A program made the translations under genes and the position numbers. Shown here piece after piece: positions 1 through 64,000 of a stretch of 64,000 nt of DNA. Location of the stretch: contig JAFGVU010000003.1 in the NCBI GenBank assembly GCA_016937855.1, positions 50,541 through 114,540 on the forward strand, in the 5' to 3' direction. How positions within the stretch are numbered: position 1 is the stretch's first letter; every line of letters starts with the position of its first letter. The notes under the pieces are model-generated. The model did not search any database, had not been told where the DNA came from, and saw only the letters and a program-made list of their open reading frames with translations. The stretch comes from Bacteroidales bacterium (GTDB lineage Bacteria; Bacteroidota; Bacteroidia; Bacteroidales; ML635J-15).

Positions 1-167
1 TTGTTTTCTTTAAAGGACGTTCTATTATTTATAAAGAACAAGGTGAAATCCTTTTGCTAAAATTAGCTCAGGATGTTGAAGATTATGGCAAAGTTGATCA
101 AATGCCAAAACTCGAAGGAAAGAAAATGCAAATTATTATATCACCAAAAGCGGCAAAGAAGAAGTAA
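1..167 (+). CDS. infC: Translation initiation factor IF-3, C-terminal fragment (5' end lies outside the window)
   Basis: Frame 3 is open from the window edge to TAA at 165-167. The translation ...[54 protein letters not shown] fits the IF-3 C-domain pattern. It is followed by rpmI-rplT, as in the conserved infC-rpmI-rplT operon. It is absent from the ORF track because it has no start in the window. Confidence 0.8.
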
Positions 168-187
168 TAACTAAAAATTTTAATGCG

Positions 188-385
188 ATGCCAAAAATGA
201 AAACTAAATCCGGTGCGAAGAAAAGATTTGTTCTGACTGGAACCGGTAAAATCAAAAGGAAACACGCTTATAAAAGCCATATCCTTACAAAAAAGTCAAC
301 AAAACGTAAAAGAGCTTTAACTCATTTTACTACTGTTAACGAGAGAGACCTAAAAAACATTAAGTTGTGTTTAGGAATGAAGTAA
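188..385 (+). CDS. rpmI: 50S ribosomal protein L35
   Basis: 65-aa very basic ORF with the N-terminus [14 protein letters not shown] typical of L35. It sits between infC and rplT. Confidence 0.95.
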
Positions 386-464
386 AAAGTGTTTATTAAT
401 CAGAGTGATTTAGCCGAAAGATTCGTCCTTGGACGGACGCTAAACATTCGCAAAACGAAAAATT

Positions 465-809
465 ATGCCAAGAAGTGTTAATGTTGTTGCTGCAAGAAAC
501 AAAAGAAGAAAAGTTCTTAAGCAAACAAAAGGGTATTTTGGAGCTAGAAGTAAAGTTTGGACTGTTGCCAAAAATGCCTACGAAAAAGGGCTTACATACG
601 CCTACAGAGATAGAAAAAATAAAAAGAGAACCTTTAGAGGTCTATGGATTCAGCGTATTAACGCAGGTGCTCGCTTACATGGATTAAGTTATTCTCAGTT
701 TATGGGTAAAATTCATGCTAATAATATCGATCTTAACAGAAAAGTTTTAGCCGATTTAGCAATGAATCATCCAAAAGCTTTCGAAGCAATTTGTAAAAAA
801 TTGAAATAA
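465..809 (+). CDS. rplT: 50S ribosomal protein L20
   Basis: 114 aa. [30 protein letters not shown]...[23 protein letters not shown] is the classic L20 sequence. Confidence 0.95.
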
Positions 810-836
810 ATGAATGAATTTGCCGATTTTGGTTTA

Positions 837-866
837 ATGCTCGCTTAGGCGGGCATTTTTTTTTTA
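837..866 (+). terminator. Rho-independent terminator of the infC-rpmI-rplT operon
   Basis: Hairpin ATGCTCGC-TTAG-GCGGGCAT (8 bp with one G-U pair) is followed directly by a run of about 9 T, roughly 28 nt after the rplT stop. Confidence 0.75.
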
Positions 867-930
867 ATATTATTCTTGTTCTTGTAATCAACAAAATTTT
901 TTGAGTTTCTCGAAAAATTACCTATTATTT

Positions 931-1068
931 TTAAACATAAACCAAAAAAATCTTAGCAACAATAAAAACTCCTGATATTAAAAGTAACCATAATCCGGTA
1001 ATTGCGAACCGCAAAAAAGAAAAAGAACCGGCGTTTCGACCTGTGATATTTTCTTTCCTGTTTTTCAT
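931..1068 (-). CDS. Possible 45-aa small membrane protein (below the ORF-track length cut-off)
   Basis: Hand translation of the reverse strand gives MKNRKENITGRNAGSFSFLRFAITGLWLLLISGVFIVAKIFLVYV*. It has an ATG start and one clear hydrophobic helix. There is no homology evidence. Confidence 0.2.
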   Translation of the reverse strand: MKNRKENITGRNAGSFSFLRFAITGLWLLLISGVFIVAKIFLVYV

Positions 1069-1149
1069 TTTGATAGTTTTATTTGTTTATTATTAAAACG
1101 TTAATTTATATGCATGGTTGCTTGTGTTAGATGGGGCAAAAATAAAAAT

Positions 1150-1181
1150 TTTGACTCATCAAACTAAAATTACTATATTTG
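1150..1181 (+). promoter_or_regulatory. Bacteroidetes sigma-A type promoter (-33 TTTG / -7 TAnnTTTG)
   Basis: TTTG at 1150-1153, a 20-nt spacer, then TATATTTG at 1174-1181. This places the TTG ORF-track start (1179) inside the promoter and favours ATG 1209 as the true start. Confidence 0.5.
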
Positions 1182-1208
1182 TTGAATAATAATCGACCAA
1201 GTACGTGT

Positions 1209-2243
1209 ATGAGAAAAAATCTCTTTTTTGTGTTGGCTGTTTTGTGTAGCATCACAATAAATGCTCAGGAAGTTGATGTGTATTTAATTCCCGAAAACGT
1301 AGAAACACTGATGCAAAATAACGAAAATGTCTTTTTTGAACCGATACTTTATGAGGATATAGTCGATTTTCCCGGAATATCCGAAACTGACAGAAGATTT
1401 GGACTTAACCAAGAGGAACAAGATATTGCTAATTCTCAGAATGTTTTTACTGTTTTTGATTTAGATGCCGAGTTTGGTTGGAGTAAAACTTCAAAATATG
1501 TAAATATTCCTCTTTCTTATTATTACAAGAATTTCGAAATGTCATTAAAAATGCCTTTTTACTTCCAACGTAGGGTGCTATATTCTCATGGATATGTGTC
1601 GGCTTATGGTTTGGGAGATTTGGTGTTGAGTGCAGCTTGGAAGTTCTATAAGCCGGGTGTTTATAATCACATATCGGCTAATTTGAGTTTTCCTACCGGA
1701 AATCAAAACAAAAACTCTGACGGTTATTTATGTCCACTTGGTACTGGTAGTTATGATTTGATTTTTACTGATAGATTTCAATTTAATCAGCCAAAATATT
1801 CAATTAATGCAATTCTTACATACCGTTATTCGGGCGATTCGCAAAGAAAAGTTATTATTAGTTATCCTGATTTGGGTGGAACTGAAACAATAAACTACTA
1901 TCTAAATAATGGACACACTGTCGTGTTTAATTCATCATATAATCACTATATAACAAACTTTTTTTCTGTTTTTGGAGGTCTTACATTGATGAAGAATATT
2001 AGTGGAGATTTGTCCAGAGAGCAGATTTGCTCTTGGAACCCTGAGATTGTTAGAACAATTTCTGAGGGGGCATATCGTGAATTTTTTATTTTTGACGCTA
2101 AGTTGGCAACTTCTGTTAATATTTACGCAACTGATGTTGTTCTGGTGATGACAATTCCGATTTATACAGATTATAAAACACAAAGTGTTTCAAGTGACCG
2201 AAAAATTGGATTTTATCTTAAACTTAGTCGTAATATTTTTTAA
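1209..2243 (+). CDS. Outer-membrane beta-barrel protein, MetA-pathway/phenol-degradation-like transporter family (putative)
   Basis: Signal peptide MRKNLFFVLAVLCSITINAQ. Motifs YGLGDLVLSA and FPTGNQ...CPLGTGSYD resemble those of the Phenol_MetA_deg OM channel family. Alternating beta-strand pattern with a C-terminal aromatic residue (NIF). The ORF track begins at 1179 (TTG). Confidence 0.5.
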   Translation: MRKNLFFVLAVLCSITINAQEVDVYLIPENVETLMQNNENVFFEPILYEDIVDFPGISETDRRFGLNQEEQDIANSQNVFTVFDLDAEFGWSKTSKYVNIPLSYYYKNFEMSLKMPFYFQRRVLYSHGYVSAYGLGDLVLSAAWKFYKPGVYNHISANLSFPTGNQNKNSDGYLCPLGTGSYDLIFTDRFQFNQPKYSINAILTYRYSGDSQRKVIISYPDLGGTETINYYLNNGHTVVFNSSYNHYITNFFSVFGGLTLMKNISGDLSREQICSWNPEIVRTISEGAYREFFIFDAKLATSVNIYATDVVLVMTIPIYTDYKTQSVSSDRKIGFYLKLSRNIF

Positions 2244-2249
2244 TAATTT

Positions 2250-4385
2250 ATGAAAAATAATTCAAGGGAAATATTGATTTATGTGTTTATTATCACCTTT
2301 GTATTTTTATCTTGCCAAAGAGATGAAATTATCGAAATTAAACCTATGGTCTCATTACAATTAGAGATTAAATCATCACAATATAAAATTGAATTTCCAG
2401 ATACTTTCGTAGCCAAGATTGAAATTTTGCAGATAAGTCAAACAGACTACAATAAACCTGTTAAAACTGATAGTATTACTTTTGTTCGTCAGGATTTAGG
2501 GAATCACAGGTCACAAGGAAGCATCGAGGTGCCTTTGGAAACATACTTTATTATTGCTATTTATGCCAATATTGATGAAATTGAATTGCATGGCAAAACC
2601 GATACAATATTTATCAGTACTGATACCGACCAAGCTTTGGTTTCTAAAGTGTATTTAACTACCGGTCACATAATCATCGACGAGTGTGTTGTTGCAGGTG
2701 TTAGCTTAAATTCCGCTCTTGTTTCATCAAAAATTATTGATAATGGAGGAAAAGATATTGTTGAATATGGTTTTGCATGGACCACCGATAATAATGCTGC
2801 AATTGATAATAATATTGGTTCTTTATCGGAAAACAGCGATATTATGGGAAGTTTTCAACGACTAATTGAGGGGCTTAATCCCAATACAACCTATTATATT
2901 GCTGCTTTTGCATCAAATGGAAGTGAGGTTGTATATAGCGAACGGGTGAGCTTTTCGACTGCAGCCAATACCACCCCTGTAGTATTGACAACTAATCCAA
3001 TAGTTGGAGTTACATCAAGTTCTGCAACAGCCTCTGCTACTTTTAATGATAATGGTGGGCGGATAATATCAGAGAAGGGGTTTGTATGGGCAACATATTC
3101 CAATCCCGAAATAGGAAATAATGAAGGAGTTTCTTTCGAAGGTGTTGGATCCAATGATTTTTCGTCAACTCTTGAAAGTTTGGCTGAAGTTACAACTTAC
3201 TATGTTCGCTCTTATGTTGAGACAATTGAAGGAGAAATTTATTATGGGAACGAAGTAAGCTTTATAACTTTGGCTAGTACTTCAGCTGTAATATTGTCAA
3301 CCGATCCAATTTTGGGAATAACATCTAATTCTGCTACTGCATCTGCAACCTTTACCGATGATGGAGGTCAGGCAATTGCTGAAAAAGGGTTTGTTTGGGC
3401 TACATATACCAATCCTGAAGTTGCCAATAACGAAGGTGTTTCTTTTGAAGGTGGCGGTGTAAGTGATTTTTCATCCTCTTTGTCTGGATTGTTAGATGGT
3501 ACGGTTTATTATGTGCGATCCTATGCCGAAACTGCAGAAGGAGAAGTGTTTTATGGAAACGAAGTTAGCTTTACGACTGTTTTATTAACCCCTCCACAAA
3601 CGATAAATTTCTTCATTAACGAAGTATTATTACATTCTGCAAAAATTATCGTGAATATAGGAAGTGACGGAGGATCTAATATCGTGTCTAAAGGTGTTAT
3701 ATTTAGTCAAACTCCAAATCCTGATATTGATAATAATGAAGGAATGACAGATGAAGGTGGGGGAGTTGCGCAAATCGAATCACTTGTTTCGGGTTTAAAT
3801 GCAGGAGTCGTTTATTATGCTAAATGTTATGCAGCAAACGATGTTGGGGTTGCATACAGCGAAGAGTTTAATTTTACAACATTAACAATTGGAGATATTG
3901 GACCTGGAGGAGGAATAATTTTTTATGATGATGGTGTTATTGGAGGAATGGAAGTAGGTGATGTTCCTGCTGAAATTGTAATACAATGGGGGTGCTCATC
4001 GTTGTTGGCAAATACTCCTTCGTCAATTGTTGGTAGTGGTCTTTCCAACACTCAAACAATTATTGAATTTCATAATGGATTAACGGATTATGTTGGAAAT
4101 CCTGTGCAGTGCGACGCTGCTAATGATGGAACAATAGCTGCTTTCTATTGCGATTCTTATTCCCAAAATTCGTATGATGATTGGTTTTTGCCTTCATTGG
4201 ATGAGTTGTTTTTGATTTATACAAATCTTCATGCATTTGGGATTGGAGATTTTAATGAAGATTTTTATTGGTCTTCTACAGAAACAGACGCCATAAATGC
4301 CAAAGCTATTGACTTTTGGAAAGGAACAGAATTAGACATGTCGAAAACCAGTAGTTTTTGGGTAAGGCCTGTGAGAAAATTGTAA
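2250..4385 (+). CDS. Surface lipoprotein with four tandem about 100-aa beta-sandwich-like repeats and a C-terminal DUF1566 (Lcl C-terminal-like) domain
   Basis: Lipobox FVFLSC (Cys22). Four repeats share the pattern ...DNGG..I.EKGF.W......I.NNEG......G.......L.GL...T.YYVR.Y......E..YG.EV.F.T. The C-terminus carries DDWFLPSLDELFLIY...YWSSTE...VRPVRKL, typical of DUF1566. Confidence 0.7.
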   Translation: MKNNSREILIYVFIITFVFLSCQRDEIIEIKPMVSLQLEIKSSQYKIEFPDTFVAKIEILQISQTDYNKPVKTDSITFVRQDLGNHRSQGSIEVPLETYFIIAIYANIDEIELHGKTDTIFISTDTDQALVSKVYLTTGHIIIDECVVAGVSLNSALVSSKIIDNGGKDIVEYGFAWTTDNNAAIDNNIGSLSENSDIMGSFQRLIEGLNPNTTYYIAAFASNGSEVVYSERVSFSTAANTTPVVLTTNPIVGVTSSSATASATFNDNGGRIISEKGFVWATYSNPEIGNNEGVSFEGVGSNDFSSTLESLAEVTTYYVRSYVETIEGEIYYGNEVSFITLASTSAVILSTDPILGITSNSATASATFTDDGGQAIAEKGFVWATYTNPEVANNEGVSFEGGGVSDFSSSLSGLLDGTVYYVRSYAETAEGEVFYGNEVSFTTVLLTPPQTINFFINEVLLHSAKIIVNIGSDGGSNIVSKGVIFSQTPNPDIDNNEGMTDEGGGVAQIESLVSGLNAGVVYYAKCYAANDVGVAYSEEFNFTTLTIGDIGPGGGIIFYDDGVIGGMEVGDVPAEIVIQWGCSSLLANTPSSIVGSGLSNTQTIIEFHNGLTDYVGNPVQCDAANDGTIAAFYCDSYSQNSYDDWFLPSLDELFLIYTNLHAFGIGDFNEDFYWSSTETDAINAKAIDFWKGTELDMSKTSSFWVRPVRKL
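2682..3884 (+). repeat. Four in-frame coding repeats (about 300 bp each) inside the DUF1566 lipoprotein gene
   Basis: Repeat copies lie at about aa 145-237, 242-341, 342-443 and 450-545. The two central copies (nt 2973-3272 and 3273-3578) are clearly the most similar to each other by eye. Confidence 0.7.
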
Positions 4386-4387
4386 TT

Positions 4388-5122
4388 TTAGCCCATTAAA
4401 ATCTTCAGTAAACCTTCTTTTTTGCGTCTTGAGACATCAACATGAGAGCCATCTTCGAGAATTAAGTAGCCACCTTCTCCGGGAACATATTTAACAACGT
4501 ACGAAAGGTTTACTAAATGAGATTTATGTGCTCGGTAAAAAGTATTGCCTGCAAGCATGGTTTCGTATTCTTTTAGGGTTTTAGAAACTAATACTTTTTC
4601 TTTATTTATGAGATAAAACATCGTGTAATTATTGTCTGACTCACATCTTACGACATCTTTTATTTTTACAAAACGTACACCATCAGATGCAGGTAGAGCA
4701 ATTTTATCCAGACTGTTATAATTAGAAATAAGAAAATCAATCTTGCTTTCGAAAGAATTGTTTTGTTCCATATTCTTTACTCTTTCGATAGCCTCAACAA
4801 GGCTGTCTGGGTCAACAGGTTTAAGTATGTAGTCAACAGCACTAAATTTAATAGCTTTAATTGCATAATTGTCAAAAGAAGTTACAAATATTACTTTAAA
4901 ATCTATTTTATCTAGTTTTTCAAGCAGGTCGAATCCATTTCCGTCCTGCATTTGAATATCGAGTAAAACAAGTTCCGGATTTAGTTTTTTTATAGCTTCA
5001 ATTCCTGTTTTAACCGAATCTGCTTCACCAATAATCTCGACTTCTGAACAATAACTGTTAATGAAATTCTTTAAAACATTACGTCCGTTGCTCTCGTCAT
5101 CAATTATTAATATCCGAATCAT
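4388..5122 (-). CDS. LytTR/AlgR-family two-component response regulator
   Basis: N-terminal receiver domain (MIRILIIDDE...LVLLDIQMQDGNGFDLL) and C-terminal LytTR DNA-binding domain (...FYRAHKSHLVNLSYV...). No kinase gene is adjacent. Confidence 0.85.
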   Translation of the reverse strand: MIRILIIDDESNGRNVLKNFINSYCSEVEIIGEADSVKTGIEAIKKLNPELVLLDIQMQDGNGFDLLEKLDKIDFKVIFVTSFDNYAIKAIKFSAVDYILKPVDPDSLVEAIERVKNMEQNNSFESKIDFLISNYNSLDKIALPASDGVRFVKIKDVVRCESDNNYTMFYLINKEKVLVSKTLKEYETMLAGNTFYRAHKSHLVNLSYVVKYVPGEGGYLILEDGSHVDVSRRKKEGLLKILMG

Positions 5123-5134
5123 ATTAGTTTTGTT

Positions 5135-5842
5135 TTATAGTTCGACAATATCAATGGTTTCTTCAAAAACTTGGTTTACTTTGGCATTTTCACAAATATA
5201 AACTTTTCCTGGATATTTTTTTAAGAGATTGTAATTGTGAGTAACCATTATTACAGATTTGCCTGAGTCTTTTAGTCGGTATAAAATATCCATTACTTGT
5301 GAGGCACTTTCAGGATCTAAATTTCCTGTTGGTTCATCGGCAAATATTATTGGAGGATTGTTAAGCAATGCCCTTGCAATACTAATTGATTGCTTTTCGC
5401 CACCAGATAGTTTTGCTGGAATAGATAGTTTTTTATCTAACATTCCAACCATTTCTAGTACTTCGTTAATTCGAATGTCTATATCGACTTTGTTTTTCCA
5501 ATCGGTAGCCTTTAGAACAAATTGCAGATTGTTATACACATTTCTGTCTGACATTAGTTCAAAATCCTGAAAAACCATTCCAATCTTTCGTCTTAATAAA
5601 GGGATGTGTTTGTTTTTTATTTTGTCGAGATTATATCCGGCAACATATGCCGATCCGTCTATGATTGAGAGCTCGCCGTATAGAGTTTTTAGCAAACTGG
5701 TTTTTCCGCTACCTACTTTTCCAATCAAATACACAAACTCGCCCACATCTACACTTATATTAACTCCTTCTAAAATTTGTGTCTCTTCCTGAAATACTGA
5801 TAGATTATCAGTTTTTAGCAATAATGTTGATTCTTTATCCAT
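5135..5842 (-). CDS. ftsE: ABC transporter ATP-binding protein, FtsE-like
   Basis: Walker A GKVGSGKTSLLK, ABC signature LSGGEKQSISIARAL, Walker B IIFADEPTGNLD, H-loop MVTHN. Size and sequence resemble FtsE. No permease gene is adjacent, so the symbol is tentative. Confidence 0.6.
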   Translation of the reverse strand: MDKESTLLLKTDNLSVFQEETQILEGVNISVDVGEFVYLIGKVGSGKTSLLKTLYGELSIIDGSAYVAGYNLDKIKNKHIPLLRRKIGMVFQDFELMSDRNVYNNLQFVLKATDWKNKVDIDIRINEVLEMVGMLDKKLSIPAKLSGGEKQSISIARALLNNPPIIFADEPTGNLDPESASQVMDILYRLKDSGKSVIMVTHNYNLLKKYPGKVYICENAKVNQVFEETIDIVEL

Positions 5843-6110
5843 AATGGTGTTCTATTTGTCGAAAAATTCAAAAATCATTTACAAATCTAAAAATAATATA
5901 CAATATAGCTGCTTGTTTTCGTTTTAGAAATAAACAATCTTATGTTAATTAAAACTGTTGCCGCTTGTTTACATTTATTTATTTAAATATTAGATTTGAC
6001 GAAGATTTTGACCCGACGAGAAAGTAGTGATTTTGAAATTTTGCTGCCTTGTTGTGGGTTGTTTTACTTACTATAGTCTATAAATATTATAAACTGAAAA
6101 AAGAATAAAT

Positions 6111-9100
6111 ATGTTATTTAAATTCAGATTTTACGCTGTCTTGATTTTAATGCTTTCTGGTCTTTGTGCATTTGCTCAACAAACCGGAAAATATGTCGAG
6201 CCCGACTTTACTTTCACTACAGCAATGGAACTTTACGAAAAAGGAATGTATGTTCCGGCTCAGAAAATGTTTGCAGAGATTTTGTTGCACGAAGGTCAGG
6301 AACATTCTTCGTACAAGGACGATGCCGCTTATTACATAGCTTTGTGTTCTATGCATTTGTTTAATTACGATGCCGAATATCAATTGCAATCATTTATCGA
6401 AGGGCATCCTGAAAGCTATAATAATAATAATGCAGCTTTTCAGATGGCTAATTATCATTTTCGGAATCGAAAGTTTAAAAATGCAATCGAATGGTACGAT
6501 AAAACTGACCGAATGAGTCTAAATGACGAAGAGCAGAGTGAGTATTTTTTCAAATTAGGGTTTAGTCATTTTGCACGAAATGATTTCGACAGGGCAGCAA
6601 AAGCATTTTATGAATCAAAAGATGCAAAAACAATTTATGGACCAATGTCGCTTTACTTTTATTCGCATATAAAATATATTAGTAAACAATATCAAACGGC
6701 TTTGTTAGGGTTTTTGGAACTTGAAAAAGAACCTGCTTTTTCCTCAATAGCACCTTATTATATTTCGCAGATTTATTTTATGCAGGAAAAATACGACGAC
6801 TTAATAAAATATGCTCCGGCATTATTGGATACTGTTAGTGGTGCAAGAGCTGCCGAAATATCAAAACTCTTAGGAACTGCTTATTATAGAACAGGAAAGT
6901 ATGCCGAGGCAATACCTTATTTAAATACATATATGCAAAATACAGCCTCAAAATCAGACTTTGATTATTACGAATTGGGTTTTGCTTATTATAACACACA
7001 ACAATATGAAAATGCAGCCAACTCCTTTAAAAAAATCACAAATATGAAGGATACTTTGTCTCAGAATGCAGCATATCATATGGGTGATTGTTATTTGAAA
7101 ATGGGACAATTAGTAGAAGCTAGACGCTCGTTTGAAACAGCATCTTTATATAACTTTAATCCGGTAATTAAAGAGGATGCTCTTTTTAACTTTGCACAAT
7201 TGTGTTTTGAGCTATCACTTTCTCCATTTAACGAAGCAATTAACGCTTTCTCACAGTATATTAAAGAGTATCCAAACTCTGTGAGATTAGATAAAGCTTA
7301 TGATTACTTGCTTGCAGCATTTTTGAGTACAAAAAATTATGCAGGAGCTATTGCTACCATCGAAAAAATGCCAAATCGAAATCTTAAAATTGATGAAGCC
7401 TATCAAAGATTGGCTTATTTTAGAGGATTGGAACATTTTACAGAGCTAAAATACAATGAAGCTATTGTGATGTTTGATAAGTCTTTGGAATATAAAATTT
7501 ATGATAAAAATATCGAGGCGCTTGCCCGTTTCTGGAAAGCTGAATCAAATATGAGACTAGGTAATGTTGATGATGCAATTTCTCAATTCAAAGAGTTTGT
7601 TTCTGCAACAGGATCGGTTAGTCTCGAAGAGTATGGAAAAGCTCATTATAACTTGGGGTATGCTTATTTTAATAAAAAACAATATGCATTAGCAAACTCA
7701 TGGTTTCGAAAGTTTGAAATGCAACCAGGATTCTCAAATACTGCAATTATGAACGATGCCTTAAACAGGATTGGTGATTGTTATTATATTGATAAAGAAT
7801 TTGCACCGGCATCTGAATACTATAAAAAAGCTGCCGATATCGGACTAATAGAGTCTGATTATACTTTGTATCAAATGGCTCTTTCGTTTGGAGGACAAAA
7901 AGATTACCAAAAGAAAATTTGGTCGTTACGACGTTTGGTTAACGATCATCCTGAATCTGAATATGTTGGGAATGCACATTTCGAAATTGGGAGAACTTAT
8001 CAGACAAGCCTGAATAACGCCGATTCTGCAATGTATTATTATAACAGACTAATAAATAATTATCCTACTTCTAGTATGAAAAAAGCTGCCATGTCTAGCT
8101 TAGGGTCAATTTATTTCAATCAAAGAAGTTTTAATAAAGCTTTAGAAATATACAAAAGTATTATTGCAGAGTTCCCAAATACAGAGGAGGCTTCAAATGC
8201 GAATACGATGATTCGAGAGATATATATCGAGCTTGATAATCCAGATGAGTACATCGAGTATGCAAATAGTGGAGCTATTGATATTAGCGAAGATGAACAA
8301 GATGAAATAATGTGGCTTGCAGCAAAAAAACTCTACATCGATCAAAAATTTAACGAAGCTCTGATTTCATTAACAAACTATTTAACAAAATTTCCGAATG
8401 GAAAATTCTATATCGAAGCAAATTATTTTAAAGCCGAGTTGCATTTCTATTTCGAAGAAAAAGAACCAGCCTTAGTTTGCTATCGTGTTGTGGCTGATGC
8501 TCCTCGTGGTTCATACACCGAAGAAAGTACTATAAAAGCTGCAAGTATTTTGTTTGACAAAGAGGATTGGGAGACAGCCTTTAATTATTATCAAAAATTG
8601 TATCCGCTTGCCGAAAACAAATCTACAAAACTTATCGCAGCGATAGGTAGGCTAAGATGTGCGTACAATATCGAAAACTGGGATAATGTAATTGCAGCAG
8701 CATCTGATGTTATCGAAAATAGTAAATCGAACGAAGAACAAAAACGCGAATCTCATTACAAAATGGCAAAAGCTTATTACGCTAAGGATAATAAAATTCG
8801 TGCTTTACCAATGTTCGAATCTCTCGCTCAGGAAGTTGTAAGTTATGAAGGAGCTGAAGCTAAATACAGAGTGGCTGAGATAAATTATAAACTTAAAAAC
8901 GATTCGATTGCCGAAAATTTGATTTATGAATTTGCTCAAATGAATTCTCCGCAAGCTTATTGGTTAGCTAAGGCATTTATTCTTTTGAGTGATATTTATT
9001 ATGGATATGGCGACAATTTCTCAGCAAAACACACTCTTCAAACAGTGTTAAACAACTATGCCAACGAAACAGATGGGATAAAAGATTTGGCTAGCGAAAA

Positions 9101-9293
9101 GTTAGCAAAAATACTTGACGAAGAACAAGCAGCACAAGGCGACGAAGACTTGTTGGATTTGAGAATAAATCTAATTGAAGAGGATAGTGAAGATAAAGAA
9201 CTATTTGAAGAAGAAAATGTAATAGATCTTCCAAAACCAGCTGAAATCGACACACAAAACAAAAATAATAGAGAAATAAATGAAAACGAATAA
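6111..9293 (+). CDS. Large (1060 aa) secreted tetratricopeptide-repeat protein
   Basis: Signal peptide MLFKFRFYAVLILMLSGLCAFAQ. The whole length consists of TPR/YbgF-like A..Y..A...Y repeats, with an acidic C-terminal tail. Confidence 0.65.
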   Translation: MLFKFRFYAVLILMLSGLCAFAQQTGKYVEPDFTFTTAMELYEKGMYVPAQKMFAEILLHEGQEHSSYKDDAAYYIALCSMHLFNYDAEYQLQSFIEGHPESYNNNNAAFQMANYHFRNRKFKNAIEWYDKTDRMSLNDEEQSEYFFKLGFSHFARNDFDRAAKAFYESKDAKTIYGPMSLYFYSHIKYISKQYQTALLGFLELEKEPAFSSIAPYYISQIYFMQEKYDDLIKYAPALLDTVSGARAAEISKLLGTAYYRTGKYAEAIPYLNTYMQNTASKSDFDYYELGFAYYNTQQYENAANSFKKITNMKDTLSQNAAYHMGDCYLKMGQLVEARRSFETASLYNFNPVIKEDALFNFAQLCFELSLSPFNEAINAFSQYIKEYPNSVRLDKAYDYLLAAFLSTKNYAGAIATIEKMPNRNLKIDEAYQRLAYFRGLEHFTELKYNEAIVMFDKSLEYKIYDKNIEALARFWKAESNMRLGNVDDAISQFKEFVSATGSVSLEEYGKAHYNLGYAYFNKKQYALANSWFRKFEMQPGFSNTAIMNDALNRIGDCYYIDKEFAPASEYYKKAADIGLIESDYTLYQMALSFGGQKDYQKKIWSLRRLVNDHPESEYVGNAHFEIGRTYQTSLNNADSAMYYYNRLINNYPTSSMKKAAMSSLGSIYFNQRSFNKALEIYKSIIAEFPNTEEASNANTMIREIYIELDNPDEYIEYANSGAIDISEDEQDEIMWLAAKKLYIDQKFNEALISLTNYLTKFPNGKFYIEANYFKAELHFYFEEKEPALVCYRVVADAPRGSYTEESTIKAASILFDKEDWETAFNYYQKLYPLAENKSTKLIAAIGRLRCAYNIENWDNVIAAASDVIENSKSNEEQKRESHYKMAKAYYAKDNKIRALPMFESLAQEVVSYEGAEAKYRVAEINYKLKNDSIAENLIYEFAQMNSPQAYWLAKAFILLSDIYYGYGDNFSAKHTLQTVLNNYANETDGIKDLASEKLAKILDEEQAAQGDEDLLDLRINLIEEDSEDKELFEEENVIDLPKPAEIDTQNKNNREINENE

Positions 9294-11025
9294 TAAAGCT
9301 AAATATAATCTTATGAGATCGAAAATAATATATGTCGCGGTAATATTGATGCTTTTAGTGGTAAATAGTGCCTTTGCTCAGAACGAAGATGGAAATCTGG
9401 GCGAACAGACTGTGATTATTTACAACGAATACACTCCGGTACTTAAGGATGCAAACAGAATACAGTTTTTACCGGTAATAATTGATACGGTAAAAGTTTC
9501 ACCAAAGTTTGAGTATAATGTTGCGCCAATGGTTTACAAAACAGATTTTAAACCAACTCAAATTACTGCAGCAAGTATCAAAGGTGAACCATTAAAAAGG
9601 TTAGATAACGGAATGATAAAACTTGGAATGGGTAATTACTTATCGCCTTTTGTCGAGGTTTACTATAACTCACGCCGTGAAAAGAATTTTTCTGTTGGAG
9701 CTTATGTTAAACATCAATCTGCTCATGGGACTATTAAAAATGTCGCCGATCAGCCGGTCTATGCTGGTTATAATAATAATCTGGTTAAGGCATTCGGTAA
9801 AAAGTTTTTGCGAAATAGTACTGTTAGCGGAGATTTAGTTTTTAGTTCTAATCAAAACCATTTTTATGGATATGATCCATATATAAATCTGCCGGTCGAT
9901 CAAAAACCACTTATCAGATCAAATATGGAAATGCAAAGGTATAATCGTTTTACTGCTCAAACGGGTATTGTATCAAACAATACTGCTCAAAAGCGGTTCG
10001 ATTATAGACTCGATTTTGCTTATCAATATTTTTTTACTGCCAGTGACGATTCACAACATAAAATAAAATTTGATGCAGATTTAAGCAAACTTGTTAAATC
10101 TAACAGGTTTGGGGTAGATATAGGGTTTATGTTTAATAAAAATATGTATATCCCATCTGAGTTTGTTGCGCTGCAAACCGAGTATAATGAGATTTTTCTT
10201 GATTTAGATCCTTACTTTAAGCATTATACAAAAGATTGGCAAATAAAATTGGGAGCAAAAACTACCGGAGAATTCGTTGGTTCGAGCACTGAGTATCATA
10301 TTTATCCTGATATTTATTTTCAACACAATATTAGTAATACAATAATTCCTTATGCCGGATTTAAAGGGTATTTGGAAAACAATAACTTAGAAAGTATATC
10401 TTTGGTAAATCAATTTGTAAATAGTAGGAATTTACTGCTACAATCAACAAATTATGCTCAGGTAATCGATGTCGGGTTAAAGGGTAATATTAGTAAACAT
10501 TTATATTTTCACATTAATGGTAATTACTCAAAAATCGATAATATGGGATTCTTTGTAAATGATACCAGCATCGATTTGCAAAACAAATTCATTTTGGAAT
10601 ACACTAATGTTGAGAGATTTTCAGGTTATGCAGAGTTTGCTGTTCGTAATATAGGGAAATTTTCTGGTTTATTAAAAGGTCACTATTATTATTACTCTTA
10701 TATAAAAAGTCGTGAAAACGCTTGGCACATGCCTAGTTTCGATATCTATCTAAGCACTAAATATCAATTCGACGAAAAACTATCATTTGGCCTAGAAACA
10801 GGAGTTTTAAGTACTCGTTTTGCTAAAGACATGAGCAATCCTTCTAGTGATGGGGTTAAACTAAAACCTGTTGTAGATGTTAATTTGTTCGCAGATTATT
10901 CTTTTGCTAGTAACTTTAGTGCATTTATTTATATGAATAATATTGCCGGACAAAAAAACTATTATTGGAACAATTATCAGTCGCAAGGATTTAATTTTAT
11001 GTTAGGCATAAAATACTTATTCTAA
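9280..11025 (+). CDS. Putative outer-membrane beta-barrel (porin-like) protein
   Basis: Signal peptide ...IIYVAVILMLLVVNSAFAQ, abundant alternating aromatic/polar strands, and a C-terminal ...GIKYLF. The ATG at 9280 overlaps the upstream stop by 14 nt. ATG 9313 is an alternative start. Confidence 0.5.
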   Translation: MKTNNKAKYNLMRSKIIYVAVILMLLVVNSAFAQNEDGNLGEQTVIIYNEYTPVLKDANRIQFLPVIIDTVKVSPKFEYNVAPMVYKTDFKPTQITAASIKGEPLKRLDNGMIKLGMGNYLSPFVEVYYNSRREKNFSVGAYVKHQSAHGTIKNVADQPVYAGYNNNLVKAFGKKFLRNSTVSGDLVFSSNQNHFYGYDPYINLPVDQKPLIRSNMEMQRYNRFTAQTGIVSNNTAQKRFDYRLDFAYQYFFTASDDSQHKIKFDADLSKLVKSNRFGVDIGFMFNKNMYIPSEFVALQTEYNEIFLDLDPYFKHYTKDWQIKLGAKTTGEFVGSSTEYHIYPDIYFQHNISNTIIPYAGFKGYLENNNLESISLVNQFVNSRNLLLQSTNYAQVIDVGLKGNISKHLYFHINGNYSKIDNMGFFVNDTSIDLQNKFILEYTNVERFSGYAEFAVRNIGKFSGLLKGHYYYYSYIKSRENAWHMPSFDIYLSTKYQFDEKLSFGLETGVLSTRFAKDMSNPSSDGVKLKPVVDVNLFADYSFASNFSAFIYMNNIAGQKNYYWNNYQSQGFNFMLGIKYLF

Positions 11026-11144
11026 GCTATTTAGTTGTATCAGGTTTTTATTATTCCAAAGCTATTAACAATTTATCGTAATATGTTGATATACAGCACT
11101 ATGAGCTGTCTGTAATTGTTAATAAATACCTGTCAGATATCTAA

Positions 11145-13205
<2,061 letters not shown>

Positions 13206-13239
13206 TAGAATTCTTTAGCTTACTTAAAATACTGAATCT

Positions 13240-13275
13240 AAGTGTCTGTAAAAGTCTTGCAGACACTTTTTTTTA
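13240..13275 (+). terminator. Rho-independent terminator of gyrB
   Basis: AGTGTCTG-(11-nt loop)-CAGACACT followed by T8, about 35 nt after the gyrB stop. Confidence 0.75.
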
Positions 13276-13307
13276 GGTGTATAGAACCGAAGATCTATTA
13301 AGATCTT

Positions 13308-13537
13308 ACTAATGTTAATGCCCTACGGGCAAACAGTAAAAGCTTATAGCAAGCTTTCACTAATGTTAATGCCCTACGGGCAAACAGTAAAAGCTTATAG
13401 CAAGCTTTTACTAATGTTAATGCCCTACGGGCAAACAGTAAAAGCTTATTGCAAGCTTTCACTAATGTTAATGCCCTGCGGGCAAACAGCAAAAGCTTAT
13501 AGCAAGCTTTTACTAATGTTAATGCCCTACGGGCAAA
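13308..13537. repeat. Tandem array of 4.5 copies of a 51-bp double-hairpin unit
   Basis: Unit is ACTAATGTTAATGCCCTACGGGCAAACAGTAAAAGCTTATAGCAAGCTTTC, with copies starting at 13308, 13359, 13410, 13461 and 13512 (the last is partial). Each unit contains the palindromes GCCC-TAC-GGGC and AAAGCTT-ATAGC-AAGCTTT. Confidence 0.9.
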
Positions 13538-13602
13538 ACCATGGTTTTTGTTGTTATCTGTGTTTCATCTATAAGAATGGTTGTTAAACTTTATTAGAGG
13601 TT

Positions 13603-13626
13603 TTATAGTCCGTAGGACTTATATGT
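13603..13626. repeat. Solo inverted copy of the 32.5-kb array hairpin (AGTCCGTAGGACT)
   Basis: TATAGTCCGTAGGACTTATATGT is close to the reverse complement of the core of the 50-bp unit at 32461-32610 (ATGTATAAGTCCTACGGACTAAAG). A weaker variant, GTCCGTAGGAC, lies at 13660-13670. Confidence 0.7.
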
Positions 13627-13753
13627 TAGTAAAAAAAGAAGACTATCTTTTTTTACTTTGTCCGTAGGACATAAATATTTGACGCCTGAGAGTAGAATAG
13701 AAAACCTATTTTTATTTGTAATGTAATGCCACTTCGACAAGGCATAGTGCATC

Positions 13754-13794
13754 GCCTACGGGCAAAGCCATGGTTTTGTTGTTATTTGTGTTTT
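13754..13794. repeat. Dispersed duplicate of the array tail (GCCTACGGGCAAAGCCATGGTTTTGTTGTTATTTGTGTTTT)
   Basis: Near-identical to 13524-13565 (GCCCTACGGGCAAAACCATGGTTTTTGTTGTTATCTGTGTTT). Both contain the palindrome AA(A/G)CCATGGTTT. Confidence 0.75.
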
Positions 13795-13844
13795 AGTCGG
13801 GTAGGCGTGTTCTAACCTTGTGTCTAGTAAAACAGAACTGTAAT

Positions 13845-15368
13845 TTATTGACCAAACATAAAGTCGAATCGACCACGCTCTTTTTCTATTTGATTTTTGT
13901 GCGAAATAATATATTCGTAAACATAGCCGGGTTTAATGTCTTTGGAAATAATCTTATTTGAGTTGTCAAGGATAAATAGACGAGGTGTTTTGTAAGTTCC
14001 GTAATATTGTTCAAAATTCGTTGAATTATCAGCATCGTAAGCATTTATCCAATCAAGTTGATTTTGGTCAATAAATTGTAGCCATAATTCTATTTCATCG
14101 TTATTTGTATTAATTCCAATAACTTCGACACTTTCGGTTTTTAGGGTGTCATATTCTGCTCTTAGTTGTTTAACTGCATCAATACATAATTCACATTCAG
14201 GTTCCCAAAATAGCAGAACTTTATAGGTTGAGTCACTATCATGAATCGAGAATTTTTCGCCATTGTTTTTATTTAAAATAAGGTCTTTACCAATTTCACC
14301 AATTAAATTATATTGAATCCCTTCTATTCTGAATTTCATAATCTCAAACGCTTGCTGACTAATCCATTCGGGTTTAGAGATTAAAAAATAGTTGCGATAA
14401 ATATACACAAGAATTGCCTCCAATCTTAAATCACTTGGGTTTTCATATCTTGAGATTAGATAAGTTAAAATGTAACGTTGATAATTTTGATTATTTCCGG
14501 TTTTTTCGATTAGTCTATCTATGTCATTAAAGACTTCGTCAACTTTATTACTACGCACATCAAAAAAGTAGTAGCAGTAATCTGTCAATTGCTTGTGAAA
14601 GACGAATTCAGGAGTGTTTAACAATGCATCATCGGTAAAATCAACTCTGTCAAGATAATGATCAATATAATATTTATAGTGTTCAGCAGGATTTGAATAT
14701 TGAATGGCTTTTATGCTGTCGGGAACCGAAAAAGGTTCTAAAATATTTAAAATTTTATGCAGAAATAATCCTGGTTCTACTTTGTTTTTAAACTCAGAAT
14801 ACAATTTAGATTGTACATTATTTAGGCTATCGATTTTGCTTTCAACAAATTCAACAGTATCTTTTTGATACATTTTGAAAAAGTTTAATTCCATTTCCAG
14901 TTGAGATCTTTGTTTATTGATAGAGGCTATCATTTTTTGCAAATCAACAAATATTTGATATTGCTTTTCGCCATTTATTTGCAGTTTTCCTAGTATGTCA
15001 CGAGTATTGGTTTTGATTGTGAAGTCCTGATTGTCGGCTATAATAAAATCGAAACGAGTTTGAGGAGGGATGACTATAAAATATACTCCTGTTTCCAACT
15101 TTTTGTCTCCTGAAAACTGAACATGTCCGTTTACAGCCTGAATAGAATCGATTATTTCAAAATCGGGACCAACATGTTTACCAAAATAAATTATATAATC
15201 CGGGCAATTCTCGATTTCAACTTTAATATTGTAAGCAGAAGAGTTGTGAGATATTATTGCAAAAAAAACAAATAAGCCGTATTTAACGGCTTTTAAATAT
15301 GGCTTATTTGTGATAATATTTTTACTGATTCTTTTTAGCACGTTTTTCCTTTTCTTTTTCAAACTCAA
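13845..15368 (-). CDS. Thioredoxin-fold (TlpA/AhpC-TSA-like) protein with a long N-terminal DUF5106-like region; paralog 2
   Basis: CxxC motif in FWEPECELCIDAVKQL. It is collinear with and similar to the upstream paralog. Signal-peptide-like KAVKYGLFVFFAIISHNSSA. There is no in-frame ATG near the 5' end, so the start must be TTG 15368/15362 or GTG 15341. All of these overlap the upstream gene. Confidence 0.65.
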   Translation of the reverse strand: MSLKKKRKNVLKRISKNIITNKPYLKAVKYGLFVFFAIISHNSSAYNIKVEIENCPDYIIYFGKHVGPDFEIIDSIQAVNGHVQFSGDKKLETGVYFIVIPPQTRFDFIIADNQDFTIKTNTRDILGKLQINGEKQYQIFVDLQKMIASINKQRSQLEMELNFFKMYQKDTVEFVESKIDSLNNVQSKLYSEFKNKVEPGLFLHKILNILEPFSVPDSIKAIQYSNPAEHYKYYIDHYLDRVDFTDDALLNTPEFVFHKQLTDYCYYFFDVRSNKVDEVFNDIDRLIEKTGNNQNYQRYILTYLISRYENPSDLRLEAILVYIYRNYFLISKPEWISQQAFEIMKFRIEGIQYNLIGEIGKDLILNKNNGEKFSIHDSDSTYKVLLFWEPECELCIDAVKQLRAEYDTLKTESVEVIGINTNNDEIELWLQFIDQNQLDWINAYDADNSTNFEQYYGTYKTPRLFILDNSNKIISKDIKPGYVYEYIISHKNQIEKERGRFDFMFGQ

Positions 15369-16770
15369 TTAAGCTTTTGATATTTTCGACTCCAATTCTC
15401 TTGCCGATAATTTTTTTGTCTTTATCTAGAACATAAATTACCGGAGTGCTATAAATATCATAAAAATCGCGGAATCTTGAATGAGGGTAGGGCCCGTCCC
15501 AAATGTTGTACCAACCTTCTTCGATTAGGTTTTTTTCTTCGACAAACTCTTTCCATTCGTCTTTATCGTATTGTGTATAAACTGCAAAGATTTTTACATT
15601 TAGAGCTTGCAAGCTGTCGCGATAATGCTGCATTAGTTTTGGTACTTCTTTTTTGCAGTGACCGCAATGAGGTTCGTAAAAAACTAAAACAGTATAATCA
15701 CCTTTAATATCATGTAGGTTATAAAATTTATCGTCGAGACTTTGCATTCTTTCGAGATTGTATGCAACATTGCCCAGTTTAGTTGGAGTAATTTTTTCGA
15801 CTCTTTCGGTTAGTTTTGATAAAAAAGCACTATCTGCCCATGTGGCTAAGCCACTTAGATACCATTTTTCGGCAATGTCAACAAAAACAGCATCGTATCC
15901 CATAATTTTTGATGACTCAAAATAATGCAATAAGTGTGATGCAGTATATTGAAACATAAGACTATCTCCACCATCATAGGTTTTTTGGATGATATTGTTT
16001 GCTTCAGGCAAAAGAGAATCAATAAGAGGAACTACCATTTTATCGAAGTAATAGTTTATTTTTCCTTCATAAATTGGAGTTCTGAGTAATCCGCTTTCAG
16101 AAAAATCAACATAGTCAAAGTAGTGGGTTTTGTAAAATCTGTATTGAAACGAAGAGTCAGTTATTACACCATTTTCATCTTTTGGAGGATCAGGAATTTC
16201 GATGTCTTTCATCGCAAGAAGTACTTTCGAGAAGAAATAATCGGGATGTTCGCTAACGATTTTATCCATATATTCGATCCTTTCGTTATTTAACTCGTTC
16301 ATTTGTTCGCTTACCTTCTTTCTTTCTACTTCATCATCCTTTACAGCCTCATAACTTTTATTTAGTTCCATTCGACGTTTTTGAATATCGGTCATGAACT
16401 TTTGATACTCATTAAAAACAACATTTTCTTTGCAACCTTTTACCTTCATGTTTTCGACAAAGTTTGCCGTGTCGGTTTCGATAGAAAAGATTTGTTTGTC
16501 AGTTATTAATAGCTCAAAGTAGTTCATGTTTTTTGATGGCATTACTAATAAATATATTCCTCTGTGGAGAGTCTTGTCGCCTTTGAAAACGGCATATCCT
16601 TTACTGTCAATTTCTGTGGTGTCGATAACCAGTTTTTTTTCGCCAAAATGATGACCAAGGTAAACAACGGTATCACTAATTCCATTAATTTTAAACTTGA
16701 TCTCGTAGCCCTGTGCAAATATTCCAGTAGTAAATAGAGAAATCGCAAGAATAAAAAGAAATCGTTTCAT
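15322..16770 (-). CDS. Thioredoxin-fold (TlpA/AhpC-TSA-like) protein with a long N-terminal DUF5106-like region; paralog 1
   Basis: Signal peptide MKRFLFILAISLFTTGIFAQ. CxxC motif in FYEPHCGHCKKEVPKL. Thioredoxin-like C-terminal domain. Confidence 0.7.
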   Translation of the reverse strand: MKRFLFILAISLFTTGIFAQGYEIKFKINGISDTVVYLGHHFGEKKLVIDTTEIDSKGYAVFKGDKTLHRGIYLLVMPSKNMNYFELLITDKQIFSIETDTANFVENMKVKGCKENVVFNEYQKFMTDIQKRRMELNKSYEAVKDDEVERKKVSEQMNELNNERIEYMDKIVSEHPDYFFSKVLLAMKDIEIPDPPKDENGVITDSSFQYRFYKTHYFDYVDFSESGLLRTPIYEGKINYYFDKMVVPLIDSLLPEANNIIQKTYDGGDSLMFQYTASHLLHYFESSKIMGYDAVFVDIAEKWYLSGLATWADSAFLSKLTERVEKITPTKLGNVAYNLERMQSLDDKFYNLHDIKGDYTVLVFYEPHCGHCKKEVPKLMQHYRDSLQALNVKIFAVYTQYDKDEWKEFVEEKNLIEEGWYNIWDGPYPHSRFRDFYDIYSTPVIYVLDKDKKIIGKRIGVENIKSLIEFEKEKEKRAKKNQ

Positions 16771-16909
16771 AAGTATAAGTTTTAAAAATGTTTAAAGTAC
16801 AAATATAATAAAAAAGAACTTTTGCTTTTGTTCAAATTCTTTGCCAAAATACTAAACTAACGTTTTAATATCAAATTGGTTCGCCAAAAAGTCACAATAT
16901 ATAGTTAAT

Positions 16910-19681
16910 TTAGAAATTATCGTACCAGCTACGGCGTTTCGCAAGTTTTAAATCTTTCAGCATAGATGCTTTTACATTTATTTGGAACATATAAGCCTTG
17001 TGAGTGCCAAATGGAACAAGATGGAGACTTGCTTCCCAGCAATGCAAATCTCTGTATATGTCAACAGTTGTGTAAGTTGCTTTATTTAATATGAAATCAT
17101 ATCCCGACCCAAAACTAATTTTCCATTTTTTAGTCAGGTTAAAATCACCTGTCAATCTGACATTTTGAGATATTGTTGCTTCATCGTATGGTTTTCTGTA
17201 ATCAAAATTATAGCTTACTCGGAGATTCCATGGTATGTCAAAATCTACATAATTGTCTGGATATCCATATAATACTTCGTATTGGGAAGCTGGCGTCTCT
17301 GCCTTTGTAGAGCTTGATGATCTTAAAGAAAAACTTGCAGATGCATAGGCTGTTGTCATTCTGAAGAGTTTCTTGTCGGCTGAGTTGATAAGGAATTCAT
17401 TTATTCTCTGCGGACGATTATATTCATTTACACCATAAGCATAGGGGTCTAAAGTAGCTCTAAAAGAAATGTCGAAAAGTTTTATTTTTGTTCTTCCATT
17501 TATCGAAAGAGGAGCCCAATTAAGGCTATCAGCCATAATATTATAATTTGTTGTAAAAACCAGCGATTCTAGAATTTTAATTTTTTTATCTGTTGTAACC
17601 GTATCATTTTTATCTCTGATTTTCATTTCCAGATTATTACCTATATTAAAGTTAATAGAGCCTGCACCTCCTCTTGTTGGGCTGCCGTACGGAAGATTTG
17701 AGTACAGAGAGTAAATATAAGGCACAGTGTCATATTGTCCGGTCGTTCCATTGTATTGTATGCGAAAATACTCATCATAGTACCCATACTTTTCCTGTCC
17801 GAAATCGGGGCGATAGCTAAAACTAATATTTGGGGACACAACATGTCGTATTGCTTTTAGCCTACCTTTTTTGAAATTAAACATCCCGTAAAGTTGTGTT
17901 GACCAATTAACAGACGCATTGTAATCCCATACTCTTGAGAAATTGGTGTAATAATCCGAAGCTAAAAATCCAATAGTATCAGCAGCGTTTTGGTAGTCCC
18001 AAAACTGGTTCATTTGCTTAAAATACCATCGTTCGGTATAATTAAAGCCTGGTGATATTGTTGTGTGTTTTAAAAACTTAAACGATGTTGTTATAGGTAT
18101 TTTGTGAGATATGCCATTGGTGATATTATTAAAATCTATATCGAAAAATGAAGAGTCGGTGGTTGCAATTTGATTAGTAAGATTCATATTATATGACACC
18201 CCAATTTTTTCGTAAAACCTTGTTTTCCCAACCTTTACGTTTCTTTTAAATGGATATATACGATTAACATTAAAAGCAACATCGGGCAAGGTCATTTTAA
18301 TCTCACGTGTTTGATTGTTTTGGTTTTGACGCAATGCAGCTGTTAGACTAAAAGGAGTTCCTGGCCAACTTTTACTGTATGAAATACTCGAAGTTTTGTT
18401 TGTTGACATGTAATTTGAAGCTGAGTATGAGTTGTATTTATCGAATGATGATGATGAAATATTAACATCGGCAGAAAAAGTTGAGTTTGGTCGAGCTTTG
18501 GCATCCTGATTAAATTTCCATCTAAAAGCATACATGTCGTTGCTTTGATAGTTTGATAAACCTTGATAACCAATTTTATTTTTATTGTAAACCATCACCA
18601 AATTGCCATTAAACTTGTATCTTACTTTGTAATTAGTTGATAAACTAATACCCCAACTACCTTTAGTATATATGTCGCCTAAAACTGTTAAATCCATGAA
18701 ATCGTTAATGGCCCAGTAATAGCCGCCTTTTCGCAAGAAAAATCCTCTGTTTGTTTCTTCTCCAAATTCCGGAATTAATATCCCATTCGATCCTCCTTTA
18801 GAATTTGGGAAAAACCCAAATGGAATTCCTAATGGTGTTGGTATATCCTCGATAACAAGATAGGCAGGCCCTGAAACTATTTTATCATTTGGAATTACCT
18901 TAGCTTTACTAATTTTAAAATAGTAATGAGGATGGTCAAGATCACATGTGGTAAATTTTCCATCAATCATGTGAACGTGTCCGTTATCTTGCTTCTTTGT
19001 TTTGCCGCCATGCAAAAAACTCCCTTCAAACTCCGTGGTAACCTCTTTAATTATACCTTTCTTACTTCTGAAATTATATCTGATAGTATCGGCTTCAAAC
19101 TCTTCTTCCTTATCTTTGAAAAGTGGTTTCCCATTTATAATTCCAAGGCTGTCTTCAATGCCAAAAGCATAAACTTCGTTAGTGTTAAAGTCCATTTCAA
19201 TAAAATCGGCAGTTAGGTTGATGCTTTCATAAATTACAACTGCATTACCATATAAATATGCTTTTTGTTTAACAAAATCAAATAATAATGAATCTTCGGC
19301 ATCGTAATACACAGGATAGTCAAAAGCCATATTTGATTTTGGCATGTTTATAGAGTCAATGCTTTTTTTTATACTAGTTCTAATTGTGTCGTCATCTATT
19401 GTTAAGACAGGTTTTGAATAATCAGTTGTTAAATATTTGGATTGACTTAAAAAAGTTGTGGTATGATGATTGTAATAGCCAAAAGCGTTGTTGGTAAATA
19501 CACCAATAACTGTTAATAAGAGTATTAACAATTTTTTTAAAAACGATATGGAAGTTATATCTTTGTACAAAATTGAAAATTTGCCCAAAACTAATGAAAA
19601 AAACGTTTCGCAAACCAAAACTAATATGTTTATGCTGCAAAAAATTATAAATACTACATTGTTAATAGTGTTTTTTAGCAC
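16910..19681 (-). CDS. LptD-like large outer-membrane protein (putative LPS-assembly protein, Bacteroidetes type)
   Basis: OstA-like N-terminal region (YLYGNAVVIYESINLTADFIEMDFNTNEVYAFG), then about 700 aa of beta-strand-rich sequence ending ...SWYDNF. It lies next to amidase and mlaD genes. The GTG at 19681 would overlap the divergent amidase gene. TTG at 19570 (MYKDITSISFLKKLLILLLTVIGVFTNNAFG) is a more plausible start. Confidence 0.55.
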   Translation of the reverse strand: MLKNTINNVVFIIFCSINILVLVCETFFSLVLGKFSILYKDITSISFLKKLLILLLTVIGVFTNNAFGYYNHHTTTFLSQSKYLTTDYSKPVLTIDDDTIRTSIKKSIDSINMPKSNMAFDYPVYYDAEDSLLFDFVKQKAYLYGNAVVIYESINLTADFIEMDFNTNEVYAFGIEDSLGIINGKPLFKDKEEEFEADTIRYNFRSKKGIIKEVTTEFEGSFLHGGKTKKQDNGHVHMIDGKFTTCDLDHPHYYFKISKAKVIPNDKIVSGPAYLVIEDIPTPLGIPFGFFPNSKGGSNGILIPEFGEETNRGFFLRKGGYYWAINDFMDLTVLGDIYTKGSWGISLSTNYKVRYKFNGNLVMVYNKNKIGYQGLSNYQSNDMYAFRWKFNQDAKARPNSTFSADVNISSSSFDKYNSYSASNYMSTNKTSSISYSKSWPGTPFSLTAALRQNQNNQTREIKMTLPDVAFNVNRIYPFKRNVKVGKTRFYEKIGVSYNMNLTNQIATTDSSFFDIDFNNITNGISHKIPITTSFKFLKHTTISPGFNYTERWYFKQMNQFWDYQNAADTIGFLASDYYTNFSRVWDYNASVNWSTQLYGMFNFKKGRLKAIRHVVSPNISFSYRPDFGQEKYGYYDEYFRIQYNGTTGQYDTVPYIYSLYSNLPYGSPTRGGAGSINFNIGNNLEMKIRDKNDTVTTDKKIKILESLVFTTNYNIMADSLNWAPLSINGRTKIKLFDISFRATLDPYAYGVNEYNRPQRINEFLINSADKKLFRMTTAYASASFSLRSSSSTKAETPASQYEVLYGYPDNYVDFDIPWNLRVSYNFDYRKPYDEATISQNVRLTGDFNLTKKWKISFGSGYDFILNKATYTTVDIYRDLHCWEASLHLVPFGTHKAYMFQINVKASMLKDLKLAKRRSWYDNF

Positions 19682-20795
19682 TAGTTTGACTGTGATTTCG
19701 CTTGCTCAAGTGCCACAAAAAAATAAAATCAGAACAGTTGTGATCGATCCCGGGCATGGTGGCTCCGACCCAGGCGCAGTTGGTAAGTATTCCAGAGAAA
19801 AAGATATTGCTCTTGATATTTCTTTGAAATTCGGGAAAATGATAGAAGAAAAATATAAAGACATTAAAGTAATTTACACAAGAACAGATGATAGTTTTGT
19901 AGAATTATACAAACGAGCACAAATAGCAAATGAAAACAACGCCGATTTGTTTATTTGTGTGCACGTAAATGCTTCGTCAAGTAGTTCGCCTTATGGAACC
20001 GAAACTTTTGTGATGGGACTACATGTTAATGAAGCAAACCTAAGAGTCGCAAAACTCGAGAACTCCGTTATTTTGCAAGAAGAAAATTATGAAGACCAAT
20101 ATGAAGGATTCGACCCTAATGATCCGGAGAATCATATTATTTTTAGCCTTTTTCAAAATGCCAACTTAACACAAAGTCTTTTCTTTGCCGGAAAAGTACA
20201 AGACGAGTTTAGGGATAAAGTTAAAAGATATGATAGAGGTGTTAAACAGGCAGGATTTTTAGTGCTTTGGAAAACAACAATGCCTGCAGTATTGGTCGAG
20301 TTAGGATTTATCTCGAATCCCGAAGAGGAGAAATATCTTAATTCAAAAACAGGACAGGAAGAACTTGCTGTCGCATTGTTTGATGCTTTTAAAGATTATA
20401 AGAATCATTACGAGGAAAATAGTGCCGAAATTCAAAATGCGGTTAAAGAAGTTGAATCAAACCTAGAAACAGTTATTGAGCAAAAAGAAGTGGTGGAGAC
20501 TCAAACTCCTGTTGTTGAAAATACTTCTCAAACAGGTATCTTTTTTAAAGTTCAAGTAATGACATCAACTCAAAAAATTGAAAATTATTCTGAAAAATTT
20601 CGTCCTTATCAAAATGTTGATGTATATTTGCACAACGGAGTTTATAAATATACAATTGGTAAAGAAACCGATTATAATAAGATTTTGAAACTCCAGAACG
20701 AACTTAAGTCTGAGTTTAAGGGGTGTTTCGTTGTTGCATTAAAAAACGGAGAAAGAATTCCTTTAAACCAGGCCAGAAGCGAACTGGGACAATAA
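19626..20795 (+). CDS. N-acetylmuramoyl-L-alanine amidase (Amidase_3, AmiC-like) with a C-terminal SPOR-like domain
   Basis: Motifs VVIDPGHGGSDPGAVG, FICVHVNAS and LVELGFISNPEEE. The C-terminus GIFFKVQVMTST...YKYTIGKETDYNKILKLQNELKSEFKGCFVVAL is SPOR-like. The ORF track begins at 19488, but ATG 19626 (MFMLQKIINTTLLIVFFSTSLTVISLAQ) gives a proper signal peptide. Confidence 0.85.
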   Translation: MFMLQKIINTTLLIVFFSTSLTVISLAQVPQKNKIRTVVIDPGHGGSDPGAVGKYSREKDIALDISLKFGKMIEEKYKDIKVIYTRTDDSFVELYKRAQIANENNADLFICVHVNASSSSSPYGTETFVMGLHVNEANLRVAKLENSVILQEENYEDQYEGFDPNDPENHIIFSLFQNANLTQSLFFAGKVQDEFRDKVKRYDRGVKQAGFLVLWKTTMPAVLVELGFISNPEEEKYLNSKTGQEELAVALFDAFKDYKNHYEENSAEIQNAVKEVESNLETVIEQKEVVETQTPVVENTSQTGIFFKVQVMTSTQKIENYSEKFRPYQNVDVYLHNGVYKYTIGKETDYNKILKLQNELKSEFKGCFVVALKNGERIPLNQARSELGQ

Positions 20796-20798
20796 AGA

Positions 20799-22199
20799 AT
20801 GCAAAAATCTAAAAAGAGGTACATATTATTTGGTTTTGTCGGGGTTATTATCCTTGCTGGTGCATATTGGGGGCTAAACTTTCTTAAAGGAACGTCGCTT
20901 TTTAAGAAAACAAACTATTACTATGTTTATTACGATAGGATAGAAGGCTTAAATGAATCGAGTCCGGTTACTGTTAATGGTTATAAAATTGGACAGGTCG
21001 CAAAAATAACTTTCTTACCCGAGCAAAATTGTCAGCTACTTATTACATTGGAAATAACCAACGAATTCCTATTGCCCGACTCAACAATTGCGCGTATTTA
21101 CAGCATGGATTTAATGGGGTCGAAAGGTGTGGAGCTTGTCTTTGGTCGTAATAATAGATACCATCAGCCAAATGATACTTTAATTGGAGAAGTTGAACAA
21201 AGTCTTAAAGATCAGGTAAGTATTCAGATGCTGCCAATAAAAAATCAGGCTGAGGACTTGATGAAGGAAATCGAAAAAGCAATTGCTGTAATTTCATACA
21301 TATTTAATGAAGAAACCAGAGATAATCTCGAAAAAAGTTTTGCAAGCATAAAAACTACAATGGCATACATCGAAAATTCTGCCTATAGCTTAGATACTAT
21401 GTTGGTTAAAGAGTCCGGGAAAATCTCACGAATACTGTCTAATGTTGAGTTTATCAGTCTGAATCTACGCAATAATCACGAAGAGATAACCAATATCTTA
21501 AACAACTTATCAACTTTTAGTGATACTCTAGTTGCATTAAATGTTTCTCAAACAGTGCTACAAGCGAATAAAGCTTTGGCAGACTTTAATGCAATTATGG
21601 AAAAGGTCAATAATGGCGAAGGTTCACTTGGACAATTGCTAAATGATGACAAACTTGCAAATCAGTTAGAAAATGCTGCTGAAAATCTCGATAAACTACT
21701 AAAAGATTTGAGGCTTAATCCCAAAAAGTATGTGCATTTTAGTTTGATGAATATTGGTCGTACTGTTAATGTGAGCGATGAGTCTGAGTTAAGTAACAGA
21801 GATAAAAAAGTACTTGAAAAACAACAGAAGAAAGATGAGCGTACTTATGAGCGTAATCTGAAGAAAGAACAGAAAAATGAATCGAATCAGGATGACGATA
21901 ATACTGATGATGGAGATGTTTCCTATACTGAGATAGAATTTATGATACAGATAAAAGCTGCCTCTTCTAAAATTGAGCCAGGATCAGAAGAGCTTAATGG
22001 ATATACAGATGTTGTAGAATTGAAATTAGGAAATCGCTACAAATATTATATTTATCCACATGCTGATGCTAATCAGACTTCATACTATCTTAATTTGGCT
22101 CGTGAGGATTTTCCCGACGCATTTCCTGTTGCATTGGCCGATAAAAATCTGATTACATACTCAAAAGGAGTTAGTTTGCTTGCATCAGGTTCCAATTAA
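20799..22199 (+). CDS. MlaD/MCE-family protein with a coiled-coil/charged linker and a C-terminal SPOR-like domain
   Basis: N-terminal TM helix, MlaD core (SPVTVNGYKIGQVAKITF), long helical region, K/E/D-rich linker, then IEFMIQIKAASSK...YKYYIYPHADANQTSYYLNLAREDFPDAFPVAL. Confidence 0.75.
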   Translation: MQKSKKRYILFGFVGVIILAGAYWGLNFLKGTSLFKKTNYYYVYYDRIEGLNESSPVTVNGYKIGQVAKITFLPEQNCQLLITLEITNEFLLPDSTIARIYSMDLMGSKGVELVFGRNNRYHQPNDTLIGEVEQSLKDQVSIQMLPIKNQAEDLMKEIEKAIAVISYIFNEETRDNLEKSFASIKTTMAYIENSAYSLDTMLVKESGKISRILSNVEFISLNLRNNHEEITNILNNLSTFSDTLVALNVSQTVLQANKALADFNAIMEKVNNGEGSLGQLLNDDKLANQLENAAENLDKLLKDLRLNPKKYVHFSLMNIGRTVNVSDESELSNRDKKVLEKQQKKDERTYERNLKKEQKNESNQDDDNTDDGDVSYTEIEFMIQIKAASSKIEPGSEELNGYTDVVELKLGNRYKYYIYPHADANQTSYYLNLAREDFPDAFPVALADKNLITYSKGVSLLASGSN

Positions 22200-22336
22200 A
22201 TTACACCAATTTCCTATTCTCTTTGACTCGGAATTGTTGGAACCAACAAAATCGTCAATTATTGTAACTTTTTAATACTTAATCTGTTAATCTTTTTGAA
22301 AAAAATCGTATTATTGTAAAACTTAAACATTACAAG

Positions 22337-25300
22337 ATGAAAAAGATTGTTTTATTATTCGTTTTTTCGGTACTTTCGGCATTATTGCTAAATGCTCAGT
22401 ATTTGCGTGGTGATTTTAATGCTTGGAGTAGCGATGATTTAATGCAACAGTATTATAGCCATTATGGAGTTACGATTGAGGTAGCCTCCGAAATTGTTGA
22501 TGCGGGATTTAAGGTTGATCAGGATGGTGATTGGGTTTTGCAATGGGGATATGCAACAGACTCATATAATCCAATTGTTAATACATCCGAAGGTCAAATG
22601 AGAGGAAGTAATTCTGGTGATACCCCGGGCAACTTTACCAAAACTTTTTCTGCAGGGAAATTTTACACTTTTCGTATAGAAGGTGAAGATACTTGGTGGA
22701 ATAGACGTTTTGTAATTATGGAAACAGATGCCGCACCTGTCGAACTAGTTTCAGTTAGTGATAATAGTGTTGTGCAAAATGAAAATGAAGTTACTGTTAC
22801 GGTAACTACATCAGCTGAGTTATCTGCTCAAGAAACTGTTTATATAAGATACACAACTGATAATTGGGTAACTAATAATTTAGTCGCTTGTTCAGGAAGT
22901 GAGACCACATACACCGGTATTATTCCTGCTCAAGTTGCTCCAACTACTGTCGAGTATTATGTGTTGTCTTCTGCAATGGTGTTAAGTTTTGTTACTGATA
23001 ATCCCGATTTTGCTACTCTAAATGGAAACAATAATTCGGGTACAAATTACTCATATACAGTTACTTCAGCTAGTCCGTATGTAGTAGCCGGTGTTGCCGA
23101 AGATCTTGTTGAGAATAATCTAGATAATGCAGAAATTGACATCGAATTGTTTAATGAAACTTTGGATGACAATATGATTGACCCTTCCAATATAATTTTA
23201 AATAATGCACCTATAGGTTTGAGTGTTTTAAGTGCTAACTATGTTGATGATAATAATTTTACCTTAGTTCTCGATTTTGATGGAACAGATTTCGTAAGTG
23301 ATATTGCAGATTTTTCGATTACAATTTTAGCTGATGAACTTTCCGGTAGTGATCCATTAACTTCAAATAATCTTATAGTATATGCATTTGTGCAAACAGA
23401 GGACTTTTATCTTGCCGAAATTGGTTTTTGGGAAGGTGGCGCCGAGGATATCTTTTATAACGATGAAGACTTTGATGCTTATGATTTTGGTACATTAAAT
23501 GCCAGCTCTAGCTTGTATTTAAAATTCGGCAAAGCAAATGTATGGAAGATTACCGGAGGAGACATAACTTCGGCAAAAATGTACTACCGTTATTATATGG
23601 ATGGCGACACTCCCGGTGCATTTTCTGAGCAAATTCTCGAGTGGGAAAGTGAAACGGTATCCAACGATACTACATATCAGGTTTGGTGGAACGATACCCC
23701 TGACGAAATTGATTTGAATTTGCTTGAGTTAGTTGCTTCTGGTACATATTATATCGAAGTTTACTTTGAGGTCGAAAATGGAGAGTCTGAAATTATTACA
23801 AGAAATAATGAAGGCTCAAATTATATTGCACAGTTTACTTACGAAGAGGTTGCTTCGTTTACTGCTACACCGTCTGATGTTTTAAATTCGTCAAGTTTAG
23901 ACGCAATGAGTATTAGTCTTAGTCTGGACAATGAAACTTTTGTTGATGATGTTTTGGATGAATCTAATTTTACACTTCAAAATACTCCAACAGGATTGAG
24001 TGTTTTATCTGTTGCTTATAATTCAACTACCGAAGCAACTCTAACGCTCGAGTATTCAGGTGGAAATATTTTAACTCAAATTGATAATTTTACCATAACA
24101 ATTGACGCAGCCGAAATTACAGGTGTTGATAACCTTACCTCAAATAATATGATAATTTTTGCGGATGTTATTCACGAAGATATTTATATGTGTAAGGTTT
24201 CAATGTGGGAAGGTTCAGGCAGCGATACCTGGTACGACGAAGTCGATTTTGACGGACATGATTTCGGAAGTTTTAACTCATCCATGTCTTTATATTTTAA
24301 AACAGGACAAGTATTTACTTGGCAGGACTCCGAAGGAGATATTGTTTCTGCAGCGATGAACTATCGTATTTACAAAGATGGTGAAACTCCCGGTACTTTT
24401 GTTAATGTTGACTTGCCATATTATTCAGAGTGGGTATCTGGTACTAATCTGGACAAGCTGTGGTGGAACGATTCTCCGGATGAAATAGACATTAATTTAC
24501 TCGAAGGAATCGAAGAAGGGACATATCATTTTGAAGTTTATTACGAAGCTGAAACAGGTGACGCAATTACTCTTTATAGTAATAATAATGGCGATAATTA
24601 TATTGCAACATTTACCTTTACAAGTAATCCAATTTTAGTTGCGACGCCTGCTGAATCGATGCACGAGGAGAACCTTGATGGTATGGAAATAACACTTTCG
24701 GTAACCGAAGATTTTTTCGCTGATGCTATGCTCGATCAGGCAAACTTTACTTTGAATAACGCACCTTTAGGTTTAACTATTGATGAAGTTATTTATGTCG
24801 GACCTGTGGAAGCAACTGTTGTTTTAGCATTTGACGGAACTAATTTTGATGTTGATATATCTGATTTTAGTATTAGTGTTGCGGCTTCGGAGTTTGATGC
24901 CGGTATTGCACTCACAAGCAACAATATGACAATTACTGCCATTGACGAATCTGTGACAATATTTACACACTTATTAACAACAACTAGTTATAATAGATAT
25001 TTAGGAGATGATCCATCTTTCTGGATTAATATGGAAATTGGTCAACCGGAATGGGATGGAGCTCAAATTGGTTTTGGTGAAGTTGTAGATGATCCAACAG
25101 ATTGGCAATGGTTTAATGCCGAGTGGTACGAAGACGGTGAAGATCAAAACAAAAGAGTTCACTCACTGATTACAGTCGAAAACGAAGTTGGTACTGTTTA
25201 CTATGCCGGTAGGGTACGCAATACTGCAGGCGGAACATGGTATTATGCAAATAATTCGGATTGGTCAGAATCAAGTGCTTTAAATGCAGAATATACAATA

Positions 25301-26938
25301 GAGACAATGGCTTTACCTCCTGTTCAAACAATCTCAGCAAATGAACTTGACGGAACCAGAATCAATTTAGAGTGGACACCGGAAACGCCTTTTAATAATG
25401 TTATGATAATAGCAAAATCAGAAGATGCAATTGTCCAAGAGCCAGCTCAGGGAGCAACTTATTCTGTTGGAGAAGTAATTGATGGGGCTCAGATTATTTA
25501 TAAAGGTAATGCAGGAAGTTTCATTCATACAGGGTTGCAAAATAATACAATCTACAACTATAAAATTTACACAATTAATAATAATTATTACTCTGCTGCT
25601 ATTGATGCTAATGCTACAACAAATGATCAGCAAGGATGTACTTTTACGATTGATTTAGGTGAGGATGTAAACGTTTGTGGTGGTAGTTCAATTTTGATAA
25701 ATTCTGATTTGGTATTAGCACCTTTTGGCGATAGCCTCACAATTTATTTCGACGCAAGCGGATTTGTAGATTTTGTTGGATTAGATAAGGTTTATATGCA
25801 TGCCGGAGTTAGTCTTCAAGGCGGCACACCATGGGATTATGTCGTTGGTAATTGGGGCGAAGATGATGGCCTTGGACTAATGAGTGAAATTTCGGAAGAC
25901 TTATGGTCGTTTAAAATAAATCCGGTTAACTATTTTGGATTTAATGCTGATGCCGATTTATTAGGAATAAATCTTGTTTTTAGAAACTCTGATGGATCTG
26001 CAATTGCTCAACATCCAATTTCTGGCGAGGATTTTTATATCGATATGACGATAAATCCGCCATTTGCAGGTAATTATCCTGTAAGTGTAGATTATATTGA
26101 GAGCCCGATAACTAGCATTTTATGGAGCAATGGAGCCGAAACAAGTTCAATAAGCGTTAGTACTGCAAACGAATATTCAATAATTGCTGCTGATAGATTT
26201 GGTTGTGTAGGAATGGATACTATAAATGTAGAGCTTCATTCAATTCCTTATGTTGAGCTTGGAGAGGATCAAACAGTTTGCATCGACAATGAGATTGTTC
26301 TCGATGCAGGAGAGTTTGAGTCTTATCTGTGGAGTGATGATAGTGAGCAACAAAACCTTACTGTCGCAGAGTCGGGTATGTACGGTGTAACTGTAACTGA
26401 TATAAACGGTTGTACAGGTTTTGATATAGTTAACATAAATCTGGTTGATTATCCTATTGCAGAGTTTTCTTATGAATTTTTAAATGATATGGAGGTTTAT
26501 TTTAGCGACTCTTCTGAAAACGCAGTAAGCTACTCTTGGGATTTTAATGGTGATAATAATGAAGATAGCAATGTCGCAGGGGATGTTAGTTATATTTATC
26601 AAAATATTGGGCAATTTGCAGCTTCGTTAACTGTTACAAATCAATGTTCGAGCGATAATTATTCACAGATTATTTATGTTTTATCAATTGATGATGCAGA
26701 TTTTAATAATCTGTCGGTTTATCCAAATCCGGTTAGTGAAATATTAAATGTCGAAGTGTCGGAATGGCAAAACTCTGTCATAAAGCTGTTTACTATTGAT
26801 GGCAAAATGGTTTTTGAGGACATTATTAATGACTCAAATATTCATCAGTTTGATGTTAGTAATGTTTCTCCTGGATTATATAATCTTACAATCGAATCCG
26901 AAAACAATTATAAAACAATTAAATTAATTATAAAATAA
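22337..26938 (+). CDS. 1533-aa multidomain T9SS-secreted surface protein, putative alpha-glucan-binding
   Basis: Signal peptide, then an N-terminal GDFNAW-containing module. Next come 2.4 copies of an about 259-aa repeat, an FN3-like domain, and a module shared with the two downstream proteins. These are followed by Cys-containing repeats, a PKD-like domain (VSYSWDFNGDNNEDS...LTVTNQ), and a Por/T9SS type-A C-terminal domain (LSVYPNPVSEILNVEV...GLYNLTIE...IKLIIK). Confidence 0.7.
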   Translation: MKKIVLLFVFSVLSALLLNAQYLRGDFNAWSSDDLMQQYYSHYGVTIEVASEIVDAGFKVDQDGDWVLQWGYATDSYNPIVNTSEGQMRGSNSGDTPGNFTKTFSAGKFYTFRIEGEDTWWNRRFVIMETDAAPVELVSVSDNSVVQNENEVTVTVTTSAELSAQETVYIRYTTDNWVTNNLVACSGSETTYTGIIPAQVAPTTVEYYVLSSAMVLSFVTDNPDFATLNGNNNSGTNYSYTVTSASPYVVAGVAEDLVENNLDNAEIDIELFNETLDDNMIDPSNIILNNAPIGLSVLSANYVDDNNFTLVLDFDGTDFVSDIADFSITILADELSGSDPLTSNNLIVYAFVQTEDFYLAEIGFWEGGAEDIFYNDEDFDAYDFGTLNASSSLYLKFGKANVWKITGGDITSAKMYYRYYMDGDTPGAFSEQILEWESETVSNDTTYQVWWNDTPDEIDLNLLELVASGTYYIEVYFEVENGESEIITRNNEGSNYIAQFTYEEVASFTATPSDVLNSSSLDAMSISLSLDNETFVDDVLDESNFTLQNTPTGLSVLSVAYNSTTEATLTLEYSGGNILTQIDNFTITIDAAEITGVDNLTSNNMIIFADVIHEDIYMCKVSMWEGSGSDTWYDEVDFDGHDFGSFNSSMSLYFKTGQVFTWQDSEGDIVSAAMNYRIYKDGETPGTFVNVDLPYYSEWVSGTNLDKLWWNDSPDEIDINLLEGIEEGTYHFEVYYEAETGDAITLYSNNNGDNYIATFTFTSNPILVATPAESMHEENLDGMEITLSVTEDFFADAMLDQANFTLNNAPLGLTIDEVIYVGPVEATVVLAFDGTNFDVDISDFSISVAASEFDAGIALTSNNMTITAIDESVTIFTHLLTTTSYNRYLGDDPSFWINMEIGQPEWDGAQIGFGEVVDDPTDWQWFNAEWYEDGEDQNKRVHSLITVENEVGTVYYAGRVRNTAGGTWYYANNSDWSESSALNAEYTIETMALPPVQTISANELDGTRINLEWTPETPFNNVMIIAKSEDAIVQEPAQGATYSVGEVIDGAQIIYKGNAGSFIHTGLQNNTIYNYKIYTINNNYYSAAIDANATTNDQQGCTFTIDLGEDVNVCGGSSILINSDLVLAPFGDSLTIYFDASGFVDFVGLDKVYMHAGVSLQGGTPWDYVVGNWGEDDGLGLMSEISEDLWSFKINPVNYFGFNADADLLGINLVFRNSDGSAIAQHPISGEDFYIDMTINPPFAGNYPVSVDYIESPITSILWSNGAETSSISVSTANEYSIIAADRFGCVGMDTINVELHSIPYVELGEDQTVCIDNEIVLDAGEFESYLWSDDSEQQNLTVAESGMYGVTVTDINGCTGFDIVNINLVDYPIAEFSYEFLNDMEVYFSDSSENAVSYSWDFNGDNNEDSNVAGDVSYIYQNIGQFAASLTVTNQCSSDNYSQIIYVLSIDDADFNNLSVYPNPVSEILNVEVSEWQNSVIKLFTIDGKMVFEDIINDSNIHQFDVSNVSPGLYNLTIESENNYKTIKLIIK
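23075..24946 (+). repeat. In-frame about 777-bp coding repeats (2.4 copies) inside the 1533-aa gene
   Basis: Copies at aa 247-505 and 506-763, plus a partial copy at 764-870. They share ...L.NAP.GLSVLS..Y......L.L.F.G..F...I..F.I.I.A.E......LTSNN.I..A followed by ...WEG...D.WY...DFD..DFG..N.S.SLY.K.G....W....GDI.SA.M.YR.Y.DG.TPG.F...WWND.PDEID.NLLE....GTY..EVY.E.E.G. Confidence 0.8.
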
Positions 26939-26944
26939 ATCATT

Positions 26945-27889
26945 ATGAAAAAGACATTATTGGTAGTTTTATCACTTGCAGTTAGTACTCTAGTATTCTC
27001 TCAAACCCCTTGGACAGGACGTACATATTGTAAAATAACATTAGATACAAAACTTATGGAAAATCCATCATGTAGTTTAGGTGGCGGTGGCGGTATTCCG
27101 GCTACATGGGAAAAAGTTTATGCTCACTTGGGATTATGTACCTGTAATATTAACGAGGATCTCAGAGATTGTTCTAGTGAAACGGAAAATGAAATATTCT
27201 GTTATTCTCAAATAACTCCATTCCAATCCTTGGTTTGGCAACATGTTGTTGGAAACTGGGGCGATATCGCCGAAGATGATGGTGTTGGCCTTATGACTAA
27301 TCTTGGGAATGGTGTTTATAGTATCGAATTTATTGTCGAAGATTATTTTAGTAGTGCCGATGTTAGTACAGAATTAGGAGAAACAAGTGCTGTTCCTTCA
27401 ATGCCTTGGAACGTAAATCAGGGAGGGCAACCTTATACAATGGGAATGGTGTTTCGCAATGTTGATGGAACTTCATCTGGAAGAGATGCTTTATGTAAAG
27501 ATTTATTTCTTGTGGATATATTAGGAACTCCAACTGTAATTCAAGGTTCAGACCCCGAAGGGCAAACATTTCCTGCTATGCAAACAGATATACACGATGC
27601 AAGTATTGATGAGATTATGACTTTAAGTGATAATACAATGGTTTTTCCAAATCCGGCAAACGAAGAATTTAACCTTAGTTTTAAGTTGGTAAAGAATAAT
27701 ACAGATTTACAAATTAGAATATTTGATATGCAAGGAAAACTTGTATTAGAAGAATCATATTTGTCAACTCCAATTGGCTGGTATAATCATAAAATTAGCA
27801 CTGATGGTTTAAATGAAGGAATATATATGGTTCAGGTGTCCCTTGATAAATGGGTTGCACATACTGAGCGTGTTCAGATAATAAAGTAA
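26945..27889 (+). CDS. 314-aa T9SS-secreted protein consisting of the shared module plus a Por C-terminal domain
   Basis: Signal peptide MKKTLLVVLSLAVSTLVFSQ. Module motifs KVYAHLGL...WQHVVGNWGDIAEDDGVGLMTNLGNGVYSIEF...MGMVFRNVDGTSSG. CTD MVFPNPANEEFNLSF...GIYMVQVSL. Confidence 0.7.
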   Translation: MKKTLLVVLSLAVSTLVFSQTPWTGRTYCKITLDTKLMENPSCSLGGGGGIPATWEKVYAHLGLCTCNINEDLRDCSSETENEIFCYSQITPFQSLVWQHVVGNWGDIAEDDGVGLMTNLGNGVYSIEFIVEDYFSSADVSTELGETSAVPSMPWNVNQGGQPYTMGMVFRNVDGTSSGRDALCKDLFLVDILGTPTVIQGSDPEGQTFPAMQTDIHDASIDEIMTLSDNTMVFPNPANEEFNLSFKLVKNNTDLQIRIFDMQGKLVLEESYLSTPIGWYNHKISTDGLNEGIYMVQVSLDKWVAHTERVQIIK

Positions 27890-27907
27890 TTCACTAAAAT
27901 TAAAACT

Positions 27908-30835
27908 ATGCTGAAAAATAAATATTTAATAATATTATTTGCCTTTTTGTCGCTTTCGCAGCTTACAAAATCCCAAGTAATCTACTGGGAGCCATTGTAT
28001 CCTACAATTTATGATACAATAACACTTTATTACGACGCAACTCAGGGAAATGCTGCTCTTGCCGGATTAAATGATACTGTGTATGCTCATACAGGGGTTT
28101 TGTCTAACCTTAGTATTAATCAAAACGACTGGGAACACAAAATTGCAGCATGGGGCGAAGGCGACTCCATCCTTGCTATGCAAAATCTTGGCAGCGATTT
28201 GCATAAGTTTAGGTTTTACCCTAAGAGTTTTTATAATATTCATCAAAGTGAGACAATAACCAATTTATGTTTTGTGTTTCGTGATAAAGACGGAGATATT
28301 GCAGGTAAAAATGCCGATGGTAGTGATATCTATTTGCCATTATGGACAAATAATATGTATGCTCGTTTTACTTCGCCTGTAACATTTCCGCTAACACCGA
28401 CATCTGGCGAAAATTTCGATATTACTGTTACCGCAAAAGCTCAGGGAATGATTAATATCTTTCACGATGGTGTACTAATTGCTCAGGATTTTGATTCTGT
28501 TTTTACAACCTCGATTGTTGCGGGATCAGAAGGAAAACACTGGGTTAAATTTCAGTATCAATCAGGAACCAATTCACAAGTTGACAGTATCTTTTATATA
28601 GTACAAGAACCTGTTTCAGTTGAGTCATTGCCTAATGGTATTGTTGATGGAATTAATATCATCGATGAGAGTACAGTTGTATTTTGCTTAAATGCTCCAT
28701 GGAAAAACAGAGTTTATGTGATTGGAGATTTTAACGATTGGCAAATTGAGCCCGAATTTCAGTTTAAGAGAACTCCCGACGGAGAAAGATGGTGGTGTAG
28801 AGTCGAAGGTCTTGATGGTGATTTAGAATACAGATTTCAATATTTAGTTGATTTTGATATAAATATTGCCGATCCGTACAGTAAAAAACTTCTTGATCCT
28901 TTTAATGATACTGAAATTCATCAGGTTATTTATCCCGATTTAATTGATTATCCAACAGGTAAAGCAAGCGAAATGGTTGGCGTTTTTCAAACTAATCCTG
29001 ATGAATATGTTTGGCAAGTTAATGATTTCGAAAAGCCTGATAATCGCGATCTTGTTATTTATGAATTGTTAGTCCGAGACTGGCATATATGGCACTCATA
29101 TCAAACAGTTTTAGATTCTATTGATTATCTAGTAGGGCTTGGGATAAATGCTATCGAACTAATGCCAATTAATGAGTATGATGGGAATGATAGCTGGGGA
29201 TATATGCCGGCTTTTTTCTTTGCTCCCGATAAATGTTATGGTACATCCGATATGCTTAAGCACTTTGTGGATGTTTGTCATGAAAATGGGATCGCAGTTA
29301 TTTTAGATATGGTGCTAAATCATGCAAGTGGGCAAAATCCTATGGCTCGGTTGTATTACAACAAGGAAAAACATCGTCCGACATGGCAAAATCCTTGGTT
29401 TAACGAACTAATTCCGCATCCATACGGATATCACAACGATTTCGATCACGAAAGTCAATATACAAAAGATTTTGTCGATTCTGTATTGTCATATTGGATT
29501 AGCGAATATAAGATTGATGGCTATCGCCTCGACCTATCGAAAGGTTTTACCAACACAGTTACTGTTGGATATGACGAAGAGGGAGATATTAATTGGACAG
29601 ATGTTGGTGCTTGGGGAAATTACGATGTTGTTCGTGTTGATAATATTAAGAGACTTGCTAATGAAGTTTGGGCAAAATATCCCGGGACATATATGATTTT
29701 AGAACATTTAGCCGGATTTAGCGAAGAAAAGGCACTTTCGGATCATGGTTTTATGCTATGGTGCGGAATGGCAGCAAACGAACAATTTGCTCAGGCTGCA
29801 ATGGGTTGGCCAGAGAACTCTGATTTTAAATACGGCATCTCTTATCAAAACTATCAGGGAAATAGCCTTGGTCAGCATAATCTTGTTGGTTATATGGAGT
29901 CGCACGACGAAGAGCGTTTGATGTACAAGTGCTACACTTATGGAAACATGAATGTAGAAGGGAGTGATACAACCTACAATACCAGAGAGAAGGAAACTGC
30001 TCTAGAAAGAATGGGACAGGTTGCAGCCTTCTTTTTCACAGTTCCAGGACCTAAAATGTTTTGGCAGTTTGGCGAAAGAGGCTATGATTATTCAATTAAC
30101 TGGCCTGCTGTTGATCAACCCGGTGCTACACGAACAGATAAAAAACCTCCAAGGTGGGACTATATGGCAGAAGGCGAAAGACAATATCTGTACAAGGTCT
30201 ATAAAGCTCTTATCGATTTGCGTACAAACCACAATATTTTCCGCACATCAAACTATGAGATGAGCACGGCGTCCTACGATAAACGTATCAGGCTTTGGGA
30301 CGACGGTTATGTAAATGGCGAGATGCAAGTCGTGGTGCTCGGAAACTTTAATGTCGTTAGTCAATCCGTTTGGCCCGAATTCTCACACACAGGTGAATGG
30401 TACGATTATTTCACCGGCGATACAATTGTTGTGGAATCTCACATGACCGAAAATCAGGGCTTTACTTTTGAGTATCAGCCGGGTGAATATCATATATATA
30501 CCGATGTTAGATTGGATATTCCTGATTTTACCTTGGATACAGCAACAAACGAGAATGCTGTTCCCGGGATTGTTGGTGATATATTTAATACAACTGCATA
30601 TCCAAATCCATTTACAGGCGATATCTCATTCGAATTCTCAATTAGTCAATCGCAAAAGGTGGAAGTTGAAATATTTAATGTAAAAGGTCAGATAATCGAA
30701 AAAATTGCTTATTCAGCCAAAAAAGGTCGTAATAAAGTAGAGTATTCATTCGATGATAATCAGCCTAAAGGATTTTATTTTTATAGAATTAAAACAAATC
30801 AGTCAGTTTTGGGTGGTAAGATTCTAAAACAGTAA
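27908..30835 (+). CDS. GH13 alpha-amylase-superfamily enzyme (amylase/pullulanase-like) with an N-terminal shared module, an E-set/CBM48-like domain and a T9SS C-terminal domain
   Basis: GH13 conserved regions GIAVILDMVLNHAS, IDGYRLDLSKGF, MILEHL and YMESHDEER. VYVIGDFNDWQIEP...WWCRVEG is CBM48/E-set-like. CTD AYPNPFTGDISFEFS...GFYFYRIK. Confidence 0.85.
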   Translation: MLKNKYLIILFAFLSLSQLTKSQVIYWEPLYPTIYDTITLYYDATQGNAALAGLNDTVYAHTGVLSNLSINQNDWEHKIAAWGEGDSILAMQNLGSDLHKFRFYPKSFYNIHQSETITNLCFVFRDKDGDIAGKNADGSDIYLPLWTNNMYARFTSPVTFPLTPTSGENFDITVTAKAQGMINIFHDGVLIAQDFDSVFTTSIVAGSEGKHWVKFQYQSGTNSQVDSIFYIVQEPVSVESLPNGIVDGINIIDESTVVFCLNAPWKNRVYVIGDFNDWQIEPEFQFKRTPDGERWWCRVEGLDGDLEYRFQYLVDFDINIADPYSKKLLDPFNDTEIHQVIYPDLIDYPTGKASEMVGVFQTNPDEYVWQVNDFEKPDNRDLVIYELLVRDWHIWHSYQTVLDSIDYLVGLGINAIELMPINEYDGNDSWGYMPAFFFAPDKCYGTSDMLKHFVDVCHENGIAVILDMVLNHASGQNPMARLYYNKEKHRPTWQNPWFNELIPHPYGYHNDFDHESQYTKDFVDSVLSYWISEYKIDGYRLDLSKGFTNTVTVGYDEEGDINWTDVGAWGNYDVVRVDNIKRLANEVWAKYPGTYMILEHLAGFSEEKALSDHGFMLWCGMAANEQFAQAAMGWPENSDFKYGISYQNYQGNSLGQHNLVGYMESHDEERLMYKCYTYGNMNVEGSDTTYNTREKETALERMGQVAAFFFTVPGPKMFWQFGERGYDYSINWPAVDQPGATRTDKKPPRWDYMAEGERQYLYKVYKALIDLRTNHNIFRTSNYEMSTASYDKRIRLWDDGYVNGEMQVVVLGNFNVVSQSVWPEFSHTGEWYDYFTGDTIVVESHMTENQGFTFEYQPGEYHIYTDVRLDIPDFTLDTATNENAVPGIVGDIFNTTAYPNPFTGDISFEFSISQSQKVEVEIFNVKGQIIEKIAYSAKKGRNKVEYSFDDNQPKGFYFYRIKTNQSVLGGKILKQ

Positions 30836-30854
30836 GTAAAAATTTAATAGTTTG

Positions 30855-32387
30855 ATGAAAACAAAACCACGTTTAAGTTTTTGGCAAATCTGGAACATGA
30901 GTTTCGGATTTTTGGGGATACAGTTCGGATTTGGTTTGCAAAATGCAAATGTCAGTAGAATTTTTCAGACTCTTGGAGCTGAAATGGATAGTATCCCAAT
31001 ATTGTGGATAGCTGCTCCAATAACAGGATTGATAATTCAGCCAATAATCGGACATTTTAGCGACAATACATGGACAAGGTTAGGACGACGAAGACCATAT
31101 TTTTTAGCGGGGGCAATATTTGCATCAATTGGTTTAATAATAATGCCAAATTCTCCGGCATTGTGGATTGCTGCAGGAATGTTGTGGATTATGGATGCTT
31201 CTATTAATATTTCGATGGAGCCTTTTAGAGCATTTGTTGGCGACCTTTTACCCGACGAGCAAAGAACCAAAGGTTTTGCTATGCAAAGTTTCTTTATTGG
31301 AACAGGTGCTGTTGTTGCATCTGCATTGCCATATATTTTAACTAATTTACTGGGTATTGATAATACTGCACCCGAAGGAGTTATTCCGCCATCTGTAAAG
31401 TGGGCATTTTATACTGGTGCAGCAGTTTATTTTATTGCAGTTTTAGTGACTGTTATAACGACGAAAGAGTATTCCCCAGAAGAAGTTCAAGAGTTTGAAG
31501 CAGCAAATGAGGCAAAACGTAAAGAGCAAAATTATTCAGACGATTATGCAAAAACAAGCTCTTATGCAAAAATTAGTTTGGTGTTTGCAATATTAGGGAT
31601 AGCAACTTTTGCATTTGTATATTTTAATAGTCTCGAAAAGGAAATTTACATATTGGCATCTATACTCATTTTGTTTTCTATCTTAATGTTGATTAGTTGG
31701 GCGATGAGAAAGTACAAGCAAGCAAAAAATGGACTTGTTGAGGTTTTTTCCGATTTGATTAAAATGCCCGGTACGATGAAACAACTGGCTGTAGTTCAAT
31801 TTTTTACATGGTTGGCTCTTTTTGCAATGTGGATATACTCTACTGCCGCCATAACAGATCATATTTATGGTGCTGCAGATACAAAGTCAGCTCTATACAA
31901 CGATGGTGCTGATTGGGTAGGAGTATTGTTTGGCGTTTATAATGGCGCAGCTGCATTATTCGCCTTTTTATTGCCAATTTTAGCCAGATGGACATCTCGA
32001 AAACTAACTCACATGATTTGTCTGATTATTGGTGGTATTAGTCTTGCATCGATATACTTTTTTAATAATCCCGATTGGTTAATTGTTCCAATGATCGGTG
32101 TAGGGCTTGCTTGGGCAAGTATTCTATCTATGCCTTATGCTATTCTTACCGCGGCATTGCCGGAACACAAAATGGGAATTTATATGGGGATATTTAATTT
32201 CTTTATCGTTTTACCTCAAATTTTAGCAGCAACAATTCTTGGAGCAATGACTAAACATTTATTCGATCAACACGCTATTTATACGCTTATTTTTGGTGGT
32301 GTGATGATGATAATTGCCGGTATCTCGACTCTTTTTGTTAATGATGTTGGCGAGAAGTATTTGCAAAAACCAAACGAGGTTGTGTAA
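30855..32387 (+). CDS. SLC45/GPH-type MFS sugar:cation symporter (maltose/maltodextrin transporter-like)
   Basis: About 12 hydrophobic segments. The GHFSDNTWTRLGRRRPYF motif is typical of GPH/SLC45 glycoside symporters. It lies directly downstream of the GH13 gene. The track start 30852 is TTG; the ATG is at 30855. Confidence 0.75.
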   Translation: MKTKPRLSFWQIWNMSFGFLGIQFGFGLQNANVSRIFQTLGAEMDSIPILWIAAPITGLIIQPIIGHFSDNTWTRLGRRRPYFLAGAIFASIGLIIMPNSPALWIAAGMLWIMDASINISMEPFRAFVGDLLPDEQRTKGFAMQSFFIGTGAVVASALPYILTNLLGIDNTAPEGVIPPSVKWAFYTGAAVYFIAVLVTVITTKEYSPEEVQEFEAANEAKRKEQNYSDDYAKTSSYAKISLVFAILGIATFAFVYFNSLEKEIYILASILILFSILMLISWAMRKYKQAKNGLVEVFSDLIKMPGTMKQLAVVQFFTWLALFAMWIYSTAAITDHIYGAADTKSALYNDGADWVGVLFGVYNGAAALFAFLLPILARWTSRKLTHMICLIIGGISLASIYFFNNPDWLIVPMIGVGLAWASILSMPYAILTAALPEHKMGIYMGIFNFFIVLPQILAATILGAMTKHLFDQHAIYTLIFGGVMMIIAGISTLFVNDVGEKYLQKPNEVV

Positions 32388-32460
32388 ACTTTAGTTTCTT
32401 ATCCGAATTTTGTGCACATTTTTATTGAACGAATTAATGAGACCCGATAAAAACTCTTTA

Positions 32461-32610
32461 ATGTATAAGTCCTACGGACTAAAGAGACTTATGGTTTTAG
32501 CAGTTTACTGATGTATAAGTCCTACGGACTAAAGAAACTTATGGGTTTAGCGCTTTACTGATGTATAAGTCCTACGGACTAAAGAAACTTATGGGTTTAG
32601 CTCTTTACTG
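32461..32610. repeat. Tandem array of 3 copies of a 50-bp hairpin unit related to the 13.3-kb array
   Basis: Unit is ATGTATAAGTCCTACGGACTAAAGAAACTTATGGGTTTAGCGCTTTACTG, with copies starting at 32461, 32511 and 32561. It contains AGTCC-TAC-GGACT and the alternative pairing ATAAGT...ACTTAT. Confidence 0.9.
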
Positions 32611-32825
32611 ATTTCGCTTAGCGAATATACATTATTATACCATCCCAGATTAGTAAATTTTATAAGTCATAAAAATATTGGACTAATTACATTTGGTATA
32701 ATTTGTTGTAATCCGACAAATCAAAGAGTCTTAAAAATTGGCAAAAAAATAAATGTAAATTCTATTTTGCTAATAATTTTTTTTGATGTATTATTACATT
32801 TATAAAATTTAATAAAAAACAAAAC

Positions 32826-33278
32826 ATGGAAATTAAAAACGGAACCCTTGTAACCCTTGAATACGACTTGTATGTAGAAGGATTTGATGGAGAGCTTATT
32901 GAGTCTGTAACAAGTGACGAACCAGCAGTTTTTCTTTGTGGAAATGAAGAAATGCTTGAAACTTTCGAAGAAAAATTGATCGGACTTAAAGCCGGTGATA
33001 GTTTTAAATTTAGCCTTACTAAAGAGCAAGCTTATGGGGATGAAGATGACGAAGCTTACGCAGAATTCCCTAAAGATGTTTTTACTGATGGTGATGGACA
33101 ACTTCCTGAAGTAGGAGATTATGTGCCAATGGAAGACGAAGATGGAACTGTTTTCGATGGTGTTGCTATCGAAATTACTGACGACTTCGTAATTATTGAT
33201 TTTAATCATCCGCTAGCAGGCGAAGATCTTTATTTTACAGGCAAAATAATTAAAGTGGAAGACGCTCCAGCTGAGTAA
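32826..33278 (+). CDS. slyD: FKBP-type peptidyl-prolyl cis-trans isomerase, SlyD-like
   Basis: MEIKNGTLVTLEYDLYVEG...LIGLKAGDSFKFSL...AYGDEDDEAY...DFNHPLAGEDLYFTGKII matches SlyD-type FKBP with an insert-in-flap domain. Confidence 0.85.
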   Translation: MEIKNGTLVTLEYDLYVEGFDGELIESVTSDEPAVFLCGNEEMLETFEEKLIGLKAGDSFKFSLTKEQAYGDEDDEAYAEFPKDVFTDGDGQLPEVGDYVPMEDEDGTVFDGVAIEITDDFVIIDFNHPLAGEDLYFTGKIIKVEDAPAE

Positions 33279-33302
33279 TAATAAAATGTATCTTTTATAG
33301 TA

Positions 33303-33333
33303 AAGCAGTTTCTTTTTTGGAGCTGCTTTTTTA
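33303..33333 (+). terminator. Rho-independent terminator of slyD
   Basis: AAGCAG-(14-nt loop)-CTGCTT followed by a T run, about 25 nt after the stop. Confidence 0.55.
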
Positions 33334-33357
33334 TTGGTTAAAACAGTTTTTACAAAA

Positions 33358-33608
33358 TGACCTAAACTATTGTTAGGGCAAACTGATGTTTTTTGTCTGC
33401 TCCACACTAAAGGTTGAGTAGACGCTAATTACAACACATTAGCATTTTTACGAGTCTGAAGGACTTATTTATTTTAACCCTGACTGAACGCAGTGAAAGT
33501 CGGGGAATAAATGCGCCACTAAATCTCTTTTGGCGTATGCTTTTGGTGCGTAAGCAATCCAAAAGCCATGACAAAAGAAAAAGTATGCTTTTGACCTAAA
33601 CCATTGTT
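33358..33608. repeat. 17-bp direct repeats (TGACCTAAAC[T/C]ATTGTT) flanking a 217-bp hairpin-rich non-coding segment
   Basis: DR copies lie at 33358-33374 and 33592-33608 (16/17 identical). Internal hairpins are ATTTATT..CCCTGACT-(loop)-AGTCGGGGAATAAAT and GCTTTTGG-(loop)-CCAAAAGC. Confidence 0.6.
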
Positions 33609-33619
33609 TTAAAAATAAC

Positions 33620-33627
33620 TACCTTTG
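33620..33627 (+). promoter_or_regulatory. Candidate -7 promoter box TACCTTTG (TAnnTTTG)
   Basis: Exact match to the Bacteroidetes -7 consensus, 28 nt upstream of ATG 33655. No well-spaced -33 TTTG was found. Confidence 0.35.
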
Positions 33628-33654
33628 TGCTTTAATAGTTTAATTGCACTGCAA

Positions 33655-34374
33655 ATGAAAAAAAGAGATCAAGAGGAAATGATGGCAAAAATGCGGGAGA
33701 TTGCGCTGCAAAATCCTGAGAATATCAGAATAATTGAAACCAGTGTCGATGCCAATGTTCAGATAGAGTTTTTTGAAACTTTGCAAAGACTCGCCGATAT
33801 TGATGAAGAATATAATATCGAAGCGCTTTTTAGCGAATTAAATTGTGAAGAAACTGCTTTAGATAGAAAAAAAGATATTCTTGCTACGCTTACTTCATTA
33901 GGTGAGGTAGAGAGTTTTAGATTACTCGAAGATTATCTAAAAATTGCAAATGATGAAATCAAAACCTGGGCTTTTTTAGCTTGTCAGCAAGGACGAATGT
34001 TTCTAGAATCTAAATTACTTGAGGAATCCAAAATTTATATAGCATCAGGTCTCGGTGGTAGTGATTATAAATTAAGATATATTTTCGCGTTTGCATCTGT
34101 AAATGAAGATTTTTCTGAATCTCAAAAAGGTGTTGTTAAAGGCGAGATTGAGTATTTTCTTAAAAAAGATGACGGAGAAATCGAGAATGTCAATTTCCTA
34201 AATAAATATGTAATCTGTACAGCATTAGTGCCTCTTTATGTAGATTTAGTTGAATTAATTCAACAAATTGTTGAGGAGATTAACCAATATGGCAGCTTTT
34301 TACGCGAAAATGTTTTTCTAACTAATGAAAAAATGGTTAATGTGGTTGAATTAAATGAAATATTTGATAAATAG
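33655..34374 (+). CDS. Hypothetical protein (239 aa from ATG 33655)
   Basis: Long ORF with coding-like composition and no motif I recognise. The track start 33625 is a TTG lying inside the candidate promoter box. Confidence 0.5.
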   Translation: MKKRDQEEMMAKMREIALQNPENIRIIETSVDANVQIEFFETLQRLADIDEEYNIEALFSELNCEETALDRKKDILATLTSLGEVESFRLLEDYLKIANDEIKTWAFLACQQGRMFLESKLLEESKIYIASGLGGSDYKLRYIFAFASVNEDFSESQKGVVKGEIEYFLKKDDGEIENVNFLNKYVICTALVPLYVDLVELIQQIVEEINQYGSFLRENVFLTNEKMVNVVELNEIFDK

Positions 34375-34380
34375 CCAATT

Positions 34381-35085
34381 ATGAATGAACAAATCGTAAA
34401 AATTGATCAGTCGTGGTATAAAGAGCTTAAAGATGAGTTTAAAAAAGACTATTTCGATAATTTACGAAGGTTTATTTTGCAAGAAAAATCACAATATATG
34501 GTTTTCCCTCGCGGTTCTCAAATTTTTTCAGCCTTTAATCTTACGCCGATCGATAAGGTAAAACTCGTTATAATAGGACAGGATCCATATCACGGCCAGG
34601 GACAAGCTCACGGATTGTGTTTTTCTGTTCAGCCAGGGGTTAAAATTCCACCATCCTTGTTAAATATTTATAAAGAACTTAAGACAGATTTAGATTTTAA
34701 AATACCTAATCATGGTAACCTGGAATACTGGGCTGAACAAGGAGTCTTTCTAATAAATGCTACATTGACAGTACGGGCAAATAGTGCAGGGTCGCATCAA
34801 AATAAAGGATGGGAAATATTTACCGATACAGTAATTAGAAAGCTAAATGATAAATGCAATAATCTGGTCTTTCTACTTTGGGGACGATATGCTCAAGCAA
34901 AGGAAAAAATTATTGATCCATCAAAACATCTAGTGCTCAAAGCTGCACATCCATCACCACTAAGCGCATATAACGGTTTTTTTGGCTGTAAACATTTTTC
35001 TAAATCAAATGATTATCTTCAAAATCATGGTAAAAAACCAATAGACTGGCAGATTCCAATTTATGATGCTACGACTTTGTTTTGA
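34381..35085 (+). CDS. ung: Uracil-DNA glycosylase (family 1)
   Basis: Motifs GQDPYHGQGQAHGLCFSV, PPSLLNIYKEL, GVFLINATLTV and AAHPSPLSA. Confidence 0.95.
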   Translation: MNEQIVKIDQSWYKELKDEFKKDYFDNLRRFILQEKSQYMVFPRGSQIFSAFNLTPIDKVKLVIIGQDPYHGQGQAHGLCFSVQPGVKIPPSLLNIYKELKTDLDFKIPNHGNLEYWAEQGVFLINATLTVRANSAGSHQNKGWEIFTDTVIRKLNDKCNNLVFLLWGRYAQAKEKIIDPSKHLVLKAAHPSPLSAYNGFFGCKHFSKSNDYLQNHGKKPIDWQIPIYDATTLF

Positions 35086-35620
35086 AACTAATCTTATCAA
35101 TAATCAAATCTGAAATCTCCTCTAAGCTGAGATTCTTAATATTTATCAAGAGATCTGCTTTCATATAGGAATTTTTGAAATATTCGCAATCCTCTCTAAT
35201 TTTATTCAGATATCCCGCTCTTTTATAATCATCCATAATCTCAATAATTGGATTGGAGTCTTTATCATAAAATTCTAGCCTGTTAAGTACATTAACATGA
35301 GAGTCCTTTAAGCAAATTGAAATTAAATCTTTTTTCTTGTGCTTTCGATACACTTTTAGATAAGAAAATTTTAATCCGGAAGGTGTTCCGGCGATTACAC
35401 AATCATTGTGCTTAGAAAATAGCATATCTAAAACAACGCTTCCTTTCTTTCTATAATCATTCATTGTAAGACACTCATCTTGTATTCTTTCAATTGGAGA
35501 ACCATAATAATACTGAATCTCAAGATCCAAATCAAAAAAAGAAAAGCCTAATTTTTGAGCAACCAATTTTCCTATTGTTGTTTTGCCAACGCAACTAATT
35601 CCAACAAAATATAATATCAT
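35069..35620 (-). CDS. P-loop kinase, shikimate-kinase-like family
   Basis: MILYFVGISCVGKTTIGKLVAQKLGFSFFDLDLEI resembles the AroK N-terminus (GxxxxGKT...D.D). The remainder is diverged, so I do not assign aroK. Its 3' end overlaps ung by 17 nt (convergent). Confidence 0.5.
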   Translation of the reverse strand: MILYFVGISCVGKTTIGKLVAQKLGFSFFDLDLEIQYYYGSPIERIQDECLTMNDYRKKGSVVLDMLFSKHNDCVIAGTPSGLKFSYLKVYRKHKKKDLISICLKDSHVNVLNRLEFYDKDSNPIIEIMDDYKRAGYLNKIREDCEYFKNSYMKADLLINIKNLSLEEISDLIIDKISFKTKS

Positions 35621-35648
35621 TGCGACTTTGTTTCATTTTTTTTGAATT

Positions 35649-38300
35649 CTACAAGCTAATTATTGGAATAGTTAAATAAAAGCAGCTTCCTTTTCCAATT
35701 TCTGATTCTACCTCTATTGTACCATCCAAAATTTCGGCATAAGCCTGACAAATAGAAAGACCTAAACCAGAACCTCTTGATATTGCCGAGAGTTTATTTT
35801 CAACTTGTACAAATCTATTAAAAATTTTGTCGATATTTTCTTGACTTATTCCTATGCCTGTATCTTTTACCCAAAACCGCACAAAAGTGTCCGATATTTG
35901 TTCATAACCAATCTCGACGTATCCACTTTCTGTAAATTTTAGTGCATTGGATATAAAGTTTGCTAGGATTTGTTTTAGTTTGATTGGATCGGATATGCCA
36001 TTTATGGTATTTTGGGAGATGTTATCGGCAATGCATAAAACTGTATTAGGATTTTTGGCAAACATCCCCTGCATTTGTGCGTGCAGATTTTTTATAAAAC
36101 TGTTTACTTCAAAACTAACGAGTTTTTTTGTAATTATCCCAGCCTCAATTTTAGATATTTCAATTATATCGTCAAGAATTAGTAATAGTTGATTACAACT
36201 GTTTTCGATTATTTCGAGATATTCGTTTTTTTCTGAATTGGATATATCATCTTTTAAGAGTTCTGTAAAACCAAGAATCCCATTCATTGGAGTTCTTATC
36301 TCGTGCGAAAGATTACTTAAGAAAGCTGATTTTAACTTGTCGCTTTCTTCTGCTTTTCTTTTTGCATCCTCTAAATCTTTTATAAGATACATTCTTTCCG
36401 AAATATTTCTAATAACAGTCAGAACGGTATCTTCTTTGAAGAAAACCATTTTTGCATCAAAAAATTCTGTTTTGTAGTTAATGTCAAGTTCATATTGAAA
36501 TTTAGCCATTTTTTTAGTTTCGAGAACTTCTTTTATTTTCTCAAGAGCTTTGTCCGATAAGTCTTTTCTAAGGAAATTTGAGATTTTATTGTTTAAGAAG
36601 TTTTCGGGAATTTCTACAAGTTGAGAAACGGAGTTCGAGTAATAATCAAGGACAACTCCATCCTTATCAAAAGTAAAAAGCATATCAGGCAAAGCAGATA
36701 AAAGAGTTTCTTTATGTAGGTTTAGCGATTCGGCTCTGGCTTTTGCTTCAAGAATTTCCTGTTCTGCTTTTTTGCGCGCCGAAATGTCGTGATAGATAGA
36801 TTGATAAGTCCCATCAGGCATCATTTTTGTATGCATTTCGATTGGAATAATTGTACCATCAGGTCGCAAAACTTCGCGTTCATTAATAATTGTTTTTCCT
36901 TTTTTGAGTAGATCAAAATTTAGTGGGTTTCTTTTTAGGCTTTCTTCGGTAAAGAATCCATCACCAATGTGTTTACCAACAATGCTTTTCCTCGCTTTGC
37001 CTAGTAGGCTGCACATATAGCTATTGGCTTCTGTAATAATTCCGTCGCTAGTTCCGATTAAAATCCCGCCAACAGCAAAATCTATCAATTCGCGATATTT
37101 TCTTTCACTCTCTTTTAAGCTTTTTTCACTTTCTTTACGATCTGTTATGTCACGCAATACAGCAATTACTACTCTTTTGTCAAAGTAAGTGCCAGGAACA
37201 AGGGTTACTTCAACGGGAACAATGGTGCCGTCAGATTTTTTGCCATAGTACTCGAGAATCTCTCTTTGTCCATTATATGCCGATTTAATCTGATTGAATA
37301 TTTGGTCAAAATCATTTCTATTGTCGAATCCAATATCTCTAGGGTTTTTGCCGTTTAAGTACTCTACATTATAACCAAAGAGCAGCTCGGCAGTTTTGTT
37401 AATATCAATAAATTTTCCATCTATATCCTGAATAAAAATGGCTTCGGAAATTGAATTGAGCATCCCGCGGTATGTTACTTCTGATAGTTTTAGTGTTTTT
37501 TCTGTTTCCTTCCTTTCTGTAATATCTGTAATGACTGTTAAAAGAAATGTTTCTTCGTCTTGTTTGTATGGAACAGTGATTACTTCAACATTTATCGGAT
37601 TGCCCGAAACGGTTAGGAAAACTTCTTCGGTTAAATTAGCATGGGAAAATTCTTTAAGAATTCTTTTTATTCTTCCTTTTGTGTATTCATGATAGTCGGG
37701 ATGAACAAATTTAAAGATATCTTGTCCCAAAAGGTCGCGTTGGCTTCTTGCTTTAATTAAATCTACCGCGTACTCATTAGCATATAAAATTTTGTTTTCT
37801 TTGTGAATAACAATGCCATTAGGAAGTAATTCAATTAACCTGCTATATTTTAATTTGCTTTCAGATAGCTCTTTCTCCTTTATTTTTTGCTTAGTAATAT
37901 TTTCAACTGTTCCTTCGTAGAAAATAATTTTTCCGCTACTGTCTCTTGTGCACTGAGCACTTTCTCGAATAAAAATATCCTCACCGGTTTTAGTTTTCCA
38001 AACAGCTTCCTGTCCAATAATAAGACCTTCATTCTCTATTCTCTTTTGAAATTTTTTGCGTTCATTTTTAGAAATAAGTTTGTTTTGATTGAGATTGTGC
38101 GAGCGAAGTTCATCAAATGTAGTAAATCCTAACATCTTTATTAATGGACTATTTGCCATTAGAATTTCCCCATCGGGATTTGTTCTATACAGTCCTATTG
38201 TCGTATTGTTATATATCTCTTTAATCCTATCAAGTTCACTTTGCAGATACGAGTTTTCTTGTTCTAATTTTTGAATTTTGCTTAATAGCTCCTTGTCCAT
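35649..38300 (-). CDS. Cytoplasmic multi-PAS sensor histidine kinase
   Basis: N-terminal coiled coil, at least four PAS/PAC-like modules (...DITERK..., ...DITDRK..., ...HDISARK...), H-box SNLSHEIRTPMNGILGF, and an HATPase_c domain (DTGIGI...GSGLGLSICQ). No TM segments and no adjacent receiver. Confidence 0.9.
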   Translation of the reverse strand: MDKELLSKIQKLEQENSYLQSELDRIKEIYNNTTIGLYRTNPDGEILMANSPLIKMLGFTTFDELRSHNLNQNKLISKNERKKFQKRIENEGLIIGQEAVWKTKTGEDIFIRESAQCTRDSSGKIIFYEGTVENITKQKIKEKELSESKLKYSRLIELLPNGIVIHKENKILYANEYAVDLIKARSQRDLLGQDIFKFVHPDYHEYTKGRIKRILKEFSHANLTEEVFLTVSGNPINVEVITVPYKQDEETFLLTVITDITERKETEKTLKLSEVTYRGMLNSISEAIFIQDIDGKFIDINKTAELLFGYNVEYLNGKNPRDIGFDNRNDFDQIFNQIKSAYNGQREILEYYGKKSDGTIVPVEVTLVPGTYFDKRVVIAVLRDITDRKESEKSLKESERKYRELIDFAVGGILIGTSDGIITEANSYMCSLLGKARKSIVGKHIGDGFFTEESLKRNPLNFDLLKKGKTIINEREVLRPDGTIIPIEMHTKMMPDGTYQSIYHDISARKKAEQEILEAKARAESLNLHKETLLSALPDMLFTFDKDGVVLDYYSNSVSQLVEIPENFLNNKISNFLRKDLSDKALEKIKEVLETKKMAKFQYELDINYKTEFFDAKMVFFKEDTVLTVIRNISERMYLIKDLEDAKRKAEESDKLKSAFLSNLSHEIRTPMNGILGFTELLKDDISNSEKNEYLEIIENSCNQLLLILDDIIEISKIEAGIITKKLVSFEVNSFIKNLHAQMQGMFAKNPNTVLCIADNISQNTINGISDPIKLKQILANFISNALKFTESGYVEIGYEQISDTFVRFWVKDTGIGISQENIDKIFNRFVQVENKLSAISRGSGLGLSICQAYAEILDGTIEVESEIGKGSCFYLTIPIISL

Positions 38301-38438
38301 TTTCTCCCTTAATTAGTTTGCTTAATGCAACAAATTTACAATTTATTTTATTGAATTAACGTTAATCTGTTGAAAAAGAAAATTATAATTATATGAAGAT
38401 GTTACTTATTTTGTAAAATTTGCAAAAAATGATGTGAT

Positions 38439-41420
38439 ATGAGCAAAACAGTAGGAAAAATTATATTTGTTTTATTCTTAAGCTTAGTAAATTTATCGGT
38501 ATCAGATTACTCTTCTGCTACCTTGACTCCCGATAAGAATATCGATCCTCCGTTTTGTTATTCAGATAGTGCCTGGGTTGATTCAGTTTTTAATACATTG
38601 AGCCCCGATGAGAGAATTGCCCAACTTTTGATGGTGCAGGCTTATTCAAATAAAAGTACTCAGCACCAAAACGAGATTGACGGTCTAATAAAAAAGTATG
38701 GAATTGGGGGGTTGATTTTTATGCAAGGTGGTCCGATAAGACAAATTGATTTAATAAATAGATATCAGAATTCGAGCAAAGTGCCTTTGTTAATTGCGAT
38801 GGATGCCGAATGGTCATTAAGTATGCGCTTAGATTCCACAGTATTGTATCCGCGTCAAATGCTAATTGGTGCAATTCAAGATAATCAACTAATTTATGAA
38901 ATGGGTGTAGAGTTTGCTTATCAACTAAAACGGGTAGGAGTTCATGTTAATTTTGCTCCTGTTATTGATGTAAATAATAATCCCAAAAATCCTGTAATCA
39001 ATGATAGATCTTTTGGAGAAGATAAAAGTAATGTGTGTATAAAATCCTATAACTATATGAAAGGAATGCAGGATAATCAAATTCTTGCAACTGCCAAACA
39101 TTTTCCGGGACATGGCGATACAGACGTTGATTCTCATAAGTCCCTACCGGTAATTTATCATAATATGAATAGACTTGACAGTCTGGAGTTATTCCCATTT
39201 AGATATTTAATCGAAAAAGGAGTTTCATCCATTATGGTCGCCCATTTATTTGTTCCTGCTATTGACTCAACTCCTAATTTGCCAACTACCTTATCTCCAA
39301 AAGCAGTAAACCAAATGCTTAAAACCGATTTGGGATTTAAAGGTCTCGTTTTTACCGATGCTCTTAATATGGGAGGGGTTACAAAGTATTACAAGCCGGG
39401 CGAATCTGATGTGATGGCTCTTGTTGCCGGGAATGATGTGTTGCTTTTTCCTAATGAAGTAGGTCTGGTTATCGCTGAAATAAAAAAAGCAATAGAGTCA
39501 GGACTTATATCACAAGAGGAGATAGATTCTCGGTGTAAAAAGGTTTTGCAGGCAAAATACTGGGCAGGTTTATCTGAGTTTTCTCAAATATCAACCCAAA
39601 ATGTTTATGAGGATCTTAATAGCCCAAAGGCAAAGCTATTACAACAAAAACTAATCGAAAATGCAATAACATTGGTTAAGAATGACAATCAGATTATTCC
39701 TATAAAAAATTTAGATGAAACTAATATTGCTACCATTGTATTCGGAACTAATCAAATAAGCAGTTTTCAGAATAGAATGAAATATTATGCAAAAACTGAT
39801 GACTATATTTATAATAACGATTTGATAAAATATGGGAAAGCAGATCTTTTACAAAAACTAAGCAATTATGATGTGGTTATTGTCGGAATACACGGCACAA
39901 ACAGATATGCATCACGAAAGTTCGGAATATCTGACCAAACTGTTGCTTTTGTTGATGAATTAGCTTTGGAAACTAATGTAATATTGGATGTTTTTGCCAA
40001 TCCTTATAGTTTAGCATATTTTAAAAATACATCTAAAATGAAAGGTGTAGTGGTTTCATACAACGACTGGCACATAACAAATGATTTGTCTGCACAGCTC
40101 ATATTTGGTGGAATAGGAGCAAAAGGTAGATTGCCTGTCAGTGCAGGAAGCGAATTTAAATTCGGGGATGGTGTTGATACACAAAAAATTAGATTAAAAT
40201 ATACTAGTGTGCCCGAAGATGCCGGTGCTGATTCTAAGTTTTTAGTTAAAGTAGATTCTATTATTGAAGCATCATTAGTCGCAGGAGCCTATCCTGGAGG
40301 TCAGGTGGTGGCAGCAAGAAATGGAATTGTCTTTTATCAAAAATCTTTTGGATATCATACAAATGATAAAAAAATAAAAGTAAATGATTTCGATATTTTT
40401 GATCTTGCATCAGTTACAAAAGTAAGCGGAACACTTGCTGCTTTGATGAAACTGAATGGAGAAGCCGTTTTTAGTTTAGATGATAAATTGTCGGATCATG
40501 TTGATTTAATTAAAGAAAGTAATAAATCGGAAATGATAATTCGTGATATTTTAACTCATCGTGCAGGACTAAAATCGTGGATACCATTTTACAAAAACAC
40601 AATCAATGACGTGAGTGCTAGAGCTTCTCACTATTCTGGTGTTATGACCGATACTTTCTCGATTCCTGTTGCCGAGGGAATGTACATGAATCGTTTTTTT
40701 ATTGATTCTGTTTATAAACAAATTTGTGTATCTGATTTAAATCCTTATGGAAAATATGTTTATTCAGATTTAGGTTTCTATATGTTTGCCTTAATGATAG
40801 AGTCAAAAACAAAGCAAAAACTCCCCGAATATTTGGACAGCGTTTTTTACTCTAAATTGGGAGCTTGGACAACTGGTTATCTGCCGCTAAGTCGCTTTGA
40901 TGCTAATCAAATTGTGCCAACTGAAAATGATATGCTATTTAGAAGACAACTGCTGCAAGGGCATGTGCATGATCAAGGAGCTGCAATGTTGGGCGGAGTT
41001 TCCGGACATGCTGGTTTGTTTTCAAACGCAAACGATTTGGCAAAACTTATGCAAATGTATCTCGATGGAGGACAGTATGGTGGCGTAAAATTTCTTGATG
41101 AAGCTATTGTCAATCAATATACAAAATATCAGTTTGATCCAAAACAAAATCGACGAGGTTTGGGATGGGATAAAAAACATCCAACTGATACATCTAAAGG
41201 TATAGGTAGCAAAAGTTCCAGCGATTTGGCCTTTGGGCATGGCGGATACACCGGAACAATGGTTTGGGTAGATCCACAATATGAGTTTGTATATGTGTTT
41301 AATTCAAATCGTGTTTGTCCATCTGCCGATAACTGGAAAATAATTAAATTAAACATCAGAACAGATATAGAGGAGGCTTTTTATCAATCATTCATTAGTT
41401 TTGACAAAAAGATAAAATAA
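38439..41420 (+). CDS. Fusion protein: GH3 beta-N-acetylhexosaminidase (NagZ-like) plus serine beta-lactamase/PBP-like hydrolase
   Basis: GH3 N-domain motifs (AKHFPGHGDTDVDSH, VFTDALNMGG). The C-terminal half has SxxK (LASVTKVSG), YSD and HGGYTG motifs of the class C/AmpH-like family. A signal peptide is present. Confidence 0.85.
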   Translation: MSKTVGKIIFVLFLSLVNLSVSDYSSATLTPDKNIDPPFCYSDSAWVDSVFNTLSPDERIAQLLMVQAYSNKSTQHQNEIDGLIKKYGIGGLIFMQGGPIRQIDLINRYQNSSKVPLLIAMDAEWSLSMRLDSTVLYPRQMLIGAIQDNQLIYEMGVEFAYQLKRVGVHVNFAPVIDVNNNPKNPVINDRSFGEDKSNVCIKSYNYMKGMQDNQILATAKHFPGHGDTDVDSHKSLPVIYHNMNRLDSLELFPFRYLIEKGVSSIMVAHLFVPAIDSTPNLPTTLSPKAVNQMLKTDLGFKGLVFTDALNMGGVTKYYKPGESDVMALVAGNDVLLFPNEVGLVIAEIKKAIESGLISQEEIDSRCKKVLQAKYWAGLSEFSQISTQNVYEDLNSPKAKLLQQKLIENAITLVKNDNQIIPIKNLDETNIATIVFGTNQISSFQNRMKYYAKTDDYIYNNDLIKYGKADLLQKLSNYDVVIVGIHGTNRYASRKFGISDQTVAFVDELALETNVILDVFANPYSLAYFKNTSKMKGVVVSYNDWHITNDLSAQLIFGGIGAKGRLPVSAGSEFKFGDGVDTQKIRLKYTSVPEDAGADSKFLVKVDSIIEASLVAGAYPGGQVVAARNGIVFYQKSFGYHTNDKKIKVNDFDIFDLASVTKVSGTLAALMKLNGEAVFSLDDKLSDHVDLIKESNKSEMIIRDILTHRAGLKSWIPFYKNTINDVSARASHYSGVMTDTFSIPVAEGMYMNRFFIDSVYKQICVSDLNPYGKYVYSDLGFYMFALMIESKTKQKLPEYLDSVFYSKLGAWTTGYLPLSRFDANQIVPTENDMLFRRQLLQGHVHDQGAAMLGGVSGHAGLFSNANDLAKLMQMYLDGGQYGGVKFLDEAIVNQYTKYQFDPKQNRRGLGWDKKHPTDTSKGIGSKSSSDLAFGHGGYTGTMVWVDPQYEFVYVFNSNRVCPSADNWKIIKLNIRTDIEEAFYQSFISFDKKIK

Positions 41421-42037
41421 TGAAAATCATAAATAGAAATGGAAAGACTAAACGAAATGTTAGAGAAACACAAAAATTTAGTTTAACAAAATATTGCTTT
41501 GCTCTTGTTTTTTGCTTTTTTTGTGTTGGAGAGCTCAGATCGCAATATCTCGAAAATGATCCAAGTACGGTCGAGAGAATATTTTGGGGTGGAAATGTAG
41601 GTTTAATGTTCGGGACATATACCTATGTATCTATTGATCCTGTTGTCGGATATAGATTAACAAATCGATTGTCCGCAGGTATTGGTGGTACATACACATG
41701 GATTAATTCCGATTATTATAATTACTCGGGGCAATCTTATGGTGTTAATTTTTTTGGCTCATATACTTTGATTAAAAATTTGGGCGAGATATTGCCTATT
41801 TATGAGTCAGGAGGTCTATTGCTTTATGGGGAATTGTCATATCTGAATATTAGCGATTATTATGCGATATTGCCTTCAGGCAGACAAATTTGGGCGTACA
41901 CACCTCTAGCTGGCATCGCTTATCAGACTCAAATTGGGAAAAACTCTTATTTTGTTATGATGTTTCTTTATAATTTTAATGAATCATATTATTCTCCATA
42001 TTCTAATCCTGTAATAAAAGCGAGTTTTCAGTTTTAA
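41420..42037 (+). CDS. Small putative outer-membrane beta-barrel protein
   Basis: Its ATG overlaps the upstream TAA (TAATG). Hydrophobic signal region FALVFCFFCVGELRSQ, G/Y-rich strands, C-terminal ...KASFQF. Confidence 0.45.
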   Translation: MKIINRNGKTKRNVRETQKFSLTKYCFALVFCFFCVGELRSQYLENDPSTVERIFWGGNVGLMFGTYTYVSIDPVVGYRLTNRLSAGIGGTYTWINSDYYNYSGQSYGVNFFGSYTLIKNLGEILPIYESGGLLLYGELSYLNISDYYAILPSGRQIWAYTPLAGIAYQTQIGKNSYFVMMFLYNFNESYYSPYSNPVIKASFQF

Positions 42038-42171
42038 TGTTTTAACAAAATTATTTCTCAGTTCACATATCTTAATAATGTGGGATAAATTGCATTTTGT
42101 ATAAATCGGTATTTTTAATGCAACTAAAAGTGTTTTTGTTTTGTTTATTTGTAAACTAAATGTTTATAAAA

Positions 42172-44235
42172 ATGAGAAATATACTGATAAGTGCTCTTTT
42201 GTTGTTTGCAAGTTTAACTGTTTTTGCACAATCCGAAGAAACATGGCACTGCGAGACCGATGAGATTTATATGGAAATTCTTAAAAATAATCCTGATGCT
42301 GTTCGTGAACGTGCCAAACTGCAAGAGTTTGTGGCAAATTTTATTGCTAATGCTCAAAAATCAGAAGATACATATGTTATTCCAATAGTTTTTCATGTTG
42401 TTCATTATTACGGACAAGAAAATATATCTTATGAGCAAATTGAAGAGGCGGTGGAGTTTATGAATAAGGATTTTAATCGTTTAAGAAGTGATACTGCAAG
42501 TATAGTTGAGGAGTTTAAATCAATTGCTGCAAATAGTAAAATAGAGTTTCGGTTGGCTCGTATCGATCCTGACGGCAATTGCACTGTCGGTGTAACTCGT
42601 ACTGTTTCAGAAACAACCTATGGTGGTGGCGAAGATGCAAAAGAGGCTGCTCCAACTTGGCCTCCTAATATGTACTTGAATGTTTGGGTTGTTAATTCAT
42701 TACCTAGCGGTGCAGCAGGGTGGTCATATTATCCGGGTACTGCACCTTATGGCTCTGACGGAGTTATTTTATTACACGATTACGTAGGGTCAACAGGAAC
42801 CAGTAGTTATAATAGAGGAAGTACCCTAACTCATGAAGTTGGTCATTATTTGAATTTAGGACATCCTTGGGGGCACACAAACGATCCTGGACTTGCATCA
42901 AATTGTGATATTGATGATGATATTGATGATACTCCTAATACAATTGGGCACTCCAGCTGCTCTCTTTCAGCTGTTACTTGTGGGTCATTAGACAATGTGC
43001 AAAACTTTATGGAATATAGCTATTGCACCAAAATGTTTACAATTGGTCAGGCAGAAATGATGAGAGCTGTCCTTAATGCAAGCACTGCCGGTCGTAATAA
43101 CCTAATCTCCCAACAAAACTTAATTGCAACCGGAACTAACGAAGGATACGAACCCCAACTTTGCCCTCCTGTTGCTGATTTTGCAGGCGACAAAAGAATT
43201 GGATGCGAAGGTTTTACCGTGCAGTATAACGAGCAAACTTATGGTACCGATTATGTCGAGGCTTTTAATTGGAGTTTTGAGGGCGGTGAACCCGCAATCT
43301 CGTCTGAATCAAGTCCGATAGTAAATTATGACACAAAAGGAGTTTATAGCGTTGAGTTTACTGCAATAAATCCTAGCGACTCCGACACTAAATCAGTTGA
43401 TGAATACATACGGGTATATGATATTCAGGATGGGTACACAATACCTTATACCGAATCTTTTGAATCGACAACATTCCCTAAAATTGACGGTAATTCTGAT
43501 AATGATTTTTATATCGATAGTAGAGGTAGCGAAACATGGGAGCAGAATAATTTTGGAGATGAAGGAAAATCTGTACGAATAATAAATAAACGAAATAATG
43601 TTGGAACTTTAAATAAAATCTTTTTGCCAAACCTATTAGTGACCGAGTTTGATAAACCAATATATGTCAGTTTAAAGGCTGCTTATGGTAAGTCAGGCGA
43701 TCTTTCAGGTGATAGATTAAAGTTTTATGTTTCGAATTCTTGTGGAGATACTCTAAGAATTGTTCACATTATTAATAGCTCCCAGTTAATTTCAACATAT
43801 TCTTCGTCTTTTTCCACTTATCTTCCTTTGTCTTCGCATTGGAAAACTCATAGTTTTACAATTAACCCATCTCAAATCAACGGCGAGAATTTAAGATTGA
43901 TAATTGAAGCCGAGGCAGGTGGTGGTAATACACTATATATTGATGAAGTTAGTTTTTCATACACTAGTGATGTGAATTTAATTCAGAGCTCAAACTTAAT
44001 AAGTGCATATCCAAATCCAACTGATGGTAGCTTATTTATCGAAAATCAACTGTCAAATGGAGATTACCTAATCATGATTTTTGATACTATGGGACGTCTT
44101 GTCTTTGAGACATCTACTTCTAATAAAACTTATGATGCTTCAGGGATTTTAGCTGATAAACCTGCCGGATTATATTTGATAAAAATACTTACTGATGAAG
44201 GGGCAAAAGTTATAAAAGTGAACAAAAGTAAATAA
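42172..44235 (+). CDS. M43 (cytophagalysin/pappalysin-like) zinc metalloprotease with a PKD-like domain and a T9SS C-terminal domain
   Basis: Zinc motif HEVGHYLNLGHPW. PKD-like VADFAGDKRIGCEGFTVQYNEQ...GVYSVEFTAINP. CTD ISAYPNPTDGSLFIEN...GLYLIKIL. Signal peptide begins at ATG 42172 (MRNILISALLLFASLTVFAQ). The track start is 42160. Confidence 0.85.
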   Translation: MRNILISALLLFASLTVFAQSEETWHCETDEIYMEILKNNPDAVRERAKLQEFVANFIANAQKSEDTYVIPIVFHVVHYYGQENISYEQIEEAVEFMNKDFNRLRSDTASIVEEFKSIAANSKIEFRLARIDPDGNCTVGVTRTVSETTYGGGEDAKEAAPTWPPNMYLNVWVVNSLPSGAAGWSYYPGTAPYGSDGVILLHDYVGSTGTSSYNRGSTLTHEVGHYLNLGHPWGHTNDPGLASNCDIDDDIDDTPNTIGHSSCSLSAVTCGSLDNVQNFMEYSYCTKMFTIGQAEMMRAVLNASTAGRNNLISQQNLIATGTNEGYEPQLCPPVADFAGDKRIGCEGFTVQYNEQTYGTDYVEAFNWSFEGGEPAISSESSPIVNYDTKGVYSVEFTAINPSDSDTKSVDEYIRVYDIQDGYTIPYTESFESTTFPKIDGNSDNDFYIDSRGSETWEQNNFGDEGKSVRIINKRNNVGTLNKIFLPNLLVTEFDKPIYVSLKAAYGKSGDLSGDRLKFYVSNSCGDTLRIVHIINSSQLISTYSSSFSTYLPLSSHWKTHSFTINPSQINGENLRLIIEAEAGGGNTLYIDEVSFSYTSDVNLIQSSNLISAYPNPTDGSLFIENQLSNGDYLIMIFDTMGRLVFETSTSNKTYDASGILADKPAGLYLIKILTDEGAKVIKVNKSK

Positions 44236-44367
44236 TCCTACTACAACACCTGATATAAAAATAATGGTAGAACCAAATTGATTATTTTACTGTTTTTTTC
44301 AACTCAGATATAATTTTAAAGAAAAAAACTAAAATAGTTTTTAAATTTGCCCATAAATCTTAAAGAA

Positions 44368-46578
44368 ATGGGAATATATCTTGATTATAATGCCACAACT
44401 CCTATTGATAAAGAAGTTGCAGAGGCGATGCATCCCTATTTAGTTGACTATTTTGGAAATCCTTCGAGCTCACATTCTTATGGGGCAAAAACCAAAATTG
44501 CAGTAGAACAGGCTCGAAAGTTAGTAGCGTCATTAATAAATTGCAAAGCTTCCGAAATAATTTTTACAAGTGGTGGAAGCGAAGCAAACAACTATGCAAT
44601 TAAAGGTTATGCATATGCAAATGAGCATCGTGGGAAACATATTATTACTTCTGTAATAGAACATCCTGCCGTTTTTGAAGTTTGTAAATACTTGGAGCGT
44701 AAAGGTTTTTCAGTTACCTATATTTCTGTTGATCAGGATGGTTTGGTTGATTTAGCTGAGCTTGAGGGTGCAATTCGACCTGATACTATCTTGGTTACAA
44801 TCATGCACGCAAATAACGAAATAGGAACAATTCAGCCTGTTAAAGAAATAGCAGATATCTGTAAAAAGTACTCAGTTGCATTTCATACAGATGCAGCACA
44901 ATCAGTTGGAAAATATCCTGTAAATGTTCAGGAATTGGGAGTTGATTTGCTTTCAATTGCAGGTCATAAGCTTTATGCTCCAAAAGGAATAGGTGCATTA
45001 TTTATTCGTGATGGAATAAAACTTGAAAAACTTATTCACGGTGCTGATCATGAACAAAACAAACGTGCCGGAACCGAAAATGTACTCGAGATTGTTGGTC
45101 TTGGAAAAGCTTGTGAGATTGCAAAACGAGATTTGGAAAAAAATATCTCACACATGCGCAATATGAGGGATTTGTTGAATGACCTATTATCAGCACAAGA
45201 TTACAACATAAAACTAAATGGACATCCCGAAAAACGACTCCCAAATACTTTGAATCTTAGTTTTTACGGAATTGAGGCAAATGTGCTTTTATCGGAGATG
45301 GAGTTAAATGGAATAGCAGCCTCAGCAGGAGCAGCATGCCATACCGATTCTGTAGATGTGTCTCCGGTTCTCACTGCAATTAAACTAAATCAAAATTTCG
45401 CAATGGGAACAATTAGATTTTCTGTTGGACGCCAATCTTCTGAGGATGAAATACGTCAAGCATCAAAAATTATTGGGAAAATTATACAGAATATTAGCCC
45501 TGATGTTGATAGTATTTCTGATACAAATGCTTTTGACTATGAGGAAATCAAATTGACTAAGTTTACTCAAGGGCTTGGTTGTGCTTGTAAATTGAGACCT
45601 CAGGAGTTAGAAAAAATACTTAAAGATATTCCGGTTTGGCACGACGAAAATATATTGATAGATACTCAAAATTCTGATGATGCTGCTGTATATAAAATAA
45701 ACGAAAGTACAGCACTTGTTCAAACTGTCGATTTTTTTACACCTATTGTTGATGACCCGTATGAGTTTGGTGCAATTGCAGCTGCTAATTCACTTAGCGA
45801 TATTTATGCTATGGGGGCAAAACCCTTGTTTGCTCTAAATATTGTCGGCTTTCCTTCAAATCGTTTGCCAATGGAGGTGCTGAAACAAATACTAAAAGGA
45901 GCATCAGATAAAGCTTTAGAGGCAGGAATAAGTATTTTGGGTGGTCATACTATCGATGATCCTGAGCCAAAATTTGGAATGGTTGTTAGTGGAATCTCAC
46001 ATCCCGATAATATTTGGGGAAATGCTGATGCTGTCGAAGGAGATGCAATTATTCTGACAAAACCAATTGGGACTGGTATTTTAACAACTGCTTTAAAACG
46101 TGGGTTGTTAAATGTCGAGACAAAAAATACTGTGATAACCTCAATGAGTACTCTAAATAAATATGCCGCGTCAGTTATTTCCAAATATGATGTACATGCT
46201 TGCACCGATGTAACAGGATTCGGACTCATAGGTCATCTTAGCGAACTATCATGCGCTAGTAAGATAGATGTGGAGTTGTTTTCTGATAAAATTCCGCTTT
46301 TTGATGAAGTAGAGTCATTGGCAAATGCCGGAGTCGTACCGGGTGGTAGTAAAAATAATTTAGATTATTTCTCCAAACATGTTGTTTGGGATGGTAAAAT
46401 TGGTGGGATTCAAAAACTAATCCTTTGCGATGCTCAAACTTCTGGTGGTTTGCTTTTCTCAGTTCCACAGACCCAAAAAGATCAGATTATAAGAGAATTG
46501 TTAGATTCCGGAATCGAAAGTGCAAGCCATATTGGCAACTGTTTGCAAAAGGGCATTGGGAAAATTATTGTGCAGTAA
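44368..46578 (+). CDS. selD: Fusion of a NifS-like cysteine desulfurase/selenocysteine lyase with selenide, water dikinase (selenophosphate synthetase)
   Basis: N-terminal half is a class V aminotransferase with PLP-Lys (SIAGHKLYAPKGIGAL) and active Cys (SAGAACHT). The C-terminal half begins LTKFTQGLGCACKLRPQELEKIL, the SelD Cys/Lys active-site loop, followed by AIR-synthase-like domains (NSDDAAVY, GAIAAANSLSDIYAMGA, GGHTIDD). The track start 44347 is TTG. ATG 44368 (MGIYLDYNATTP) fits NifS N-termini. Confidence 0.9.
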   Translation: MGIYLDYNATTPIDKEVAEAMHPYLVDYFGNPSSSHSYGAKTKIAVEQARKLVASLINCKASEIIFTSGGSEANNYAIKGYAYANEHRGKHIITSVIEHPAVFEVCKYLERKGFSVTYISVDQDGLVDLAELEGAIRPDTILVTIMHANNEIGTIQPVKEIADICKKYSVAFHTDAAQSVGKYPVNVQELGVDLLSIAGHKLYAPKGIGALFIRDGIKLEKLIHGADHEQNKRAGTENVLEIVGLGKACEIAKRDLEKNISHMRNMRDLLNDLLSAQDYNIKLNGHPEKRLPNTLNLSFYGIEANVLLSEMELNGIAASAGAACHTDSVDVSPVLTAIKLNQNFAMGTIRFSVGRQSSEDEIRQASKIIGKIIQNISPDVDSISDTNAFDYEEIKLTKFTQGLGCACKLRPQELEKILKDIPVWHDENILIDTQNSDDAAVYKINESTALVQTVDFFTPIVDDPYEFGAIAAANSLSDIYAMGAKPLFALNIVGFPSNRLPMEVLKQILKGASDKALEAGISILGGHTIDDPEPKFGMVVSGISHPDNIWGNADAVEGDAIILTKPIGTGILTTALKRGLLNVETKNTVITSMSTLNKYAASVISKYDVHACTDVTGFGLIGHLSELSCASKIDVELFSDKIPLFDEVESLANAGVVPGGSKNNLDYFSKHVVWDGKIGGIQKLILCDAQTSGGLLFSVPQTQKDQIIRELLDSGIESASHIGNCLQKGIGKIIVQ

Positions 46579-46738
46579 TGCATTGTGGGCTCAATTATTT
46601 AAGACATACGGAGTTTGCAAAACTCATAATTCACAATATCGTCAAAATATAGGTTTAATATCATATTGTTTAAATCGTATAATTTTCTTAATTTTGGCAA
46701 AACTTTAAAAATTAAGATTTTTCAATAAAAATGTTACA

Positions 46739-48298
46739 ATGAGAACCAGCAAATTAGGATTAGATTTTACCAAAGTTGACGAAGCAAAAAAACTTGCAGG
46801 AAATATTGCTGACGATGTTCAGAAGTTTGTTGAGAATTACACAACTGTTTCTGTAGAGCGTACACTTTGTCGATTAATTGGAATTGATGGCATAGATAAG
46901 AATGATGTTCCATTGCCAAATGTTGTAGTGAATCAGTTGCACGAGAATGGTGCAACCGGACAAGGCGTTTTGTATTATATCGGAAATTCGATGATAGAAA
47001 CAGGTTTAACACCTCAGCAATTGTCCGAAAAAATTGCTATTGGCGAGTACGATCTTACAAAAGCGAAGATTAATAATTTAGATGAAATTAAGGCTGCAAT
47101 AATGCCTTTAGTTAATGAAGGGATATCAAAGATCAAATCAAATGTTGCCAAACGAAACGATTATTTAACAAATCTTGGCGAAGGAGCAAAACCGTATTTG
47201 TATGTGATCGTAGCAACAGGTAATATATATGAGGATGTTGTGCAAGCACAGGCTGCCGCTCGTCAAGGTGCGGATGTGATTGCAGTTATTCGTACAACAG
47301 GACAGAGTTTGCTCGATTATGTTCCGTATGGTGCCACAACCGAAGGTTTTGGAGGAACATTTGCCACTCAGGAGAATTTTAGAATTATGCGTAAAGCACT
47401 CGACGAGGTTGGCGAAGAAGTTGGCAAGTATATCCGTCTTTGTAATTACTGTTCAGGTTTATGTATGCCCGAAATTGCTGCAATGGGGGCACTGGAGAGA
47501 CTGGATGTAATGCTGAATGATGCTCTTTATGGCATTCTTTTTCGTGATATAAATATGCAGCGTACTATGGTTGACCAATATTTTTCCCGAATTATTAACG
47601 GTTTTGCAGGTGTAATCATAAATACAGGTGAAGATAATTATCTTACTACTGCCGATGCTTTTGAACAAGCACATACTGTTTTGGCATCCGACTTAATTAA
47701 CGAACAACTTGCACTTCTCGCAGGTATGCCCGAAGAACAAATGGGATTGGGACATGCTTTTGAAATGCACCCCGACCTTGAAAATGGCTTTTTGTATGAG
47801 CTGGCTCAAGCTCAAATGCTTAGAGAAATCTTTCCTAAAGCAACCCCAAAATATATGCCTCCAACTAAATTTATGACAGGTAATATTTTTAAAGGTCAAA
47901 TACAAAACGCATTGTTTAATGAAATTTCAATCTGGACAGGACAAGGGATTCAACTTTTAGGAATGATTACCGAAGCTGTTCATACTCCATTTATGTCCGA
48001 CAGATATCTTGCCATCGAAAATGCTCAGTATATTTTTAATAATATGAAAAATATTGGCGATGAAGTTGAGTTTAAACAAGATGGGATTATTCAAAACAGA
48101 GCTAAAAAAGTTCTGGATGATGCGTATTTGCTTTTAAGCGAAATAGAAAAAGAAGGATTGTTTAATGCTTTGGAAAAAGGAATTTTTGCTGATGTCAAAA
48201 GACCAAAAAATGGTGGTAAGGGACTAGCAGGAGTGGTAGCAAAAACCGAAAATTACTTTAATCCGTTTATAAACTTGATGAAAGGAGAGCAATTATAA
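46739..48298 (+). CDS. kamD: D-lysine/beta-lysine 5,6-aminomutase alpha subunit
   Basis: 519 aa. The N-terminus ...LDFTKVDEAKKLAGNIADDVQKFVENYTTVSVERTLCRLIGIDG matches my recollection of KamD. It is paired with a 262-aa B12-binding subunit. Confidence 0.8.
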   Translation: MRTSKLGLDFTKVDEAKKLAGNIADDVQKFVENYTTVSVERTLCRLIGIDGIDKNDVPLPNVVVNQLHENGATGQGVLYYIGNSMIETGLTPQQLSEKIAIGEYDLTKAKINNLDEIKAAIMPLVNEGISKIKSNVAKRNDYLTNLGEGAKPYLYVIVATGNIYEDVVQAQAAARQGADVIAVIRTTGQSLLDYVPYGATTEGFGGTFATQENFRIMRKALDEVGEEVGKYIRLCNYCSGLCMPEIAAMGALERLDVMLNDALYGILFRDINMQRTMVDQYFSRIINGFAGVIINTGEDNYLTTADAFEQAHTVLASDLINEQLALLAGMPEEQMGLGHAFEMHPDLENGFLYELAQAQMLREIFPKATPKYMPPTKFMTGNIFKGQIQNALFNEISIWTGQGIQLLGMITEAVHTPFMSDRYLAIENAQYIFNNMKNIGDEVEFKQDGIIQNRAKKVLDDAYLLLSEIEKEGLFNALEKGIFADVKRPKNGGKGLAGVVAKTENYFNPFINLMKGEQL

Positions 48299-49086
48299 TG
48301 AGTGGTGGATTATATTCAATGGATCAACATGATTTTGATCAAACATTAGACCTTAAAAATGTAAAACCATACGGCGACACAATGAATGATGGTAAAACTC
48401 AACTTAGTTTTACTTTGCCTGTTACTTGTAATGACGAAGCTATCGAAGCAGCTAAACAACTAATGAAAAAAATGGGTTTCGAAAATCCACAAGTTGTTTT
48501 TTACAAAGAGCTTACAAAAGGTTTTACTTTTTTTAATTGTTATGGATCTTGCTCGCATACTGTAGATTTTACTGCTATTAATGTTCCAAAAGTAGAATCA
48601 ACTGTATGGGATATGAAAGAAACCGACATGTTTGTAAAAGAGAATATTGGTCGAAAAATAACCGTTATAGGTGCAAGTACCGGTACTGATGCTCATACTG
48701 TTGGAATTGATGCAATTATGAACATGAAAGGTTATGCCGGGCATTATGGCTTGGAGAGATACGAAATGTTTGAGGCTCTTAATATGGGCTCGCAGGTATT
48801 AAACGAAGATTTTATTGCTAAAGCTATAGAACTCAATGCTGATGCTTTATTGGTTTCACAAACTGTAACACAAAAAGATGTACATATTAAAAATCTTACT
48901 GAGCTTGTCGAAATGCTAGAAGCCGAAGGATTACGCGATAAAGTTATTCTTATTTGTGGCGGTCCACGTATTTCGCACGAGTTAGCAAAAGAACTCGGTT
49001 ATGATGCAGGTTTTAGCATGAATTCTTATGCTAATGATGTTGCAAGTTACATCGCACAGGAATTACATCGAAGACAAAATAAATAA
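48298..49086 (+). CDS. kamE: D-lysine/beta-lysine 5,6-aminomutase beta subunit (B12- and PLP-binding)
   Basis: Its start overlaps the kamD stop (TAATG). B12-binding DxHxxG motif in GASTGTDAHTVGIDAI. Rossmann-like C-terminal half with ILICGGPRISHELAKELGYD. Confidence 0.8.
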   Translation: MSGGLYSMDQHDFDQTLDLKNVKPYGDTMNDGKTQLSFTLPVTCNDEAIEAAKQLMKKMGFENPQVVFYKELTKGFTFFNCYGSCSHTVDFTAINVPKVESTVWDMKETDMFVKENIGRKITVIGASTGTDAHTVGIDAIMNMKGYAGHYGLERYEMFEALNMGSQVLNEDFIAKAIELNADALLVSQTVTQKDVHIKNLTELVEMLEAEGLRDKVILICGGPRISHELAKELGYDAGFSMNSYANDVASYIAQELHRRQNK

Positions 49087-49093
49087 ATATATT

Positions 49094-49756
49094 ATGATGG
49101 ATAAATATCAAATACGCGAGGTTATCGCTAGACGTGTTGCTCTTGAGCTTCAAGACGGAGACGTAGTGAATCTGGGGATTGGATTACCAACTCTGGTTCC
49201 AAATTATTTGCCCAAAGGTATTAAACTTACTCTGCAAAGCGAAAATGGTTTGCTTGGAATGGGGCCTTCGCCAGAACCAGGTAAAGAAGATGATGATATG
49301 GTCAATGCCGGTGGCGGATATATTACTGCATTTGATGGTGCTGCAGCGTTTGACTCTGCAAAGTCATTTGCAATTATTAGGGGCGGACATGTTGACGTAA
49401 CAGTATTAGGTGCAATGCAGGTTGATGTCAATGGAGACCTCGCTAACTGGTCTATCCCCGGAAAATTAACACCGGGTATGGGTGGTGCAATGGATTTGCT
49501 AACAGGTGCTCGTCGTGTTATTTTGGCAATGGAACACACTGCTAAAGGTAGCCATAAAATCCTAAATAAATGCAACTTGCCTCTAACCGCTAAAGGTCAG
49601 GTTAATACAATTGTGACTGAAATGGGAGTGATGGAAATCGAAAATGGTATGATTATCTTAAAAGAGATAAATCCTTTGTTTACCGTTGAGCAAGTGCAGG
49701 AAGCAACTGAAGCTAAACTAATAGTTGCAGAAGATTTGCAGGAAATGAAATCATAA
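49094..49756 (+). CDS. atoA: 3-oxoacid (acetoacetate) CoA-transferase subunit B
   Basis: REVIARRVALELQDGDVVNLGIGLPTLVPNYLP...LQSENGLLGMGP...VNAGG...IRGGHVDVTVLGAMQVD..GDLANW..PGK...GMGGAMDL is collinear with E. coli AtoA, including the catalytic Glu of SENG. The track start 49028 overlaps kamE; the ATG at 49094 is more likely. Confidence 0.85.
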   Translation: MMDKYQIREVIARRVALELQDGDVVNLGIGLPTLVPNYLPKGIKLTLQSENGLLGMGPSPEPGKEDDDMVNAGGGYITAFDGAAAFDSAKSFAIIRGGHVDVTVLGAMQVDVNGDLANWSIPGKLTPGMGGAMDLLTGARRVILAMEHTAKGSHKILNKCNLPLTAKGQVNTIVTEMGVMEIENGMIILKEINPLFTVEQVQEATEAKLIVAEDLQEMKS

Positions 49757-49788
49757 GTTTATAGATGTAATTATAAAAAAAATAAGTT

Positions 49789-50994
49789 ATGAGTAAAGTA
49801 TTTATAGTAGCAGCCAAACGTACTGCAATCGGAAAATTTGGTGGTGCTCTTACAAATTTAAACGCCTCGGAAATTGCAGCCGAAGTAATTAAAAATATTA
49901 TTGCTGAAACAAAGATAGATGCTTCTAAAATTGACGAGGTAATTGTTGGGAATATTCTTTCCGCCGGTCAGGGACAAGGTGTTGCTCGTCAGGCATCAAT
50001 TAAAGGTGGAATTCCAACCGAAGTTCCGGCATACTCGTTAAATATGGTATGTGGTTCTGGTATGAAAGCAATTGCAAATGCTTTTACTTCGATAAAGGCA
50101 GGAGAATCAAAACTCGTTCTTGCAGGTGGAACTGAGAATATGTCCAGTGCACCTTTTTTAATGCCGGGGCAAATCAGATCGGGTTATAAAATGGGAAATA
50201 TATCATCTGTTGACCATATGATTAACGATGGACTATGGGATGCCTTTAATAATTATCACATGGGTATTACTGCCGAAAATATTGCAGAAAAGTATAGTAT
50301 TACCCGCGAAGAACAAGATGGATTTTCAGCTGCATCTCAAACTAAGGCTGCAAATGCACAGGATAATGGTAAATTTAAGAATGAAATAGTTCCGGTAAAC
50401 ATTGTTACTAGAAAAGAAACCATAGTGTTTGATGCAGACGAACATTTAAATAGAGGGACTACTGTCGAAAAACTTGCAAAATTGCGCCCTGCATTTAAAA
50501 AGGATGGAACCGTTACTGCCGGAAATGCTTCTGGCATTAATGATGGAGCTTCTTTTGTTCTTATTGCAGGCGAAGATACAGTAAAAGAACTTGGTCTAAA
50601 ACCATTGGTCGAGATTGTTTCGGTTGGACAAGGTGGAGTTGATCCTTCAATAATGGGAATGGGGCCCGTTCCGGCAATTAAAAGTGCATTGTGCAAAGCA
50701 AGTATGAAACTTACTGATATCGATGTGTTCGAATTAAACGAAGCATTTGCTGCTCAATCATTAGGCGTTATGAAACAGCTTTCCGAAGATCATGGCGTTG
50801 ATGCAAAATTCTTTGAAGAAAGATGCAATAAAAACGGTGGAGCTATAGCGCTTGGACATCCAATCGGTGCATCTGGAAACAGAATTGTAGTATCTCTTAT
50901 TCACGAAATGAAACGCGAAAACGATACATTTGGTCTGGCTTCTTTATGTATTGGAGGCGGAATGGGAACTGCAATTATTTTACGTAATGTATAA
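49789..50994 (+). CDS. Acetyl-CoA C-acetyltransferase (thiolase II)
   Basis: MSKVFIVAAKRTAIGKFGG, active-site NMVCGSGMKA, GHPIGASGNRI and CIGGGMGTA. Length is 401 aa. Confidence 0.92.
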   Translation: MSKVFIVAAKRTAIGKFGGALTNLNASEIAAEVIKNIIAETKIDASKIDEVIVGNILSAGQGQGVARQASIKGGIPTEVPAYSLNMVCGSGMKAIANAFTSIKAGESKLVLAGGTENMSSAPFLMPGQIRSGYKMGNISSVDHMINDGLWDAFNNYHMGITAENIAEKYSITREEQDGFSAASQTKAANAQDNGKFKNEIVPVNIVTRKETIVFDADEHLNRGTTVEKLAKLRPAFKKDGTVTAGNASGINDGASFVLIAGEDTVKELGLKPLVEIVSVGQGGVDPSIMGMGPVPAIKSALCKASMKLTDIDVFELNEAFAAQSLGVMKQLSEDHGVDAKFFEERCNKNGGAIALGHPIGASGNRIVVSLIHEMKRENDTFGLASLCIGGGMGTAIILRNV

Positions 50995-51017
50995 TAGATA
51001 GTATTGTTTTATTATTG

Positions 51018-51048
51018 AAGCATTCTAGATACTAGAGTGCTTTTTTTT
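51018..51048 (+). terminator. Rho-independent terminator after the thiolase gene
   Basis: GCATTCTAG-ATA-CTAGAGTGC (9 bp with one G-U pair) followed by T8. It lies between convergent genes. Confidence 0.7.
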
Positions 51049-51063
51049 AATATACTATCCGCC

Positions 51064-54003
51064 TTACTCCTTAAACTTAACATTAAAGGCATTTCTTCCT
51101 AAAAATGTCCTTACTAATCTAAATCCAACGCAGTCAGAGGGTGTTCCATCCCAATTCTCTTCATTTTGAATTTGAATGAAATATGCCCCGCTTGCCCATG
51201 AACCACCTTTTGTTTTATCCGGAGTTATTATCATCTCAGCAGCATTTCCACAAACATCTAAAAGTCCCCATTCATTTTCGGTAAAGCTGGCAATCAGATT
51301 TGGGCTATTGGGATTATACCAATTACTGTCTGATTTATGTTCAGTGAATTCCGAATTTTGATTTTTAACAATTTCATCAAATACAAGTTTATCTATTTGC
51401 TTTGTTTTACTTGTATCTCCTAAAAGTTTATTCTCCTCCCAAATGTTTGTTCTGAATTTTGCAAGAAAAGAACCTTTATAATTTCTAGTATATGGACCAC
51501 CCCAGGCATAAGGAACACTTTGTAAGCCTCCAGCAGCCATATACTCGTATTCTGCTTCAGTTGGCAACCTAAACTCAACATAGTATTCACTGTCTGAACT
51601 TTTTGGATTAGTCATTTTTGTAAACCAAACAGCAAATAGCTTAGCAGCTTTGTGGCTAATTCCTACAACAGGTTCAAATGCGAAAAACGTAACAGGTATC
51701 TCCTTGATATTGTTATCAGAAATAAACTTTTTGGTAAAAGGTAAATATTTGTAGAGGTCTGTTTTGTCAAATTCTTGATTCAATAATACAGTGTCAGTTT
51801 CAAGATTCATTTTTACTTTCCAAAGTGGATCATTGGGTATGCAAATAGCTAAATCTTCATTCATATTGTTTTCTATCAGATAATTTAAGAATATTAACCA
51901 TGTGAAGTTGCAGACTTCTGTTTGCATAGCCCAGAAACCTTGAACAGTTGTTGTAGAGTCTTTATATTTGAAACTTCCTGGTGGTATAAACTTAAATCCT
52001 TCGGGATCAGGTGTGTAGTTGGGCTTATGTGTTACTTCCAAAAGAGAGTAGTCAATTGAAGGCATATTGCGACCGAGAATCTCTATTTTTCTCATTGCTT
52101 TTTCCTGATCTTTTAGTCTAACTCTTACAACATACCTGAATCCTAGAGTGGAGTGCTGCTCGTCAGGGTTTATAAAACATTTTGCAAAAATTGCATTTGA
52201 TGTATAATATACTTTATCAATTTTGCGATTGTCAAACCAGTTTAGCCCTCTTACCATTTTACCATTATGATTATTTCGAGTGCTATCAAAATATTCCTCA
52301 GTTAATTTTAATATTTTATCGCCAGGATTTTTGCTGGTTTCAAGTAATTCAATATTTTTTTGTCTATATGTTGCCCATGTATTAATATAGTCTTCCTTTA
52401 TCCATTCAGAGACATTGCCATTTAGGTTTTTTATTTCAGTTGAATTCCCTGAAACTATATATCTGTCACTAGTTACAAGTGTTGGCTGTTCGAAATCTAT
52501 TCTATCTCCATTATTTCTATTACCAATACTTCTTGTATAATTAAAGTCATTTTTATAAACAAGATCAAGATCGCAAATAATCCGATCTGAACTAATACCA
52601 ATACCTGCAAATCTTAGAACTTCATCTCCTGCAAGCTCCCATTCGTAATCATGGGGTAAGTCAAAGGTAATATGATATAAAATTCCTTGTTCATCTATTC
52701 TAGTTTGCCACATACATGTCATCCAGTCCAAGTAGGCCAAAGCTTGCCAATAACTAATTCCGACTACTGGATACATATTGTATGCCGGATGAAAAAAATA
52801 ATACTTGTTCATTAATGTTTGATATGTGAGTGTGTAGTCAGCTTCCCAACAATCAGTTTTTGGAAACACATTTAAAGTATTGCTCCCAAATTTTGCTTGA
52901 ATTTCGATATTTGGTTGATGAAAAGTGTAAGTAAAATATCGCATATCATCTTCTGATAATGTGCTATCAATATTGATGTCTTCTTTTCCATTGTATTTTA
53001 ACACATAATATAAAAACTCTTTATATTCAATATTACTGACTTCTGTATTTGAAATGTAAAATGGTTGTAATCTGTTGATGTTTTCAGTGCTCAGTTCTAT
53101 TTTGTTTTCATTAAATAGGTTTTCATTAACATAATATCGTAATCCTTCTGGTAGGGATATTTGAGAGGGCTTTTTCTGAATATCAGTTGGGATTTCTTTG
53201 TGCCTTTTTGCTAATGAAATGTATGTGCAGTTTTCGAATCCTTTCTTGAAGGGAAATCCACAATGTACTGGTAGCATAAAGATGTTTTTGTTAAAGTATT
53301 CTTGTAATGATGAATCTGATTTTTCAGGATCATGCAAAAAGTCATTCCATCGAAAAAATTCTGTTGCATAGGAAGTCAATATTAGCTCTCCTGGATAGAT
53401 ACTAACTTCAGGTTGATCTTTTAGTAGTTCTTTTGCATATTCTGGATCAAAGTCTTCATAATACCAAGAGCCATATTTTGGTGTTATAGTATTCTTTTGC
53501 CATGGACTATCAACATCTTTTGACTCAATATCTCCATCTTTAATTTTAGCAGTGTCTTTTATTGTAATATGTTTTGTTTGAGATTGAATGATTTCTTTTT
53601 TTTCTGTTTTGTCTATTTTTAAAGTATCTGTTATGATTTCTTTAGAGGTATCTTTTAAAATAGTAGGAGGGACTAGGTTAAGATTAGGATTATTTCCTAT
53701 TATTGTTACTGGCTTGTTACTTATCTGATTTATAATAAAAATTATCAAAACTGAAACAACTCCAATAATTAGTAATACTCTTAGGTAATAGGAAACAGAT
53801 TTGCTTTTTGATTGAATTAGTTGTGTTATCTTTTCGTTAACCTTGTGCTCTAAACCTTGTTCCACGGGCATTGACATAACATAATTTGCATTCATAGTGA
53901 CAGATTTTTTAATTTCGACATTAGTTTCAAAATCAGAAACAATAGCTTCTAGAAGGAGGCTTTCAAAAGCATCAGGTATCATATCTTTTTTAGTTCTATT
54001 CAT
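51064..54003 (-). CDS. Membrane-anchored 979-aa protein with two FGE-sulfatase/SUMF1-like domains; candidate anti-sigma/signal-sensing partner of the upstream ECF sigma
   Basis: About 70-aa cytoplasmic N-terminus and a single TM helix (YYLRVLLIIGVVSVLIIFIINQI, aa about 72-93). Two modules carry FGE-family hallmarks. Module 1 has FYISNTEVSNIEYKEFL, YPVVGISYWQALAYLDWM, FDLPHDYEWELAG, NGNVSEWIKEDY and GFRYVVRV. Module 2 has WAMQTEVCNFTW, PVVGISHKAAKLFAVWF, FRLPTEAEYEYMAAGG, GLLDVCGNAAEMI, KGGSWAS and GFRLVRT. Its ATG overlaps the sigma gene stop by 8 nt. Confidence 0.7.
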   Translation of the reverse strand: MNRTKKDMIPDAFESLLLEAIVSDFETNVEIKKSVTMNANYVMSMPVEQGLEHKVNEKITQLIQSKSKSVSYYLRVLLIIGVVSVLIIFIINQISNKPVTIIGNNPNLNLVPPTILKDTSKEIITDTLKIDKTEKKEIIQSQTKHITIKDTAKIKDGDIESKDVDSPWQKNTITPKYGSWYYEDFDPEYAKELLKDQPEVSIYPGELILTSYATEFFRWNDFLHDPEKSDSSLQEYFNKNIFMLPVHCGFPFKKGFENCTYISLAKRHKEIPTDIQKKPSQISLPEGLRYYVNENLFNENKIELSTENINRLQPFYISNTEVSNIEYKEFLYYVLKYNGKEDINIDSTLSEDDMRYFTYTFHQPNIEIQAKFGSNTLNVFPKTDCWEADYTLTYQTLMNKYYFFHPAYNMYPVVGISYWQALAYLDWMTCMWQTRIDEQGILYHITFDLPHDYEWELAGDEVLRFAGIGISSDRIICDLDLVYKNDFNYTRSIGNRNNGDRIDFEQPTLVTSDRYIVSGNSTEIKNLNGNVSEWIKEDYINTWATYRQKNIELLETSKNPGDKILKLTEEYFDSTRNNHNGKMVRGLNWFDNRKIDKVYYTSNAIFAKCFINPDEQHSTLGFRYVVRVRLKDQEKAMRKIEILGRNMPSIDYSLLEVTHKPNYTPDPEGFKFIPPGSFKYKDSTTTVQGFWAMQTEVCNFTWLIFLNYLIENNMNEDLAICIPNDPLWKVKMNLETDTVLLNQEFDKTDLYKYLPFTKKFISDNNIKEIPVTFFAFEPVVGISHKAAKLFAVWFTKMTNPKSSDSEYYVEFRLPTEAEYEYMAAGGLQSVPYAWGGPYTRNYKGSFLAKFRTNIWEENKLLGDTSKTKQIDKLVFDEIVKNQNSEFTEHKSDSNWYNPNSPNLIASFTENEWGLLDVCGNAAEMIITPDKTKGGSWASGAYFIQIQNEENWDGTPSDCVGFRLVRTFLGRNAFNVKFKE

Positions 54004-54508
54004 GATTTACCTCCATTTTTAAAGTCATTTTCTCTGTTATTTTCCTTTTTAATCTTGCGTAATAAACTTTTAACTGGTTTTCGGGTTTGTCAATGTATTT
54101 TGCAATTTCACTATATGGCATCTGTTGAGCCTTTAGTAGTAATAGCATGCGTTCCCAGTCTTCAAGTTTTGCAAGTTCTTCATTGAGAAGCTGCAATTTG
54201 GCTGATTCTGTTTGTTCCTGATCGTCATCAGAAAAAGCAGGATGAAGCTTAATGTTTTCCTCCGGGACAATCTCAATTTGTTTTTTTATATCCCGATAAT
54301 GATTCCTAAGATTATTTAGAAACGACACCAAAACAAAGGATGCAAACTTTTCCTCATTCTTAAAATTGTATTTGTCAATTTGTTTGCTAATCTTTTCATA
54401 TGTCTTATAAATTAATTCCCAGGCTGTATCTTCATCTGTTTGCCAGTTTTTTAACGAATATGCAAGAAGTTGTTTCCCATATCTCAGATAAAAGGATTCA
54501 AGACCCAT
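53996..54508 (-). CDS. ECF-type RNA polymerase sigma-70 family factor
   Basis: Region 2-like (FYLRYGKQLLAYSLKNW...DTAWELIYKTYEKI...FASFVLVSFLNNLRNHYRD) and region 4-like HTH (LEDWERMLLLLKAQQMPYSEIAKYIDKPENQLKVYYARLKRKI). ATG 54508 is preferred; the ORF track extends to TTG 54598. Confidence 0.75.
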   Translation of the reverse strand: MGLESFYLRYGKQLLAYSLKNWQTDEDTAWELIYKTYEKISKQIDKYNFKNEEKFASFVLVSFLNNLRNHYRDIKKQIEIVPEENIKLHPAFSDDDQEQTESAKLQLLNEELAKLEDWERMLLLLKAQQMPYSEIAKYIDKPENQLKVYYARLKRKITEKMTLKMEVNHE

Positions 54509-54749
54509 ATCCGGATTCTCTCTGATTATTATGTGAGTTTCTTTCTGCACTTTAATTCGTTTTTGCCCTCTATTAGTTATAACACATTTAGGTAACAAAA
54601 ATATATTAGTTTTATTATTGGCACTAAAGTATTATGAAATTTTTACCGTTTCCTAACTCAACTCAACCGTTAACTCAAAACCACTTTTAATCAGAGGGTT
54701 TTGGCTATAGTTTTGTTCCTAGTAATTAAAACGTTTAAAAATTATAACT

Positions 54750-55226
54750 ATGGACAAAACAATTTTATTAGCAATCGCAATGCTTTTATCCGGAGTACTA
54801 TTGGCTCAGGAGAACAATTTGCAAGTTGTAGGATCTTCAGGAGCAGATTATGCAACTGATAACTATCAAATTTCGTGGACAATCGGGGAGTCTGTAATAA
54901 GTATGCTCCAATCCGATAACTACATTCTTACTCAGGGGTTTCATCAAACATCGGCTACAATTACCAGAATTGATAATGAAATAGAGAACTCTTTTGACTT
55001 GCAGGTGTTTCCGAATCCAACTACGCGCTTTGTAAATATTCAAGCTGGGGGATATGGACTTACCTGTTATTTATATGATATGTCAGGTAGGTTAATCTAT
55101 CAACAAGAATTTGCAGATAGCGAATTGGTTTTAGACCTATCTTATTATGCAATTGGTACCTATCTGCTAAATCTTACAGATGAATCAGGTAGCTCAGTAG
55201 CAAGATTTAAAATAGTAAAGAAATAA
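54750..55226 (+). CDS. 158-aa T9SS-secreted mini-protein (about 60-aa head plus Por C-terminal domain)
   Basis: Signal peptide MDKTILLAIAMLLSGVLLAQ. Head domain with ISWTIGESVI...LTQGFHQ. CTD LQVFPNPTTRFVNIQA...GTYLLNLTDE...FKIVKK. Confidence 0.65.
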   Translation: MDKTILLAIAMLLSGVLLAQENNLQVVGSSGADYATDNYQISWTIGESVISMLQSDNYILTQGFHQTSATITRIDNEIENSFDLQVFPNPTTRFVNIQAGGYGLTCYLYDMSGRLIYQQEFADSELVLDLSYYAIGTYLLNLTDESGSSVARFKIVKK

Positions 55227-55245
55227 ACATTAAAAAATAGAAATT

Positions 55246-56700
55246 ATGAAAAATCTTATGAAAATTAAAACATTTGTAATTGTATTAGCATTACAATTCA
55301 TTGCATTATTTGCAATATCACAAACAGCAAAGTTTAATTATCAGGCTGTTGTTAGAGATAATTTAGGAAACCCGCTGGTAAATGCAATGGTGGATATTGA
55401 TGTGCGTATCTTACAGGGGGCAGTTGATGGAACAGAAGTTTTTGCAGAAAATCATCAAGCAGAAACAAATGCATTTGGTTTAGTTACATTGCAGGTTGGC
55501 TCTATAGAGGATTTAAGTGTTGTAGATTGGAGTGCCGACACATATTTCTTTGAAGTTACGGTAGATGATGAGTTGATGGGAACAAGCCAGCTTTTAAGCG
55601 TTCCTATGGCTGTGTCTGCAACTTATGCAGAAAATTATGATGAGTCTGACCCTTTGTATTCAATGGCACCTGCAAGCATAATAACAAATGATGACATCAA
55701 CGATTGGTCAGCAGCTTATTCTTGGGGAGATCATTCAGGTTTATACCTACCTTCTGACTATACTCCAGAATTAGAAGAAACAGATCCTTTATATAGTACT
55801 GCTCCTGCAAGTACAATCACAAATGATGATATCAGCGATTGGTCAACAGCTTATTCATGGGGAGATCATAGTGGTTTATATTTACCTTCTGATTATACTC
55901 CTGATTATTCTAACCTTGTTAATCTAACTGATGATCAAGTTATTGCAGGAACAAAGACTTTTACAGGAACTGTTGTAGTGCCAACTCCTGTAAACGAATA
56001 CGATGCAGTACCAAAAGAGTATGTTGATGCGCTTTTAGATAGGTTGCTTGAACTTGAATTAGCAACAGGATTAAAAGTTCAGGATATAGACGGCAATCTA
56101 TATAGTACTGTTACACTCGGAACACAGGTGTGGATGCAGGAAAATTTAAAAACAACTAAGTATCGTAACAATACTGATATTCAATTCATAAATGATAATG
56201 CAACATGGAACTCAAATACAGATGCAGCTTATTGCCAAGCGTATCATGTTCCATCAAACGGAGATATCTATGGTAATCTTTACAATTGGGAAGCAGTTAA
56301 TACAGGTATGCTATGTCCAGAGGGTTGGCATGTCCCAACATCTGTTGAATGGCAGGAGCTGATGACATGGTTAGAAGATAATGGATTTGGTTATGGTGGT
56401 AGCGGTGCCGAGGTTGCTAAATCTTTGTCAAGTCAGGATTACTGGTATTCTGGAGGCACAACTGAGGGTACTGTAGGATGGCAAACACATTTAAATAATA
56501 GCTCAACTTTTGATGCCAGACCTGGAGCATTTATGAGAGGCTTTAATGATACGCCAGGATATGAAGTATATTTTTGGGCATCAAATGAATCAAATGCGAC
56601 TAATGCATATAAAGCTTCATGGACTTATTATAGTACAACTCCAAACCTCGGAACAAGTCAAAAGTTTTATGGCTTTTCTGTCAGGTGTCTAAAAGATTAA
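55246..56700 (+). CDS. Secreted chimera: N-terminal beta-domain, tail-fibre-like repeats/collar motif, and a C-terminal Fibrobacter succinogenes major paralogous (FISUMP) domain
   Basis: Signal peptide, then FNYQAVVRDNLGNPL...HQAETNAFGLVTLQVGS. Two 45-aa tandem repeats (DPLYS.APAS.ITNDDI.DWS.AYSWGDHSGLYLPSDYTP). Tail-fibre collar-like IAGTKTFTGTVVVPTPVNEYDAVPKEYVDAL. FISUMP hallmarks are GTQVWMQENLKTTKY, YGNLYNWEAV, CPEGWHVPTSVEWQEL and GFSVRCLKD. Confidence 0.7.
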   Translation: MKNLMKIKTFVIVLALQFIALFAISQTAKFNYQAVVRDNLGNPLVNAMVDIDVRILQGAVDGTEVFAENHQAETNAFGLVTLQVGSIEDLSVVDWSADTYFFEVTVDDELMGTSQLLSVPMAVSATYAENYDESDPLYSMAPASIITNDDINDWSAAYSWGDHSGLYLPSDYTPELEETDPLYSTAPASTITNDDISDWSTAYSWGDHSGLYLPSDYTPDYSNLVNLTDDQVIAGTKTFTGTVVVPTPVNEYDAVPKEYVDALLDRLLELELATGLKVQDIDGNLYSTVTLGTQVWMQENLKTTKYRNNTDIQFINDNATWNSNTDAAYCQAYHVPSNGDIYGNLYNWEAVNTGMLCPEGWHVPTSVEWQELMTWLEDNGFGYGGSGAEVAKSLSSQDYWYSGGTTEGTVGWQTHLNNSSTFDARPGAFMRGFNDTPGYEVYFWASNESNATNAYKASWTYYSTTPNLGTSQKFYGFSVRCLKD

Positions 56701-56720
56701 TATGTAGGTTTTTTTTAGGG

Positions 56721-56756
56721 AAATGGCTGTCTGTTAAATAGGTGGCCATTTTTTTA
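56721..56756 (+). terminator. Possible terminator between the convergent FISUMP and radical SAM genes
   Basis: AAATGGC-(17-nt loop)-GCCATTT followed by a T run. The loop is long and the stem is only 7 bp. Confidence 0.3.
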
Positions 56757-58196
56757 TTCCCCAAACTTCCCAATTTCAACAAATTGATAAATCCTTTCGC
56801 GAATTTCATTTGCAGTTTCTGTATTTGCAATTGAAATTACCTCTTCGGATTTTAAAGCCTTTATGTTTTCTATACCCTGATCAGAAACCATGAAATCGAT
56901 ATTTTCGAAATTAAAAACTTCTTCGATAGATCTTTGGATGTGAATGTCTTCTTTTATTAGTTTGGATAGTTCTTTTTTGAGCTTATCAGTGGAGTACTGG
57001 TGCCTTTTCTTAAAATATAGACCTTCGTTATATTTCTCCAGATACCAACTCTCTATTTGGGTTTTCAAGTTTTTAAAGAATCTGATATTTCGTTTTGCAA
57101 TTATGCCTCTTGATTTTAATTCGATCTTATTATAATAATTTAAAACTTCAAGTAACTCACTCTCTTTCATCTGCGATATAGCAAATCCTTCTGTGTAAAC
57201 AGTATTGAAGTAAATAAAAATCTTTTTCTTATTGCAAAATTCAACAATCTCTGGAATTTCATCCCAATTCTGTTGCATGGGGCACACCGAAAGATTTACA
57301 TAGTTGTTTTTCTCTTTTGATATAGCGATGAAATTATCTAAATTTTTGAGCACTTTATCAAGTTTTGCGTTTTTTCTTATGCTTTCGAAAGTATCTGCCT
57401 TTAACGAATCAATTGATACACCAATATAAAAGTTTCCTTTGTCTAAATATGATTGTACTTTTTCGTTAAAAACAGTTCCATTGGTTTGAAGGTTGATTTT
57501 GCATTTTGGATTAAGTTCAATAATCAAATCCCATATTTCATAATAAATGCTAATAAGAAAAGGCTCTCCGCCTAAAAATTTTGCAACTTTTAATGTTGGT
57601 ATGTATTTTTCCAGTTGTTTTAAAAATTCTTTATCGTATGGATGCTCAATGTTTTTAAGACCTTTAGCCTTTGCAATGCTGCTCGAGAATTCTTCGTGAC
57701 ACATTACACATTCTAAGTTGCAAGTATTATCTAACTCGAAAATAATTTCAGATGGGAGAGATCCTTGATCTTTTAAAGGGTCGTACAATCTTGCTTCAAC
57801 TCCTTCGAAATTCCCAGCCTCGATTAATTTATGACAATGCTGACAACCATACATGAAGTTTTGTCTGCATAGTTCTTTTTGAAGATTTGAACGCTTTTCA
57901 CCATTTACAATTTCTTCGATGCTGTTCTCAGGATATTTACCCAAAACATGAACACGATTAAAACAACACGCCGTAGCTTTTCCATGTATATCGAAATATA
58001 GACTTCGCGAAGGAGCATGGCAAACGCAAGGCTCAGGACCGGTTGTTCTACTTTTATTGTATTCAATTATTTTCTCTTTATTTCCAAATGCAGGGTTTAT
58101 GTGATTTGAAATGTCACCATATTTGCTCTTGTTTTTTAGTTTCTTTATGTATCGTTTAAGAGCTGTCTGTGAGTCATATATCTTTTTGGTAATCAA
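56754..58196 (-). CDS. Radical SAM enzyme with an N-terminal twitch/SPASM-like Cys motif (paralog B)
   Basis: CX3CX2C at aa 159-166 (DNTCNLECVMCHE; nt 57699-57722). The upstream motif C59-x12-G-x4-C77 (CHAPSRSLYFDIHGKATAC) plus C110-x7-C118-x2-C121 resembles the SPASM/twitch signature but precedes the core. There is an about 120-aa Cys-free helical tail. No in-frame ATG lies before the Cys motif, so the start must be TTG 58196, which overlaps the upstream TGA (TTGA). Confidence 0.8.
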   Translation of the reverse strand: MITKKIYDSQTALKRYIKKLKNKSKYGDISNHINPAFGNKEKIIEYNKSRTTGPEPCVCHAPSRSLYFDIHGKATACCFNRVHVLGKYPENSIEEIVNGEKRSNLQKELCRQNFMYGCQHCHKLIEAGNFEGVEARLYDPLKDQGSLPSEIIFELDNTCNLECVMCHEEFSSSIAKAKGLKNIEHPYDKEFLKQLEKYIPTLKVAKFLGGEPFLISIYYEIWDLIIELNPKCKINLQTNGTVFNEKVQSYLDKGNFYIGVSIDSLKADTFESIRKNAKLDKVLKNLDNFIAISKEKNNYVNLSVCPMQQNWDEIPEIVEFCNKKKIFIYFNTVYTEGFAISQMKESELLEVLNYYNKIELKSRGIIAKRNIRFFKNLKTQIESWYLEKYNEGLYFKKRHQYSTDKLKKELSKLIKEDIHIQRSIEEVFNFENIDFMVSDQGIENIKALKSEEVISIANTETANEIRERIYQFVEIGKFGE

Positions 58197-59638
58197 TCTT
58201 CTTCCGGTTTAAAGTTTTTACAAATCTCTTCGAGTTCTTCCAGTGTTTTATTCTCCAGATGTTCAAAGAATGTTAGCGAATCGGTTCGTAATAGTCTATT
58301 GTATATTGTTTTTATGTTTGGCTCAAATTGGAGTTTGTCCAAAAGAGTAAAAAATTTAACTTTAAATTGTGGACCTTCTTTTTCTACTCTCTCAATAATA
58401 AGAAATTTGCCTTCTGCTACTGAATATTCTTTGTTCTCATTTTTTTCTAGACCTTCTTCTTCTTTAGCCCAATTCTTAAACAGTTTTATCATATTGTGAT
58501 AGTTCTTATAGTTTGTTTTTTGCTTTACGTTTTCTTGTGGCAGCTTTTTGCTTTCCAAATCAATAATTGTGTTTTTTAGTTGCGTCTTTTCAAGATTCTT
58601 TAAAGATAACTCTTCTGGCTTTACCACAGTATGAAAATATACACATATTTCCTTTTTATTTGCAAAATCGACTAGATTGCCTAGTTCATGACGATTAATG
58701 GTCATTGGGCAAACAAGTATATTTAAGCTTGTCTTGTGTTTTCTAGAGTATTCAATAAAAATATTAATGTTTTTTAATGCAAATTCATAATTGCCATTAC
58801 GTCTGATATTTTCGTAATTTTCTTTTTCTAGTGAATCAATAGAGACATTAAAATGTATGTTGTGATGGGTTTCCAAAAGTCTCTCAATTCTTGGATTCAT
58901 AGTGTTTGCATTTGTAGTAATAAGTATATTACATTTTGGGTTTATCTTGGCAATCATTTCCCAAATTTGATAATATTCTTCAATCATAAACGGATCGCCA
59001 CCGGTAAATTCTGCAAGTTGTAAATGTGGAATAAAATCTTTTAGCTCATTTATAAATTTATCGTCATAGTATTCATTGCCGGAACTTTGATTACATGAGT
59101 CGGACGCAATCGAAGATGATAAATTTGAATCACACATTATACAAGATAGATTGCATTTGTTTGAAAGCTCAAACTCCATTATTGCAGGATATCTGCTTTT
59201 CGAAAATGCGTAATGCTCATACTTATTAATTAATAAACTGCCAAACGAATTATTTAAAATTAGTTTTGAGCAGAATTCGCAACTAGTTTTAAGCTCACAG
59301 TTTGTGTGCTCTTTCCTGATTTTTTTAAACGATCCATTAAACCATATTTCAGAAATTGTACTCTCCGAAATTGAAGAAGATTCATTGTTATAACTTGCAT
59401 AGCATGGCGAAACTTTTCCATTTCGAGCAAAAAACATACTTGTGTATGGCGCGTAACAGATATGTTTAAGTGGTCCATAAATCCTACTTTTCTGAAATTC
59501 TATAAATGAATCGTTTTTGCATTTTTTTGTAGATTTTGGTTTGAAAAAAATGAACCATAATAATCTTATATCTCGGTGAATTTCAACCGAAAGATCTTTA
59601 AAGAATTGAGGAAGTATTTTATAAATCTTGCTTATCAC
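58193..59638 (-). CDS. Radical SAM enzyme with an N-terminal twitch/SPASM-like Cys motif (paralog A)
   Basis: CX3CX2C at aa 162-169 (SNKCNLSCIMCDS; nt 59132-59155, verified by hand reverse-complement). N-terminal C61-x12-G-x4-C79 (CYAPYTSMFFARNGKVSPC) plus C114-x5-C120-x2-C123. It is collinear with paralog B. The first in-frame ATG lies after the Cys motif, so GTG 59638 is the likely start. Confidence 0.8.
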   Translation of the reverse strand: MISKIYKILPQFFKDLSVEIHRDIRLLWFIFFKPKSTKKCKNDSFIEFQKSRIYGPLKHICYAPYTSMFFARNGKVSPCYASYNNESSSISESTISEIWFNGSFKKIRKEHTNCELKTSCEFCSKLILNNSFGSLLINKYEHYAFSKSRYPAIMEFELSNKCNLSCIMCDSNLSSSIASDSCNQSSGNEYYDDKFINELKDFIPHLQLAEFTGGDPFMIEEYYQIWEMIAKINPKCNILITTNANTMNPRIERLLETHHNIHFNVSIDSLEKENYENIRRNGNYEFALKNINIFIEYSRKHKTSLNILVCPMTINRHELGNLVDFANKKEICVYFHTVVKPEELSLKNLEKTQLKNTIIDLESKKLPQENVKQKTNYKNYHNMIKLFKNWAKEEEGLEKNENKEYSVAEGKFLIIERVEKEGPQFKVKFFTLLDKLQFEPNIKTIYNRLLRTDSLTFFEHLENKTLEELEEICKNFKPEED

Positions 59639-59911
59639 TTATTTTAAATAATGTCAAATTTACAAAAAACATTGTTAAAACATGCCATCCAAAATTAGAA
59701 ACAAATAAAATACTAATTCAACGAGTATGCCTTGTCAAAGCTAAATAAGCCCGTATAGTTTGTGTTTAGCACGCTTCCAACATTATGTTTTATTGTAAAA
59801 ATTTACGATTCGGGAATCATTTTTTTGTTAAAATTGTAAAATTTGGCATCAACCAAGTTCATTTTATTTATTTTTGCGCCGCAGAAAGCCACTTTGCTAT
59901 ATTTTAGATTT

Positions 59912-61738
59912 ATGAAATACTCGCTTATAAAATCACAAAAAGGAGAATTTATAGCATATTATGTTATAATTTTTGTTGTTACAACTTTTATATTGATTTT
60001 AAATTCATGTACTCTCGATAGCGAAAAATTACTAAGTTTAGGTTCAAAAAAAACCGAAATTGTAAATCGCGATTCTACCTTTTCATATTTGACAGATTTA
60101 TACAATAATGCGCCCGATTCCGCGATCATGGTTGCTTTAGAATTGGAGAATCAGTTTTTGCAAGAGAGAGACAACGCAAATCTGGTTAGGTTGTATAGTT
60201 TTTTATCTGAGATTTACCAATATCGTAAAAATGACGATTACAAAGCAATGGAATACATCATTGCTGCGATGGATGTTGTTGCTGCTAACCCGGAACTCGA
60301 ATTTGATAAAACATATCTGTATATTAATGTTGGTAATATTATGTTTAGGTATGGTCTTTTTGACGAAGCAATTTATGTTTATCGGCAAATTCCAAATATT
60401 ACAGATGCTCTGCATAAACCCAATGTTATGGCACTAATTTATAGTAACATTGCATTATCTTTTCAATCGCAAGGTTTGTGCGACTCGGCGAGGCTGTATT
60501 TTGACTATTCCGCTAGGTCAATTGCAGAAACAAAACTTAATCGCCCTATGTTGACACTCCAACACTATAATTATCAAAGTTCCTTGGCTTTAAGTTGTGA
60601 AAATATCGACTCAATTCCGTTTTATTTTAATAAAGCAATGGCAACCATAGATTTTGTAGATTATATCATAAAGATTTTGCCAACTGAATTCTCAAAACGA
60701 TATCAAAATGATATTCATATTGATTACCACACAAATCTCGTAAGGGCAATTGATAAAATGGCAGAATATTATAAGATTCGCAAAAATCCAGAAAAGGCAA
60801 TAGAATTATATACCCAAACAATTGAGGAAATTTCCGATATTAGCGAATGTATTTGGTGCCCTGAGTTGTATTATAATCTTGTTGATGCATATTTTATGGC
60901 CTCAGAACCCGACAAAGCTCTTGAATATCTCGATTCAACAGAATTAATCATTAATGGTGATGGCATCAACCATAATATGATGATTAATATATGCGCTTTA
61001 AAAGCTGAAATTTTTAATGAAATTGGAGATCTGAGCCAGGTAGCTTATTATAATGAGCAGATGTTGATTTATCGCAATAGTCTTGAAACAAGTGGAAACT
61101 CAAACGAATTGATGCTTAAAAAAATTGAGCTTGCAGTTAAGCCTGTTCAATTAGCAATGAAAAATATCGAGATTAGTAGAAGCAAAAATATTCAAACAAT
61201 TGAAATGCAAAAGTCCTTGATACAGTTTTTGCTAATTGCTTTTGTTTTTATCGCGATTACTTTGGTTGTTTATTATAGATTGTATTCTAATCTTAAAAAG
61301 ACACGCTTTCAACTTGCTGCACGTACTATCGAAAAAATAAAGCCTAATATTGAATCAGAAAGTAAAAATAAGCTAAAGGATGAAGTAGAACAAGACTTGC
61401 TTGCAAAATTTAAGTTGGAAGTAATAGATAAAAAAGCTTTCCTGGAAACAAATATCTCCTTGATTAGCATTGCCGAACGTCTTGATACTAACCGAACTTA
61501 TATTTCAAAGATTATCAATTCGGTTTATGGTATGAATTTTAACGATTATATCAACAAGCTTAGAATAACAGAAGCCTGCAACATAATCTGCAATAATACT
61601 AATCCTAATTTTACCATCGATCACCTTTATTGTGAAGTAGGTTTTGTCGGTAAATCTACGTTTTATACTGCTTTTAAAAAATATACAGGCGTTACACCTG
61701 CCGTATTTTTTAAGATGAATAATCAAGCAGTAGTATAA
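59912..61738 (+). CDS. Transmembrane one-component regulator: periplasmic TPR-like sensor, TM helix, cytoplasmic AraC/XylS-type HTH
   Basis: N-terminal anchor/lipobox-like YYVIIFVVTTFILILNSC, about 400 aa of TPR-like helical repeats, a second TM helix (LIQFLLIAFVFIAITLVVYY), and a C-terminal HTH_18-like region (ISLISIAERLDTNRTYISKIINSVYGMNFNDYINKLRI...GFVGKSTFYTAFKKYTGVTPAVFFK). The track start 59843 is TTG; the ATG is at 59912. Confidence 0.75.
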   Translation: MKYSLIKSQKGEFIAYYVIIFVVTTFILILNSCTLDSEKLLSLGSKKTEIVNRDSTFSYLTDLYNNAPDSAIMVALELENQFLQERDNANLVRLYSFLSEIYQYRKNDDYKAMEYIIAAMDVVAANPELEFDKTYLYINVGNIMFRYGLFDEAIYVYRQIPNITDALHKPNVMALIYSNIALSFQSQGLCDSARLYFDYSARSIAETKLNRPMLTLQHYNYQSSLALSCENIDSIPFYFNKAMATIDFVDYIIKILPTEFSKRYQNDIHIDYHTNLVRAIDKMAEYYKIRKNPEKAIELYTQTIEEISDISECIWCPELYYNLVDAYFMASEPDKALEYLDSTELIINGDGINHNMMINICALKAEIFNEIGDLSQVAYYNEQMLIYRNSLETSGNSNELMLKKIELAVKPVQLAMKNIEISRSKNIQTIEMQKSLIQFLLIAFVFIAITLVVYYRLYSNLKKTRFQLAARTIEKIKPNIESESKNKLKDEVEQDLLAKFKLEVIDKKAFLETNISLISIAERLDTNRTYISKIINSVYGMNFNDYINKLRITEACNIICNNTNPNFTIDHLYCEVGFVGKSTFYTAFKKYTGVTPAVFFKMNNQAVV

Positions 61739-61761
61739 TCGTTATCGTAATTCTTTTGTTT

Positions 61762-61917
61762 TTCTGCAAATCTCTTACAATGTTCAAGCGTTTCAGATTA
61801 CTTAGTTTTGAGCAAATCTCTTACAATGTTCAAGCGCGAATCCGTCGCGTTTGGATATTTTAGTTTTGAGCAAATCTCTTAAAATGTTCAAGCGCGAATC
61901 AATCGCGTTTGGACATT
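61762..61917. repeat. Tandem array of about 2.7 copies of a 58-bp terminator-like hairpin unit
   Basis: Unit is TTAGTTTTGAGCAAATCTCTTACAATGTTCAAGCGCGAATCCGTCGCGTTTGGATATT, at 61802-61859 and 61860-61917, with a partial copy at 61762-61801. Each full unit folds as CAAGCGCGA-(5-nt loop)-TCGCGTTTG (9 bp with one G-U pair), followed by T-rich sequence. Confidence 0.85.
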
Positions 61918-62182
61918 TTAAGAACACCGGGGCTAACTTGCAAACTTTTAAGCCCCTATTTATAAAACACTCCTATATGATTTAACAAAATCTTTTGTGT
62001 TTGTTTTTATCATTTTGAAATCGCTATTCAAATCGAAAGTCGTGTTTGCGAAGTTGTAAATTTACAATTCTGAAAATTAACTTTCATTTGTCGATTATTC
62101 AAAATATACGATGTAGTAAAACTTGATTTCTAGTTATATAATGGTATTGCATAGTTTTGCCAAAAAATATCAATATTCAAAG

Positions 62183-62359
62183 ATGAAAGTTAGAGAACGT
62201 ATATTCAAATTTGTATTTAATCGAAAATCAAAATCAGACAATGTGCTGATATTTAGTGAAGAAACGCGAATATCTTATGTATTTCTATTGGCTTTAGTAC
62301 TCGCCTTATTGACCTCACTGATTTTTTTCTTTGTCGGGACAAAAATAATCTTTGGCTAA
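62183..62359 (+). CDS. Possible 58-aa small membrane protein upstream of the CUB-domain gene
   Basis: ATG 62183 gives MKVRERIFKFVFNRKSKSDNVLIFSEETRISYVFLLALVLALLTSLIFFFVGTKIIFG, with a basic N-terminus and one TM helix. Its stop lies 18 nt before the next ATG. No homology evidence. Confidence 0.3.
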   Translation: MKVRERIFKFVFNRKSKSDNVLIFSEETRISYVFLLALVLALLTSLIFFFVGTKIIFG

Positions 62360-62377
62360 TTATTAAAACTTACTACC

Positions 62378-64000
62378 ATGAAAACGAAGGACTCAATTAT
62401 TATTTTTTTAAAACAGTCAAAATTAGACTTGTTGTGGATTAAATGTTTTTTACTTGTATTTGCAAGCCTCTTTATAATACAGTCAATTGAGGCTCAAACA
62501 ATTGATGTGCTTAATGGTACAACTCAAACAGGATGTAGCTTTACAATTTTCGATAGTGGCGACAGCTCGGGGCAATATGATGCAAATGAAGATTATACGG
62601 TTACTATTTGTTCAGGAACTACAGATTATGTTCAATTGAATTTTGTGTCTTTTGATACCGAATCGGGATTTGATTATCTGTATGTTTATGATGGTAGCAA
62701 TACATCTTCGCCACAAGTTAGCGGAAGTCCATTTAGTGGCAGCACTTTACCTTCTGCTATCGAATCGACAGGTACTTGTATTACTATTCGATTTACTTCG
62801 GATGGAACAGTCTTTGGTGATGGATTTGAGCTAAATGCAACATGTGTTGTGCCTCCACCCACATATTTAATGACAGATGGTAGCAGTGTAAATTCATGTG
62901 TTGGTTTCTTTACCGATCCACAAGGAATTGCTGGCTATGACGATAATAACGATGTGTGGGCTATGACTTTTTGTTCTGGAACTGGCGAAGCTGTAAAATT
63001 CGATTTTTCAGAGTTTGAAACAAGTGAAGCAAACGACTATTTGTCAATTTTTGATGGATCAAATATCAGCGCTCCGCTTTTTGGGACATATAACTTGGCT
63101 AATTCACCCGGAATAGTGATTAGTTCAGGAACCTGTTTAACATTTGAGTGGGGCACAGATAATAATGGTGATGGAGCAACTGGTTGGCTATTGCAAATAT
63201 CCTGCGTGCCACTACCTCCCGATAATGAAAACTGCGATGATGCTGACCAATTAGTTTGTGGAACTGTAGATTTAGCGGGAACAACTATTAGTACTTCATC
63301 TCAAACACATGGCAGCTCTTGTAGTATCTCAAATTATGGAGTTTGGTACACTTTTACCGGAGATGGTGCAGAAACAACAATTACTTCAACAGCCGATTTT
63401 GATCACGAGATGGCAATTAGCAGTGGTTCTTGTGCCAGTTTAACAAATATTGCTTGTGTTGATGTTACCAATGGTACAGAGTCCTTTACTTTTACTCCAT
63501 CTTTAGGAACAGACTACTATATATATATGGCGCATTATGATTCTAGCTCATCACTAACGGGTGATTTTACTATTTCTCGTTCCGATTGTGCTGTTGATAT
63601 GTCTTATGTGAGTGCAACAACTACTCAATCAAACACAAGTGCTGTTACTATGGGATCGGTGAATCAGCAAATAATTGGTATTACTGTCGAAACAAGCGGG
63701 GAACTTAATCCATTAGATCTAACCGGTTTTGTTTTTAGAACCGACGGAAGCGACTCTTATAGTACTGATATTTCTAATCTTAATGTTTGGTACACGGGAG
63801 CAAACTCGCAGTTTCTTGCCACAAATATATTTGGAACCACTCAAGCGCCAGCTTCTCCAGGAACTGATATTGTATTTACAGGTAGTCAGCAGTTGATAGA
63901 GGGGACTAACTATTTTTGGCTAACTTATGATATAAACGATGCAGCAACTGCCGGAAATGTTGTAGATGCGATTTGTAATTCAGTAATAATTGATGGTAAT
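62378..64000 (+). CDS. Large secreted surface protein with two CUB-like domains (3' end outside the window)
   Basis: Open frame from ATG 62378 to the window edge (541 codons, hand-translated; not in the ORF track because it has no stop). Signal peptide ...CFLLVFASLFIIQSIEAQ. CUB-like module 1 is GCSFTIFDSGDSSGQYDANEDYTVTICSG..YVQLNFVSFDTESGFDYLYVYDGSNTSSPQVSG...CITIRFTSDGTVFGDGFELNATC. Module 2 is SCVGFFTDPQG...FCSG..EAVKFDFSEFETSEANDYLSIFDGSNISAPLFG...CLTFEWGTDNNGDGATGWLLQISC. Further Cys-rich and beta-sandwich-like modules follow. Confidence 0.7.
   Translation, partial: MKTKDSIIIFLKQSKLDLLWIKCFLLVFASLFIIQSIEAQTIDVLNGTTQTGCSFTIFDSGDSSGQYDANEDYTVTICSGTTDYVQLNFVSFDTESGFDYLYVYDGSNTSSPQVSGSPFSGSTLPSAIESTGTCITIRFTSDGTVFGDGFELNATCVVPPPTYLMTDGSSVNSCVGFFTDPQGIAGYDDNNDVWAMTFCSGTGEAVKFDFSEFETSEANDYLSIFDGSNISAPLFGTYNLANSPGIVISSGTCLTFEWGTDNNGDGATGWLLQISCVPLPPDNENCDDADQLVCGTVDLAGTTISTSSQTHGSSCSISNYGVWYTFTGDGAETTITSTADFDHEMAISSGSCASLTNIACVDVTNGTESFTFTPSLGTDYYIYMAHYDSSSSLTGDFTISRSDCAVDMSYVSATTTQSNTSAVTMGSVNQQIIGITVETSGELNPLDLTGFVFRTDGSDSYSTDISNLNVWYTGANSQFLATNIFGTTQAPASPGTDIVFTGSQQLIEGTNYFWLTYDINDAATAGNVVDAICNSVIIDGN

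Follow-up and report, generated by a model that had tools for sequence, protein, structure and literature searches.

ECF sigma/anti-sigma pairs are the main route of envelope-to-gene signalling in Bacteroidota, and few of their sensors and signals are known. In the systems with RseA, RsiW, ZAS or FecR-type anti-sigma factors, the sigma gene is followed by the gene of its partner, a protein with a cytoplasmic helical N-terminus of about 70 aa and one transmembrane (TM) helix, beyond which lies a periplasmic sensor that varies. FecR is needed for the activity of the sigma factor FecI. The gene pair described here has the same order and the same membrane layout, and its ectodomain is modular across the family, as in the classical membrane anti-sigma factors. 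The fold of this ectodomain sets it apart, as an FGE/GldK-like sensor fold was unmentioned in the ECF surveys searched.

Enzymes of the FGE/SUMF1 type carry their catalytic, copper-binding Cys pair directly after a GGS[WFY] motif. PorK and GldK (TIGR03525; PDB 9MZU, 9OTS, 9MYJ, 9P6H) are lipoproteins of the T9SS ring and the gliding track. PorK itself is described as a non-catalytic FGE fold (PMC12421860). PorK/GldK are periplasmic and lack the FGE Cys pair, as do the modules described below. GldK Cys343/PorK Cys356 forms a disulfide bond with SprF/PorG (PMC12635249). In Porphyromonas gingivalis an ECF sigma factor is tied to T9SS biology through the PorY-PorX-SigP cascade, which is under two-component control as described in PMC4800418; a link between ECF sigma and T9SS biology in Bacteroidota would be shared by our pair, whose membrane-partner arrangement is different.

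We analysed a 64-kb stretch of Bacteroidales DNA, referred to as the window. On the basis of sequence we consider it probable that two of its genes form one operon encoding an ECF-type sigma factor and a membrane anti-sigma factor of an undescribed Bacteroidota family, which would release the sigma factor upon a periplasmic event.

Sigma gene and its junction with the partner gene

Reading of the open reading frames revealed both an ECF-type sigma gene and a 979-aa ORF on the minus strand of the window (Table 1). The first-pass annotation had placed the sigma stop codon over the start of the 979-aa ORF, and this was confirmed: the stop codon TAG (53998-53996) and the ATG of the partner (54003-54001) lie within the shared letters ATGAATAG. 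Those relatives that have two FGE modules share this 8-nt overlap, and in most of the family the genes overlap by some other short stretch. Junctions were inspected in the relatives L001, L002 and L004, and all three retain the GGAGG sequence.

Table 1. Positions of the features of the sigma/partner locus in the window.
Feature	Position	Strand	Remarks
ACCGTT...ACCGTT direct repeat	54645..54671	+	Copies 54645-54650 and 54666-54671; not conserved
Promoter-like element TGTTACC-N4-TGTGTTATA	54578..54597	-	Ends 28 nt 5' of sigma GTG
ECF-type sigma gene	53996..54550	-	184 aa, GTG start; TIGR02937 match
GGAGG, Shine-Dalgarno-like	54010..54014	-	Within sigma 3' end, 6 nt 5' of partner ATG
Sigma/partner overlap	53996..54003	-	8 nt, ATGAATAG, sigma stop and partner ATG; read from sequence
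979-aa single-pass membrane protein, candidate anti-sigma factor	51064..54003	-	ORF, domain matches and AF2 model
Cytoplasmic head, aa 1-69	53797..54003	-	Helices 10-23, 29-44 and 51-66; candidate sigma-binding domain
TM helix, aa 70-95	53719..53796	-	Hydropathy peak 2.88 at aa 73; AF2 helix 70-94
Periplasmic linker, aa 96-182	53458..53718	-	Low-complexity, disordered, pLDDT ~25
Small beta-rich domain, aa 183-300	53104..53457	-	Strands with pLDDT 74-93
FGE-fold module 1, aa ~301-645	52069..53103	-	PF03781 52.7 bits, TIGR03525 103.6 bits; PorK/GldK-like
FGE-fold module 2, aa 646-979	51067..52068	-	PF03781 73.7 bits, TIGR03525 93.4 bits; PorK/GldK-like

The sigma protein scored 50.6 bits with the NCBIfam model TIGR02937 (sigma70-ECF; cut-off 42.9; residues 33-191 of a 200-aa ORF), which bears out the ECF identity assigned from the sequence alone. 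The suggested check with the Pfam Sigma70 models was not borne out: Sigma70_r4_2 scored 24.3-24.8 bits, slightly below its gathering score of 25.7, and region 2 was not detected by Sigma70_r2 in the sigma factor of the window. The nearest named sigma model, PG0214/GFO_1088, has a cut-off of 130 bits and was matched with only 28. The sigma factor of the window is divergent, yet it can be aligned to relatives that pass the Pfam models. Most of its homologues (n = 299) are about 180-200 aa long, and relatives carry PF04542 and/or PF08281.

The start of the sigma gene was fixed by alignment to relatives together with an ATG to AAG change in the near-identical relative L071. This places the true start at GTG 54550 instead of TTG 54598, the start assumed earlier, which sits within a conserved non-coding motif and in a frame where relatives have stops. 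An internal ATG at 54508 was rejected as well, this being the codon that reads AAG in L071.

A conserved element upstream of the sigma gene

The conserved motif 5' of the sigma gene is a promoter-like element. Of 70 loci compared, 34 contain its exact core, GTTACC-N4-TGTGTTA, as a single copy on the gene strand; it stands upstream of the sigma gene in all of them except L052, where it precedes a PorP/SprF gene at the head of the operon. When up to two mismatches were allowed, 51 of 57 sigma loci had the element, about 30-55 nt 5' of the start of sigma. Its GTTACC half does not vary, its other half changes with the sigma clade, and the element tracks the sigma family across orders. Information content is restricted to the 20 nt of the element, with conservation setting in sharply at its 5' edge. 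The ACCGTT direct repeat, proposed before as part of the ECF target promoter, is kept solely in L071, a relative that is near-identical over its whole length; L004 and the other relatives lack it.

No second copy of the element was detected in the 64-kb window with up to two mismatches or a relaxed second half, so neither the neighbouring T9SS mini-protein gene nor the FISUMP genes were found to be targets. In the flanks of 73 loci no extra copies were located upstream of other genes, the only additional ones being tandem copies 5' of sigma. One relaxed-pattern match in L069 looks like chance. A metagenome scan with the exact 16-base motif gave 126 matches, 21 of which precede the sigma family and seven of which lie in one PorP/SprF cluster; the other matches inspected look like chance, some of them falling within unrelated coding sequence. 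One metagenome contig carries four copies, each 20-30 nt before a start codon, and the four genes so preceded stand immediately 5' of a sigma/FGE pair. In one clade, genes of the PorP/SprF family, Cys-rich genes and DUF4139 genes just 5' of the pair are preceded by the element as well. The PorP/SprF-family gene of this clade, which encodes an unusual Cys-bearing C-terminal tail (...SCPSF), lies directly 5' of sigma and a single-FGE partner.

Several readings of the element were tried and rejected. The usual -35/-10 spacing of ECF promoters is 16-17 nt, as against a gap of 4 nt between the halves here. Recognition by sigma-54, with its -24/-12 spacing, is at odds with the missing GG and GC dinucleotides, and the Bacteroidota sigma-A box TAnnTTTG is present in some copies only. 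A leader hairpin was dismissed as well, as the pairing is inconsistent between copies. No third conserved block was seen downstream of the element (+24 to +30). As regards a transcription start, the sequencing runs listed as containing the stretch are DNA, and the share in the single RNA run is 0.00. If the element is a promoter, its two blocks 4 nt apart would represent a non-canonical architecture for a sigma-70-family factor.

Since this gap is unlike ECF geometry, the element could be an operator for another, unrelated regulator rather than the promoter used by the sigma factor; it could also act as an RNA element in the 5' leader, as GUUACC can pair with a downstream GGUAAC in some copies. 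The lack of a third block would fit either case. However, of 41 minimum-free-energy folds only 14 had GUUACC paired, and the 3' arm lacks conservation. Moreover, the sharp 5' onset of conservation, the promoter-like distance at which one cluster has the element before each of four start codons, and the way the element follows the sigma family across orders with a clade-specific second half all argue against an operator or RNA element, which we regard as rather unlikely. We thus retain the element as the candidate promoter of the sigma factor.

The partner has a constant head and interchangeable ectodomains

The pair belongs to a Bacteroidota-wide family that includes many uncultured Bacteroidota. 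At about 55 loci a gene that overlaps the 3' end of sigma encodes this N-terminal head and TM helix, which supports the core of the first-pass annotation, an ECF sigma factor co-transcribed with a single-pass partner, and shows the two to be conserved as neighbours. In nearly all of 60 genome loci, and in all six assemblies inspected, the gene 3' of sigma overlaps or abuts it and encodes a hydrophobic helix near residues 65-83. The ectodomains comprised 31 of the FGE class (one or two modules, depending on lineage), 12 DUF4097 toastrack, six A2M/MG2 with CarboxypepD_reg, three OmpA-linked and two unknown, and switches between them represent several events on the sigma tree. A constant head and TM helix combined with a lineage-variable ectodomain is a pattern typical of anti-sigma factors. 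Among the loci with listed called genes, no TonB-dependent receptor gene was found next to the pair, which in this respect differs from FecR-type systems with their adjoining transducer.

The single TM helix predicted earlier, with about 70 residues before it and about 880 after it, agrees with a hydrophobic segment at aa 73-95. The AF2 model of aa 1-100 had a pLDDT of 82.7. As had been noted, the zf-HC2 motif is absent: residues 1-72 contain neither Cys nor HxxxCxxC. A Pfam search of the head with 29 members, at E up to 5, returned no match, anti-sigma families included, and zf-HC2, RskA and FecR (PF04773) gave no Pfam match in the partner, which distinguishes it from the classical anti-sigma factors. 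Foldseek found no fold match in the PDB for the 100-aa head model. On these null searches a known anti-sigma family was rejected for the head. Family searches of the linker and Pfam searches of the beta-rich domain were likewise without match.

The head is homologous among partners whose ectodomains are unrelated. A head-profile search retrieved 207 cluster representatives of about 70-1270 aa, and among those listed the match nearly always begins with residue 1; the shortest representatives are probably fragments. No natural sigma-partner fusion was found among the matches.

It is conceivable that the 979-aa protein is not an inhibitor at all. It may instead belong to the envelope and be co-expressed with sigma, for example as a GldK/PorK paralogue anchored in the inner membrane that serves in structure or docking, or it may be a FecR-like activity factor; the sigma factor would then be controlled otherwise. 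The head without detectable similarity to known anti-sigma domains, the resemblance of the modules to the structural protein PorK/GldK, and the frequent presence of own targets in ECF operons speak for such a role. In contrast, unrelated ectodomains are all joined to this one type of head and TM helix, each time directly 3' of the same sigma family, so that a structural role of the ectodomain is hard to uphold as the point of the pairing. In addition, no other anti-sigma candidate was seen in the operon, either in the window or in the gene lists of relatives. A non-inhibitory partner therefore appears distinctly unlikely to us, and an anti-sigma factor remains the preferred reading.

FGE-fold modules of the ectodomain

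The whole partner matched Pfam FGE-sulfatase (PF03781) with 118.8 bits (gathering cut-off 23.3), and each of the two modules that had been proposed lies above this cut-off when searched alone. Foldseek matched FGE structures (PDB 1Y1E, 2Q17, 6MUJ and 6S07) with E = 1e-8 to 1e-10, and the fold is thus that of FGE/SUMF1. PorK and GldK were the closest matches of both modules, in sequence and in fold: the module 1 profile matched PorK with E = 6e-21, and TIGR03525, the PorK/GldK equivalog, gave 179.9 bits for both modules summed, below its cut-off of 350. Differences from PorK/GldK were also evident. The partner lacks a lipoprotein signal and lipobox, has a cytoplasmic head and TM helix, contains two tandem modules, and is encoded beside a sigma gene and not in a gldKLMN/porKLMN operon.

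No Cys follows the GGSW motif (alignment columns 937-944) in any of 28 relatives, and module 1 reads RGLNWFDNRKID where the catalytic Cys pair of FGE would stand. The modules further differ from FGE/SUMF1 by large insertions, membrane tethering and duplication. Because PorK/GldK are closest and the Cys pair is absent from both modules and from all 28 relatives, we read both modules as probable sensor or binding domains, not enzymes, in agreement with the non-catalytic fold suggested before. That the partner is an active SUMF1/EgtB/PvdO-type enzyme acting on a periplasmic substrate and merely sharing the operon, as the PF03781 match and the source annotations ('SUMF1/EgtB/PvdO family nonheme iron enzyme' or 'formylglycine-generating enzyme family protein') would have it, is highly improbable given the missing Cys pair, the best matches to non-catalytic PorK/GldK (PMC12421860), the scores of only 12.9 and 9.3 bits for the SenA and EgtB models, and domain searches in which neither a DinB-like domain nor any other catalytic partner domain was found.

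Module 2 of the window has Ser845 where PorK has Cys356, and 10 of 28 relatives have Cys there. In module 1, Cys477 is present in 25 of 28 relatives, and hhalign sets it three columns off the GC-x-L motif. The consensus of nine aligned single-module relatives retains GCxLxNF opposite GCFLGNF of PorK.

Discussion

The first-pass annotation is supported as to the sigma factor, the single-pass partner and the non-catalytic FGE sensor, and unsupported in its assignment of the ACCGTT repeat to the target promoter. In the mechanism that we favour, the 69-aa three-helix cytoplasmic head of the partner would hold the sigma factor at the inner membrane. The linker, the beta domain and the two tandem non-catalytic PorK/GldK-like modules would bind or sense in the periplasm. 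An event at the outer domain, be it binding of a ligand or partner, or proteolysis, would free the sigma factor, which would then transcribe at least its own operon from the TGTTACC-N4-TGTGTTATA element. We infer all three steps: binding of the sigma factor, its release, and its recognition of the element. The divergent sigma factor, the zinc-free unmatched head, the 4-nt gap in the element and the lack of a regulon member in the window are points against a sigma/anti-sigma explanation.

It is also possible, if rather doubtful, that the modules mimic GldK/PorK and dock a part of the T9SS or gliding machinery, such as an outer-membrane protein of the PorP/SprF/PorG type or a partner of the PorN/GldN type, and that the pair reports the state of this machinery to the ECF sigma factor. 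Signalling across the envelope would then resemble that from FecA to FecR. This idea arises because the element-preceded PorP/SprF-family gene with the ...SCPSF tail adjoins sigma and a single-FGE partner in one clade.

Our literature search returned nothing on an FGE- or GldK-type anti-sigma factor, nor on the element, and the pair looks like an undescribed sigma/anti-sigma family. To the signalling pairs of Bacteroidota it would add a cytoplasmic head of a new kind, short and zinc-free, a sensor made from the fold of the T9SS ring and gliding track, and a cis element with sharp limits, 20 nt long, by which the regulon could be read out in any carrier genome. The sigma factor, head and element could serve as an orthogonal regulatory part in Bacteroidota engineering. 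If docking of PorP/SprF- or PorN-type proteins proves true, this would be the first described feedback from T9SS/gliding to transcription via an anti-sigma factor.

Organization of the gene pair

The overlap of the sigma stop codon with the start of the 979-aa partner gene, claimed in the first-pass annotation, proved real. The GGAGG preceding the partner ATG sits within the last sigma codons (...M-E-V-N-H-E). Its position was kept in L001, L002 and L004 and it was absent from the single-FGE relatives inspected (L006, L007, L009; FGE, formylglycine-generating enzyme). Bacteroidota are said to make little use of Shine-Dalgarno sequences. Identification of the upstream gene as an ECF sigma factor was borne out by NCBIfam TIGR02937 (50.6 against a cut-off of 42.9 bits), although the protein is divergent: Pfam region 4 was marginally below its cut-off and Pfam sigma region 2 had no match in the window's sigma. 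Because relatives open at the conserved K-E-T-[HY]-I-I-I, the listed sigma start was corrected to GTG 54550, which gives a protein of 184 aa. Two other start codons were rejected: TTG 54598 falls within a conserved non-coding motif, and ATG 54508 is AAG in the near-identical locus L071.

Coordinates of features in the window and in fetched related loci (L numbers)
Feature	Position	Strand	Basis
Sigma-like ORF as listed	53996-54598	minus	ORF call
Partner ORF, 979 aa	51064-54003	minus	ORF call
Sigma/partner overlap, 8 nt, ATGAATAG	partner ATG 54003-54001, sigma TAG 53998-53996	minus	sequence reading
GGAGG, 6 nt before partner ATG	54010-54014	minus	sequence reading
Conserved element TGTTACC-N4-TGTGTTATA	54597-54578	minus	alignment of upstream regions
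ACCGTT repeats	54645-54650 and 54666-54671	plus	
Two tandem element copies, 50-100 nt apart, before sigma	L022:544-613; L023:4828-4897; L009:3823-3900; L144:606-726		
158-aa T9SS-CTD mini-protein and FISUMP gene, at most 3 kb from pair	window 54750-56700; L071:5318-7255; L004:9037-11239		
PorP-linked clade	L052:3400-7000; L046:790-3264; L070:2930-5342; L099:111-4441 with L108:19-1705; L102:885-3900		
Sigma-linked genes bearing the Cys-containing tail	L052:3402-4436; L070:3832-4923; L046:790-1761; L102:895-1872; L099:2130-3800		

Conservation of the pair

Bacteroidales metagenome assemblies contained about 35 full-length relatives (920-1020 aa) that likewise have two FGE modules. In five two-FGE relatives (39-82% identity) a sigma gene lay immediately upstream with an identical 8-nt overlap and different flanking genes; these sigmas were 184-185 aa as called, or 200 aa in L071. 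The sigma was much more conserved than the partner (identity up to about 70% versus about 40%). It had 299 homologues; downstream of each of three of these (about 50% identity), an overlapping gene encodes a 482-503-aa product with one FGE module. Species-representative genomes yielded 60 loci, nearly all of them in metagenome-assembled genomes, from Bacteroidales, Marinilabiliales, Flavobacteriales (Fluviicola, Parvicellaceae), Chitinophagales and Sphingobacteriales. In nearly all of these loci the sigma stop is overlapped or directly adjoined by the downstream gene, whose product has a hydrophobic helix at about residues 65-83; the two genes are conserved as neighbours. A sub-branch with longer sigmas of 210-232 aa (L055, L061, L063, L065) has only a short downstream ORF of 87-94 aa, which could be a truncated or minimal partner.

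A shared N-terminal head joined to unrelated ectodomains

The first 70 residues of the partner were homologous across the family. The majority sequence of this cytoplasmic head reads N-[IL]-T-D-K-E-[IL]-R-E-L-L-K...L-T-x-K-L-x-E-M-E-A-K-x-A-F...K-E-K-E-L, and a variant that can still be recognised occurs in the window's clade. The ectodomains of these partners fell into mutually unrelated classes: one or two FGE modules (31 proteins), a DUF4097 toastrack (12; L021, L024, L030, L033, L035-L037, L039, L041, L044, L045, L050), alpha-2-macroglobulin/MG2 with CarboxypepD_reg (6; L043, L049, L058-L060, L069), an unfamiliar domain with or without OmpA (3; L034, L048, L053) and a second unfamiliar domain (2; L040, L047). 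The two-FGE clade was well supported on the sigma tree (100/98). The FGE type as a whole was scattered over that tree, on which nine or more changes are required to account for the class switches.

Searched against 1.84 billion proteins, a profile of the head and transmembrane helix matched 207 cluster representatives. Nearly all matches listed begin at residue 1, in proteins of about 70 to 1270 aa; the shortest are probably fragments. The head had no match to a Pfam family or to a PDB fold, and it would be either a new type of anti-sigma domain or one diverged past recognition. A constant head and transmembrane helix, interchangeable periplasmic domains and a translational link to one sigma family are, taken together, what sequence comparison typically shows for an anti-sigma factor. 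This combination is the main support for the first-pass interpretation of a sigma factor paired with a membrane sensor. The pair resembles classical ECF sigma and membrane anti-sigma systems in logic. The defining motifs of the ZAS and FecR families were both looked for and missing, so the pair belongs to neither; the absence of a zf-HC2 (HxxxCxxC) motif had been noted before, and residues 1-72 of the partner contain no Cys.

The FGE modules of the partner

The partner has a single strongly hydrophobic stretch at aa 73-95. With 28 relatives as input, AlphaFold2 (mean pLDDT 77, pTM 0.72) gave three helices at the N-terminus, followed by a transmembrane helix (70-94), a linker without order (95-182), a domain rich in beta strands (183-300) and two well-predicted FGE-fold modules. 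The presence of two such modules had been proposed from sequence, and each half exceeded the Pfam FGE-sulfatase cut-off of 23.3 bits on its own (aa 290-645, 52.7 bits; aa 640-979, 73.7 bits), with only about 25% identity between them. The top NCBIfam model for the whole partner and for each module was GldK/PorK TIGR03525 (179.9, 103.6 and 93.4 bits), below the equivalog cut-off of 350. The nearest solved structures by sequence were Porphyromonas gingivalis PorK chains (9MYJ, 9P6H, 9OTS, 9MZU), with true FGEs ranking far below; a Foldseek search against the PDB likewise put PorK on top, then FGEs, PvdO and EgtB. The modules are members of Pfam FGE-sulfatase that lie outside both the catalytic FGEs and the PorK/GldK equivalogs.

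FGEs have their two catalytic cysteines after the conserved GGSW motif, but none of the 28 relatives had any Cys there; module 1 reads RGLNWFDNRKID at this site. PorK itself has been described as a repurposed FGE fold without the catalytic cysteines (PMC12421860). Given this loss and this precedent, the modules are best read as binding or scaffold domains rather than enzymes.

A conserved element upstream of the sigma gene

The ACCGTT repeats had been put forward as part of the target promoter. They were present, but retention was limited to L071, a locus near-identical along its whole length, and the proposal was dropped. The upstream alignment revealed a different element, whose 3' edge lies 28 nt before the sigma GTG. 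Its 20 nt hold all the sequence information, and between the window and L004 conservation sets in abruptly at its 5' edge. Of 70 loci, 34 contained a single exact copy of the core; it invariably lay on the gene strand, and upstream of sigma except in L052, where it precedes a PorP/SprF gene heading the operon. With up to two mismatches it was found at 51 of 57 sigma loci at an almost constant distance. The GTTACC half is invariant; the second half depends on the sigma clade: the A2M clade has CGTTTTA, others TGGATTA or TTTGTTC. Tandem copies occur before sigma in four loci (see table).

The 16 specified bases, searched for without mismatch in metagenome contigs, had 126 matches. This sigma family follows 21 of them, and most of the others look like chance. 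One contig (L099 and L108, again in L102) carries four copies of GTTACC-N4-TGTGTTA, each 20-30 nt ahead of a gene's probable start codon. These genes encode a PorP/SprF family protein (PF11751, 217 bits), two small Cys-rich proteins, and a DUF4139/DUF4140 protein followed directly by sigma (233 bits) and a single-FGE partner. Four copies before different genes make the element promoter-like, which suggests autoregulation and a small regulon. With 4 nt between its two blocks, the element does not fit the 16-17-nt ECF spacing; either the sigma would read both halves or one half would be an operator. A hairpin was discarded, as pairing was inconsistent between copies.

No second copy was found in the 64-kb window, and therefore nothing ties the T9SS mini-protein and FISUMP genes to the sigma; these genes lacked the element in the window, L071 and L004 alike. 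In L004 they are shifted from the divergent upstream to the convergent downstream side.

Possible connection with T9SS and gliding components

In one sigma clade (L046, L052, L070 and the metagenome contig) a PorP/SprF-family gene lies directly upstream of sigma, preceded by the element in L052 and the contig. The operon runs from the element through PorP/SprF, a small Cys-rich protein and sigma to a single-FGE partner. Of these loci, L052 and the contig have the Cys-rich gene; in L046 and L070 PorP/SprF alone is visible beside sigma, and L099 has the additional DUF4139/4140 protein. The C-terminus is ...CKPxxKK[FY]RxxSCPSF in the sigma-linked PorP/SprF proteins and ...KKYRTVSCPRF in the L099 DUF4139 protein, against ...K[ST]PRYF in ordinary PorP/SprF near L006 and L073. 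The Cys at -4 of the sigma-linked tails is reminiscent of the GldK-bonding cysteine motifs of SprF and PorG.

GldK Cys343 (PorK Cys356) forms disulfide bonds with the C-terminal cysteine motifs of SprF and PorG (PMC12635249). The consensus of nine aligned single-FGE partners keeps GCxLxNF opposite PorK GCFLGNF. In module 2 the PorK Cys356 position is Ser845 in the window and Cys in 10 of 28 relatives. The partner in the PorP-linked contig, which has a single FGE module, carries Ala at the equivalent position. Cys477 of module 1 is conserved in 25 of 28, its equivalence to PorK Cys356 being ambiguous. The window's 64 kb contains no PorP/SprF gene. Since Cys retention at this site is mixed, the proposal that the partner may mimic GldK and dock a PorP/SprF-type protein of the outer membrane is an attractive hypothesis rather than a result.

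The sigma and FGE-sensor signalling pair first proposed stands in its conserved pairing, shared head and non-catalytic GldK/PorK-like fold, and falls in its ACCGTT promoter part. Neither the motif nor an anti-sigma of FGE or GldK type turned up in full-text literature searches. FGE and sulfatase go unmentioned in the main text of the ECF reclassification paper, and the family may already be numbered in that scheme. The pair is probably an ECF sigma factor with its membrane anti-sigma, and represents a real, conserved and apparently undescribed family.

Follow-up and report, generated by a model that had tools for sequence, protein, structure and literature searches.

A tandem pair of radical SAM genes

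The DNA analysed here, a stretch of 64 kb from a Bacteroidales bacterium that we refer to as the window, contains two adjacent, co-directional genes for radical SAM enzymes, designated rSAM-A and rSAM-B. The features of the locus are:

58193..59638, minus strand: rSAM-A, 481 aa, GTG start (ORF, Pfam and NF033640 evidence)
56754..58196, minus strand: rSAM-B, 480 aa, TTG start (ORF, Pfam and NF033640 evidence; architecture as in rSAM-A)
58193..58196, minus strand: 4-nt overlap TTGA, comprising the start of rSAM-B and the stop of rSAM-A
59655..59662, minus strand: TAAATTTG, a consensus match only to the Bacteroidetes -7 box TAnnTTTG, 16 nt upstream of the GTG
59843..61738, plus strand: divergent gene for a TPR/AraC-type (HTH_18) regulator (Pfam and NCBIfam matches)

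The two proteins align over 367 aa with 32% identity (E 3e-62), as paralogues, and neither ORF is truncated or lacks a conserved motif. A preliminary description of the window had reported this pair, and we recovered the same coordinates, lengths, TTGA overlap and GTG and TTG starts. Its statement that no in-frame ATG precedes the first conserved Cys was also borne out, the first Met being residue 68 in rSAM-A and residue 115 in rSAM-B. The GTG at 59638 has an in-frame TAA directly 5' of it and falls exactly at the aligned ATG of the orthologues. The TTG of rSAM-B is shared by its closest orthologues at the aligned position, and seven close rSAM-B orthologues likewise have no ATG before the first conserved Cys. 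Disruption of the ORFs in relatives had been raised as a possible objection; they are intact there.

The base composition gave no sign of a foreign origin. The pair had been described as even more AT-rich than its surroundings, and its GC content is indeed marginally lower (0.303 for rSAM-A and 0.321 for rSAM-B, against a gene mean of 0.344 +/- 0.025 in the window). However, this excess is not meaningful, since GC, GC3 and codon usage all lie inside the distribution of 35 window genes, and foreign origin was rejected.

Upstream of rSAM-A, the previously reported gap of 204 bp presupposes a start of the AraC-type gene at TTG 59843. The public call for that gene is 608 aa long and would imply a gap of about 273 bp, and by our own calculation it corresponds to a start at the in-frame Met of codon 24, at about nt 59912. 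The divergent arrangement of this gene and the pair recurs at related loci (L004/L013 and L011), and this synteny, seen in close relatives only, makes the TPR/AraC-type gene a candidate regulator of the pair. In an alignment of the window with L004 and L011, TAAATTTG lies within the only well-conserved block of the region upstream of rSAM-A. The full Bacteroidetes -33/-7 pattern, TTTG-N17-23-TAnnTTTG, is no more frequent in the window than chance predicts (five occurrences against 6.5 expected), with no match upstream of rSAM-A. Sigma-70-type sites were not above the shuffled expectation, and a scan for intrinsic terminators found none. No sulfatase partner adjoins the pair. A gene with an FGE-sulfatase domain does occur at 51064-54003, and it is not linked to the rSAM pair in relatives.

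Domain order, conserved cysteines and family

The features within the two proteins are:

59258..59470, minus strand: twitch domain of rSAM-A, aa 57-127, with candidate ligands C61, C79, C120 and C123
57822..58034, minus strand: twitch domain of rSAM-B, aa ~55-125, with C59, C77, C118 and C121 (Pfam SPASM match at aa 59-122, and alignment)
59132..59155, minus strand: CX3CX2C of rSAM-A (C162, C166, C169), the radical SAM [4Fe-4S] site by motif position
57699..57722, minus strand: CX3CX2C of rSAM-B (C159, C163, C166), by motif position
58709..58711, minus strand: codon for C310 of rSAM-A, motif LVCPM, at the end of a core beta-strand; 89% conserved (n=247)
58196..58603, minus strand: C-terminal helical domain of rSAM-A, aa 346-481, all-helical in the AF2 model and poorly conserved

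Both proteins matched the Pfam models SPASM (PF13186, aa ~59-123) and Radical_SAM (PF04055, aa 157-325) above the gathering scores. The PF04055 scores of 61.7 and 56.5 bits, against a threshold of 29.5, place them in the radical SAM superfamily. In rSAM-A, N-terminal helices are followed by the twitch (aa 57-127), the radical SAM core (aa 150-345) and the C-terminal helical domain, so that the twitch is N-terminal to the core. The CX3CX2C motif, for which the earlier coordinates (59155-59132 and 57722-57699) were exact, is 100% conserved among 247 homologues. Conservation of the N-terminal Cys had been proposed as a critical check, and C61, C79, C120 and C123 are 98-100% conserved in the same set. 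They are arranged as C61-x12-G-x4-C79 ... C120-x2-C123, which is the pattern of twitch enzymes (CX9-15GX4C with a distal CX2C, 3-4 Cys in all). The C-x12-G-x4-C element is found in both proteins, as first described. By contrast, the C-x5/7-C-x2-C element of that description does not hold as a conserved unit, its first Cys (C114) being present in only 18% of the 247 homologues. A two-cluster SPASM domain has seven or eight conserved Cys, including CX2CX5CX3C. Since only four N-terminal Cys are conserved here, the domain is better read as a one-cluster twitch than as half of a two-cluster SPASM. Judged by sequence, it amounts to a circular permutation of the twitch arrangement, with a single predicted cluster.

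Among solved structures, BtrN, the 2-deoxy-scyllo-inosamine dehydrogenase of the butirosin pathway (4m7t), is the closest in sequence, by its twitch as well as by its core. The family profile over aa 57-127 matches the twitch of BtrN over residues 185-259 of 4m7t (E 7.6e-10), and the four-Cys pattern C-x17/18-C ... C-x2-C is common to both. BtrN has a fully ligated four-Cys auxiliary cluster and oxidises a carbohydrate-like ring. However, its twitch follows the core, whereas that of rSAM-A and rSAM-B precedes it. BtrN is also a solitary protein of about 250 aa encoded in an aminoglycoside cluster, and the 2-deoxystreptamine genes of that context are absent here. To our knowledge, the auxiliary domain comes after the core in all SPASM/twitch enzymes described structurally and biochemically.

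A fold model provided a further view of rSAM-A (AF2, pLDDT 88.6). Its N-terminal segment of about 50 aa is helical and partly hydrophobic, and a beta-strand (E305-309) leads into C310, whose counterpart in rSAM-B is C305. The core's best fold matches in the PDB were BlsE, SuiB, viperin, SkfB, MoaA and anSME; BlsE, viperin and MoaA abstract hydrogen from sugar or nucleotide rings. The C-terminal domain had no Pfam match, and the PDB fold matches did not extend beyond the core into it. This tail had been called Cys-free, which is incorrect for rSAM-A, where a non-conserved C473 is present. We suggest that C310 may act as a hydrogen-atom donor or as a ligand. In the twitch sugar epimerases NeoN and HygY, a twitch-type auxiliary cluster is accompanied by a conserved Cys from which the sugar radical regains a hydrogen atom. 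The extra conserved core Cys of rSAM-A and rSAM-B may play a comparable part; NeoN and HygY themselves belong to unrelated aminoglycoside pathways.

Among NCBIfam models, the best for both proteins was NF033640 (N_Twi_rSAM, "twitch domain-containing radical SAM protein"; E 7e-44 and 1e-41), with alignments covering about 365 of 398 profile positions. This is the model for N-terminal-twitch proteins to which the preliminary description had pointed. The scores (150.5 bits for rSAM-A and 143.4 for rSAM-B) lie below the curated membership cutoff of 170. Both proteins share with NF033640 its defining order, twitch first and then radical SAM core, and differ from it in carrying roughly 100-135 additional residues as a helical tail. 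NF033640 is catalogued as a "subfamily" with no assigned function. Every NCBIfam equivalog model scored far under its cutoff: MoaA (TIGR02666) 61.7 and 70.8 bits against 284, viperin (NF038283) 41.9 against 180, AhbD 48 against 500, and, for rSAM-B only, the anaerobic sulfatase maturase (TIGR03942) 41 against 349. Thus no characterised family claims either protein, a point on which the earlier proposal of an undescribed activity depended. Our literature search found no paper on N_Twi_rSAM/NF033640 and no biochemical study of any N-terminal-twitch family member. The N-terminal-twitch family is already catalogued, large (at least 1,400 clusters at 50% identity in the wider family) and uncharacterised, and belongs to Bacteroidota. 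Within this setting, rSAM-A and rSAM-B represent a genuine but uncharacterised variant among the twitch radical SAM enzymes.

Pairing and gene neighbourhoods in relatives

Orthologues of rSAM-A occur in Bacteroidales MAGs at 44-68% identity, with rSAM-B-type orthologues (44-76% identity) directly downstream, and the two types form distinct groups. Of the 20 Bacteroidales loci that could be tested, 16 have an A-type gene next to a B-type gene. Across 16 orthologous pairs the spacing at the junction varies between -32 and +7 nt, which is consistent with coupled expression. In the wider family, arrays reach up to nine paralogues, and two radical SAM units are naturally fused in one polypeptide in four proteins (P0121, P0122, P0123 and P0126). 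The conserved pairing and these fusions support the earlier suggestion of an uncharacterised pair acting sequentially or as a heteromer. Two further proteins (P0151 and P0185) are UbiA-like::rSAM fusions, whose UbiA-like domain belongs to the same family as the UbiA-like protein encoded nearby in 20 loci (hhalign E 3.8e-47).

Examination of the neighbourhoods in relatives provided a functional lead that a single sequence could not. Glycan-type genes (glycosyltransferases, Wzm/Wzt, AsnB-like amidotransferase, NodU-like carbamoyltransferase, SGNH, UbiA-like and GT-C) lie within 10 kb in 56 of 75 non-redundant family loci, and 46 of the 75 carry glycosyltransferase or Wzm/Wzt genes. The commonest co-directional direct neighbours are DxD GT8-like (26), transglutaminase/PNGase-like (13), SGNH (9), GT32-like (8), AsnB (6) and SDR epimerase (6) genes. 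For the 401-aa partner, the GT-A assignment comes from an invariant DxD motif and weak GT8 matches in 3 of 17 members only. Beside close A-B orthologues at five loci (L012, L015, L016, L017 and L022), a 680-aa SGNH gene either overlaps the start of A or directly adjoins it, and immediately upstream of the SGNH gene is one for a NodU-like carbamoyltransferase. Genes for CMAS-type methyltransferases, PhyH dioxygenases and HpnJ-like B12-rSAMs are also present in family loci.

None of this company surrounds the window pair, which is one of 19 orphan loci. When 22 partner families were searched against the 64-kb window by tblastn, only a generic ABC ATPase and a TPR protein matched. Since the partner families are absent, the window itself does not reveal a substrate, and we infer the cluster content, substrate class and reaction type of rSAM-A and rSAM-B.

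A proposed role in the cell envelope and its alternatives

Since the relatives lie in surface-glycan and glycolipid clusters, the pair probably tailors a sugar-containing envelope molecule by radical chemistry, most likely a glycan or glycolipid. Specifically, we propose, with confidence evenly balanced, that rSAM-A and rSAM-B are catalytically competent and act jointly on a non-peptide, sugar-containing envelope intermediate, in consecutive steps or as a heteromer. The intermediate would most likely be a membrane-anchored (polyprenyl- or prenyl-linked) glycan or glycolipid. The CX3CX2C [4Fe-4S] cluster would cleave SAM reductively to a 5'-deoxyadenosyl radical, which would abstract hydrogen at one of the substrate's ring carbons. 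By analogy with BtrN, the twitch [4Fe-4S] cluster, ligated by C61, C79, C120 and C123, would adjoin the active site and could accept an electron from the substrate radical to yield a keto-sugar (dehydrogenation). Alternatively, the core Cys (C310 in rSAM-A, C305 in rSAM-B) could give a hydrogen atom back on the opposite face to yield the epimer. This proposal extrapolates from homologues that share 30-76% identity, and the many paralogues of the family may not all use one substrate.

The UbiA-like partners raise the possibility, which we regard as unlikely, that the pair acts not on the sugar but on the prenyl chain attached by a UbiA-like prenyltransferase. Cross-linking through C-C bonds, cyclisation or desaturation would be examples of such chemistry, with a logic like that of GDGT-MAS or HpnH. 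The UbiA-like fusions and the 20 loci with UbiA-like neighbours point this way, as does the partly hydrophobic N-terminus. Among the matches of the UbiA-like profile, AfUbiA and DGGGP synthase, an ether-lipid enzyme, are the closest. Together with the CMAS, PhyH and B12-rSAM genes of the same loci, the fusions fit a lipid-tail substrate as well as they fit a sugar. GDGT-MAS/Tes (7tol), a radical SAM enzyme that has additional Fe-S sites, acts on membrane isoprenoid lipids, so that an analogy is conceivable given the fusions. However, kinship with this tetraether synthase was rejected, the similarity being unspecific (E 0.11, over the cluster loop only), and the HpnH match was generic. Moreover, the top direct neighbours are glycosyltransferase-like, SGNH and amidotransferase genes rather than lipid enzymes, and carbamoyltransferase and SGNH genes, but not UbiA, accompany the close A-B orthologues. 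We also entertained the speculation that the UbiA-like partner is an Rv3806c-type DPPR synthase, with rSAM and SDR together forming an epimerase; the PDB matches listed for its profile were AfUbiA, DGGGP synthase, chlorophyll synthase and UBIAD1, with no phosphoribosyltransferase among them.

That the two enzymes mature a ribosomal peptide encoded elsewhere in the genome, in the manner of SkfB or SuiB, appears distinctly improbable. Paired radical SAM maturases are known from RiPP systems, SkfB and SuiB are among the PDB matches, and the Pfam SPASM match, NCBIfam similarity and core resemble peptide maturases. However, in comparison with SkfB, SuiB and anSME, rSAM-A and rSAM-B have four conserved auxiliary Cys rather than seven or eight, carry the domain at the N-terminus and lack an RRE, a precursor and a sulfatase partner; no PqqD/RRE domain appeared in the Pfam results. 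When the 781 small ORFs in the vicinity of the 216 family genes at 75 loci were clustered, an approach that short or divergent precursors could escape, no conserved precursor-peptide ORF emerged. The gaps beside the window pair likewise contain no conserved ORF. This agrees with the preliminary view that these gaps hold no precursor-like ORF and that the substrate is not an adjacent peptide. The only recurrent small ORF encodes a 50-aa membrane peptide at four loci, and adjoins carbamoyltransferase genes in two of them (L026 and L028). Neither leader peptidases nor RiPP-type transporters recur in the family neighbourhoods, the ABC system there being of the Wzm/Wzt type. The AsnB-like and transglutaminase-like neighbours superficially resemble lasso-peptide C and B proteins, but the former exceeds the asparagine synthase equivalog cutoff (452.7 against 267 bits) and falls short of that for the lasso cyclase, and the latter has, by eye, a hydrophobic, signal-peptide-like N-terminus.

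We consider it very unlikely that the pair performs envelope-unrelated cofactor or small-molecule chemistry on a soluble nucleotide or tetrapyrrole: MoaA, AhbD and NirJ are the second-rank NCBIfam matches, viperin models match the core in NCBIfam and PADLOC, and some database homologues are annotated MoaA, but the MoaA, viperin and AhbD matches span the core only, at the sub-cutoff scores given above, and molybdopterin, heme and defence genes do not recur in the neighbourhoods. A defence system was rejected for its part, as PADLOC gave only a core-level pVip match (46.5 bits) for rSAM-B.

Least credible of all is a stranded remnant, split in this lineage from an ancestral glycan cluster and without a role. 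The missing partners across 64 kb and the change of the rSAM-A start from the ATG of its orthologues to GTG favour this reading. Two full-length ORFs with all motifs and ordinary codon usage, the conserved promoter-like block upstream of rSAM-A, and a partner-less layout with the AraC-type gene kept in L004 and L011 at 60-76% protein identity speak against it.

Returning to joint action on a sugar-containing envelope intermediate, a broader and decidedly more tentative possibility is that, in Bacteroidota, N-terminal-twitch rSAMs constitute a new class of radical enzymes that edit the sugars of envelope glycans or glycolipids carried on polyprenyl. The A/B pair might then be the core module, paralogue arrays might diversify an undescribed surface polymer, and the epimerisation, oxidation or C-C chemistry might be without known counterpart. 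Auxiliary-cluster radical SAM enzymes are a main source of new enzyme chemistry. A large family with permuted domain order, no characterised member and a consistent association with envelope-glycan and UbiA-type genes is therefore a concrete place to look, within Bacteroidota, for new modifications of carbohydrates or glycolipids. The comparison offers testable handles in the twitch Cys quartet, the additional conserved Cys, the adjacency of A and B, and the genes of the partner families. If the broader reading is true, the arrays of up to nine paralogues would produce structural diversity of a surface polymer.

Gene boundaries and composition

We analyzed two adjacent radical SAM (rSAM) genes, termed A and B, with A lying upstream of B:

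58193-59638, minus strand: rSAM-A, 481 aa, start GTG 59638
56754-58196, minus strand: rSAM-B, 480 aa, start TTG 58196

The genes are arranged head to tail with a 4-base overlap (TTGA). Their products share 32% identity across 367 residues (E 3e-62) and are, judged by sequence comparison, clear paralogues. Pfam detected two domains in each protein, SPASM-type Fe-S at residues ~59-123 and Radical_SAM at residues 157-325, all above gathering thresholds. The preliminary description had placed the CX3CX2C motifs at 59155-59132 (A) and 57722-57699 (B), which proved exact, and it was also right that neither gene has an in-frame ATG ahead of the first conserved Cys. For A, an in-frame TAA lies immediately 5' of GTG 59638, and DNA alignment with two syntenic relatives revealed that this GTG coincides exactly with the orthologues' ATG. 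The orthologues can be aligned from their first residue onward, with the N-terminal pattern M-[LI]-[SN]-K-[IL]-Y-x-[IL]-L-P. The TTG start of B occupies an aligned position common to its closest orthologues, seven of which likewise lack an ATG before the first Cys.

Two other features attributed to the pair were not borne out. The C-terminal tail had been called Cys-free; that of A contains one Cys, C473, which is not conserved. The genes had also been described as more AT-rich than the surrounding sequence; their GC contents are 0.303 (A) and 0.321 (B) as compared with a window gene mean of 0.344 +/- 0.025. Since these values fall only ~1.6 and ~0.9 SD from the mean, and GC3 and codon usage are ordinary for the window, the AT-richness carries no signal.

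Family assignment and the N-terminal twitch domain

The NCBIfam model for N-terminal-twitch rSAM proteins mentioned in the preliminary description does exist, as NF033640 (N_Twi_rSAM), and it was the best model for both A (E 7e-44) and B (E 1e-41), with scores of 150.5 and 143.4 bits, below its curated cutoff of 170. Both proteins carry the radical SAM features and the twitch Cys motif; they depart from the positional definition of a twitch because the domain is N-terminal, they lack the seven-Cys SPASM signature, and they score below every equivalog cutoff tested. A search with a family profile against 1.84 billion representatives recovered at least 1,400 clusters at 50% identity (E <= 1e-30), the best 150 of which all exceeded 418 bits. 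Source annotations of the homologues are generic ('radical SAM protein', 'MoaA/NifB/PqqE/SkfB family'), and our literature search found no paper on the family. The pair belongs to a permuted twitch rSAM lineage that has already been catalogued without a function; here the lineage takes the form of a conserved A/B pair, and both proteins have an additional helical tail.

Conservation was scored on alignments of 20 and then 247 homologues. The three CX3CX2C cysteines are 100% conserved, as are C79, C120 and C123 of the N-terminal domain, with C61 at 98% (A numbering); together the N-terminal residues form the pattern C-x12-G-x4-C ... C-x2-C. The further N-terminal cysteines listed in the preliminary description are not conserved: 18% of the homologues have C114 of A, and the doublets CVC and ACC of B are not shared. 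The top match of the family profile overall was BtrN, whose C-terminal twitch (4m7t residues 185-259) aligns to profile residues 57-127 (E 7.6e-10), with a second matching stretch in the core. As there are only four conserved N-terminal cysteines and these fall within the alignment to the BtrN twitch, the N-terminal domain is predicted to be a one-cluster twitch ahead of the barrel and not half of a two-cluster SPASM, a circular permutation of the usual domain order. The RadicalSAM.org paper (PMC9477430) puts SPASM and twitch domains C-terminal to the barrel, and notes some Megacluster-1-1 members that have conserved cysteines ahead of it and no structure. One more Cys, C310 in A and C305 in B (motif VCP[ML]), lies where a core beta-strand ends and is 89% conserved.

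A confident AlphaFold2 model of A (mean pLDDT 88.6, pTM 0.76) predicts helices at the N-terminus, then a small beta-hairpin domain, a partial TIM barrel and, at the C-terminus, a helical domain. When this model was compared with the PDB using Foldseek, the core alone was matched (query-normalised TM ~0.34; best matches BlsE, SuiB, viperin, SkfB, MoaA and anSME); the overall architecture of A has no counterpart among solved structures.

Pairing and gene neighbourhoods

Of 556 relatives in the genome collection, the best 80 belong nearly all to Bacteroidota MAGs (Bacteroidales, Chitinophagales, Flavobacteriales, Saprospiraceae). A-type and B-type orthologues were cleanly split by their bit scores against the two proteins. 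Of 20 A-type loci with enough flank to judge, 16 have a B-type gene immediately downstream, at junctions of -32 to +7 nt, two have one within ~5.5 kb and two have none. Two N-terminal-twitch (N-twitch) rSAM units are combined in a single polypeptide in four representative homologues: P0121 and P0122, and, from high-GC organisms, P0123 and P0126. Every catalytic motif is retained in both A and B. This conserved adjacency, the two-unit fusions and the intact motifs support the view that A and B are two active enzymes that would work together, either as a complex or in consecutive steps.

We then called ORFs in a neighbourhood set of 85 sequences (84 loci of relatives plus a 20-kb window end) and clustered the resulting 1,058 proteins, of which 216 belong to the family. 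The recurrent partners are listed below.

Protein families recurring near N-twitch rSAM genes
401-aa protein: 32 loci; invariant DxD, weak GT8 matches
AsnB-type glutamine amidotransferase: 21 loci; passes the asparagine synthase equivalog cutoff
UbiA-like membrane prenyltransferase: 20 loci; nearest to AfUbiA and DGGGP synthase
GT32-like Gly_transf_sug: 19 loci
Secreted transglutaminase/PNGase-like (TGase-like) protein: 18 loci; Cys-His-Asp invariant
SGNH/GDSL proteins (two clusters): 15 and 8 loci
GT8-like: 13 loci
Wzt and Wzm of an ABC exporter: 12 and 9 loci
GT-C (PMT_2)-TPR proteins: 10 loci
NodU-like carbamoyltransferase: 9 loci

Other recurrent neighbours are sulfotransferases, PhyH dioxygenases, CMAS-type methyltransferases, B12-rSAMs, GT2, GT4 and SDR epimerases. 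Glycan-type genes lie within 10 kb in 56 of the 75 non-redundant loci, and 46 of the 75 have a glycosyltransferase or Wzm/Wzt. Among direct neighbours in the same orientation, the 401-aa DxD protein is the most frequent (26), then come the TGase-like protein (13), SGNH (9), GT32-like (8), AsnB (6) and SDR epimerase (6). A recurring Chitinophagales cassette, often with Wzm/Wzt nearby, reads MT - small rSAM - UbiA - AsnB - (SDR) - N-twitch rSAM - (TGase-like) - DxD protein - SGNH - GT8-like - GT-C/TPR. Larger arrays (L002, L032, L033, L034, L042) have the order A-like rSAM, 401-aa DxD protein, B-like rSAM, GT32-like glycosyltransferase. Among loci with close A-B orthologues, five (L012, L015, L016, L017, L022) carry a carbamoyltransferase and a 680-aa SGNH gene upstream in the operon, the latter overlapping or abutting the A start, and two (L008, L010) have GT2, AsnB, DxD and TGase-like genes upstream.

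The longest tandem array, in a 4.86-Mb Bacteroidales MAG chromosome (L002:1451-15465; OY782882.1), comprises nine co-directional N-twitch rSAM paralogues with one 409-aa DxD protein interspersed; the array is preceded by an AsnB-type amidotransferase and a TGase-like protein and followed by a GT32-like glycosyltransferase. No small ORF near the family genes is conserved across loci except one encoding a 50-aa predicted membrane peptide (L026:5952-6104, L028:3279-3431, L030:5507-5659, L046:1665-1817; consensus ...WL.PVII..L..G.L......S...PFIYT[IL]F), which in L026 and L028 sits just upstream of NodU-like carbamoyltransferase genes.

The pair's own surroundings in the window are ordinary chromosome (GyrB, LptD, T9SS cargo proteins, lysine-fermentation genes) and include:

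from 59843, plus strand: TPR/AraC-type regulator, divergent and upstream of the pair
55246-56700, plus strand: Fib_succ_major protein, convergent and just downstream
51064-54598, minus strand: two genes overlapping by 8 nt, for a 979-aa FGE-sulfatase-domain protein and, upstream of it, a 200-aa sigma-70 region-4-like protein (Pfam match faint)
46739-50994, plus strand: four genes matching lysine-aminomutase alpha, OAM_dimer/B12-binding subunit, CoA-transferase and thiolase
44347-46578, plus strand: 743-aa protein joining a class-V aminotransferase domain (NifS/cysteine-desulfurase-like) to an AIR-synthase-related one (SelD-like)
38439-41420, plus strand: 993-aa protein with glycoside hydrolase family 3 N-terminal and beta-lactamase-family domains

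The upstream gap, previously put at 204 bp, has this length if the regulator starts at TTG 59843 (631 aa); the public gene call of 608 aa implies, by calculation from the ORF, a start at Met codon 24 (~nt 59912), and the gap is then ~273 bp. A small T9SS-tail protein is also convergent downstream. The same arrangement occurs in a Marinilabiliales MAG (L004/L013; A 60%, B 76% identical), and the divergent AraC gene is also found in L011. The regions upstream of A in these three have diverged save for one block with TA[ACA][AT]TTTG, 16 nt before the start codon, a match to the Bacteroidetes -7 box TAnnTTTG at the level of consensus only. Generic promoter and terminator scans of the window were uninformative. 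Fib_succ_major genes are likewise convergent just downstream of an N-twitch rSAM at L004:12920-14497 and L028:2091-3050, the A-type gene of L028 being more distant (44% identical); this placement in three loci may be coincidence, the genomes being rich in such paralogues. The genes at 46739-50994 look like a lysine-fermentation module and are syntenic with L004, there on the opposite side of the rSAM pair. The FGE-sulfatase-domain gene showed no linkage to the pair in relatives.

Candidate chemistry of the pair

The mechanism of A and B would most resemble that of twitch rSAMs acting on carbohydrate-like rings, the nearest solved relative being BtrN, although its twitch is C-terminal to the core and that of A and B is N-terminal. 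The reading we favor, at roughly even odds, is that A and B perform sugar-ring radical chemistry on a membrane-anchored glycan or glycolipid. Each protein would bind two [4Fe-4S] clusters. The substrate would be a glycan or glycolipid intermediate with a polyprenyl or prenyl anchor, and a ring carbon of its sugar would lose a hydrogen atom to the 5'-deoxyadenosyl radical. The resulting substrate radical might then be oxidised via the twitch cluster, as in a BtrN-type dehydrogenation, or might regain a hydrogen atom from the conserved core Cys, which would give epimerisation. In the twitch epimerases NeoN and HygY, hydrogen-atom return from a conserved Cys yields epimerisation. A and B could act at two positions or as two consecutive steps. 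The observations behind this proposal are the rSAM core, the BtrN-homologous four-Cys twitch, the extra core Cys, the conserved A-B pairing, the fusion to or co-location with glycan- and prenyl-handling enzymes among relatives, and the failure to find a precursor peptide.

Two homologues, P0151 and P0185, have a UbiA-like membrane prenyltransferase domain fused to an N-twitch rSAM, and this domain is of the same family as the UbiA-like neighbour (hhalign probability 100%, E 3.8e-47). Such fusions would also suit modification of a prenyl or lipid chain, which we consider unlikely beside the many glycan-type neighbours. Maturation of a RiPP whose precursor is encoded remotely is less probable still. 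The models for peptide maturases and anSME, like those for MoaA, AhbD, NirJ, viperin and HpnH, scored several-fold below their cutoffs with core-only coverage. PADLOC gave a pVip match for B alone, again confined to the core, and soluble cofactor or nucleotide chemistry appears very improbable. A stranded pair without function is the least credible reading, set between the lack, anywhere in the 64-kb window, of any of the partner families searched and the intact motifs of both genes. These five readings together leave part of the probability unassigned.

The window locus, being without partners, gives little leverage on the substrate; the N-twitch family itself is a worthwhile target for enzymology.
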